Of a stretch of DNA of 64,000 bases, positions 1-64,000 are shown piece by piece. Under the pieces are notes generated by a model that was not told where the DNA came from, did no database searches, and saw only the letters and a list, made by a program, of their open reading frames with translations. Source of the stretch: Macrostomum lignano (taxonomy: Eukaryota); the NCBI GenBank assembly GCA_002269645.1, contig NIVC01002111.1, positions 7,099-71,098 on the forward strand, written 5' to 3'. How positions within the stretch are numbered: position 1 is the first letter of the stretch; the number at the start of each line of letters is the position of its first letter. The position numbers and the translations under genes were made by a program.

Positions 1-3000
1 ATACGAGCTACTTACAGGTCAGAAATCGCAGCTCATGTTCTCCCAAATCTATCTCCCAGATCCCGCTCAGTTCTATGGCCCCAATCGCGGCCTGTTCGAA
101 GACAGCGCCGTGAAGCGCCAGGCCTACAGGCTGGACGCCAGCGGCTACGGCTGCACCCTGTTCGGCGGCGAGCGGCCCCGGTTCTACACCATCGGCAAGA
201 GCACTCGCCAGCTGCTGCTGTACCCGCTGCCAACTAATCAGGTTTGTACTAACTATTAGCTTTAGCTAATTGATATAGACTTTCCGCCATAGAATACCTC
301 AGGCTCTTTGCCAAATACTCTCTACCACAGGCTCTCAGCCATAGACTCTCTACCATAGACTCTCTACCATAGACACTATACCACAGGCTCTCAGCCATAG
401 ACTCTCTACCATAGACACTATACCATAGACTCTCTACCATAGACTCTCTACCATAGACTCTCTACCATAGACACTATACCACAGGCTCTCTGCCATAGAC
501 TATGGATTCCAATTCATACCATGACGCTTATATTTTGTCAGTGTCCCACGAAACCAGCTAGAGGCATCTCCCTCTTAAATTCTGTTTGAATTTCAGCAGC
601 AAAAGACCCAAGCCTCTCTAGCGGGTATGGCGGATTTGGCCGCCAGAGAAGCCAAGGTACAATGCGTACTTTAATTCCCTTTCCTTTAAGTTCTTCTATT
701 GTCCGTTTTTTATGCGTGCGTCACACAGTTTTAACCTTAGTTTTTAAAGGCACATTTGATGTTTCTTATTTTACCCCTCCCAATTTTGTAGGAAAACTTT
801 CTTGAAGAATTAAAGAAGGTATTTTTGTTGCCAAATTTGATTTCCTTAGTAACTTTTCTTAGAGTTTGAAGTTGATTTTTTGTTATAGTTGCATTTCTCT
901 GTCGAATTCACGAAGACAAAGTTATTTAATTAAATTTTAACTTGTTTAAGTTGTTTATTTTCAAATCGGTGCCAATTTTTCAAACCAGGCCGATATTTCC
1001 GAGGAAGAAAAACGACAGGTATACCATTAGATTATTTTCACTTGCACAAGTCAGTTTTGAAAATCATATTTAGTAAAAGAAGTATTGGCTCTGATTTGAT
1101 TTCTTGATATTTTATCAAGCGTCGTCCTTTTAATAATTTAAAACTTCTTTTTAGCTTCGAATCAAACAAGCAACTCTGCAACGGACGGAGGTATTTTTAG
1201 TAGCTAGCTCTTTTCTTTATTTTTTCTTCAACGGGCTAAAATGCTGGAAATACTACTGGAAGCATGTCACAGGCGTTTTTGCTTGAAAATAAAAAAATTA
1301 CCGAGTAATAAAAATTAACGTCAACTTCACTGTAACTTTCAACAATTGTAAGACTCAGCGCAGACTATCAGTGGACATTGGTAGCAGTTTGGCGCAACAG
1401 TCGGTAAGTTACTGCCCAGAATTGAATGCCAATTCAAGCAGAACTAGATTAAAGAAAATCACGGAAAATATTAACAAACTACGAGCACTTACATGTAGTT
1501 AGATTTGTTTTAATCATTCGAACACTTCAGACGGATCTTTACTTGCAAAAAATTATTCGATCAAAAATGTGACAATAATATTATTTCAGTTCATGGAACT
1601 TTACAAGAAGGTAAAATATTTATAAAAACCGTTTAAATTTGTTTTTGTTGATTATTTTTTTAATCAGTGCATGTTTAAATTTGCGAAACTTCTTCAGTAT
1701 TGAGGCATGCCAACAATTTATTATTCAAAGTAGTTTAATGTACAGACTTTAATTCCCACGCTAACTAAAATATCTGGACGATTTCTCATTTTTTATTCGT
1801 TTAGGCTAAACGAAGAATGTCAATGTTTGTTCAGAATATGCCCCAAGTCGCCCAGGTAACTATAATATTACGTATTGAACTGCACGTTTTTGTTTGAATT
1901 AAGTGCCAAATCAATATTAGTTAAATGAATTTGCTGGGATTTAGTGTTCAAAACTCCAATTCTGTTGTTCTGAATTTATGTTTCGTGTGTGTAGTCAAGC
2001 ATAATTAAACGAAAGAAAAAATGCTTGAATCAGGTCACAAAAAAGTGTCATCACAAAGACACCATTTTTTTGTTAAAATAGTTGAGAATAACGGCGCGGA
2101 GTTAAATCTAAATGTTATAATAACGATCACAAATTGGAACTCTAAAGTACATGTACTATGTACTTTTTTGCTACATGTGTACATGTATGTACGTTTGTCA
2201 CTAAAGCTTGAAAAGTACAGCAAACTACGTCAGGTAATTTATACAATTAACCTAATTCTACAATTGAAATTACTTATAAACCACCGTACCGCATCAACGC
2301 ATCAATTAATTCTGCCACCGCGAAGATTCATCGCAAACACGAGGAAGAATCGGTAAATAAATCTAACCAGCATGCACTTTATACGCTACTTAAAGTGGCA
2401 CAGAGGAAATATCGCTGAAAAACCTATTCTGTCGTTAAAAATCATGTTTAGATAGTGGATCAACCAATAGCTGAGCAGGCTCAAGAAGGGTTCGAAAATG
2501 TTGATGAGGTTTGTTTTAATCGACCTCGAACAGCAATTATTTAGCTCTGTATACTCACGTATGTCACTCGTTTGTTTAAAACGTTTTTTAATGAAAATCA
2601 CAGGCATTTTTTCCATCTCCGCAACTGCTTTTGTTGTCACCATTTTTGTCGATCGCGTCGTATGTTTAAAAGGTTATAAAAAGGTAAAATTTAATACAAA
2701 AAATGAAAACTCGATCCACACAGAAGGGACAGCAACCTCAGCAGCACTTTGAGTCTCAGAGATCTGTGACACCCGAATCTGAGGTCGCTTTCACTAGCAG
2801 AGGCCCGAAGTCCTCCGTTGACTTGACTGCCTCTCTGCCGCAACGACAGCAGCTGCAGGGGCGTCAGGGCACGGCCCTGTGGAGGCTCAGCATGGCCAGT
2901 GTCAGCAGGCACTTGGCTCAGCAGAGAGCTATTGAGGAGGCAGTGAACCAGCGCCCAGATGAGGTGTCCCCAGCAGCCCTTACAAAATTCTGTTTTTTAG

Positions 3001-6000
3001 GCGATCCAATTTATTTACAAGCTAATTAAAGCAAAGTTAAGCTTTTATGAGCCTTGATTGCAAAACTTCAAATTTGTGGGATGGAAAAATTGTATTTAAG
3101 CAACCAATTTATAACAAATCAACGTTTTCCATAAATTTATTTACTGCAATGGACCTGCGGGCTGTTGAAATTTTGCTTATTATTTTTTTACAATCTCTTT
3201 TTCACGTGTTGCTTTTTATTTATTTAAACAAATGCATACGCAATATCACGCAAATTTTAGAAGCAACAGATTTTGATTTATCGTTTTTTTGCATTTTGAT
3301 TTGCTTGAAGTATCTTCTCAAATCGCACACGAATGTTGGATCAAATGTACTTTGATTTTAACTTTAATTTGAATTTAATGCAAAACATACTCGTACCATA
3401 ATAAAATCGCAGGACGAAGTGCCCGAAGACCAGATTTTATCTGCTAACGTTGCCGCTTCTCCCGAAGTTTTTGCCGAGGACTCCGAGATGCAGCTGAAAA
3501 TTCATCTATCTAAGCTGGCTCTGCTGGTGTACGGTTGCGACGGTCACGTGACGGTGGTCGACTTAGAGAAGAATGCAAGTGATGCTTCTTTCTGTTGACC
3601 GTTGATCTGGAAATACACAGCTGACATCCACCCACGCCTCTGCCCCTCTGCCCTAGATAACTTCTTTCCCGCTCTTGCACGTACACCAGCTGACATCCAC
3701 CCCACGCCTCTGCCCCTCTGCCCTAGATAACTTCTTTCTCGCTCTTACACGTACACCAGCTGACATCCACCCCACACCTCTGCCCCTCTGCCCTAGATAA
3801 CTTCTTTCTCGCTCTTACACGTACACCAGCTGACATCCACCCACGCCTCTGCCCCTCTGCCCTAGATAACTTCTTTCTCGCTCTTACACGTACACCAGCT
3901 GACATCCACCCCACGCCTCTGCCCCTCTGCCCTAGATAACTTCTTTTCCGCTCTTACACGTACACCAGCTGATATCCACCCACGCCTCTGCCCCTCTGCC
4001 CTAGATAACTTCTTTTCCGCTCTTAGACGTACACCAGCTGATATCCACCCACGCCTCTGCCCCTCTGCCCTAGATAACTTCTCTCCCGCTCTCACTCCGA
4101 CACCCACCTCACACCTTCATTTGGTTACTATTATAATATTTACGTGCAGGAAGTCGCCGTCAAAGTGCGCGCCCACAGCTACACCAACGGTGGTGTGCTA
4201 TCCGCAGCATTGTCGCTTGACGGCAAGTCTCTACTAACTACCGGATACGACGGCAGCCTGTGCCGATTTTCTGTCAGGTGAGAATGGTGATTGGGAAGGA
4301 AGATAGAGAAGCAAGACGGGGAAGGAAGGTGGGAAAGAAAGATAGAAAGAGCCTGTAGCCAATAGCGATCTCCGCACATCGCACCTCGTCCACGTTCGCA
4401 CCCCCGCAGGCTGCCAGACGAGCTCTCCGCCAAATTTACCGACTGGGAGCTGGCCTTCAGCTCCGACCGGATGAGTGCCATCACCGCCGAGAACGAGGCA
4501 TCGGCCGGAATGCCGACGTGGACCCAGCCGACCGAACGGCCTGAACGACGAGTTTCCGAGTGCGATGACGACGGCGCGGCGTCTGGAACGTCCTCAGCTC
4601 GCCGGGTCTCGAACTCGACCTGGCTGCACGATCAGGAGCGCGAAGCCCTGGCAGAGGAGGATAGAAAATACGCCGACAAGAAGACCGAACTGCGCGACAG
4701 GCTGTCGGAGATGCGCAGCCACATCAAAGCCATGGTGGATAAAAATGCTGCCGAATCGGACGAGTTGGAGAGGCTCGATCCGCACGAGTTCGAGCTCGAC
4801 TTGGACGAGCAGGCCAAGTTCGGTCAGGAGACTGATAGTGAGGTGCGAAAGCATTCACCGTGTTTTCAAGTTCAAAGTTCAGAGGATTTTATTTAAGGGA
4901 ATGTTTTTGATGAGGATTTCCTAGGAATACAGAGGATCCAATGGATAGGGAGTTTCTAGGAATGGGAGAATCTCATTAGGGAGATTCTAGGAATGGGATA
5001 ATCTCATTAGGGAGATTCTAGGAATGGGAGAATCTTGTTATAGATTTTCTAGGAATGGGATAATCTTGTTAGGGATTGTCTAGGAATGGGATAATCTTGT
5101 TAGGGATTTTCTAGGAATGGGATAATCTTGTTAGGGATTGTCTAGGAATGGGATAATCTTGTTAGGGATTGTCTAGGAATGGGATAATCTTGTTAGGGAT
5201 TTTCTAGGAATGGGATAATCTTGTTAGGGATTTTCTAGGAAAGGGATAATCTTGTTAGGGATTTTCTAGGAATGGGATAATCTTGTTAGGGCTTTTCTAG
5301 GAATGGGATAATCTTGTTAGGGATTTTCTAGGAATGGGATAATCTTGTTAGGGATTTTCTAGGAATGCAGGAATCTCATTAGGGCTTTTCTAGGAATGGG
5401 ATAATCTTGTTAGGGCTTTTCTAGGAATGGGATAATCTTGTTAGGGATTTTCTAGGAATGGGAGAATCTTGTTAGGGATTTTCTAGGAATGGGAGAATCT
5501 TATTAGGGATTTTCTAGGAATGGGAGAATCTTGTTAGGGATTTTATAGGAATGCGAGAATCTCATTAGGGATTTATAGGAATGGGAGAATCTTGTTATAG
5601 AGTTTCTAGGAATGTAGGAATCTTATTAGGGATTTTATAGGAATGCGAGAATCTCATTAGAGATTTTCTAGGAATTACAGAATCGCATTTGATAGGGATT
5701 TTGAAAAGACGGGAGAATCCCATCGATGTGGATTAGGGAAAATATGAATGATTATCGCATGGCTCATCCGCTAACGCAGGTGGCCAGCGTTCGCAAGCGC
5801 ATCGGGCTGGAAAATCTGGCCAAGAAGTTCCTCGCCGAGGTCATAAAACGCGAATGCTGGGAAGAAATGGAGGTCAAAGGTCGCAGTATTGTAACGTTCG
5901 GCGCCCCCCTAGAGGTGTCGAACTACCCGCTGAGACCGCAGACTAAAGAAGAGCAGGATCGACTCGATCAGGTTGCCAAGCGGCGAGTGATAGAGATTCA

Positions 6001-9000
6001 GGAGGCCAAAGACAGGCGCGAGCTGCTGGACTCTCATAGCAAGGATCAGCAGGTAACTAAAGCGTTGGAAAAATTCTAATCAACACATTTTTGTTGCTTT
6101 TTTCATATGCTCCTACTTACGAGTCAGTGACAAGCAGTATTCCGCAGGTTTTTAAAGAATTTCATATTAATTATTACTTAAAAATATGAGAAAATGATAT
6201 AGTCTCGGTTGCCTTTTGCTAATATTTTTACTTACGAGTCTAGTGACGAGTAGTATTCCTCAGACATAAAGCTAAATCGTAGTTTACATGAAATTGCTAA
6301 CAACAATTCGTTACAATTTAAAGCCGCTGGAAGATGCCATTAAAACGCGATTCAACCTGAAGGTAAACGAATCAATGATGGTTAACTTCTTAGAATTTCT
6401 TGACTGGAAGAGTACTTATAAGGCACTGTTTTTAGTTTATACTTTCTTCTCTGTGTTGCACTCAATGCATTTAATTTATATGTTTTATGGAATATTAATT
6501 TATATTTGAAGTATTTTCTATTAATTAGAAAATAAAGGCGGTTATTACTTTTCCGCACGCACTGGTGCTGTTATGGGTGCACAAAACTCTTGTCGATGTT
6601 TTCTCCTTTAGATAAAAGTGCGTTTTATACTACTTGGATTGAAAGAAACTTTATATAAATCACGATTATCATTTTCATTTATTATGTCGAGATAAAATAA
6701 TAAATAACTAATTGTCTCTAAGTATATTTTAGTGTCATAAAATTTCTTGTTTTCATATAAACGCATATAATTGCTAAATTTATTTGAAGGCCGAAGGCGC
6801 CGATGAGGAGACCCAGGAGCAGCAGGAGGAGCAGGATTCTATCACTCTTCAGGGCAGTGCAGGTGAGAATAGCTGTTATGGTTGAAGTTTAATTAATATC
6901 TGTGTTACGAGTAGCATGCATTAAAGGCACATGCGGTTCTGGTGCTTTTGGCTTTTAATAATCCGCTTTGATGCTTGTATTCTACATTGTTTACATGTAC
7001 TTTTATACTTTTGTGCCCCTGTTTTTCCACAGAAAGTCCTGGTACACCTGTTCTCCCTCAGAAGTCCCTGGCACACCTGTTCTCCCTCAGAAGTCCCTGA
7101 CATCCCTGTTCACCGCAGAAGGGTTCCTGACACACCTGTTCTCCCTCAAAAGTTCCTGACATCCCTGTTCACCGAGAAGGGTTCCTGACACACCTGTTCT
7201 CCCTCAAAAGTTCCTGACATCCCTGTTCTCCACAGAAGGGTTCCTGACACACCTGTTCTCCCTCAAAAGTTCCTGACATCCCTGTTCTCCGCAGAAGGGT
7301 TCCTGACACACCTGTTCTCCCTCAAAAGTTCCTGACATCCCTGTTCACCTCAGAAGTCCCTTGCACCACTATTGAGTCTTTTACATGCACTAATCTGCAA
7401 TCGCTTCTAGTAAACAGTTTTAATTCGCTTGAATGATAAAATAGACTAATACATGTATCAAAGATTTATCTAAATATCACACTATCAGTTTAAATTTGAA
7501 TCATATTTTTTAGTTCAATTTCTTGGGTCATGGAAATTTTCAACTTCTCAGCCTTACCTAACTGAAAACCTTTGCATCGCTTATTAAAGATTGGGGGGAG
7601 TAGCAATATTCTATATAGTGTGCATTTAAGCTTGCCAGCTTAAACAATTTTAATCAAATTTTAATGATATGAAAATATGCAAATAGCCCACTATTATTAA
7701 CAAAAATATTCAAACTCGACTCTTTTCTCGAATCGTCAACAGTCATCACAGACAAGGCTTCAGGTAAATCTATTAACAAATTAATAAGTCTGGAAAATTA
7801 ACTAACAATGCTATTTCAAGTTTTTTCTTTGCTTTAAAATGCATTTCTAAAATATTCCGGAAAATTTTGCTCGTCAGAAAAAAGATACGTTACTAAAGCC
7901 GGCAGCTCTTAATTTTTACGTTGCTTCGGAATAGCTTTACTGGATTTCTTAGAAAATTGCAAAATTCACGAGAAAAGTACATTTAAATACTAACCTGTTG
8001 TTACTAAAAAGTCGATTTTTACTATTAAAATTAACAGACCACTCAGTAAGTAAATAAGACAAGTTTTAAAGTAAAACAATTATTAGCACTTTTTAAAATG
8101 TGAAGTATAACAAATATATTTACGATAAAGTTCATTAAAACATCATCGTTAAAGAATCACCTCGTTTTGAGTGATATCAAAGCGTGTACTAACTGAAAAC
8201 CATTTATCAACGAGCTCATAGTAAATGCAAATATGCCAAAAAGTTTTCAAAAAAATACTGTATGCCATTTTATTATTGACAATGTTGCAATTAAATATTT
8301 TTCAAAATTAAACAGCTAGCAAGTTACGGACAGTGTAACACCGTTATTATTTTTTATTTTTAGCTGAGCGATTCGGCATTCTCAAGTCGATGTTTTACTC
8401 GCAGTTTGAGCTGCACTCCCGGGAGCAGAAGATTAACCAGATTGTGCTTCTGCAGGTGAGCCAATTGTTTCTAATTAGTAAATACGCCATTTATTAATAA
8501 CAGGTCTGACATTTGAAGCTTGCATTCTTACGATTTCTTTCCTAAAAATCGCACTTATGGAACTCCCTGCAGGGTCGTCGTTGGATTTCCCTAAAAATAA
8601 AATAGAATTTTCCGGATTTCATATTTGGTGTTTCAGTGAAACCAAAATATAGAGGAATATTCTGTCATTGCCGTACATTGTATATGTACGGATTTCCCTC
8701 TATTGCATTGTATATTTCCAGGATTCCACGAATTTCCCGCAGGGATTTCCCAGATCTCACACAATGATGTCCCGAATTTGGCACAGGAATTCCCCAGAAC
8801 TCACACAGGGATTTCTCAAATATTGCACAGGGATTTCCCAGAATTCACTCTGGGTTTCCCTGCATATCTCGCATTTTGTCAAACGGGACTTCCCATAGAC
8901 TCGCACAAGAAAGACTTCCCATAGACTCGCACAAGAAAGACTTCCCATAGACTCGCACAAGAAAGACTTCCCATAGACTCGCACAAGAAAGACTTCCCAG

Positions 9001-12000
9001 AATTCACACAAGGATTCTCTAGAATTCACACCAGAGATTTTTGAGATTCCACACAGATTTCCGAGAACTCACACAAGGGTTTCCCGGAATTCTCACAGGG
9101 ATTCCCCAGAACTCACACAGGGATTTCCTAAATCTTGTACAGGGATTTCCCGGAATTGCCCCAGAGATTTCCCGGAACTCACCCAGGGATTCCCCAGAAC
9201 TCACACCAGGGATTTTCGAGATCCCACAGAGTTCTCAAGACTCACACTGGTATTTTCCAAAACTAAAAAAAGTATTTCTCGGATCTTTCACTACTTTTCT
9301 CCCACTAAATTTTCCTGAGACGACACAAGCAATGAACTAAACCTCAAACTCGCCAAACAACAACTCGAACCAGGACTCGATCCGGCACATCAAGACCGGC
9401 TTCAACAAGGCATTCAACGAAGTTTACAAGAAGAAAGACCAGGAGATGAGCAAAATTCGCGAAAGAAATTTGCGAGTAAAGAAGATCGTATCGGATCTGG
9501 GCTTGCCAACCGCCGTGTCGGATCCGAACTTTGTGGCCGTTGAGAAGCCCGAGCTGCTGTTCACTGTAAGCGACAGCGAGGTCACCGTTGAGAAATACTT
9601 GACGCCGGAGCAGCAGAAGAAGCTCGTAGAGGAGCGTCAAGCTGAGGAGGATCGACTCAGACGGGAGAGGCTGGACAACTGGCGAGAGCGCGGCCTGGAC
9701 AAGATGATGGGCGGAGTGCTGGAGGTGCACAAGGAGGACGAGCTCAAGAAGGACATTCCTAAGCCGGCGTTTATGATTAATAAGCAGGTGAGGGAATTGG
9801 TGAACAGGTGCATACATCGGAGAATCTGTGAATGGGTAAACCTGTGAATGGATGAACCTCTTAAAGGGATGAACCTGTGAATGGGTGAACCTGTGAATGG
9901 GTGAACCTGTGAATGGGTGAACCTGTGAATGGGTGAACCTGTGAATGGGTGAACCTGTGAATGGGTGAACCTGTGAATGGGTGAACCTGTGAATGGGTGA
10001 ACCTGTGAATGGGTGAACCTGTGAATGGGTGAACCTGTGAATGGGTGAACCTGTGAATGGGTGAACCTGTGAATGGATAAACCTGTGAATGGGTGAACCT
10101 GTGAACGGGTGAGCCTGTGAATGGGTGAACCTGTAAATGGGTACAAACTTGTGAATGGATAAAACTGTAAATTGTTAAATCTGTGGGTGTGTGAATCTTT
10201 GAATGGATAAACTTAGGAAACCGTGAACAAGTGAATATGTGTATATGTCAATTGATCAGACTGTGAAATAGTGAACCTGTAAATGGGTGAACCTGTGAAT
10301 GGGTGGATCTGCAAATTTTTTGAATTTGTGAACGTGGATAACGTCGGTGAACCGTTGATGAATCTGTGAAAATGTACATGGATAGCCACGATCACGTCCC
10401 AATGTCCACTGCAATTCCAGGAAACCGAATGGAACGAAGAGGAACGAAAAGCAGCCGAAGACTACGAGCGCCGGGTTCGGGAACTGCAAGAGGAGCGGGA
10501 GAAATATCGCAAGCAGCTCGAGGCCGAATTGAAGAAGCTGCAGGTGAGAAATTTCTCCCTTGTAGATACGCCAAACCACTTGATGTTTGAAACAAGACTG
10601 CAGATTTGGATTATCGACTTTAGGTGATCATTGAAATCGGCTGTCTCACAGGCGCCGTTTTGGGAATCTCAAAGTTGCCGATTTGGGAGTCTCAAAGGCG
10701 CCGTTTTGCGTGTCTTAAAGGCGCCAACTTGTGTGGCTCACTGGCGCCAATTTTTAGTGTCTCAAAGGCGCCGATTTGTGTGTCTCATAAGCGCCGATTT
10801 GGGAGTATCAAAGGCGCCGATTTGGGTGTCTCAAAAAGGCGCCAATTAGGGTGTCTCAAAGGCGCCGATCTGGGAGTCTTAAAGGCGCCAATTAGGGTGT
10901 CTCAAAGGCGCCGATTTGTGTGTCTCATAAGCGCCGATTTGGGAGTATCAAAGGCGCCGATTTGGGAGTCTCAAAGGCGCCAATTAGGGTGTCTTAAAGG
11001 CGCCGATCTGTATGTCTCATAAGCGCCGATTTAGGAGTATCAAAGGCGCCGATTTGGGTGTCTTAAAGGCGCCAATTTGGATGTCTCAAAAAGGCGCCAA
11101 TTAGGGTGTTTCAAAGGCGCTAATTCGGGTGTCTCAACGGCGCTAATTTGGGTGTCTCAACGGCGCTAATTTGGGTGTCTCACAGCACCAAATCGGGTGG
11201 CTCACAAGCGCCAAATTTGTGTGCCTCTAGGCGCCGCTTTGGGTGTCTCACAGACCGCCAACTTGATTTTAAATGCTAGCTTCTCAGATGTTTTTAATTA
11301 GCGCCAAACAAGCCAGACTCACCCAAAACGCTCACCTCGCGCACCGATTTCTAGGGCCTCACGGAGGACAACATGACGTCATTCGATCAGGAGCTCCGAC
11401 AGCTGTTCTCCCTCAAAGTCAAAACCCAGTCTGCTGTGGTGCACGAGGAGCTGAAGATCTACCGGCTGAGGCTGGCGTTGCTCATCGAGGAGGAGCTCAG
11501 CGTTCGCGAGCAGGAGCTCGCTAGCCAACTGACGAAGCGTCGAGCCGCCCTAGAGGATCTCGGACCCCTGATCGACCGCAGTCGCAAGCTGGTGAAGACC
11601 CAAGACGAGCAGATTCAATACGCCAAGTCCGACAACGAGTACATGGAGAAGAACTTCTCCGCTTTCAAGAAAGAATTTCCAGAAATTTCCGCAGCAATGG
11701 CCGACACGCTGCACAAAATGTACAAGAAGAAATTGCCCCAGTAAGTGTTGCCAACACATTATTACAATATAAATAGTAGCGTTACCTTGATTATGTCTTT
11801 TTTTAACTTAAAAAAGGCGGCGGCCCCTTTGATGTCCCGACACCGTTTCTTATCTCTCATTTTTAACTTGATAACGGCGGCCACTTTGATGTTCCGACAC
11901 CGTTTCTTATCTCTCATTTTTAACTTGATAACGGCGGCCACTTTGATGTTCCGACACCGTTTCTTATTTCTCATTTTAAACTTAAAAAGGGCGGTAAGAC

Positions 12001-15000
12001 CCTTTGATGTCTCGACAATAATCCATATTTATCATTTTAACTTGTTAACAGCGGAATACTTTTGATGTCCCGACACCTCTAATCTCTTATTTTGAACTTA
12101 TAATATAATGCTAGCATTAATAGTCGATACCCAAATTCTTATCAAAACAACTCAATTTGCAGATTGAAGATCAAAGCCGGTCTGGGCGAAGCGCCGTTCA
12201 ATCCGTACGGAAACCGGCCGACAACGGCCAGCCGACAGGAGGGCGCCCGACAGGCTCTGGGACAGGTGAATAATGCTTTTTAAAGAGACGAATATTCTGA
12301 GAAACTGACAAGGTGTTTTTCTGCACTAGCTGATGAGTTCATGAATGAATAAGTTCACAGAATCATTCAGACAATTTTTGTGTGACTGTCGCGTCACCTG
12401 ACCTAGTTGACCCTAGTTCGATTACTAATTAATTTGAGGCTTACGAGGGCCAACCCCCAAGACATGCCTGATGGTTAGGAAGTCAACGGGCCACTGTACA
12501 TCCTCTATGAGCGCGTGCCTGCGTACAGTGTTGGCACACTTGAATGTGCTCAGGACTCTGCGGAATGTGCAGAATTGCATCATCAGCACTGGTTGTGGAA
12601 CGATGTCAAGTGGGATTTCGCAGCATCCAATAAGCGATATACTTTGATCAAATAACAACAGGTGCTTCGCGAGCAGGACGACGAGAGGCACATGCCGTCG
12701 GGCCTCGACGCCCACGTGTGGCAGCGCTTCTGCCAGCTGAGGCGGGCCAAGCGCGAGAAAGAGCTGCTGATTGGCGACATGACCCTGGCGCTGTCCGAGT
12801 TTCAAGCGTTTGTCACTAAGCGCGAGTCTGAGTACAACCAGATGCAGTCTGATGCAGAGAACTTGAAACTGCTGCAGGTGAGTGCTTGGTCTCCGATTAA
12901 CGCTAAAGTACCATAAGAGAGAGAGAACGAGATAGGGAGAGAGACTGAGATGAAGGGAGAGAGACTGAGATAAAGGGAGAGAGACTGAGATAAAGGAAGA
13001 GAGACTGAGATAAAGGGAGAGAGACTGAGATAAAGGGAGAGAGACTGAGATAAAGGGAGAGAGACTGAGATAAAGGGAGAGAGACTGAGATAAAGGGAGA
13101 GAGACTGAGATAAAGTTGGAGAGACTGAGATAAAGTTGGAGAGACTGAGATAAAGGGAGAGAGACTGAGATAAAGGGAGAGAGACTGAGATAAAGGGAGA
13201 GAGACTGAGATAAAGGGAGAGAGACTGAGATAAAGGGAGAGAGACTGAGATAAAGGGAGAGAGACTGAGATAAAGTTAGAGAGACTGAGATGAAGGGAGA
13301 GAGACTGAGATAAAGGGAGAGAGACTGAGATAAAGGGAGAGAGACTGAGATAAAGGGAGAGAGACTGAGATAAAGGGAGAGAGACTGAGATAAAGGGAGA
13401 GAGACTGAGATAAAGGGAGAGAGACTGAGATAAAGTTGGAGAGACTGAGATAAAGGGAGAGAGACTGAGATAAAGGGAGAGAGACTGAGATAAAGGGAGA
13501 GAGACTGAGATAAAGGGAGAGAGACTGAGATAAAGGGAGAGAGACTGAGATAAAGTTGGAGAGACTGAGATAAAGTTGGAGAGACTGAGATAAAGGGAGA
13601 GAGACTGAGATAAAGGGAGAGAGACTGAGATAAAGGGAGAGAGACTGAGATAAAGGGAGAGAGACTGAGATAAAGGGAGAGAGACTGAGATAAAGGGAGA
13701 GAGACTGAGATAAAGTTAGAGAGACTGAGATAAAGGGAGAGAGACTGAGATAAAGGGAGAGAGACTGAGATAAAGGGAGAGAGACTGAGATAAAGGGAGA
13801 GAGACTGAGATAAAGGGAGAGAGACTGAGATAAAGGGAGAGAGACTGAGATAAAGGGAGAGAGACTGAGATAAAGGTAGAGAGACTGAGATAAAGGGAGA
13901 GAGACTGAGATAAAGGGAGAGAGACTGAGATAAAGGGAGAGAGACTGAGATAAAGGGAGAGAGACTGAGATAAAGGGAGAGAGACTGAGATAAAGGGAGA
14001 GAGACTGAGATAAAGGGAGAGAGAGACTAATAAGATACAGGACAATACAATAGATACAGTATAGCTTCTTAGCCGCCAAGCAATTGTAACAATCTGCTTC
14101 CAGGAGCAACTAGCCAATCAGCGAGCCCAGTTCGCTAACAACCTGGAGGTGCAGCTGCTGGTCAAGCAGGGTCAAGTAGAGGTCGAACCGCGCGACGACT
14201 TTATCATTGACTTCGCCGACAGCCTTCTGCTCAGCCGCGGTGTAGTGGAGGACCTCAATAGCAAGATCAAGACCCTGGGCGAGGCCAAGGTGCGGTTCAT
14301 GGAGGAGGCCAAAGACTCCAAGAAGACGTTCCGCCGACTCGAATGGGAACTCCGCGGCATGCGGATGGACGCCGAGGATCTCATTAATAAGCTGCGCGAT
14401 ATTAATAGCTTCAAGATAACGCGCGAAATTCAGAGGGTAGGACTAAGATCTTAGTGCATTTAAAAGTTATACTACTTACTAGAATCTTTTGATTTGAGTA
14501 GTTACATTTGGACAGAGCAAGACTTATCTGATGTTACGCAAAATGCATATAATCCAGTCTCATTGTTAAGCTCCAGTGGCCCTTCCTGACACCAATATCC
14601 AGTGACAGTTTTATACTGCAGTGGCCCTTCCTGACACCAATTTCCAGTGACAGTTTTATACTGCAGTGGCCCTTCCTGGCACCAATATCCAGTGACAGTT
14701 TTATACTGCAGTGGCCCTTCCTGACACCAATATCCAGTGACAGTTTTATACTGCAGTGGCCCTTCCTGACACCAATATCCAGTGACAGTTTTATACTGCA
14801 GTGGGACTTCCTGACACCAATATCCAGTGACAGTTTTATACTGCAGTGGCCCTTCCTGACACCAATTTCCAGTGACAGTTTTATACTGCAGTGGCCCTTC
14901 CTGACACCAATATCCAGTGACAGTTTTATACTGCAGTGGCCCTTCCTGACACCAATTTCCAGTGACAGTTTTATACTGCAGTGGCCCTTCCTGGCACCAA

Positions 15001-16823
15001 TATCCAGTGACAGTTTTAAACTCCGGTGGCCCTTCCTGACACCAATATCCAGTGACAGTTTTATACTGCAGTGGCCCTTCCTGACACCAATATCCAGTGA
15101 CAGTTTTATACTGCAGTGGCCCTTCCTGACACCAATATCCAGTGACAGTTTTATACTGCAGTGGGACTTCCTGACACCAATATCCAGTGACAGTTTTATA
15201 CTGCAGTGGCCCTTCCTGACACCAATATCCAGTGACAGTTTTATACTGCAGTGGGACTTCCTGACACCAATATCCAGTGACAGTTTTATACTGCAGTGGC
15301 CCTTCCTGACACCAATATCCAGTGACAGTTTTATACTGCAGTGGGACTTCCTGACACCAATATCCAGTGACAGTTTTAAGCTCCAGTGGGCCTTCCTGAC
15401 ACCAATATCCAGTGACAGTTTTAAGCTCCAGTGGCCCTTCCTGACACCAATATCCAGTGACAGTTTTAAGCTCCAGTGGCCCTTCCTGACACCAATATCC
15501 AGTGACAGTTTTAAGCTCCAGTGGCCCTTCCTGACACCAATATCCAGTGACAGTTTTAAACTCCGGTGGCCCTTCCTGACACCAATATCCAGTGACAGTT
15601 TTAAACTCCGGTGGCCCTTCCTGACACCAATATCCAGTGACAGTTTTAAACTCCGGTGGCCCTTCCTGACACCAATATCCAGTGACAGTTTTAAACTCCG
15701 GTGGCCCTTCCTGACACCAATATCCAGTGACAGTTTTAAACTCCGGTGGCCCTTCCTGACATCAATATCCAGTGACATTCTTGAACTCAGTTTTAATTCA
15801 CCTATTTACACCCAATTTCAGTACCTGTCAACTGAGGATTACGACGGCTTGATCAACAGCGAGATTCAGAAGCTGGACCAGGCAATCGAGCTCATGAAAA
15901 AGGTTGGTTATAAAATATAGAGGACATTTAGCTAGACTGACTACTATTAACGAATAAAATATTTCTTCAAACCTACAAAAATATCTGCTCCAGCATCACG
16001 CCAAAATGATTGAGATGAAACAAGCCAGGCTGAAGGAACTGTCCGAGGTGAAATCTGGACAATTGGCCAAGAGAAATGAGCGACTAGACGCTGAGCTGGA
16101 GGAAATGAATGTTGGCGTTAACGAACGAGTGCACATCGAGGAGACTAATGGTGAGAGTGCATTGGGAATGCTGACGGCTGCATACGGATTCAGCTAGACT
16201 GTGTGCTAAGCTGCTATAAAGTTTTGCAGACACAGGGGAATGAGAAAGAATTGGGATACGAAGAGAAACCGAGACAAGGGAGATGAGGAAAAAGGAGAGG
16301 CGAGAGGAGATGGGACGAGAGAGAGACAGGAGGGAAGAGGAGAGAGGAGAGAGGAGAGGATAAAGGCGAGAGGAGATGGGACGAGGGAGAGACAGGAGGG
16401 AAGAGGAGAGAGGAGAGAGGAGAGGATAAAGGCGAGAGGAGATGGGACGAGAGAGAGACAGGAGGAGAGAGGAGAGGATAAAGAGGAGAGGAGGGGAGAG
16501 AGAGAGAAGAGGGGAGAGGGGAGAGAGGAGATGAGAGAGGGGAGAGGAGCTAGGAGTTAGAAATGATCCAAAGGGAGAGATTAAGAACGCATGGAGGGAG
16601 AGATCTAAACCGATATTATAAAAAGAGCAACTGGAACTGGCCGCCAATTGCAGCGGAGAAACGTGACGAGTCGCACGCCGCCAAGAAGCGGTACGAGCAG
16701 ATTCTGCAACGCCAGCGACTTGTTGACCTGGCCAAAGCTCAAGCCAAAGAGGTGGCGGTGCTCAGAGCTGAAGTTGAACGGCTTCGAATGCGCACCTTCC
16801 CCGCCCTGGTGCACACCAAGTAA
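1..16823 (+). CDS. CFAP43: Cilia- and flagella-associated protein 43 (WDR96), multi-exon, 5' end outside window
   Basis: Manual GT/GC-AG model with consistent phases. Exons: <1-241, micro-exon array 597-2508, 2724-2963, 3413-3574, 4150-4277, 4410-4842, 5780-6052, 6790-6862, 8364-8455, 9374-9787, 10421-10543, 11355-11740, 12163-12265, 12662-12877, 14104-14436, 15822-15902, 15994-16150, 16654-16823 (TAA). Peptides [62 protein letters not shown] and C-terminal [15 protein letters not shown] match CFAP43 family motifs as I recall them. AATAAA near 17022 and 17075. Confidence 0.93.
290..505. repeat. Intronic minisatellite, ~14-bp unit CCATAGACTCTCTA
   Basis: Tandem copies in the CFAP43 intron 242-596. 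Confidence 0.9.
597..2508 (+). CDS. CFAP43: Predicted array of symmetric phase-0 micro-exons of CFAP43
   Basis: AG-bounded, GT-ended, stop-free exons, all multiples of 3: 597-656 ([20 protein letters not shown]), 792-818 (ENFLEELKK), 989-1018 ([10 protein letters not shown]), 1155-1190 ([12 protein letters not shown]), 1353-1403 ([17 protein letters not shown]), 1590-1610 (FMELYKK), 1805-1855 ([17 protein letters not shown]), 1995-2033 (weaker; [13 protein letters not shown]), 2207-2233 (LEKYSKLRQ), 2326-2352 (IHRKHEEES), 2452-2508 ([19 protein letters not shown]). Confidence 0.72.
3620..4110. repeat. Intronic minisatellite, ~69-bp unit, ~7 copies
   Basis: CTGACATCCACCCACGCCTCTGCCCCTCTGCCCTAGATAACTTC... 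repeated inside intron 3575-4149. Confidence 0.95.
4920..5690. repeat. Intronic minisatellite, ~31-bp unit CTAGGAATGGGATAATCTTGTTAGGGATTTT
   Basis: Tandem copies filling intron 4843-5779. Confidence 0.95.
6324..7763 (+). CDS. CFAP43: Two further predicted symmetric micro-exons of CFAP43
   Basis: 6324-6362 is 39 nt, phase 0/0, aag|[13 protein letters not shown]|gtaaac. 7743-7763 is 21 nt, phase 1/1, caacag|(V)ITDKAS|gtaaat. Each matches the phase of its host intron. Confidence 0.6.
7030..7360. repeat. Intronic minisatellite, ~28-29-bp unit CCTGTTCTCCCTCAGAAGTCCCTGACAT
   Basis: Tandem copies with alternating variants. Confidence 0.9.
8720..9250. repeat. Degenerate intronic minisatellite (GGGATTTCCCAGAATTCACACA-like) with a nested 22-bp GACTTCCCATAGACTCGCACAAGAAA-like run
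   Basis: Visible tandem periodicity in intron 8456-9373. Confidence 0.8.
9825..10310. repeat. Intronic minisatellite, 16-bp unit GTGAATGGGTGAACCT
   Basis: Near-perfect copies 9870-10140 that decay at the edges. Confidence 0.95.
10640..11250. repeat. Intronic minisatellite, ~21-23-bp unit AAGGCGCCGATTTGGGTGTCTCA
   Basis: Tandem copies in intron 10544-11354. Confidence 0.9.
11790..12090. repeat. Intronic minisatellite, ~57-bp unit
   Basis: TTTGATGTTCCGACACCGTTTCTTATCTCTCATTTTTAACTTG... about 5 degenerate copies. Confidence 0.85.
12920..14025. repeat. Intronic minisatellite, 20-bp unit GAGAGACTGAGATAAAGGGA, ~55 copies
   Basis: Highly homogeneous tandem array. Confidence 0.97.
14565..15778. 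repeat. Intronic minisatellite, 45-bp unit, ~27 copies
   Basis: CCTTCCTGACACCAATATCCAGTGACAGTTTTATACTGCAGTGGC; explains the spurious 414-aa ORF. Confidence 0.97.
16255..16555. repeat. Purine-rich (GAGAG/AGGAG) repeat in last CFAP43 intron
   Basis: Almost purely A/G with a ~62-bp internal duplication. Confidence 0.85.
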
Positions 16824-17514
16824 TTACAATACCCGGGCAGACTATAAACAAAACTCTTATCTGACTACTGCTGTGACTCAATTTCGATTAAGTAGTATAA
16901 ATAGCGCAAGGAGTTCTGCCGGATATTTTTGTGTGTACTTATATAAATGCTGTGTTTAAGAAGATTTAATTTATGATAGCGTATAATCCAAACAAAACCA
17001 CGGTTCCTCTTTTACTATGACCAATAAACCACTATAAAAAACTATTATTATAATCTATCTTTTTTAAAGATTTAAATAAATTTCTGACACTATTTTAAAA
17101 TTTTAAAATATCACCTTAAAAGAAGTTAAAAGAAGAAGAATGACTTCAGTCATTTAAGGTTAATAACGTTCGCATTATTGGCATAATGTATACACTTAAA
17201 GCAGCGCATCTTACTTATATGTTTATAGTTGTTTATTGTTTTTCAAATACTACAATATGAAATTACTGAGATTATTAATTTATTCATAATCGCAATTTCT
17301 GTATAAACTGCAAACAGGTTAGACATTATAACCGTAACAGGAAAATAGTATAAAGTTATTAATTAAGAAAGTCAAAACAGACAATGTATGGCATGTTTAT
17401 AAAAATGTTTACCTTAATTCAAAATCAACACGTAAATATTGTATATACCAGGGTTTGGCAAAATTATTACTTAAAGGGCCAGACAGAGAGCCTAAAGCAT
17501 GACTGCCGGCCGGA

Positions 17515-18730
17515 ACAGGGGAGAGAGGAAAGGGAATTGAGAAGAGAAGGGATATAGGGGAAGGGAGAGACGAGGGAATACAAGAGAAAAGAGGAGAGGA
17601 GATAACATAGAGAGGAGAGAAGAGGAGAGGAGCGGAGAGGAGAGGAGCGGAGAGGAGAGGAGCGGAGAGGAGAGGAGCGGAGAAGAGACGAGAGGAGAGG
17701 AGAGAGGAGAGAGGAGAGGAGAGAGGAGAGAGGAGAGGAGAGAGGAGAGAGGAGAGGCAAGAGAGGCGAGAGAGAAGAGGAGAGGAGAGGAGAGGAGAGA
17801 GGAGAGAGGAGAGAGAAGAGAGGAGAAAAAAGGAGAGTAGAAGAGACGAGAGGAGAGGAGAGAGAGAGGAGAGGAGAGAGGAGAGAGGAGAGAGAAGAGA
17901 GGAGAAAAGAGGAGAGTAGAAGAGACGAGAGGAGAGGAGAGAGAGAGGAGAGGCAAGAGAGGCGAGAGAGAAGAGGAGAGGAGAGGAGAGGAGAGAGGAG
18001 AGAGGAGAGAGAAGAGAGGAGAAAAAAGGAGAGTAGAAGAGACGAGAGGAGAGGAGAGAGAGAGGAGAGGAGAGAGGAGAGAGGAGAGAGAAGAGAGGAG
18101 AAAAGAGGAGAGGAGAGGAGAGAGAGAGGAGAGGCAAGAGAGGCGAGAGAGAAGAGGAGAGGAGAGGAGAGGAGAGAGGAGAGAGGAGAGAGAAGAGAGG
18201 AGAAAAGAGGAGAGTAGAAGAGACGAGAGGAGAGGAGAGAGAGAGGAGAGGCAAGAGAGGCGAGAGAGAAGAGGAGAGGAGAGGAGAGGAGAGAGGAGAG
18301 AGGAGAGAGAAGAGAGGAGAAAAAAGGAGAGTAGAAGAGACGAGAGGAGAGGAGAGAGAGAGGAGAGGAGAGAGGAGAGAGGAGAGAGAAGAGAGGAGAA
18401 AAGAGGAGAGTAGAAGAGACGAGAGGAGAGGAGAGAGAGAGGAGAGGCAAGAGAGGCGAGAGAGAAGAGGAGAGGAGAGGAGAGGAGAGAGGAGAGAGGA
18501 GAGAGAAGAGAGGAGAAAAGAGGAGAGTAGAAGAGACGAGAGGAGAGGAGAGAGAGAGGAGAGGCAAGAGAGGCGAGAGAGAAGAGGAGAGGAGAGGAGA
18601 GGAGAGAGGAGAGAGGAGAGAGAAGAGAGGAGAAAAGAGGAGAGTAGAAGAGACGAGAGGAGAGGAGAGAGAGAGGAGAGGCAAGAGACGCGAGAGAGAA
18701 GAGGAGAGGAGAGGAGAGAAGATTAAAGAG
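17515..18730. repeat. Polypurine/polypyrimidine satellite built from GAGAG pentamers with ~83-bp higher-order units
   Basis: Recurring marker motifs GAGTAGAAGAGACG and GGCAAGAGAGGCG at regular spacing. Confidence 0.92.
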
Positions 18731-18857
18731 AGCAACGCTGAGAAGAGATGTAAACGTACGTTTAGCGGTCCGGATTGCTACTGTGAAGTTTCAAATGACC
18801 CGAGGGCCGAATAGAGAAGCTTTGCGGGCCGGAGTTTGCCGACCCCTGGTATATAAT

Positions 18858-18909
<52 letters not shown>

Positions 18910-18910
18910 T
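18858..18910. repeat. (AAT)n microsatellite
   Basis: About 17 perfect AAT units. Confidence 0.97.
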
Positions 18911-19141
18911 TGAAAATTTTTGCCGAGGAATAAAAATAGAAACCTTGATGACATCTGCGAAGCGGCACAATAGCGAGATGGATTTATTGAATTTTGCCAT
19001 AAAATAAAAAACACACTTTACACTTAGAAATAGATTATCAAATACCCACGTATTGACCACAATGGTCTTGTGGTGGAAACTTCAAAATGTTTTCTATAGG
19101 TATTTAATAGAAACAGAACAAAGCATATACTACTCACTCAG

Positions 19142-20569
<1,428 letters not shown>

Positions 20570-23179
20570 TTACTGAAAATATGAGTAACAGTTATATAGC
20601 ACCCACAAATGCAAATAAATATTAGTGCTTTATATATTTTACACAATTATTGAATTCAAAACTATTCAATAAGTAAAATTTAGCATGTTAATGACCCTTG
20701 ATTATAATTAAACCTTGAACTTTTTATTTACAGAAAATATAAGAAACCTTAGATAAGTCACAGACACTTATGTATCTTCAATTAGACCTACAGATTGTTT
20801 TAAATTTTTACCAACTGTATATTACCAGTATATGCTATATTCTAAAAATAGGTTTTTAGCCCTAATAGGACAATAATAAGCCTTAGTCTATCTATTCAGT
20901 TGCCTAGGAAAATAGCCTTATTTTTAACACATTTAAAAAAATTAAAATATAACAAAATCATTATAGGGTTACTTTATTGGCATAGTAAAAAGTTCATTTA
21001 CTTTATTTGATAAGCAACCTTTATACAAGCCATAAAATATCCATGTATATTGTTCAGAATAATATCTTTAGACAATTTTCTAATCTATTCTACAAATTGA
21101 AGGATGTAATACATATAGCCCTAGGTATAATAACCCTTATTTTATGTATTTTATATTTTACATAATTTACATATTTTACAACAAATTTACAAAATTTTTA
21201 GAATTCATGCAGACTCAATATGCTATGCCAGTTTTATGCTAATAAAGATTCTATTCTGATTCATTATGCACCAAAGTTGTGACAGCACTGCATATGTCAG
21301 GGACCTTATGTGCTAGGGACCTTAGTGTGCGCCATGATTGTCCAGGATAGAATTCTTGCACGAAAATTGCAACGCATTTTTGCGTTTGGGAAAAAAATTG
21401 CATACCTGTACAGGCTGCAAAAAATGTGACAAAAATTGCAAATTATTTTGTGACCGTTTGCACAGTTTAAATTACTGATTTTACAGTATTAAATGTTGAA
21501 TTACTACAAAAACATTACAACGTAACATTTTAGGGCATTTCCGCCAATTAGGCACTATCGGAAAATTACACTTCAACAAACAGAAAATGATGAATTGTAG
21601 CTTAAGCCAGCTAATTGAAGTCAAACAAGGACTTAAACTGAAAAATACAACCACTTTTGCTCAATTTAAAGCTATTTAAAGATTGTTAATCGCAAAATTA
21701 ATGTTGAATAAACCATTTTAAACTTACGTAGACGCCACTTTTTTGGATGTCCAAACACACAATTTTTAACTTCAACATTGAATAAAAGAGCGAAAAAAAC
21801 ATTCTTGATAGTAATTCTCTTTGTTTCATGAAAAAAACACATTAAACTTTGTTAAAATCATTCCTTTTCGTCACAAAACCTGCAAGAAGTCATTGATTTT
21901 TGTCAGTTTTCTTGCTATACCAAAAAGTATAAACGGTAAGTTTTTGCATCATTTGTACTCATGTTGTACCCTCTCATTTACTCATAAGGCTTTCAATCTA
22001 CACGTTTTTTAGCTTAAATGAAGGAAAACATCTTTGCGATGATGTATCAGTATATTTTTTAGCAATAGAATTTGCTTAATACATTTTTCTAAGACATTAA
22101 TTTTTTTTCGATGTGACATCTTAACCACAAGATTGTACTCATGTTGTACCCAATAATTTTTTTAGTGCTTTTCATTAGCTGAGAACGATATATTTATGGA
22201 TTGCCGACATACAGAGCTTCACAAAAAGTGGTCTGCTGAACCTTAATCTGTCAAAATACCTTAAATATTAACATTTAAATGTAGTAAGCACACTACTTAC
22301 ACGAGATGTATTTTCATGTTGTACCCTTTATTTTATTTTTCGCTAGTTTTTTTTCTCAAAATCAGTCTTACAAGACTATCATTAAGTATAAAAGCTGGAA
22401 AATAAAACAGTTTCACATTAATTTCTTGTTTATTTATCAATAAAAATGTAATTTACATTTTGCACTATAGTATGTAGATATTAATTTACATAGTACTAAA
22501 TCAATTTTCCCCACATTTACTTGTAATATTGCTTCAGAAAAACTTTCTCTAGATTGTGGAAGCATATGCATTTCTTGCTGCTTGCAAAGTTGCACTGGAA
22601 CTTCTGAATAATTACGGTGATCGGCAAGTTACTGAAAAGTAAAATTAGAGATTTACGTTCGGTATATCGCGCAGAAAAAAACATTTTGACAAAGTTAAAA
22701 AATATCGTATGAACTTATGCGCAAAAATAACAAAATCTGAATTAAAAAGTTGATTAAAAGCATTAAGAAACAATTAAAAAATTATTGACTGAAAGAAAGT
22801 TAATTATAAGCAAGCAATTACGCCTCAATATAAAATTTTATGCTCCTACGGTATTAATCGTCTTCTTAAATCAGTATAACTTTTATCGGCAACTTTTATT
22901 GTTACCAGAAAATTTCTTGTGCTTCTACAAGATAAAAAAATAAATTTAATAACAAATTCTAGTTAGATTTCCTGTTTTCAACATTTTTCTTCTTCTTTGC
23001 ACACTCGGACACAATTTGTGTCCCTATTTGGCGGAAATGCCCTTTATAGTTTGTTTTTTACAAACTATTCAAATTTAAATTTTTTTACTTTAAAAAACAA
23101 AGATAATCAGTTTTCTATTTATTGTAACGAGTCGTCTGAAAATGAGAGTATAAGACTATCGCAAAACATTATTTTGACA

Positions 23180-26100
23180 ATTAGTAATGCCAAAAATTGT
23201 GCCACTAAATTTTGTTTAAGATTGTAAAAATTGCGTTTGGTTCAATATGGAATTGCGCACCGAAAAATAGTCGCAATTTTCCATTTTATATGCCAGATGC
23301 AAGAATTCCATGCTGGATGATTGTATACCACATACACCAGGGACCTCAGTGTGCACCATGATTGTGCGCCAAGTGTGCCAAGGACCCCTTGTGTGCACTG
23401 GAATTTTTCATGGCAAAGGCCACCTTCTTGACTATGGTACACACAAAGGAATTCTCTAGCACATATGGCATATATAGCACATAGCAGGCTATACTTGTCA
23501 CAGACATAGTCTATATAGTAAAATCTTAGTTCACATATAAAGTATGACATATAAATGTGTACTTGCTCCTTTTTCAAATATTCAATTCAATTTAAATAGC
23601 ACAAATAGCATATAGGCTATATAAGGCCTATTTTCAAATATACAAATAATACATATTGCATTGAAAATTTTAAATATTACAACAATCATTATCTTATTAA
23701 TCTTAAACTTAAAGAAAAAATTTAAATATATATTAAATTTAAAATTGTATTAATCTTATAAATTTCAACTAATTCATAATTTTTTAGAATTGTGACTATT
23801 ATTTTGCTTTCATTTATGACTGATTCATTTTGCAAAACCTAAAACCTTTAAGTAAGATTATGCTGCCATATCATATATAGCTAGACCTACTAAGCCTAAT
23901 AGTAATACAAGTTGCACATTACTTTTTTCTTGGCCCAGATGCACTTACAGCGGCTACAGCACTTTTTTACTTGACGCAAGGCGCACAGTTAAAAAAATGA
24001 CTGGGGATTTGTTGTGGCGCACATGGTGCACCTTCCTGACCATGGGGCCCAGCCCAGGTCTAGAACTTAGAATTAGAACTGACTAAGTTCAAGTTCTAAA
24101 AAATAAAAGAATAAACCACTCGACGGCCATTCATTAGTGGCCACAAAATGAGGTGTAGCTATAAGAACGCACGCCGTTCTGCTCAAAAAGTCAGCTTCCC
24201 AAGACCAAGATTAAAATATAAACATATTTTTTGTAAACAACTTGTAGATGAAACGTTGTATGACTTAAAACTCAGTTTCACTGAATTCTTTATGTATAGT
24301 AGGTTTAGAACGAATAACATACATAACAAAGATTCTTTTGTTCACGTTCACTTACTTACATAAGAACTAATTTTCTAGCGGAATTGATGTGACGTACGCG
24401 ACGTCCGACGTGTAAAGTATCTTCTAGGAAGATTGTGTATTTAAAATGTTTAACCTAACAGTAAAACAACAAAACTTAATGCAAAAAATATAAATGTATT
24501 AAAAATTGCAAAAAGTAAACTATTGAACTACAGTATTCAAGTTGTAATAAATTATTTTGAGTTGTAATTAAATTATTTTGCATCTTATGATTAGCTTAAT
24601 TTTAAGAAAGGTATTTTCTGCGAAGTCGGAACAAATGAGTAAGTTCAGTTGATTTAAGTAATAAGTAGCTAGTTCAAGTTTAGTTTTCATTATCTTATTT
24701 GATACGTACGAGATTGTGATACAGTATATCTGTTCCTTGCCTTTCATTTGCCTATCAAACGGCTTTGTGTTTTATTTAGATTTTGCTGGAATTCTATCAG
24801 GTAGCGGAGTCTGCAGCTGCCCAGTACTTTTTGTCTTTGGTTGGGTTACTGACGGGCGAGATTATATCGCTATACTACTAACATCTGTATGTACTAAAGA
24901 CTTTCCGTGTCATTTTGCGTTTTGCCTGATAGCAGTGATGCCCAGAAGTGCGAGTTATTTTGTTGGATAAGTTAGAAGTTTTGTACAATTGTTTTGGTTA
25001 TTATAGTACAATTTTATTAGACAATTTTAATTCAAATAAGATCGACATTGTCATTGATTGTAGGGGCCAATGACAATGTCATTGACTGTGATATGGCAAT
25101 ATGCAAATTTTGATATACTTGTTAACTTGTATAATGTCATTGATGACAATGGCAAAAAACCAACAATTTGCAATTGGCAGTGCTTATCCCCACGGTACCA
25201 TAGGAATAATTTCTGTCTTATTCCAATGGTACCATGGGAATAATTTTCTGCTTATCTGCATAGCACACTGACGAGATAGCTGCCCTATCTTCTACATATG
25301 CCGTGGGCATAATTTAGTACTTAGTTTAGTACTTACGGTTTAAATGCAGTTTAACAACATAACTTTGCTTGGTCATTATTTTTATAGAAGTAAAAATTAA
25401 TTGGCCTTTTTATGCAAAAAACACATTTATGACATATGATTTAAGGTAAATTGCTCTAGTAATTGTTTATAATTTGAATTTTTAGCAAAGTAATACATGC
25501 AGTGAGATCCCCGATTAAAGTCCATCACTGCTTTTGTAGACTTCTACTAGACATGTAAATTTGCAATTTGTTTATATAGATTATTGCATTGCTTCAACAA
25601 TCCGCCCTATCTCGTCAGTGTGCCATGTGGATAAGCAGAAAATTATTCCCATGGCATATGTAGAAGATGGGGCAGCTATCTCGTCAGTGTGCCATGCGGA
25701 TAAGCAGAAAATTATTCCCACGGTACCATTGGAATAAGAAAGAAATTATTCCTACGATACCATATAGATAAGCACTGCCTTTGCAATTTGACAAGGTTTT
25801 AAACTACTTACATCTTAAGTAAAATAATAAGAGTTGTCTAAACATATTCATTTTTGCAGTTGTTAATTTGACTTGAGAGTTTTTTATAGTAAGTTAGGCC
25901 TTATATACCAGGATCATGTAGCATAGCATTGTATGCTAGAGCAAAAATTGTTTCCCTAGCTCATGTATGCCTATGTACTCTGCTAATAGACTTATTATGT
26001 ACAAACATATCCTACCAAAACAAGAATTAAAAAATATAACATATTTAGATTTGGTTGCATAAGATAAAGCTTGAACTCTATGCTGACACATTTACTCCTT

Positions 26101-27180
26101 TCATACCTTCCTCTTTTCAGACTAATGACTCAATCCTAGATTCTAAATCAGTAGGATATAAAACCTATATCTCTTCATTATTATAGTTTTCCATAGCACT
26201 CATACTTTCTTTAATATTCACTGTTTAGCTTCATACTAGGCCCTATCTTCCTTAGTATTTACACCTTCTATAGTCATAGATTCACTGGCTTTCATGCCTT
26301 TTTTCTTGGCACTTACACTATCTCTAGTTGTTTTGATAACTTCTACCAGTCTTTTTGATAAACTGTCTATTAGGCCTAGTGAGCTTTGTGCCATTTCTAT
26401 GTTCAATATTTAAACTGGAATTCATTAAGGCTCATCACCCAACCCAACAACCTGAAACTTGAAAAGCAGCATATACTATAGTGAAAATCCTAGTTTTTTT
26501 TTAATCTGCACCAATGTAAAGTTAATAAAAAATATATTTGAAATAAAATTGCTTATAGGCCAACTTTTTATATAGTATATTCTTTCAAAAAGAGTTTTGA
26601 TAAACCTTAAAGTGTCTATTTTTGAGAGCTGTTATTTATTTTTTTCCTTCTAAGTTCTATTATTATTTTCTATTTTAGTTTTCTTTTATTTTTAAAGAGC
26701 TTTCTTTGTTTAATATTTAGTTACACGATATACACTAAGCCTAAACTTGGCTATTTTTCTATGCCATAATATAGTCTTGGTATATAGACCTAAAAAGTCT
26801 ATATACCAAGATTGTTAGTAAAAAAGGGCAAAAATATGCTAGACTTTTTCAACATAAAGGCTAGGCCCTATCTTCTAGATTATATATTTTAGCCAATATC
26901 AACTATACTAAGAACTTTCCTTTTTGACTAGACACCTACCCATTCTTTCCCTTGCATGTATATAGGGGCTGCAACCCCTCTCTTGCATGTGCTCCTATAC
27001 TTTCTACCTATAGTCAGAAAGATGGCCTTTGCCAGAGAAAATTCTAGTCTACACAAGGGGTCCAAGATGCACTTAGTACACAATCATACTCTGTATATAA
27101 TCACAATGCATACAAGAGGTCCTTGGTGCATTTGGCGCAAAACATCTTTAATATATGTATTGCACAATTTTTTGGCATAA
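23180..27180. repeat. Old dispersed repeat family: inverted pair at ~23330-23440 (+) and ~27005-27140 (-), plus a partial direct copy near 21290-21350
   Basis: GGACCCCTTGTGTGCACTGGAATTTTTCATGGCAAAGGCC versus the reverse complement of GGCCTTTGCCAGAGAAAATTCTAGTCTACACAAGGGGTCC. Confidence 0.7.
25176..25779. mobile_element. Non-autonomous Mutator-like (MULE) MITE, 604 bp
   Basis: TIRs of ~125 bp begin GGCAGTGCTTATC and end GATAAGCACTGCC. Perfect 9-bp direct flanks TTTGCAATT at 25167-25175 and 25780-25788. Extra subterminal copy at ~25605-25660; no ORF. Confidence 0.85.
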
Positions 27181-27925
27181 TTGATATAAAGCATATAATT
27201 ATTTCTTATTCTAACTTGCATATCCAAATGTATAATTTTTATATGTTTATAGATTACATTGAGACATTTTAGTGAATGGATGTTTCATTATCAATAAAAA
27301 GTGGTTTTTCAGTAAAGGGCTCATTGAAAAAATAATAAAGGAAATAAAATTGTACTAGTAAATTATTAGAAAAAACAATTAAATTTAAATATTGTGCAAA
27401 GCTAACAATTAAACAAAGCCAAAAAGTATTGAAATTTCAAAAAGTGTAAGCTATGGAACTCTGTAGAGTATAACACTTTATGCAATTTTTTGCTATGGAG
27501 CTCTATTTTTGTTTTAAATTTTTTGTTTGTCTTATTTTTCATCTTTAATCTAAACCCAATAATTAACCAAGGTGTCTAGTTTTTTATGGTTTTTAACCAG
27601 TTTATCATTTTACAGTTTAGAACATAATAAACAATGCATAGATGGTACATAAAAAATGTTTTGATTCACACTGTGCCACCTTCCTTACTATGGCTTTCTA
27701 CATTTGTAAACATTAGCATTTGTAATTTTGAAGAGGATTAGACCATCCAATATACTAAAATTTCAATGTTTTTATTTAATTTATATACAGTTTGATATCT
27801 AGATGCCTGTTTATATTGTGTTTAATATAGGTTTTTGAATAAATGTAATATATTATTAATATCAGATTATAGGCCAATCGATACAAAATGTGCACAAATT
27901 AATTTGTCCACCACCTTCAGCACTC

Positions 27926-30900
27926 ATGTCTGAAACAGACAATCTGTGTGACCGCTTAAAGAGCCTTGTTTTGCATGGCAACAATTCGAACAATGCTGAT
28001 GAGGCAATTGTTTTGTACAAGTGAGTCTCTGCAAGATATTCAGTACTTGTGTTGCCATGCATATCGCCATTATTTAAATTAGTTTCAATACTGTTATAAT
28101 CGATATTTACTCAATTTAACAGACAGCTAGTCGAAATGGATAGGTCCCAGGTTCGAACCTGCCTGGATAGAATCGATTTATTCGATTTGGCTCATTGCGT
28201 TGAGGCTTGTCTGTTGAATTCTACATCAGCTGATTTGTCAAAGTCGACACTGGTGGACACGCTGCGTGACATTGGCAGCCTGCTGTTGACCAGTAGGCCG
28301 CCGCTCGACCCCAAAGGTGGCTCCTTGTCGGCCAAACGGCAGGCGGAGTTCCTGCGCGCTCTAGACGGCTGCAAAAGCATCGAGGCTCGGGTGTTTTGCG
28401 TGCACCGACTGACTGAAGCTGCCGAGAAGACTGCTCAGGTGTGGAGTCTGGGTTATGCGATTGTGGTTTAGATTTAGTTTAGAATAATAATCACAGATGT
28501 GGGATGATGTGGGATCTCAACACTCCAGGCTGTGGGATCTCAGCATTCTAGGATGTGGGATCTTAACACTCTAGCATGTGGGATCTCAACACTCCAGAGT
28601 GTGGGATCACAACACTCCAGGATGTGGGATCCCAACACTCCAGGATGTGGTATCTCAACACTCAACACTAGGATGTGGGATCTCAACACTCCAGTATGGG
28701 GGATCTCAACACTAGGATGTGGGATTTCAACACTCCAGGATGTGGGATCTCAACACTCCAGGATGTGGGATCTCAACACTCCAGGATGTGGGATCTCAAC
28801 ACTCCAGGATGTGGGATCTCAACTCTCCAGGATGTGGCATCTCAACGCTCCAGGATGTGGGATCTCAACGCTCCACGATGTTGGATCTCAACACTAGGAT
28901 GTGGGATCTCAACACTCCAGGATGTGGGATCTCAACACTCCATGATGTTGGATCTCAACACTAGGATGTGGGATCTCAACACTCCAGGATGTGGGATCTC
29001 AACGCTCCATGATGTTGGATCTCAACACTAGGATGTGGGATCTCAGAACTCCAGTATGGGGGATCTCAACACTAGGATGTGGGATCTCAACACTCCAGGA
29101 TGTGGGATCTCAACACTCCAGGATGTGGGATCTCAACACTCCAGGATGTGGGATCTCAACACTCCAGGATGTGGGATCTTAACACTCCAGGATGTGGGAT
29201 CTCAACACTCGGATGTGGGATCTCAACACTCCAGTATGGGGGATCTCAACACTCCAGGATGTTGGATCTCAACACTAGGATGTGGGATCTCAACACTCCA
29301 TGATGTTGGATCTCAACACTAGGATGTGGGATCTCAAAACTCCAGTATGGGGGACCTCAACACTAGGATGTGGGATCTCAACACTCCAGGATGTGGGATC
29401 TCAACACTCCAGGATGTGGGATCTCAACACTCCAGGATGTGGGATCTCAACACTAGGATGTGGGATCTCAACACTCCAGGATGTGGGATCTCAACACTCC
29501 AGGATGTGGGATCTCAACACTCCATGATGTGGGATCTCAACACTCCATGATGTTGGATTTCAACACTAGGATGTGAGATCTCAAAACTCCAGTATGGGGG
29601 ATCTCAACACTAGGATGTGGGATCTCAACACTCCAGGATGTGGGATCTCAACACTCCATGATGTGGGATCTCAACACTAGGATGTGGGATCTCAACACTC
29701 CAGGATGTGGGATCTCAACACTCCAGGATGTGGGATCTCAACACTCCAGGATGTGGGATCTCAACACTCCATGATGTGGGATCTCAACACTCCATGATGT
29801 TGAATTTCAACACTAGGATGTGAGATCTCAAAACTCCAGTATGGGGGATCTCAACACTAGGATGTGGGATCTCAACACTCCAGGATGTGGGATCTCAACA
29901 CTCCAGGATGTGGGATCTCAACTCTCCAGGATGTGGCATCTCAACGCTCCAGGATGTGGGATCTCAACACTCCAGGATGTGGGATCTCAACACTAGGATG
30001 TGGGATCTCAACACTCCAGGATGTGGGATCTCAACACTTCAGGATGTGGGATCTCAACGCTCCATGATGTTGGATCTCAACACTAGGATATGGGATCTCA
30101 AAACTCCAGTATGGGGGATCTCAACACTAGGATGTGGGATCTCAACACTCCAGGATGTGGGATCTCAACGCTCCAGGGTGTGGGATCTCAACACTCCAGG
30201 ATGTGGGATCTCAACGCTCCAGGGTGTGGGATCTCAACACTAGGATGTGGGAGCTCAACACTCCAGTATGGGGGATCTCATCACTCCAGGATGTGGGATC
30301 TCAACACTCCAGGATGTGGGATCTCAACATTCCATGATGTTGGATCTCAACACTAGGATGTGGGATCTCAAAACTCCAGTATGGGGGATCTCAACACTAG
30401 GATGTGGGATCTCAGCACTCCAGGATGTGGGATCTCAACAAAGCATCTATTATATCGGTTTTCATTAATCCAATGATTTCAGTCGGATTCAGATTCCGAA
30501 ATAGCCTGGAATCACGGCCTACTCCGCTGCCTCGCCAATCTGCTCGGCGAAGGCGAAGGCGACGATGATGAAGGAGTTTCATTAGCCGTGTCTGCGTCAA
30601 AATTTTGGCTGGCCGCAGCCTCCGGCGGCCGCAGCAACGGGCTGGATTGTCGGCTGCTGTCCGGCGACCTGTCCAACGTATTCGCCGATCGGGTGTGCCG
30701 CCGCGAGAGCCCGGTTGTTCGAATGCGCGGCTTGGAATTGGCGGCCAGATTGGCGGTTAGAAATCCGGCCGCGTTGGTTGCTATGGAAACGGCTGGCCTA
30801 TTGGGACGATTAGTTGAAGACGCTGTTGGAACGGAGGGCGGATCTGGGATCGGCTCTGATCCTCTGCTGGCGGTTAATTGTCTAGAGGTGCTGGGGCTGC

Positions 30901-33346
30901 TGGCCATGTGTCATCACGGGCTGGCCTGGCTGCAGAGGTGAGACTGGGGATCCGGGATTCGCCATCTAGAGATTTAGCTTGATAATCTGGGGATTTAGGT
31001 TGATAATCTGGGGATTTAGGTTGATCATCTGGGAATTTAGGTTGATAATCTGGGAATTTAGGTTGATAATCTGGGAATTTAGGTTGATCATCTGGGTATT
31101 TAGGTTTATCATCTGGGGATTTAGGTTGACCATCTGGGGATTTAGGTTGATCATCTGGGGATTTAGGTTGATCATCTGGAAATTTAGATTGATAATCTGG
31201 GAATTTAGGTTGATCATCTGGGGATTTAGGTTGATAATCTGGGAATTTAGGTTAATAATCTGGGAATTTTGGTTGATAATCTGGAAATTTAGGTTGATAA
31301 TCTGGGAATTTAGGTTGATAATCTGGGGATTTAGTTTGATAATCTGGGAATTTTGGTTGATAATCTGGGAATTTAGGTTGATAATCTGGGAATTTAGGTT
31401 GATAATCTGGGGATTTAGGTTGATCATCTGGAAATTTAGGTTTATAATCTGGGGATTTAGGTTGATAATCTGGGAATTTAGGTTAATAATCTAGGAAATT
31501 GTATAGATAATTCAGGTACTTAAATTTATCATCTAAAGAGTTACATGAATAATCGGGAACCCTTTAGAATGATTGTAGTAAATCTTAAGATTTAGATTAA
31601 CATCATCATCTCTGAGTAGTCAGTCTTGTTATCTTTAGATCAGGCCTTCTATTTCGCCTTGATCGACTCCTGTCACCCAGCGGCGGTGACGTCATCGCCT
31701 CGCTGCTCAGGCCGCAGCTGATGCGTCTGTTTGGTCACGTGACCGCCGCCGCTCCCAACCCGGACGCTGTCCTGTCTGCCTGTCCGGGATTTTTAGCCAG
31801 CCTGCAGGACGGACTAGCTTCGAACTCCTCGACCGATCAGGATGCTTTCGTTGCCATGGCAACCGTCGGACACATTGGCGCCGGCTCGGTCGCCGGAAAA
31901 TCGGCCGCTTTGGCCCGGCCGGAGCTGGTGCGGCCACTGGCCGAGATTCTCCGGCGTTCGCCTCGTTCGGAGCCGCGCGCCCGAGCTTTGGCGGCCATTC
32001 GAGACCTTCTCAAGGTGAACGGCGACTGGTCCGCTGCCGAGCGATCAGAAGCCGCCACGGTGGCCGAGCGACTCTGGTCCGGTCCGCTTAGTTTGCGTTT
32101 GGCCGAGATTGAAAAACTTGCGCGGGTGCCGTTTCCGGAAATTCGATTAGAAGCGTTCGGGCTGCTGGCTGCTATTGCGGAACAGGTTAGATTCATTATT
32201 AATATATATTGCCTGTTGTGTCGGTTGTAGATTCCCTTTTTATTGTTAAACATAGAAACTGACGTCATATAGTGTAGGTTAGTTCTAAAAAAGAAACTAA
32301 CGTCATATAGTGTAGGTTAGTTCTAAAAATAGAAACTGACGTCATATAGTGTAGGTTAGTTCTAAAAATAGAAACTGACGTCATATAATGTAGGTTAGTT
32401 CTAAAAATAGAAACTCACGTCATATAGTATAGTGAGGCGTAAGGCCTTAATTAGTTCAATAGATAGAATGGCAGCGAAGAGTTTTGTGCTGCTTTGCGCA
32501 TATATTTATATTCACACAAACTGCGCGAGATTCATGAGGGCCCAAGGAAGGTGCGAACAGGTGGCGTGGCGTGATAGGCTACGCCAACCCCCTTGGCTTA
32601 GCGAGCCGGCTAGCCTGGTGCGCAACCACCCCACCTCAGCTAGACAGAGGTTGGAGGGTTTCCAGTGCGGCTGCACTGGTGCTGCCGGTCGCGTACAGTC
32701 TGGCCGCCACAAAAGGTTAATTAAAAAAATAAAAACTGGCGTCATATATTGTAGGTTAGTTCAAAAAAGAAACTGACGTCATATAGTATAAGCCACTAGT
32801 TCTAAAAATAGAATCAGACGTCATATAGTATAGGTTAGTTCTAAAAATAAAAGCTAGTATAGGCCACTAGTTCTAAAAATAGAAACTGACGACATATTTT
32901 ATTGGTTAGTTCTAAAAATAGAATCAGACGTCATATAGTATAGGTTAGTTCTAAAAATAGAAGCTGACGTCTTAGGCTTCTATAAAGTAGTTATAAAATT
33001 ATTTTTTCTTCTTTCTATATTACAGAGTATAGAGTAATTTGAGATTGTGTACATTGACTAGCGACTATTATCCTTACTGTTTCAAATGCCATCGCCAACA
33101 CAGGACTGGGCTGCCAGCCTCATCGCAGCAGAGCCCAGCCTCCTAGAATTCCTACTCGACCGTCGGACCGAATCTACTCACGAATCGGCCGTCAGCAAAT
33201 TTGCCGTAGTTGAAGCCGCCTGCCGTTGTCCCGGCTTTGCTAGCGGCGTGTTCAGCGGTCCGGATCAACTGCGACTGCGCCTGCACGTCAAACAGGGCCT
33301 GTATTATGCCCCTGCTCAGGCTAATGTGGCCACTGAGGACGCTTGA
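27926..33346 (+). CDS. PSMD5: 26S proteasome non-ATPase regulatory subunit 5 (S5b/Hsm3 assembly chaperone), 5 exons
   Basis: Exons 27926-28020, 28123-28438, 30483-30937, 31639-32185, 33104-33346 with consistent phases. DPLLAVNCLEVLGLLAMCHHG, PFPEIRLEAFGLLAAIAEQ|DWA and EFLLDRRTE...LRLHVKQGLYY match PSMD5 motifs. Confidence 0.88.
28495..30440. repeat. Intronic minisatellite, 23-bp unit GATGTGGGATCTCAACACTCCAG with 16-bp deletion variants
   Basis: 1.95-kb array in PSMD5 intron 2; source of the many MGSQHSRMWDLNT ORFs. Confidence 0.97.
30968..31495. repeat. Intronic minisatellite, 21-bp unit TTGATAATCTGGGGATTTAGG
   Basis: Fills PSMD5 intron 3. Confidence 0.96.
32245..32975. repeat. Intronic minisatellite, 39-bp unit GACGTCATATAGTGTAGGTTAGTTCTAAAAATAGAAACT, interrupted by a ~290-bp GC-rich insert (~32435-32725)
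   Basis: Tandem copies on both sides of the insert; related units recur at 33610-33790. Confidence 0.9.
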
Positions 33347-33983
33347 ATTATACCAGCTATTGAAACTGACATTTAATGTGTTATCCTGACCTCTGATTTC
33401 ATTTAATATCCAACAGCGTTTCTTTACGAAAGTTGCGATTAATAAATACAAAGCATTTTATTTATAAGAATTATCTTAAGTTCTCGCCAGCTTTAATAGT
33501 ATGTGTGCTGTGATTTTTTTCAATTTAAACCTTTGATTTGATAAACATAATTTATGTTCATAAGCTGCGTTTCATCTAAATACATCATAGATACTGAAGT
33601 CAATAACTTCTAGGGTCGATTCTATAACTTGGAGTTTGATTCTAAAAATAGAATCTGACGTTAGTAGCTTTCCAGGTTTGATTCTAAAAATAGAATCTGA
33701 CGTCAGTGGCTTTTCAGGGTTGGTTCTAAAAATAGAATCTGACGTTAGTAGCTTTCCAGGTTTGATTCTAAAAATAGACTATAGAATTTAGTAGGAATCG
33801 TTGCTATCACTTTTTTCCTAGGCACAATTACATTGTAATTCTGCATTTTATGATGTCCAGCCTTCGCGACCGCGGCAAAAGCTGATTGCTGAAAAAGCCA
33901 ATAATAAAGACAAAGACGCAAACATTGAAAATCAGACAACAGCCAAGGTAGCCGTGTCAGACACGGCTAGTCCTGCTGCCCAG

Positions 33984-42500
<8,517 letters not shown>

Positions 42501-43449
42501 AACTGCACTCGCACGCGCTTGCACTACTGCCCTAAGTAGTTAGTAGTAGCTATTTAAATATTATCTGAGGTGACGGTCTGTTTTATGTATGAAATTTTCT
42601 TATCTTTTTTCCGTCCCTCGCTTTGGTAATAAAATATTTTATCATTTTCATGTCAGTGCCTTATAGCAGTAGGGAGTGCCTATTATATTTTTGATCTCTT
42701 CAACTTTATAACTTAATTATGGGTCTCGTGAAAGTGTTTCAATTTTTGGGCAGGAATTTTATTGCCTTCTACCTTCTGCGGCTGTTTTGTATAGTTCTGA
42801 TATATTTATTTATTTTTCTATCATTTACTTTTCGCGATTGCGTCATACTCATACTACTCACTTGATATATTGTAAGTAGTGTACGCTGCGTATGGATGTA
42901 AAAATTTATGCTTTCATTTAATTTTGTCAGCTCTCATTTTGTCGTCACACTGTTCCTCTGTGAAGCCTTGACGCTTATTACAAATTTGATTATTTATTTT
43001 GCTAAAACTGTTTGTTTCTGCGCATTCCATTTTCTCTGAAGGATTTTAAAACTATATTTTTGGCGACATTTTCTGGCTGATTTTTTCTCGGTGCTTTGGT
43101 GTTCCCGATTAGGCAGAACAAATTGACATATTTTTGTTGGCGAGAAAAGTTCACTGCGTATTCTCTGTGTAGGATTAACTCTTATTAATTGCTGGCACCA
43201 AATCAGAAATTTGTTCTGTTCGACCAGAGATTGAATATTTTGTTTTCAAAGATTATTCATTTTTGTACGTGTATATTTCTTAGAATTTCCCTCTGCGCTC
43301 TATTTCCAATTAGCTTGGGCATCAGAGCCGCGGCAAACAATATAAAGGAATATTTTTCAACCCAACCCATCGGCTGGCGTCAGATTTTACTCGCATTGTG
43401 CAAACACTTGTTAGTGCCTTCCCAGTGTGTTGCGGCTTTTAGGGTTTAG

Positions 43450-43524
43450 GGACAGCAGACAGACACACAGACACACAGACAGAGACACACAGACAGACAC
43501 ACAGGCAGACAGACAGACAGACAC

Positions 43525-43603
<79 letters not shown>

Positions 43604-43638
43604 TACAGACAGACAGACAGACACACAGACAGACAGAC

Positions 43639-43687
<49 letters not shown>

Positions 43688-43754
43688 CACAGACAGACAG
43701 ACAGACAGAAAAACAGACAAGCAGACAGACAGACAAACAAACAAACAAACAGGC

Positions 43755-43791
<37 letters not shown>

Positions 43792-43987
43792 CACACACAG
43801 ACAGACAGCAGACAGACAGACAGACAGACACACAGACAGACAGACAGAAAGAAAGACAGACAGACAGACAGACAGAAAAACAGACAAGCAGACAGACAGA
43901 CAAACAAACAAACAGGCAGACAGACAGACAGAAAGACAGACAGACAGACAGACAAAAAAACAGACAAGCAGACAGATAGACAAACAA

Positions 43988-44056
<69 letters not shown>

Positions 44057-44162
44057 AAGACAGACAAAAAAACAGACAAGCAGACAGACAGACAAACAAA
44101 CAAACAAACAGACAGACAGAAAGACAGACAGACAGGCAGACAGACAGACAGACAGGCAGACA
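43450..44162. repeat. (GACA)n compound microsatellite
   Basis: About 700 bp of GACA with AAAC and GAAA variants. Confidence 0.97.
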
Positions 44163-44524
44163 GGAGTATTTGTGAACGTCAATATTAGTCCATAAAAAGT
44201 AGCAAGAGCAGAAAAGCAGATTCTATTATTGTTCACAATCAAGCGCAATGTACAAAATGTTGCTCTTTATTCCGTGCGCAGAATGCCAATATATTTAGCA
44301 ATGGATCGATACTGCCGGAGCTAATTTTAGGTTGAAAATTGGTACAAAAGGGATTGTAGTTGTAACCTCACTCGTAAATTCCTTCAAGCAAGCCTGCTCA
44401 CGTTAAAAGACGATTTCCTGTTTGTTCCCGTACTGTCTTTTGCAGGTGCTGCAAGCTAAATTATGGACCCGCTGCATATAACCTGAATAATTTTATGACT
44501 GGCTTATGGATACCTTGAAATATG

Positions 44525-45225
44525 TCATTAAAACTCCTAAATCTACAGTCAAAACTCCCAAATCTACAGTCAAAACTACCAAATCTATCTAGAGTCAAAA
44601 CTCACAAATCTACAGTCAAAACTCACAAATCTACAGTCAAAACTCACAAATCTACAGTCAAAACTCACAAATCTACAGTCAAAACTCACAAATCTACAGT
44701 CAAAACTCACAAATCTACAGTCAAAACTCACAAATCTACAGTTAAAACTCACAAATCTACCATCAAAACTCAAATCTACAGTCAAAACTCCCAAATCTAC
44801 AGTCAAAACTACCAAATCTATCTAGAGTCAAAACTCACAAATCTACAGTCAAAACTCACAAATCTACAGTTAAAACTCACAAATCTACCATCAAAACTCA
44901 AATCTACAGTCAAAACTCCCAAATCTACAGTCTAAACTTTTAAATCTACAGTCAAAACTCTCAAAATTGTGGTAGAAACTGCCAAATCTAAAGCCAAAAC
45001 TTCCAAATATACAGTCAAAACTCACTAAATTGCGGTAGAAACTGCCAAATCTACAGCCAAAACTCCCAAATCTACAGTCAAAACTCATTAAATTGCGGTA
45101 GAAACTGCCAAATCTACAGCCAAAACTCCCAAATCTACAGTCAAAACTCATTAAATTGCGGTAGAAACTGCCAAATCTAAAGCCAAAACTCCCAAAATCT
45201 CCAGTCAAAACTTCAAAATCTCCTG
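44525..45225. repeat. Minisatellite, 21-bp unit AAATCTACAGTCAAAACTCAC
   Basis: Tandem array downstream of the SLC20 stop codon. Confidence 0.93.
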
Positions 45226-45326
45226 TGAAAACTTCAAAACTACAGGAAAAACTGCTTCTGTCGCAAATGTTTCGTTCCGCAGTTAATCTCGACGAGGCCG
45301 CAGACCGCGCTGATTTTGGAGCACCT

Positions 45327-47808
45327 TCACAGCACCAGCCTGCTCAGGCCCGCCATCAGGGCCGCACTGATGGCCCCGCTGGCGGGCAGAGTGACCAGCC
45401 AGGCGATAATGATATTGCGAAATATCGACCATTCGACATTGTCACGGCTGCGAAAGAAGCCGACTAAGACTACGCTGCCAACTTTGCAGTGAGTTGTGCT
45501 GATTGGAATTCCGATGTTTGACGCAATCAGCACGGCCATGGCTGCCCCGAGCTCGATGCAGAATCCGCTGGAATGGGGTGGGGAGACTGGGACTTGGCTT
45601 TTGGCAATGTATACAGGATGTATGTATAGAAAGCAGACGACATAGTTTAGTAGCTAGAATAGATGACACAATGAAAGACATTTGGGTAGACATTTCGCAT
45701 ACAATCGAGTCGGGTCTTTGACAACTGAGTAGATAATTAAAGAAAAAATGGAGCAGAATATAGGACAGAAAAATAGTTTTCAATAGGTTAGCCAACGGGG
45801 TAGATTATAGGGTTGACAAAAGAATAATGTAGGCATTTTGGTAGACCATGGGGTAGACAGCTGGACAATAGAGAGTACTGTATAGATATCTGGCGATTGG
45901 GTAGATAGTTGGGTAGAGGATTGAGTATGTAAGACCGTGGGTTGAATTGCAGTGAATAACAAAACGTGAGGAGGCCTCACTGGCTCGCGCCAATATATTT
46001 AATGCCAAAGCTGGGGTGGGTGTAACCACCCTCAGCACGCACACGCCGCAGCGCTAAACCCCAACCCCCAAACCAGCCAGACGTGCACATCTAAGTGCAC
46101 GCGCACCAACAAGCCAGACTACAAGTAGATAGTTGGGTAGAGGATTGAGTAGAGAGTTGGGTAGAGGATTGAGTAGAGAGTTGGGTAGAGGATTGAGTAG
46201 ATAGTTAAGTAGAGGATTGAGTAGACAGTTGGGTAGAGGATTGAGTAGACAGTTGGGTAAAGGATTGAGTAGACAGATCGGTAGAGGATTGAGAAGACAG
46301 TTGGGTAGAGGATTGAGTAGACAGTTGGGTAAAGGATTGAGTAGACAGATCGGTAGAGGATTGAGAAGACAGTTGGGTAGAGGATTGAGTAGACAGTTGG
46401 GTAGAGGATTGAGTAGACAGTTGGGTAAAGGATTGAGTAGACAGTTGGGTAGAGGATTGAGAAGACAGTTGGGTAGAGGATTGAGTAGACAGTTGGTTAG
46501 ACGATTAAGTAGAGACTTAGATAGAGGATTGAGTAGACAGTTGGGTAAAGGATTGAGTAGACAGTTGGGTAGAGGATTGAGAAGACAGTTGGGTAGAGGA
46601 TTGAGTAGACAGTTGGTTAGACGATTAAGTAGAGACTTAGATAGAGGATTGAGTAGACAGGATGGTATATGTGGACGACGGAATGTATAATGGTATAGTG
46701 TAGATAATAGAGTAGACACTAGGATAGACAATGAGATGGAGCTCACTCCAGACTCCACACCGAACTCACCTAGACGGTGTGATGGTGGTCAGATCCTCGC
46801 CCAGCGTCTGGATCACCCGCCTGCCCCAGATCCACAAGCCGATGCTGATGCCGAAACCGCCGTAGACCAATATCCAAATCGGGGAGGCGACCTTCCCGGC
46901 GATATCCCCTGTGGTGGCCACAACCCACAGGCCGATCAGAGGTCCGATAGCGTTGCTAACGTCGTTGCCGCCGTGAGCAAAGGCTCCAAAAATTGCCGTC
47001 AAAATTTGCAGCCAAGCAAAAATTCTAGCCTGCTCGGGTCGGTCAACGATCGCCTTCTTGCTTTTATTATCAGCTTTGCCCCCTTTGGCGCCTTGCTGCT
47101 GCTCGGACTGGATTGGCTCCTCGTCTTCGGCGCTCTCAATCGGCTGCGGGCGGTTGTTGCCGTTTTTCTAGTTGCTATGCTGATTTAACAACTGGTAGAT
47201 GGTTCCTTTTTAATCGTGGCGTCATAGTCTAAGTCAAGTGACGTCATAGTCTAATTGGGTGACGCCGCTGTCAAAGTGACGTCATAGTCTGATTTGGGTG
47301 CCGCCAATGTCTAAGTGACGTCATAGTCTAATTGGGTGACGCCACTGTCAAAGTGGCATCATGATCTGGTTGGGTGACGCCACAGTCTCTTCGTGGCGAT
47401 TTCACTATTTAATTGAGTTAATCCACTATATAAATAAGTGACGCCATTGTCCTTTTAGATGACGTCACCATCTGATCATGTGACGTCACTATCTAGCAAT
47501 CACGCACTAACTGATGAAACCAATGCAAAACAGCACTCTACCTCTTAATAGACTGTAGGATACGTCAACATTAAAAATCAGGGGCTGACTAAAAGTTTTT
47601 TTCTTATTTTTAACAGAAACACCTTCCATTACATTCAAACCAATTCAATATACCTTGTACTTTGCCTTGCGCTGCTGAGTCGTGGAATCCGAATGGCTGC
47701 TCAACGCGACAGACGAGCCGGCTTCAGAAGGCGCATCAGCCACGGACTCTTCTGGCGGATTGTCGCGGAGCTCGGCTGAGAAAACGTTAGGGAATATATT
47801 TGAGTGTT

Positions 47809-47897
<89 letters not shown>

Positions 47898-47913
47898 CAG
47901 TTGGTTCGTTAGC

Positions 47914-47953
<40 letters not shown>

Positions 47954-47997
47954 AAGTTAGTTAGTTAGTTAGTTAGTTAGTCAGTTGGTTCGTTAGC

Positions 47998-48051
<54 letters not shown>

Positions 48052-48469
48052 TTTAGTTAGTTAGTTAGTTAGTCAGTCAGTTAGTTAGTTAGTTAGTTAA
48101 GGGGGTTGTAGCCTAGTGGTTAGAGCGTCGGACTCACGACTTGAAGGTCGGGGGTTCGATTCCCGAAACCCACTGGAATAATTTGTGTCCTTAAGCAAGA
48201 CACTTAATTCTGCATTGCTTCAGTTCACCCAGCTGTAAAATGGGTGCCAGCATTAGCTGGGGTAATTGAGGGGGTGTGTGGCGACCCCCCAGTACTTGGA
48301 CTGAACAGCCGTACGCAGCCTTCAGATGCGCCGCGCAATAGCTGCGGCTGAGCTGTCGGTTGCACATCTGGACATTAGGGCAGGTGTAATCAGTTATATG
48401 TAATATATATATATATATATTTGTTTGTTTGTTTGTTTGTTTGTTTGTTTGTTTGTTTGTTTGTTTGTC

Positions 48470-48508
<39 letters not shown>

Positions 48509-51500
48509 GAGTTAGTTAGCTAGTTATTCAGTCAGTCAGTTAGTTACTAAGATAATTAGGTAGACAGCTATAGTTACCAAGCTAGATAGTCTGATAACTA
48601 GTTAGTACATACTATACTCACCAATAATTCGTTTCCGCTGCCATGGAATGAGGACCAGTTTCACCAGAATCGAGCAGATGATTCCAACGCCAAACGAGGC
48701 TAAGATGGCTCCCCACAATGGGATCACGTGGAAGTAGAGGCCTGGGGTTTTTAATAATTGTTTCAGAAGTTTTTCTCGGACTATTCTTTGGCACTAATGA
48801 AGTTCAGAAGCAGAATGTTAATAACTCACTCTCAGGTCCTTCGTACACGGTTGAGAATACGTTGATAGCGATGGTGACACTGTAGATTAGTGGCAGGAAT
48901 CGGAGTCCAGGTTCCAGTGCATCTGGCTGCGAGTGGGGTGGATAGGTAGGAAATAGGTTTGGTAAAAAAATTAGGATAGATAGTAGGTAGGTAGTTGGGT
49001 AGTTAAATAGTTAGGTAGGTAGGTAGGTAGGTACATGTAGGTAATGAAAATAATTGATTACACCTGCCTTAATGGGATTTGCAACCGACAGCTCAGCCGC
49101 AGCTATTGCGCGGCGCATCTGAAGGCTGCGTACGGCTGTTCAGTCCAAGGACTGGGGGGTCGCCACACACCCTCAATTACCCCAGCTAATGCTGGCACCC
49201 ATTTTACAGCTGGGTGAACTGAAGCAATGCAGAATTAAGTGTCTTGCTCAAGGACACTAATTGTTCTAGTGGGATCGGGAATCGAACCCCCGACCTTCAA
49301 GTCGTGAGTCCGACGCTCTAACCACTAGGCTGCAACATTTTAGGTAGGTAGGCCAGGTCAGGTAGGTAAACAGTATAGGTAGTTAGGTAGGAGGGTAGGT
49401 ATGTAGGTAGGTAGGTAGGTAGGTCAGGTCAGGTCAGGTCAGGTAGGTAGGTGGGTGGGCAGGTGCTTCTATAGACATATCCGCTCAGCATATTTTAAAA
49501 ATTTTCATGAGTGAGCAATGCTGAGTTATTAGTTAGACAAATAAAAAATACATTTATAAAGCTTTATAATCACCTTTGTTAGGATGAAGACTTTAATAAA
49601 GTAGAACAGGGCTATGGAAATTCCGCCACTCAGCAGGGGCGAAATGAACCAGGAGGCCACTGAAAATCGGATAAGTCAATATGATTACCTAAAAATAATA
49701 AAACTTGGCTATAACTAAAATTCTTACACAATTGGCTAACAAAAAAGTTTTAAGCTGTAAAACGATAAGATCCGCTGAAATTTGAGCTATTTGAGAGCAC
49801 AGAGAGCTATACGAGAAAAATTTAAAAGAAGTCTGACTAGCAAAGACCTAAGCGTTTATTAGAAACCAGCTTCCCCCGACCAGATAATCTGATTCAGAAC
49901 TCCATGGCTCCAAAATTGCAGATGGTACAAAACACCCTGTAGCCCTGCGATTTTCCAGACCGCTTGGTCCGACATGCACAATTCGAAATTGAGTTTTCAA
50001 CTGTTGAATTAAACTTTTTCCAAACTGCATGACGAACGAATAAGTGGGTGGGGGGGTGCGCTGCTGAAATGAGATAAGCCTGGTTTGAATACAGCTTGAA
50101 TCAGACTGCGCTTAGATACAAGCTCTAAAACCGTGCAAGGGTATTCTTCAAACTGATAAAGGAATGCCATTGAAGTGTCAGTTCTCCTGTCAAGCTGTCA
50201 TCTCCTATCGTGATTTAAGGATTGCCTATCCTGACCCAAGAATTGCCTATCCTGACCCAAGAATCTCTCATCCTGATCCAAGAATTGCCTATCCTGACCC
50301 GAGAATTGCCTGTCCTGACCCAAGAATCTCTCATCCTGACCCAAGAATCTCTCATCCTGACCCAAGAATCTCTCATCCTGACCCAAGAATCTCTCATCCT
50401 GATCCAAGAATTGCCTATCCTGACCCGAGAATTGCCTGTCCTGACCCAAGAATTGCCTATCCTGACCCAAGAATCTCTCATCCTGACCCAAGAATTGCCT
50501 ATCCTGACCCGAGAATTGCCTGTCCTGACCCAAGAATCTCTCATCCTGACCCAAGAATCTCTCATCCTGACCCAAGAATCTCTCATCCTGACCCAAGAAT
50601 CTCTCATCCTGACCCAAGAATTGCCTATCCTGACCCAAGAATCTCTCATCCTGACCCAAGAATTGCCAATCCTGACCCAAGAATTGCCTATCCTGACCCA
50701 AGAATTGCCCATCCTGACCCAAGAATTGCCTATCCTGTTCCAAGAATCTCTCATCCTGACCCAAGAATTGCCTATCCTGACCCAAGAATCTCTCATCCTG
50801 ACCCAAGAATTGCCTATCCTGACCCAAGAATCGCCTATCCTGACCCAAGAATCTCCCTTCCTGACCCAAGAATTGCCTATCCTGACCCGAGAATTGCCTG
50901 TCCTGACCCAAGAATCTCTCATCCTGACCCAAGAATTGCCTATCCTGACCCGAGAATTGCCTGTCCTGACCCAAGAATCTCTCATCCTGACCCAAGAATC
51001 TCTCATCCTGACCCAAGAATCTCTCATCCTGACCCAAGAATTGCCTATCCTGACCCAAGAATCTCTCATCCTGATCCAAGAATTGCCCATCCTGACCCAA
51101 GAATTGCGTATCCTGACCCAAGAATCTCTCATCCTGACCCAAGAATTGCCTATCCTGACCCAAGAATCGCCTATCCTGACCCAAGAATCTCCCTTCCTGA
51201 CCCAAGAATCGCCTATCCTGATCCAAGAATTGCCTATCCTGACCCAAGAATCTCCCACCCTGAGACAAAGCAACTAGCTGCAGCATCTCCCAATTGGAAG
51301 CTGTCACCACTTACCGATGAGGCCCAACCGGGCCCAGTCCACTCCTGTCTGCGCGTTGGCCACAAGAGCGAAGCCCACGGTGGCGCCAACAATGGAGTGA
51401 GTGCCGGACACGGGCACACGAAAGAACGTAGCAACCAGCAGCCAGATGCAGGTGCCAGAGAGGCTGGACAGCTGGCCTATCATGAGCAGCTGAGATCCGG

Positions 51501-51792
51501 TTGTACTAGTCCCATTATTATTCAATTCAACGTAATAGTCGGTGTCTATGATGCCTTTTCGAATTGTCTCGGACACTTTCGCACCGAGTAGGACGGCACC
51601 GGCTGTCTCAAATATTGTTGCCAGAATGCAAGCCTGCTTCAACGTCAGCACCTTGGAGCCGACCGACGTACCAAAACTGTTAGCAACGTCGTTCGCCCCG
51701 ATGCCGAAGGCTAGTACGAAAGCGATGATAAACCCCAGCACCACAATCCAGAGGTACTCCTCCGGGATTCCTAGAAAGCCGCTGGTGGTCAT
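45327..51792 (-). CDS. SLC20A: Sodium-dependent phosphate transporter PiT (SLC20 family), 7 exons
   Basis: Exons 51315-51792, 49574-49659, 48830-48926, 48622-48741, 47654-47775, 46770-47167, 45327-45567 with consistent phases. Signatures [38 protein letters not shown] and [12 protein letters not shown]. Confidence 0.95.
45840..46660. repeat. Intronic minisatellite, 24-bp unit GGGTAGAGGATTGAGTAGACAGTT
   Basis: Homogeneous from 46120 to 46660, degenerate upstream. Confidence 0.92.
47215..47490. repeat. Degenerate intronic repeat with GTGACGTCATAGTCT / GTGACGCCA core
   Basis: About 10 copies of the TGACG(T/C)CA core in intron 47168-47653. Confidence 0.7.
47808..48100. repeat. (GTTA)n microsatellite; resumes at 48420-48550 after the SINE
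   Basis: Pure tetranucleotide run. Confidence 0.96.
48105..48396 (+). mobile_element. tRNA-derived SINE with MIR-like CORE domain, copy A
   Basis: Pol III A box TAGCCTAGTGG and B box GGTTCGATTCC. These are followed by GTGTCCTTAAGCAAGACACTTAA...CTGTAAAATGGG, resembling the CORE-SINE central domain. Second copy nearby. Confidence 0.85.
49051..49336 (-). mobile_element. tRNA-derived CORE-type SINE, copy B (inverted relative to copy A)
   Basis: Reverse complement matches copy A over ~285 bp with few substitutions; embedded in (GGTA)n. Confidence 0.85.
50212..51262. repeat. Intronic minisatellite, 21-bp unit ATCCTGACCCAAGAATCTCTC / ...AATTGCCT, ~50 copies
   Basis: SLC20 intron 1; explains the four long repetitive ORFs. 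Confidence 0.97.
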
Positions 51793-52959
51793 TGTTTCTC
51801 AATGGTGGCTTCTAGCCGAAACAATTCCCAGTCTAAAGAGAGAAGAAGCGGAAAAGCTCAAACACAACGTTGTTTTATGTTTCACTTTGCAAACGGTACA
51901 AAATCTAGCTACCTATTTGACCAATGGGTGAGGCCGCGTGTATCAGAGGTCGGGCTCGAATCTCAGATAGATAAAAAAATAACAATCGATAAAGAGCAGC
52001 TCTAGCGGCTCTACAAGCGGGGAGGGTCGGTCAAAATGACACGCGCTGCTTGCACTCGCACTTTGCACTCGGCCAGATCGTGACAAGCCCGCGAGCAAGA
52101 ACACTCGCGCCAAAGTTAGGCGTAGTATAGGGTTTTCGTGAGCTAAGTGAGACACTTCTTTCCAGCAATCTGAAATAGATACGCATGTCTATGGTCAAAA
52201 CCGTACGGTCTATGGCAGTGACAGACTCTTTTTTAACTAAAGGGAAATGAGTTCAGCGCATGGGGCCCGTGCTAAAGAATACTCTTAACTCCTAAATCCT
52301 TAAGCGTGTCCTAACTCCTAGCTCCTAGATTAAGGTTTGTCGCGTGCTATTGAATAAGGAGTGGGGAGTAGGAGCTAGGAGTTGCCGTTTTCAAGAGTAG
52401 ATTTTTGGAGCGCGTGTCCTATAGAAGGAGCGAATTACATTTCTAGCTCCCAAATCCTAGTTAAGATTTCAAGGGATAAATTTTACTCTTAGGTTGATAG
52501 GAGTGTCATTGCTTACAGGATATGGCACAAGTACAGTGGAACCGGCCACATGTATGAAATACCTCGTTGCTGACAGAAGGCTGGCTCACAAAAGCTGCAT
52601 GGACGCTGGACGATCGATCATATTGTGGAGCGAACTCCGTACGTCACATCCGGCTACAAAAAAACTGCCTCAAAAGCTGGGTCATTTCTGAACCTAAAAC
52701 AGCACGGGACGTTGAGCCTCATGCTAATTTCTCTGAAAATGGCTACCAGAGACGTACATTAGGGCTTGCTGGTGAATGCCCGAAATGTGATGGAAGCCAG
52801 GGGCGGCAGAATTTTATTCACTGACAGGACTGCCGACAACCTATGGACAGGAAAACACCTAACTTGCCTATGTCTCACTTAGATTGCAGTGCAAAATACA
52901 ATACTAGTAGAAAACCTGATACTAAAAGAATAATAATCTTAGTGGGCGCCCTGCCTCTA

Positions 52960-53250
52960 GGTAGTCTCTTGGTTGTCACCCCTGCCTCTTGATGGGCCCC
53001 CTGTCTCTTGGTGGGCGCCCCTGCCTCTTGATGGGCACCCCTGTCTCTTGGTGGGCGCCCCTGTCTCTTGATGGGCGCCCCTGTCTTTTGGTGGGCGCCC
53101 CTGTCTCTTGATGGGCACCCCTGTCTCTTGGAGGGCGCCACTGTCTCTTGATGGGCGCCCCTGTCTCTTGGTGGGCGCCCCTGTCTCTTGGCGGGCGCCC
53201 CTGTCTCTTGGCGGGCGCCCCTGTCTCTTGGCGGGCGCCCCTGTCTCACT
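52960..53250. repeat. Minisatellite, 20-bp unit GGGCGCCCCTGTCTCTTGGT; second short array at 56165-56245
   Basis: About 13 copies here and about 4 degenerate copies at the second site. Confidence 0.9.
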
Positions 53251-53727
53251 AAAAGTAAAATAAAGTGGTAAAACTCTGCCTTCAAATGAAAAATTCTGGC
53301 TTTGTTTGATGCTGAGATATTAGAAAAGGATAATAATAATTATTATTCTACACAATTAAGCTAGGCTTGCAGATTATGTTTATTAAATACTAAACATTGT
53401 CGCCATAGGAGCAGAGTGAAGTATTTTGCAACATTTCAAAGCCAGCTTAAGTTGCAATAGGAGTACATGAATGAAATAAAGTACTTTTTCAAGGAAAACA
53501 TGCTGTCTGTTAAAAGTGCACTGGAAACAAGGAAACTTGTACAACTAGGAGTGCAAGACAAAACTGATTCAGCTGAAGAAACAAATAAAAAGAAAAAAAA
53601 CAGAAAGAAACAGAAAATAACAGCATCAAAAGTCGTCAAGGAAAAGCAATTTAATTACAAATTTATAGCAAATTATTTGAAATAAACCTGAAGAATTTGC
53701 CAAACGCAAAACTCCTCAAAGCCCGCA

Positions 53728-54839
53728 TCAGTCGCCGTAAGGCAGAAACACTGAAAGCAAATACCGTTTCCATAGCAACAGCTCCAAAGTGATGTTCTTC
53801 TCTCCTGGCCAGCCTGTCGAGGGTGCCGGCAAGCGGACGAACTCAACGAACGGATGCCGGCCAAGAGCTCGAATGGCCTGACACGTCATGGTGGGCTTCG
53901 AGCACCCGGTGCTGGTGTGAGGCTGATAGTGGCACTGCCGCATCACGTCGGATTTGTACTGCCGCCTGAGAAAGCGCAGAGGCCGCCTTGGGAGGGCAGC
54001 AGCAGACCCGGGCCGAAAGGCCTCCAGCTGAGCGGATAGACATCCTCAATAGAAAATACCCTGGGCTGTTCCAGTCGGATAAACCAGCGACCGGAGTTTC
54101 GGATTAGAAACAGGTCGACAGCAAGTAGGCAGGACTTGGTGCCGTTCACCAAGTCGCACCGGATCCCGAGCTTCCAGTGCATGTTCAGCGCCTCGGTGTC
54201 TAGAAATAAATACGTCGAGCTTTTAGAAAGCTCCTCGAGTAGGTAGCGAACCTGCGACTTTTGATCCACTCTGATGCCGAAGTCGAAATCGTCGTCCCAC
54301 GGCACCAGGCCGAAGTGCCGCACCGAGCCGATCAAGCTACCATCAAGTAGGAAAAGTTCCAAGCCCCTACTGGTGAAATTGGAGAACAGGTGGCCCAGCT
54401 GCCTGTACACCTCGGCCATGTCTCTTGAGTTGGCGAAATGCCTGAAGCAGTTGGAATCATTCAAAATTCTGTTGACAGTTATTGGCGCAACAGCGTTGGC
54501 GCACGACTCTGACGTCAGATTGGCCAGGTCGACTGGCGTTTCCAGCGTAGCGTAGAAGCCCGGCTTGATTGGCAGCTGTCTGCGCACTTCAGCCTGATCT
54601 GCGGTCACCTCTGCTAGACGATCCAGCAGGTTACTATGGTAACAAGCGTCGCTGACGGTTGGCTCTATCAGTTTCGAATCGCTGTCAATGCCCCACAGCG
54701 AGCTGCCCAGTAGCTGGGGATCGCCATTGCAGCATTGGTGAAATTGGCTGAACAAGTACAGGCTCAGGAGCATTACCACGGCAACGGCTATCACTGTTCC
54801 TGGCCGAAGGAGACCCTTTGACAGGGTTGAAAGTAACAT
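53728..54839 (-). CDS. LicD/fukutin-related nucleotidyltransferase-fold protein, intronless type II membrane protein; 1-nt frameshift near 53990 (pseudogene or sequence error)
   Basis: N-terminal TM (TVIAVAVVMLLSLYLF) and LicD motif LLDGSLIGSVRHFGLVPWDDDFD. After PFGPGLLLPS the family-like tail PRRPLRFLRRQY...C...HPFV continues in another frame to the stop at 53728. Confidence 0.82.
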
Positions 54840-55129
54840 CGCGTATATTTGTAGCACCTGTAGCAAGGTCCTCGAGGTGAGGGCGATGATCTGTGAAGAG
54901 AGAGCAATATACTGTTCAAACATCAATGACCAGAGAGCTTTCGACAATATGTAACTTATTAAAGCGTCAATAGTAAAGTTCAGATAAGTTTCAAATCGCA
55001 AAGGCTGGCATTGTAAAGAACTTTTACCCGGACACAATGACGAGTTAAAAGGGCAATTATTACGCCATTCAGCGACTCCACCGGCAGATTTTTCTAATTG
55101 ATAAGAGCAGGCACACTGATATTATTTTA

Positions 55130-55877
55130 TAGCTTTTTGCAGCCCATTTGGGCTTACGCGCATTGAATTTAATCCAAGATATGTTTGTCAAAGTAATGGA
55201 GCTTTTGTCTATGGTAGCAAGGCTGGCGCAGCGGCATTTAATTTGGTCCAACAAGCATCAATTTGGTCCATTTAGTTCATTTTCAGCTCAGTCCCAGAAT
55301 TGTGGACCATATGCTAGGCTGTTGAACGAATGTCCTTGGCTTGTGATCGAAGCACTCGACGGAGGTGAACATCCAAAGGACATTGCAAGGTTGCTGAATG
55401 TAAAAGAAAAGGTGGTTTACAGCATCCAGCAGCGCGTTGAAACTCTGCCGGCAGAGATTGCCTGCGAAAGGGTGGCAATCGCCAAGGAAAGTTGCTCGAG
55501 AGCCTCAGGTCCAACTGCTACTCGATGCAGTGGAGACGAACCCTTTGTTGACGTTGCAGAAAATGCAGCAGAAGTTGAGGGACACAGCTCCAGTTGGTTA
55601 TCAGATTTCGACTATCAGCAGAGCTCTGGAAAAGCAACTGAAAACTTTTGGTAGAGACGCTGACATTCCAGTGGTGCGCAACAACCTGCAGACGGTTGAG
55701 AGAAGGCAAGAGTTTGTCCAATGGCTCACGAGTGTTTGGACCAAATGGATGCTTGTTGGACCAAATTAAATGCCGCTGTGCCAGCCTTGCTACCATAGAC
55801 AAAAGCTCTGTTACATTGGCAAATGTATCTTGGATTAAATTAAATGCGCGTAAGCCCAAATGGGCTGCAAAATGCTA
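55130..55877 (+). mobile_element. Internally deleted Tc1/IS630-like DNA transposon (non-autonomous), 748 bp
   Basis: TIRs of ~140 bp (TAGCTTTTTGCAGCCCATTTGGGCTTACGCG...) with flanking TA. Interior encodes a frameshifted HTH region (GEHPKDIARLLNVKEK; ISTISRAL; RNNLQTVERRQEFVQW) and no DDE domain. Confidence 0.85.
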
Positions 55878-58271
55878 TATTAAACTAATTAAAAGTTGAC
55901 TAAGTTATACACTCGCCTACTATCTTATCTGATTTTCGATTCAACTATCCACGCGTAATCAATGTACATCATACTCTCTGCCCAAGTGACCAATCAGTTC
56001 ACCCACCCCATCTCTCGTCCAATCAAATCAAATTCAAGTGGGAAATAATGGCCGCTTAAGAGTACGTTAAAATGACTTGAAAAGTGTATTAAATTGGCCA
56101 TAAAAGTGTGTTAAATTGACGGTGTGCTTACCATTGCTCAATGTTACTGTTCAGTTCATGTTCTTGGTGGACGCCCCTGTCTGTTGATGGGTGCCCCTGT
56201 CTCTTGGTTGGCGCCATGTCTCTTTGTTGGCGCCCTGTCTCTTGATGGGAAAACGGTAGCTTTGGCCATTCTTACTCCTTCTATGCCTTGTATAGTCTAT
56301 CCTTGGTATTTGACTTGCTATGGGCAAACTAGGTCGCAGTTTTGGCAAAATTGAATGCCAGTTTTCGGAGAGAAGTCTATGACTCAAGCTGGGGTCGAAT
56401 AGGCCTAAGCTCAGTTACATGACTGAGCTTCATTTTTATGATTTTTTTCCTTTGTGATTCCATAAATGCATCGGCAATTTAATGACTAAAAAGACAATCA
56501 AATAAAAAATGTCACAGCATAAATTCTGGCTACGCAACTTGATTTCTAAAATTAGTGATTTTTAACGAAATCTTCCAATCAATTTGCTTTATTGTGTGTA
56601 TTGTCTATGGTCAAGTGCAGTTCTGTAGCAGTAGACTGTTGTTGCAGCGAAATAGGGATTATCAAATTGACTGGCTATTTTATCAACATGACTGAAACAA
56701 ACAATAGTCTATGTCCAAGACCCTAGGTCTGTGGTATATGGCAACTACAAGCGTAGTTTAGTCTATGGTCTATTACCTTGATTCTTGGTGTATGACGTTG
56801 GTCATTGAACGAACTAATGTTGTAGATCATTCGGTCTTTGACCTAAACTTTTGCCTGTACATGTATTACGCTCGTTATTTACATAGTTCGGCTGCATGTA
56901 TACTCGTATCTTTTGATGTTTTTTATCATTCTTTTGTATGTAACGATATCTTGTACGTTTAAATCTATCTTTGCAATATCGTATGCAGAAACTACTTTAT
57001 TTTGCGGACAAAACCGATCCACGTATGATAAAAAGTAAATAAAGAACTTACCGCAAATTCTGCTGAAAGTTTATTCCCCCTTTCAGTGAATGTTACAATA
57101 TTAGCTTATAATTTTTAGTATATGGATATATGTTACCAATGGGTATTTTTAGTTATCAAACGACAGTCTCGATTCGGAGGCGAACTAGAAATTAGCTACC
57201 CACTCTCCTGTGCTGACGTTGAGTGGATCCGTCCGCCACTTGTGCGCAGTTATTTCGCCTGGTATATAATATCTTTATGTGCACAAAGTTCTCCAATAGC
57301 CTCCCGGGGTATATTGTAAGACAGTAAGTCAGAGGAGCTAACAGCGCTTCCCTACTAGCGCCCAAACTACCCTACCACCCAACCCTTCTCGATTGCCCTC
57401 CATATGTCTGTGCAGATCAGTGCCTCAATTGCGAGCCAAAGAAGTCATGCGCTCCAATTTCAGTTCGTCCGCGCTTTTGCCGCCCAATGGGAACCGCCAA
57501 TGGGAAACGAGCGAGCAATTTCGAAATTGGCTTAGGCTGACTATAGCTGGGATAGGGACCTATCGATGACTCCATGTCATTTGACTGCCTTTTTTATTTT
57601 TGACTGCTGAATTCGACAAAAATGCTGAATTCGACAGTTTGGTCACACAACTGCCGGGCCACAACCCTAACATAGATCTTCTTACTACCACCACAATTCT
57701 AACTCTAGTTTAAATCCTAATGCTTAATCAGTCAAGTTGGCAGTAAAATTTCAAATGCTCAGTAGTCCAATACTGTACTGGACTTACTTTTGAAATCAAG
57801 AATAGTGTAAACGCTAATGCCCTGTGTCAGGCAAGTTACTTTAAGCATAACGGTAGAGGTGGTAACCAAAGAATTCATGGTGAAACGATTCGTTGCTAGT
57901 TGCTTTGAAGATTTTTGAAGCCGGATCTGCCAACTGCCACTGGAATGATGCACCATGCCCTATTTTCTCTTATTGATGACTGCACTGTTAGCGTGATGCC
58001 CCGCTGGTCATTTGATGCTGAATTTTGTTAATTAACCGCGTAATTATCCGCGTAATCTAATTAAATTGCGCACGTTTCATTGTGCACACTATTATTACTT
58101 ATAATTGCCCGCTTAAAGCCTACGCACGTTGTATACTAAATTTACTAATTTCTCACAGTGGTCTTCACGTAGAGCTCTGCACATGCCTTTCTCTCTAAAT
58201 CTTGACATAAGTATTTAATGCATTAATTAGCTCAATACAATTTTAGTTTAACTTGCAATAGCGCAGAAATA

Positions 58272-60089
58272 ATGACAAAAAATGCGCTGATAATATATGC
58301 GGCTCTGGCCGCACTGCTCAGCTGCTCTCACGCGTACAGAATGTTCCAGTCCCGAATACCGAACGGCGACCGCGTCCCGAACCCGTGCCAGCAAGGCGAC
58401 ATCTGGGTCGGACTCGGACACCAGAGTCCCGCCGGTGCCGACGCTATAAATCCCTTCGGCTTGGACTTCAGAGCCGCCAGCTTCAGCTGGACAATCGACC
58501 TGTGCCGCAAGGACTCGGACGGCGACGGACTCACGAACGGCCAAGAGCTCGGAGACCCCGACTGCGTGTGGAAGGTCGGTGCGGCTCCGGCGCGAACGAC
58601 TGGACTGTCCCAACCTGGCATCTGCCCGCTCGACTCCGCGACGTGCAAGAACTCGTGGACCGTGTGTCCGAAGGCCTTAAGCTGTCCAGCATTCGAAGAG
58701 CCCGGTGTTTTCGTGAGAAACTTCACCCTCAAACCGACTCCCGTGCCCGCCACTGAGACTACATACGTCTGTCAGGCGTTCGAGCTGAACAACACTGCCT
58801 CTTCGGTTCACCTGATCGGATCGAGGCCGATCATCGACAACAAGAACGTCATGCACCACATGATTATGTACGCCTGCAGTGTCAAGCCAGAACAGACGCT
58901 GTTCGATAATCCACGGCAGTGTTTAATGGGCCACAGAAACTGCACCCAGATGATGAACCTTTGGGCCTACGGACTCGAAGGCGAGTGCTTCAACAGGAAC
59001 GCGGGGTTCCGAATCGGCGGTGATGGCTTTCGGTACGGAGTTTTGCAGCTTCACTGGAACAACCCGGCGAGGCATTCAGGCTACACCGACGCTTCTGGCT
59101 TCGCTCTCTACTTTACACAAAACCTGCGACCATACGACTTGGGAACTGTGATGTATGGCGAGGGAAATCTCGTTCTCCCACCGCGACAGCCGTTGATCAG
59201 CGTGAACCACACGTGCCCTTCGGTGTGCACTAACCGGTACCACACTGAGACTCGCTACATCACAGGAGTAGGCATCTACATGCACACCAACGGTATTAGA
59301 GGACGCATTTCTCTCTGGAGGAATGAAACTTTAGTGAGGGACATCTGGCCGCTCCAGGAATACAGTTACAACTCTCCAAAAGTTATTTTCTTGAACCAAA
59401 CGGTTGAGTATCAACCCGGAGATGAATTGAAAACAGAGTGCTACTTTACCACACTGAAGAATGACCGGACGGTATTTTCTGGAGCCGCTAAAAATGACGA
59501 AATGTGCCTGTCATTTCTGTGGTTGTATCCAAATAAGGCCAGGGTTCCTGCGTCAGAGAGACTGACCCAGTGTATGGCTATAGCTGCAATCAACTTGTGC
59601 TGGGTTGCAAGCAACATAGTTCCGCATGTGGAACGAGACTGTAACATCACGTCGATGAGGAGTGGAGAAATGCCGAATCGAGTGATGTCGGAAATGGCCG
59701 CCAACAACTGCTTTGCTCGGACTGGATGCGATCCAGCTTGTCGAAACTACCTGAACTTCACTCTGTGGCCCTTAAATGCTTGCTACGACCCGACAAGGTC
59801 GAGACAGATGGCTGAAGCCATGGCTTTGGGCATGGTACCGTCATCTAATCACGAAACAATCGCCCGTACTCTGTATGGACAGCGCTTCTGCGAGCAGGAG
59901 ATCAATTTGTTGAATGCTCCAGCTCCAACGAAACTCATCGAGGCGCTGCAGGCTACGCCGATTCTCCAAAAAGGCGGGTTAACCTCCGAGCACCTGCTGA
60001 TCATCATCGTTGTGTGCAGCTGCCTGGGGTTTGTTCTGTTTTTGGCTCTGCTAACCTATCTGTCAATCAGGCTCAACCACAGAAGCTAA
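58272..60089 (+). CDS. Temptin-domain / copper type II ascorbate-dependent monooxygenase (DBH/MOXD1-like), intronless, 605 aa
   Basis: Signal peptide; temptin-like IPNGDRVPNPC...NPFGLDF...LCRKDSDGDGLTNGQELGDPDCVW; CuH-type VMHHMIMY (H195/H196) and QLHWNNP (H261); CuM-type YMH (Y336/H338) and DEMC (M411); C-terminal TM helix. Confidence 0.9.
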   Translation: MTKNALIIYAALAALLSCSHAYRMFQSRIPNGDRVPNPCQQGDIWVGLGHQSPAGADAINPFGLDFRAASFSWTIDLCRKDSDGDGLTNGQELGDPDCVWKVGAAPARTTGLSQPGICPLDSATCKNSWTVCPKALSCPAFEEPGVFVRNFTLKPTPVPATETTYVCQAFELNNTASSVHLIGSRPIIDNKNVMHHMIMYACSVKPEQTLFDNPRQCLMGHRNCTQMMNLWAYGLEGECFNRNAGFRIGGDGFRYGVLQLHWNNPARHSGYTDASGFALYFTQNLRPYDLGTVMYGEGNLVLPPRQPLISVNHTCPSVCTNRYHTETRYITGVGIYMHTNGIRGRISLWRNETLVRDIWPLQEYSYNSPKVIFLNQTVEYQPGDELKTECYFTTLKNDRTVFSGAAKNDEMCLSFLWLYPNKARVPASERLTQCMAIAAINLCWVASNIVPHVERDCNITSMRSGEMPNRVMSEMAANNCFARTGCDPACRNYLNFTLWPLNACYDPTRSRQMAEAMALGMVPSSNHETIARTLYGQRFCEQEINLLNAPAPTKLIEALQATPILQKGGLTSEHLLIIIVVCSCLGFVLFLALLTYLSIRLNHRS

Positions 60090-61286
60090 ACTGCGAGACG
60101 TGCTGACAATAGAGAATTCCATTAACGCAGAAGACGACTATACTGTATACTGACCAATGACTTTCCACCTCACGTCAAAAAAACATTTTTGCTAAATAAA
60201 TCAATACAAAGTCGAAGACTTAAAGACTCAAATATTAACACTAATAAATATTTTATTGTGCGTTCCTTAATCTCTATTTGTAGCATAGTCATTCAAATTC
60301 AATTTTAGTGCTTGTTCCTTTCGTGTGAAAAAACCAAACCAAAGTCAGTTGCGACTGCACTGCCCAAATTAATAGCTTGAGAACAAATCTATCCGGTAGT
60401 TTTTACTAAATTTATGCAGCTTTTCTTGTGCTAATAATTTAAATATTCTTCACTATGTTTACTTCAGTTTTCGCGAGTCTTCTATATAAATATAAATCAA
60501 AATTTTTCAGCACGATGCGTGCTCTGTTTCCAATTCGGAAGTCTTGAAGATAAGATCTTGTGAATTTTTAGTGCTAAACAGCGCTGAAAACTTATCTCAA
60601 CGTTGCATTTAGAGAAAAAGCAACCCCTGTTTTGCAGAGTGTATCCACAGTCGTAGTCCCCGATGCTTGATAGCTGCTCCTCTATCTAGCAAATCAAACG
60701 ACTGTGAAATATGGTCTGTACGAAATAGGGTCGAACTGGTAAAAATTTTACTCAATATTAGAACACGAAAAAGAAGATTAGATCTGCGACTTTCATTTGT
60801 GGTTGCTGATGGAGTGGCGAGTGAAGGCTTACACACGAGCCTTACTACGAGTAAGTATATACGAGTCGTATATTATTGATAGATCCCTATCCCCGCTGTA
60901 GTCAATTCAACCCCAAGTTTAAAAAGCTTTTAAAGCCGGATACGCCATGATCGAAATCAAATCAAATATACTAAAAATGAAATTGCCTACTGATATTGTC
61001 AGCCTTATTGGCGAGGAACGCGCGTACGGCCCAACTCAATTTGGTCAAACCAATTTTAACTAAAAGATGCACTGAGCAACACTCTAGCTCTTGAGCTGCA
61101 CGGACAGATAGAGGGTTGGAGTTGGCTGGGCGCTTGGGAAAAGCTGTTAGGAAATACAAAAAATTGCAGGACGCCTTCGGTGATATCGTTTCATAATTTC
61201 TTCCTGAGGCAATTCCGCCCATTCGACTGCCCTTTGACTGTCTAATCGTCAGGCATGTACACTCTCTGAGCCTTGGGGGTTGGCCC

Positions 61287-63932
61287 TCACGGCTGTGAAC
61301 TGCACGACAGCCCCAGATCAATGTGGGCGCACACGGAATCGAACAATGGGGTCGCGATAGTCATACGAGTCGATCCTCCTAGAGTGCACGAGAGCTCTCC
61401 GCGCATACGGATATCATAGACCGGACTCACAGAGACTGGCCTAAAACTCAACGTCAGTACAGTAGAGTGTAATTGGATTTGTGTTGAGTACTATCCTGAA
61501 TCGCATCTGTCGTATCTAAGTCGATTTAAGCTGTACGCTCGTATAAATCAGTGTGAATTTATGATATTGACCAATGATTTCGGTTATCACTAAACACGCA
61601 TGTTATCAATGACGCGCTGAAAACACACACACAGGGACCACAAAGCAGTAAATAAGGGAACTTGGCCAAATGGACCAAATGATCTAGCAAGGGTCGATCA
61701 GATTACTCGTAGATCTTAAGCCAAAACATTTAGACAAATACAATTTAATGATGCAGAGAGCATTGATAAAAATGAGTCTAATGCCTAGTAATGAATAAAG
61801 CACCCGGCGCTATTACAAACCTTAAATGGGGAATTAAAAGAAGTAAAGTGCACCTGAAAAAAAACAGTAGACATGCATAATAATAACGTAGCAGCGTGCC
61901 AAACAGTACCTGAGTTGCTTACGTACAGTTGGATCTACAGACGACTTGCTTTCGATTTGAAAGTCGACCCTCCTGGGTAAGGTCGGCTGCTCCAAAATCC
62001 TTAAACTGCTTTTGTACAGCAGCTGCATTGTCGCTGCATCTTCTGCCGTGTCCTCTCGTCCTCTGCCGTCATCAGAGTCGTCCGGATTTCGGATGTTTGC
62101 TTCCCAAAATTGATAAGCCATCGCTATCAAATCACACAACTCTGATGTAATAAAGCTAGCTCGATGGCGGTAGGAACGAACACTTTAAGGCTGATTAGCA
62201 TTACCGCTGAAAGCTCCGCAGGTCCAGGATTGCTCAAATCAATGTACAGTTGTTTAAAAAAGTTTAAATGTCTTTTTTCCCAATGCGCCGTCCATGCCCG
62301 ATCCCAACCAGCGATACCCGATACTCAGGTCCCCCCCCCGATGACTCATTCCCTACCCACCCTATTTGCCTATTGTCCAAATTCACCCAAGCGAAATGCA
62401 CCTAGTGACCTCCCATCCCTGCCTACAGCCCATAGTTTAAGGAAATGCATGGATTGTTCATCTGCAAATTGTCTGTGGCCCCAACCCAAGCTAAAACCAA
62501 TAACTTTGAAACGAGGAAAGTATTTATAGACTCACTCAGCCAATGCAATTGAAGCGGGGGACTACCAAGATGGGGGGGAGACATTTCCCAGATGAGCAAA
62601 TCCATGATATTACTTCATCCATGTTCCAGTGCGTGATTACCATCGTTGATGACCGCGGCATTTAATTTGGTCCAACAACAATTTGGTCCAAACGTCCGTG
62701 AGCCATTTGCGAACTCTTGCCTTCTCGCAACCGTCAGTAGGTTGTCGCGTAACGCTGGAATTTCAGCGTCTCTAACAACAATTATCAGTCACTTTTCCAG
62801 AGCTCTGCTGATAGTCGAAATCTGATAACCAACTGGAGCTGTTCCTAATTAACTTCTACTGTATTTTCTACAGCGTCAACAAAGGGTTTCTCAATTCCAT
62901 TGAGTATTGGACCTGAGGCTCCAGCAACTTGCCTTGGCGATTGCTACCCTTTCGCAGGCGACTTATGCTGGCAGTAGTTTAAGCGCGCTGATGGATGCTG
63001 TAAACCTATCTTTTCTTTTACATTCAACAACCTTGCAATGTCCTTTGGGTGTTCATCTCCGTCAAGCGCGCCGATTATGGCATTCGCTCGAGTTCGACAG
63101 CCTAGCATGTGGTCCACAATTCTGGGGCTGATCTTGCTCCTCCGCAGCAGTTGCAAATGAAGCTACGGACTAAATTGATGCTCGTTGGACCGAATTAATA
63201 TCCGCTGTGCTACGACCTACGAGCTACCATGGACAAAACTCCATAGCACTAAAAAACGTATCTTGGATTAAATTCAATGGGCGTAAGCCCTAAATGGGCT
63301 GCAAAAAGCTATATTGTAATCACGATATTTGTAGCTAAATTTCTAGTGCACAACATTACACTAGCCAATACGTGATCACAAGCCTTTTAAGCACGCTTTC
63401 ACAATAGCGCTTATTGCGCGTCCTGGTACAATGCCATGCAGCAATACCATCAATGCATGGGTGCGCGAACCATAAAAAACAATGCTTTAAATGTAAGATT
63501 TAACTGTATTTGTCGGTTGCTTAGAAGAAAGGACATAAATTTAAGGCAAACAGTATAGTAAAAATACCAATGGGCGATTTTTATAGATTGATACATAAAT
63601 TAGCTACAAGATCAAGAACCCTAAGGGCTCGTTCTATAAAGCCATCGTAAGATAAGATCGTTCTTAGGTCCGATCTCCGCAGTGTAAAAGTTCTGACGTG
63701 CGATCGAACTTACGCTACGACAGCTTTATAGTACTACCCCTAAATCTACAATACCAGCGTACTAACCTGTCTGTCTAAGAATATCTGAAATTAGCAGGCG
63801 AATTAAGAGACAGACATTGATTAGTGGCTTCTAAAAGCTTTCGACGAAGAAACTTCACACTGTCTCTATTAGAGTGATGAGATTCACCCTGATAGTCCGA
63901 TGGAAGCAGAGCCGATTTAAGTGCTGCCGGAT
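61287..63932 (-). CDS. 3' part of an unidentified spliced gene (hypothetical)
   Basis: Phase-compatible, stop-free exons: 63888-63932 (45 nt), 63767-63784 (18 nt), 61910-62141, 61287-61440 (TGA). Product ...DPAALKSALLPSDYQDILRQTELCDLIAMAYQFWEANIRNPDD...; no family recognised. Confidence 0.5.
62654..63311 (-). mobile_element. Second, more decayed copy of the Tc1/IS630-like element, one TIR truncated
   Basis: TIR ...GGGCTGCAAAAAGCTA|TA at 63311; GDEHPKDIARLLNVKEK on the minus strand; same interior-to-TIR junction as copy 1. Confidence 0.8.
63625..63740. mobile_element. Small PIF/Harbinger-like MITE, 116 bp
   Basis: Imperfect TIRs GGGCTCGTTCTATAAAGCCA and the reverse complement of CAGCTTTATAGTACTACCCC; TAA on both flanks (63622-63624, 63741-63743). 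Confidence 0.65.
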
Positions 63933-64000
63933 CTAAAACTGTCAACTCCACTTCTAGTAACCAGCATGTTGTTCAAAACGCTACTCTTATAGCATGAAAA

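What the first reader, a model, noticed from the sequence alone, without database searches (positions are those of the whole stretch)
597..2963. Micro-exon array inserted into the WD40 region of CFAP43
Seen in sequence: between the exon ending ...[10 protein letters not shown] (241) and the next conserved-looking WD segment (from 3413) lie 10-11 consecutive tiny exons of 60, 27, 30, 36, 51, 21, 51, (39), 27, 27 and 57 nt, plus a 240-nt exon. Every one is AG/GT-bounded, a multiple of 3, phase 0/0 and stop-free, and they are separated by 92-215-nt AT-rich introns. That uniformity is unlikely by chance, and the six-frame track misses them. Established: runs of symmetric micro-exons are the hallmark of schistosome micro-exon genes (MEGs), where they allow combinatorial skipping. 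Inference: this is a lineage-specific insert of ~210-220 aa, charged and probably disordered, in a conserved axonemal tether protein. It could give tissue-specific (sperm versus epidermal cilia) isoforms. I know of no MEG-like array described inside CFAP43.
Basis: partly seen in the sequence, partly recalled or inferred. Interest (0 to 1): 0.85.

Follow-up and report, generated by a model that had tools for sequence, protein, structure and literature searches.

The report
Micro-exon array in flatworm CFAP43
In the flatworm Macrostomum lignano, an intron of the cilia gene CFAP43 that is a plain intron in most other animals surveyed holds about ten tiny frame-preserving exons plus one 240-base exon, which would add a ~220-residue polar loop to the protein; the sequence signals are strong, but no transcript could be checked.

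Summary
The pattern is real and is not chance. Window 1-16,820 (+) is the 3' two-thirds of CFAP43, most likely from Macrostomum lignano. Between exon ..241 and exon 3413.. lie 11 AG/GT-bounded, phase-0, stop-free segments of 21-60 nt plus a 240-nt exon, exactly as described. They stand out from the surrounding AT-rich DNA in GC content, codon usage, pyrimidine tracts and AG|GT donors. A phase-blind exon-chaining search recovers 9-10 of the 12. Exons 792-818 and 1995-2033 are weak, and 2452-2508 is doubtful.

A profile of 38 orthologues places the 222-residue product between adjacent profile positions, and nothing in it resembles any orthologue. A direct 241->3413 splice would give a canonical protein. 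Trematode CFAP43 genes carry one symmetric exon (255 or ~336 nt) in the same phase-0 intron, so this intron is a flatworm hot spot for new exons.

The array resembles schistosome micro-exon genes (MEGs) in architecture only and fails the other MEG criteria. The sperm-versus-epidermis isoform idea does not apply, because Macrostomum sperm have no flagellum. Inclusion and alternative splicing are untested: no Macrostomum CFAP43 protein or transcript was in any searchable collection.

The parts
2..241 (+). CFAP43 exon (window starts inside it). It encodes the end of a WD40 blade, ...[12 protein letters not shown], and ends in phase 0 with donor gtttgt.
   Evidence: Aligns to positions 34-101 of a profile built from 38 orthologues, E=9e-10. 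BLASTP to P0010 residues 609-653.
242..596 (+). First intron of the block (355 nt). It contains a 14-nt minisatellite at 317-501.
597..656 (+). Micro-exon 1, 60 nt, [20 protein letters not shown].
   Evidence: tttcag|..AAG|gtacaa; GC 0.58 against 0.42; codon score +12.0 bits; recovered by the phase-blind search.
792..818 (+). Micro-exon 2, 27 nt, ENFLEELKK (weak).
   Evidence: Good splice sites (ctcccaattttgtag|, AAG|gtattt), but GC 0.26 and codon score -1.5; not recovered by the phase-blind search.
989..1018 (+). Micro-exon 3, 30 nt, [10 protein letters not shown].
   Evidence: AG/GT bounded; GC 0.47 against 0.27; +6.7 bits; recovered.
1155..1190 (+). Micro-exon 4, 36 nt, [12 protein letters not shown].
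   Evidence: ctttttag|..GAG|gtattt; GC 0.50 against 0.26; +4.3 bits; recovered.
1353..1403 (+). Micro-exon 5, 51 nt, [17 protein letters not shown]. It contains an RRLS motif.
   Evidence: AG/gtaagt; GC 0.53 against 0.31; +1.7 bits; recovered at penalty 0.
1590..1610 (+). Micro-exon 6, 21 nt, FMELYKK.
   Evidence: ttatttcag|..AAG|gtaaaa; +4.0 bits; recovered.
1805..1855 (+). Micro-exon 7, 51 nt, [17 protein letters not shown]. It contains an RRMS motif.
   Evidence: cgtttag|..CAG|gtaact; GC 0.45 against 0.26; +2.1 bits; 3' part recovered.
1995..2033 (+).
   Evidence: Acceptor gtgtgtag is fine, donor CAG|gtcaca is weak; GC 0.28; -3.2 bits; not recovered.
2207..2233 (+). Micro-exon 9, 27 nt, LEKYSKLRQ.
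   Evidence: CAG|gtaatt; GC 0.41 against 0.32; +4.1 bits; recovered.
2326..2352 (+). Micro-exon 10, 27 nt, IHRKHEEES.
   Evidence: AG/gtaaat; GC 0.44; +2.6 bits; recovered at low penalty.
2452..2508 (+). Micro-exon 11, 57 nt, [19 protein letters not shown] (boundary uncertain).
   Evidence: catgtttag|..GAG|gtttgt; GC 0.44; -4.8 bits in frame; the phase-blind search prefers 2471-2508.
2724..2963 (+). 240-nt symmetric exon, 80 aa: KGQQPQQHF...[12 protein letters not shown].
   Evidence: GC 0.60 against 0.33; +27.4 bits. Single-sequence AlphaFold2 gives residues 1-46 without structure (pLDDT 54-61) and a helix at 47-75 (block-mean pLDDT 71-91, about 90 over residues 51-70). It is the positional counterpart of the single extra exon in trematode CFAP43.
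2964..3412 (+). Last intron of the block (449 nt, GC 0.30).
3413..3574 (+). Next conserved CFAP43 exon (strand D and the following WD repeat). It starts in phase 0 and has a GC donor (AAT|gcaagt).
   Evidence: Together with the following exon it aligns to profile positions 108-191, E=4e-20. Solved CFAP43 chains align from model residue 341 = human 655.

Best explanation
Most of these segments are genuine coding exons of the CFAP43 gene of Macrostomum lignano. Together they encode a 222-residue lineage-specific expansion segment, 142 aa from 11 micro-exons and 80 aa from the 240-nt exon. The segment is polar, about 30% charged and 13.5% glutamine, and partly helical.

The segment sits in the loop between strand C of one WD40 blade (...LLLYPLP) and strand D of the next repeat. 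By approximate offset this is around residue 615-625 of human CFAP43. It lies in the second beta-propeller of the tether/tether-head protein that sits beside the I1/f inner dynein arm.

At gene level, all pieces lie in what is a single phase-0 intron in most orthologues surveyed. The array was most likely built by stepwise recruitment of new exons inside that intron. Only 0/0-symmetric pieces can survive there, and that explains the uniform phase.

What is shown and what is inferred:
- Shown: gene identity, the exact insertion site, the absence of a homologue of the insert, and statistically strong exon-like signals.
- Inferred: that the exons are spliced in, that the segment projects from the propeller rim as a flexible or helical arm, and any effect on dynein regulation (for example through its two RRxS kinase-type motifs).
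For: - Gene identity.
- Organism: a neighbouring intronless gene is 98% identical to M. lignano BOX15_Mlig007919g2, and its contig is colinear with the window at about 95.7% DNA identity.
- Exon signals: codon log-odds separate the 12 segments from all 41 chance intervals. The chain score is about 8 SD above composition-preserving shuffles. The phase-blind search recovers 9-10 of them, all phase 0. GC, T-depletion, pyrimidine tracts and AG|GT donors all discriminate.
- Insertion site: the orthologue profile aligns to exon 1 up to position 101 and resumes at position 108 in exon 3413. The linker at this site is 26-45 aa in 38 orthologues from an ichthyosporean to mammals.
- Hot spot: Opisthorchis and Echinostoma each have one symmetric phase-0 exon (255 and ~336 nt) in the homologous phase-0 intron. 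Hymenolepis and Schistocephalus proteins have 79-104-aa linkers there.
- Not duplication or intron-generating mobile elements ('introners'): the introns share no similarity.
- Composition and partial fold.
Against: - No transcript, EST or protein from any Macrostomum covering CFAP43 was in the searchable collections, so inclusion is unverified.
- A direct 241->3413 splice gives a protein that fits the orthologue profile in one piece and scores slightly better, 91.6 against 87.2 bits. The gene does not need these exons to be canonical.
- Three segments (792-818, 1995-2033, 2452-2508) have negative coding scores.
- No cross-species or homeologue conservation test could be run.
- Phase 0 is common in the rest of this gene too, roughly 7 of 10 homology-supported introns, so 13 of 13 is less striking than it looks.
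- The structural placement and any function are inference only.
Confidence: 0.7

Rival explanations
1. Combinatorial cassette array. The exons are real but are individually included or skipped, as in schistosome MEGs, giving a family of CFAP43 isoforms with loops of graded length in different ciliated cell types.
For: All 13 introns are phase 0, so any subset keeps the frame. The all-skipped product is a perfectly canonical CFAP43. Donor and acceptor strengths vary between exons. MEG-like portions inside otherwise ordinary flatworm genes have a precedent in SmVAL6.
Against: The symmetry is already explained by origin inside a phase-0 intron. The internal introns are short (92-215 nt), which in a short-intron genome favours simple constitutive removal (inference). 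The proposed sperm-versus-soma contrast is impossible because Macrostomum sperm are aflagellate. There are no splicing data at all.
Confidence: 0.25
2. There are no exons here. 242-3412 is one ordinary 3.2-kb intron, and the segments are chance open frames or decayed remnants that are never spliced in.
For: 186 AG..GT in-frame intervals exist in the region. The skip product is canonical. No homologue of the insert was found anywhere. Three segments have negative coding scores.
Against: Composition-preserving shuffles never reach the observed chain score (maximum 41.7 against 76.5). Control AT-rich DNA in the same window gives 0-10. 11 of the 14 AG|GT sites in the region coincide with the ends of coding-like frames. 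There are no stops or frame breaks in 666 nt spread over 12 pieces.
Confidence: 0.1
3. An ancestral single inserted exon, like the 255-336-nt exon of trematodes, was later split by repeated intron gain rather than assembled from new exons.
For: Trematodes have one exon at this site. There is marginal similarity between the 240-nt exon product and the Echinostoma exon product (z=3.2, p=0.008 uncorrected).
Against: Eleven gained introns would not all be expected to fall in phase 0. The introns share no sequence, so there is no sign of intron-generating mobile elements ('introners'). There is no similarity between the micro-exon product and any neodermatan insert.
Confidence: 0.1
4. The segments belong to a separate small gene nested in the CFAP43 intron on the same strand.
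For: The frame of the 240-nt exon stays open past its donor and ends at a stop just after 3026. The first micro-exon contains a Met.
Against: The first segment has a good acceptor and no upstream start context. The chain is frame-compatible with both flanking CFAP43 exons. No promoter or other gene signal was sought or seen, and no homologue exists.
Confidence: 0.03

Closest known systems
Extra exon in the same intron of trematode CFAP43 (Opisthorchis felineus TGZ61543.1; Echinostoma caproni VDP70024.1)
   Same: Same gene, same phase-0 intron after the ...LP(x)E blade end, and a symmetric 0/0 exon encoding low-complexity polar sequence. Cestode orthologues also have long linkers here.
   Different: One exon of 255 or ~336 nt rather than an array of 11 micro-exons plus one exon. 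The insert is 79-127 aa against 222 aa. No reliable sequence similarity to the M. lignano insert.
Schistosome micro-exon genes (MEGs)
   Same: A run of 10 or more very short, symmetric exons (multiples of 3, within the 6-81 bp MEG range) separated by 0.1-0.2-kb or longer introns, in a flatworm.
   Different: MEGs are small genes whose coding sequence is mostly micro-exons. They encode secreted proteins with signal peptides, restricted to schistosomes or platyhelminths, with documented alternative splicing. Here the array is about one tenth of a large, universally conserved, intracellular axonemal gene of a free-living species, and its splicing is unknown.
MEG-like portion of Schistosoma mansoni VAL-6
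   Same: A stretch of very small symmetric exons embedded in an otherwise conventional gene (PMC4350168).
   Different: VAL-6 is a secreted or tegument-associated parasite protein, and the portion is thought to come from recombination with a MEG. Nothing here suggests such an origin.
Bilaterian neural and photoreceptor microexons dependent on SRRM3/4
   Same: Tiny in-frame exons that add a few residues to surface loops. In vertebrate photoreceptors they are needed for outer-segment maintenance (PMC9303857, abstract only).
   Different: Those are usually single, 3-27 nt, deeply conserved cassette exons. From memory they carry a UGC motif before the acceptor; only 1 of 11 acceptors here has TGC in the last 15 nt. 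Here the exons form a tandem array with no conservation outside the lineage.
Tandem arrays of symmetric small exons in troponin T (5' region) and titin PEVK (from memory, not checked here)
   Same: Consecutive frame-neutral small exons encoding charged, flexible sequence whose length can be varied by splicing.
   Different: Different genes and phyla. Those arrays are repetitive or duplicated, whereas no significant internal repetition was found here.

Membership tests
CFAP43 (WDR96) orthologue | C-terminal CFAP43-type coiled coil | tested here: met
   Pfam PF25828 CC_Cfap43, E=2.8e-42, 145 bits against a cut-off of 27. The downstream exons align to human CFAP43 residues 1015-1664 of 1665, E=3.9e-95.
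CFAP43 (WDR96) orthologue | WD40 beta-propeller region upstream of the coiled coil, colinear with orthologues | tested here: met
   Model residues 341-629 align to human 655-945. A profile of 38 orthologues aligns across exon 1 and exon 3413 onward. The flanking repeat also matches canonical WD40 proteins such as LST8. The N-terminal part of the gene lies outside the window.
Schistosome-type micro-exon gene (MEG) | Run of 10-20 very short exons (6-81 bp), mostly multiples of 3 | tested here: met
   11 consecutive exons of 21-60 nt, all multiples of 3. Definition.
Schistosome-type micro-exon gene (MEG) | Most of the coding region is made of micro-exons | tested here: not met
   426 nt of micro-exons. 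More than 3.4 kb of ordinary 92-433-nt exons lie in the window alone.
Schistosome-type micro-exon gene (MEG) | Secreted product with an N-terminal signal peptide | not testable with these tools
   The 5' end of the gene is outside the window. Orthology to an axonemal protein built into doublet-microtubule structures argues against secretion.
Schistosome-type micro-exon gene (MEG) | Lineage-restricted gene without homologues outside flatworms | tested here: not met
   The gene is CFAP43, conserved from an ichthyosporean to mammals. Only the insert is lineage-specific.
Schistosome-type micro-exon gene (MEG) | Protein variation by differential micro-exon splicing | not testable with these tools
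   No Macrostomum CFAP43 transcript or protein is in the collections.
SRRM3/4-type neural microexons | Length 3-27 nt, single conserved cassette, UGC motif just upstream of the acceptor (criteria from memory) | tested here: not met
   Only 4 of 11 are 27 nt or shorter. They form a tandem array. No orthologue has the sequence. TGC is present in the last 15 intron bases of 1 of 11 acceptors.

The most novel reading that the evidence does not exclude
MEG-type gene building, meaning serial birth of symmetric micro-exons inside one intron followed by combinatorial inclusion, is not an invention of parasitic flatworms for host-exposed secreted proteins. On this reading it is a general flatworm mechanism that also remodels conserved intracellular machines. 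In M. lignano it would give CFAP43 a loop of variable length, possibly phospho-regulated through RRLS and RRMS, on the tether-head propeller next to the I1 dynein. That loop would tune ciliary beating differently in epidermal, pharyngeal, sensory and protonephridial cilia.
Probability: 0.15. Interest if true: 0.7.

Novelty: new variant of a known kind. Interest (0 to 1): 0.4.

Why it matters
If the exons are expressed, this is a clear case of a long micro-exon array inside a deeply conserved structural gene of a free-living flatworm. It bears on three questions.
- How micro-exon arrays arise. One phase-0 intron has acquired a single exon in trematodes and a dozen exons here.
- Whether MEG-like architecture predates parasitism.
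- How much extra mass the I1-dynein tether head tolerates in a propeller loop.

It is also a practical warning. Standard annotation and six-frame scans would skip all these exons and still produce a perfectly plausible CFAP43 model.

Tried and rejected
- A word-indexed protein search with the spliced 634-aa model found nothing. A search with the C-terminal 608 aa found only relatives at 45% identity or less and no Macrostomum protein.
- Exon 1 alone against solved structures gave only weak hits to generic WD40 proteins.
- BLASTP of the insert against 150 orthologues found nothing better than E=1.9.
- A global MAFFT alignment smeared the N-truncated model across the alignment and was replaced by a profile search.
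- My greedy exact-match exon mapper failed on short seeds, and one script crashed. tblastn chaining was used instead.
- The ENA contig L001 carrying the 80%-identical fragment P0011 is a compact CFAP43 gene of an unrelated eukaryote, and the part fetched does not reach the insertion site.
- Intron-versus-intron and region-versus-window BLASTN found no shared element, so there is no tandem-duplication or introner (intron-generating mobile element) origin.
- Similarity between exon products is suggestive at best. The best two-exon unit gives z=3.3, p about 0.009 before correcting for 55 comparisons.
- A window-wide scan for micro-exon chains was uninformative, because ordinary GC-rich exons dominate it.
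- Rfam found nothing in the window.
- The literature holds no paper combining CFAP43 with micro-exons, or Macrostomum with either.
- Schistosoma CFAP43 models differ from each other, but not at this site.
- The second M. lignano copy of this locus could not be fetched, because CFAP43 is not annotated on that contig.
Full report
**What is in the sequence**

The + strand of window 1-16,820 carries the 3' two-thirds of a multi-exon gene.
- The exon that runs off the left edge ends at 241 (...[10 protein letters not shown]|gtttgt).
- Each is preceded by AG and followed by GT, is a multiple of three, and is open in the frame inherited from exon ..241.
- The next exon, 3413-3574, starts in phase 0 and ends at a GC donor (AAT|gcaagt).
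- The 11 internal introns are 92-215 nt with GC 0.26-0.35. The two flanking introns are 355 and 449 nt.

**Gene and organism**

The spliced product is CFAP43.
- Pfam CC_Cfap43 matches at E=2.8e-42.
- Residues 341-629 of my model align to residues 655-945 of the human, mouse and bovine CFAP43 chains solved in axoneme structures.
- The downstream exons align to human 1015-1664 of 1665.

The organism is Macrostomum lignano or something extremely close.
- An intronless temptin/copper-monooxygenase gene at 58,272-60,086 is 98% identical to M. lignano BOX15_Mlig007919g2.
- Its GenBank contig is colinear with the window at about 95.7% DNA identity.
- This fits M. lignano being a recent hidden polyploid (PMC10468722).

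No Macrostomum CFAP43 protein or transcript-derived fragment exists in either protein collection. Expression could therefore not be checked directly.

**Is it more than chance?**

AG..GT in-frame open intervals are common: 186 occur in the 3.2-kb interval. Independent signals are strong, however.
- **Codon usage.** I trained a codon log-odds score on about 1,000 homology-supported codons of this gene against its other introns. The 12 segments score -0.25 to +0.67 bits per codon in frame, and lower in the other two frames for all but 2452-2508. The 41 chance intervals that do not overlap them average -0.79, with a maximum of -0.24.
- **Chain score.** The best non-overlapping chain scores 76.5 bits, or 44.4 without the 240-nt exon. 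Control AT-rich stretches of the same window give 0-10. Two hundred shuffles within 30-nt blocks, which preserve the GC islands, give 17+-7 with a maximum of 41.7.
- **Phase-blind search.** A dynamic-programming search that allows any exon phase and is tied only to the two flanking exons returns 597-656, 989-1018, 1155-1190, 1353-1403, 1590-1610, (1835)-1855, 2207-2233, 2326-2352, (2471)-2508 and ..-2963. Those upstream of 2452 all come back as phase 0/0; the last two come back with altered boundaries and phases. It does not return 792-818 or 1995-2033.
- **Composition and splice sites**. Micro-exon GC is 0.446 against 0.312 in the introns; 1 of 20,000 random placements reaches this. T falls from 0.37 to 0.19. 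Pyrimidine content upstream of the proposed acceptors is 0.60 against 0.49 for all other AGs (p=9e-4). Eleven of 13 donors are AG|GT, against 3 of 143 other GTs. Ten of 13 donors have a purine at +3, against 54 of 143.

I conclude that the array is a real sequence feature. About nine of the eleven micro-exons and the 240-nt exon are well supported. 792-818 has good splice sites but AT-rich codons. 1995-2033 is doubtful, and the 5' boundary of 2452-2508 is uncertain.

**Where the product sits and whether it is an insertion**

I collected 150 relatives with the one contiguous conserved exon the tool would accept.
- The 42 full-length orthologues range from Chromosphaera, Ciona, Strigamia, molluscs and a hemichordate to vertebrates, plus trematodes and cestodes.
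- In 38 of them the linker between the blade end ...LP(x)E and the next repeat (..phi-x-phi-x-P....GH..) is 26-45 aa.
- A profile built from those 38 aligns to my exon 1 (residues 18-86 = profile 34-101, E=9e-10). It resumes in exon 3413 (residues 304-402 = profile 108-191, E=4e-20).
- The 222 residues encoded by 597-2963 therefore fall between essentially adjacent profile positions.
- The hypothetical product of a direct 241->3413 splice aligns in one piece with a slightly higher score, 91.6 against 87.2 bits.
- Nothing in the insert resembles any of the 150 relatives.

The flanking sequence matches canonical WD40 repeats such as LST8. By the standard repeat layout (D-GH-A-B-C-WD), the site is the C-to-D loop between two blades. 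By offset in the hit table this is roughly human residue 615-625 (approximate, because that alignment was not printed). So 'inserted into the WD40 region' and 'lineage-specific' are both supported.

**Nature of the insert**

The insert is 222 aa, 142 from the micro-exons.
- It has 30% charged residues, 13.5% Gln, 4% aromatic residues and a net charge of +7.
- The two 51-nt exons each encode an RRxS motif, RRLS and RRMS.
As a single sequence it gives residues 1-46 without structure (pLDDT 54-61) and one helix at 47-75 (block-mean pLDDT 71-91, about 90 over residues 51-70).
- 'Charged and probably disordered' is reasonable, with some helix. For the micro-exon part this rests on composition only.

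**Comparative gene structure**

I fetched the genomic loci of two trematode orthologues.
- In Opisthorchis felineus the exon ending ...LLTYILPEEPSSR (donor AGA|gtaagt, phase 0) is followed after 7.1 kb by a separate 255-nt exon. That exon (cttag|CCAGCA...ACTGAA|gtgcga) is phase 0/0 and encodes 85 low-complexity residues. The exon homologous to window 3413-3574 follows it.
- Echinostoma caproni has one exon of about 336 nt, also 0/0, at the same place.
- Hymenolepis and Schistocephalus proteins have 104- and 79-aa linkers there, while Schistosoma has a short one.
- The trematode inserts resemble each other (z=3.7), and so do the cestode ones (z=3.1).
- The M. lignano 240-nt exon product resembles only the Echinostoma one, marginally and through Q-rich sequence (z=3.2). 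The micro-exon product resembles none.

This phase-0 intron is therefore a recurrent site of exon acquisition in flatworms. M. lignano shows the most extreme state.

**How it probably came about and works**

The introns of the array share no sequence with each other or with the rest of the window. Exon products show only weak, uncorrected similarity. Recent tandem duplication and intron-generating mobile elements ('introners') are therefore unlikely.
- An exon born within a phase-0 intron must be 0/0-symmetric to be tolerated. Stepwise exonization within the ancestral intron thus explains the uniform phase and length rule without invoking combinatorial splicing.
- Splitting of one ancestral exon by eleven intron gains would not be expected to give only phase 0.
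- Phase 0 is admittedly frequent elsewhere in this gene, but it is not universal. 4150-4277 ends in phase 2, and the homology-supported 92-nt exon 8364-8455 starts in phase 1.
- The run is also far from typical M. lignano gene structure, where mean annotated exon length is 721 nt. In this window nearly every long intron holds a minisatellite, while the short introns of the array hold none.
- Functionally, the best-supported reading is an expansion segment projecting from the rim of the second propeller of the I1-dynein tether-head protein. Any regulatory role, such as phosphorylation or partner binding, is conjecture.

MEGs are defined by the following:
- most of the coding sequence lies in very small symmetric exons (6-81 bp, typically 10-20 of them);
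- the product carries a signal peptide and is secreted at host-exposed surfaces;
- the genes are restricted to schistosomes or platyhelminths;
- isoform variation through micro-exon skipping is documented.

Only the first architectural element is met here, and only locally. The closest precedent for a MEG-like stretch in a conventional gene is SmVAL6. The proposed testis-versus-soma isoforms do not fit this organism, because Macrostomum sperm are aflagellate. CFAP43 here must serve somatic motile cilia.

**Verdict**

It overreaches on MEG kinship and on the proposed biology.

Without RNA or cross-species evidence, I put about 0.7 on most of these being true CFAP43 exons. I put about 0.25 on combinatorial inclusion, which would itself require the exons to be real. 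This is a new variant of a known kind, a symmetric micro-exon array in a flatworm gene. It is moderately interesting and easy to test with existing M. lignano RNA-seq and the M. cliftonense and M. hystrix genomes.

Noticed in passing
window 3575-4149: The intron after exon 3413-3574 appears to use a GC donor (AAT|gcaagt ... gtgcag|GAA). Only this choice keeps the frame and the orthologue alignment. The intron is filled by a 70-nt minisatellite (6.9 copies, 3614-4092).
   Followed up: partly
window 8364-8455 (and 6053-8363): A homology-supported 92-nt exon (..[31 protein letters not shown]) was missed by ORF listing. It starts in phase 1, so at least one more undetected small exon must lie in 6053-8363. 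That exon would encode the acidic linker seen in orthologues, about human 946-990.
   Followed up: partly
window 11740 / 12662: My rough downstream model has a phase conflict between the exon ending at 11740 (phase 2) and the exon I started at 12662 (frame 0). A boundary is wrong or a tiny exon is missing. This does not affect the finding.
   Followed up: no
window 4946-5675, 10642-11265, 12915-14024, 14574-15777, 28506-30440, 30972-31497, 36796-37695, 40443-41060, 50217-51251 and others: Almost every long intron or spacer holds a large, well-preserved minisatellite (units of 12-70 nt, 15-85 copies). The 11 short introns of the micro-exon array contain none.
   Followed up: partly
window 16210-18811: Directly after the CFAP43 stop (about 16820) lies a purine-rich (AGAGG)n-type satellite of more than 1 kb with higher-order periods of 117 and 196 nt. 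It accounts for the extreme GC and AT skew at 16-20 kb.
   Followed up: no
window 58272-60086: An intronless 605-aa gene fuses a temptin domain to both copper type II monooxygenase domains and begins with a hydrophobic N-terminal stretch (MTKNALIIYAALAALLSCSHA) that looks like a signal peptide (not tested). It is 98% identical to M. lignano BOX15_Mlig007919g2, and several M. lignano paralogues are 38-74% identical.
   Followed up: partly
window 48235-64000 vs L004 (NIVC01003975.1): The GenBank M. lignano contig is colinear with the window but only about 95.7% identical. The window is therefore a diverged second copy (homeologue or haplotype) or another assembly or strain. L004 has a PHO4-family transporter gene on the minus strand, and the window should carry its counterpart near 48-53 kb.
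   Followed up: partly
window 28100-33343; 34244-42540; 55133-55651: Other genes on the + strand: a PSMD5-like proteasome chaperone (Pfam Proteasom_PSMB, E=4e-7), a protein kinase (PK_Tyr_Ser-Thr C-terminal lobe) and a weak HTH_29 hit that might be a transposase remnant (not checked).
   Followed up: no
window 1353-1403 and 1805-1855: The two 51-nt micro-exons encode similar peptides (TQRRLSV.. and AKRRMSM..), each with an RRxS kinase-type motif. With the following small exon they form weakly similar two-exon units (z=3.3, p about 0.009, uncorrected). This could be an old duplication or chance.
   Followed up: partly
L002 31061-32828 (Opisthorchis felineus CFAP43): Four residues of the annotated protein (DNTQ, 786-789) map to neither flanking exon. 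This is either a 12-nt micro-exon in that intron or an annotation artefact.
   Followed up: no
L001 (ENA ERZ25878582 contig, 36 kb): A metagenome contig carries a compact CFAP43 gene with large exons from an unidentified eukaryote. It is about 50% identical to the Logan-derived protein P0010 and about 45% identical to the window gene.
   Followed up: no
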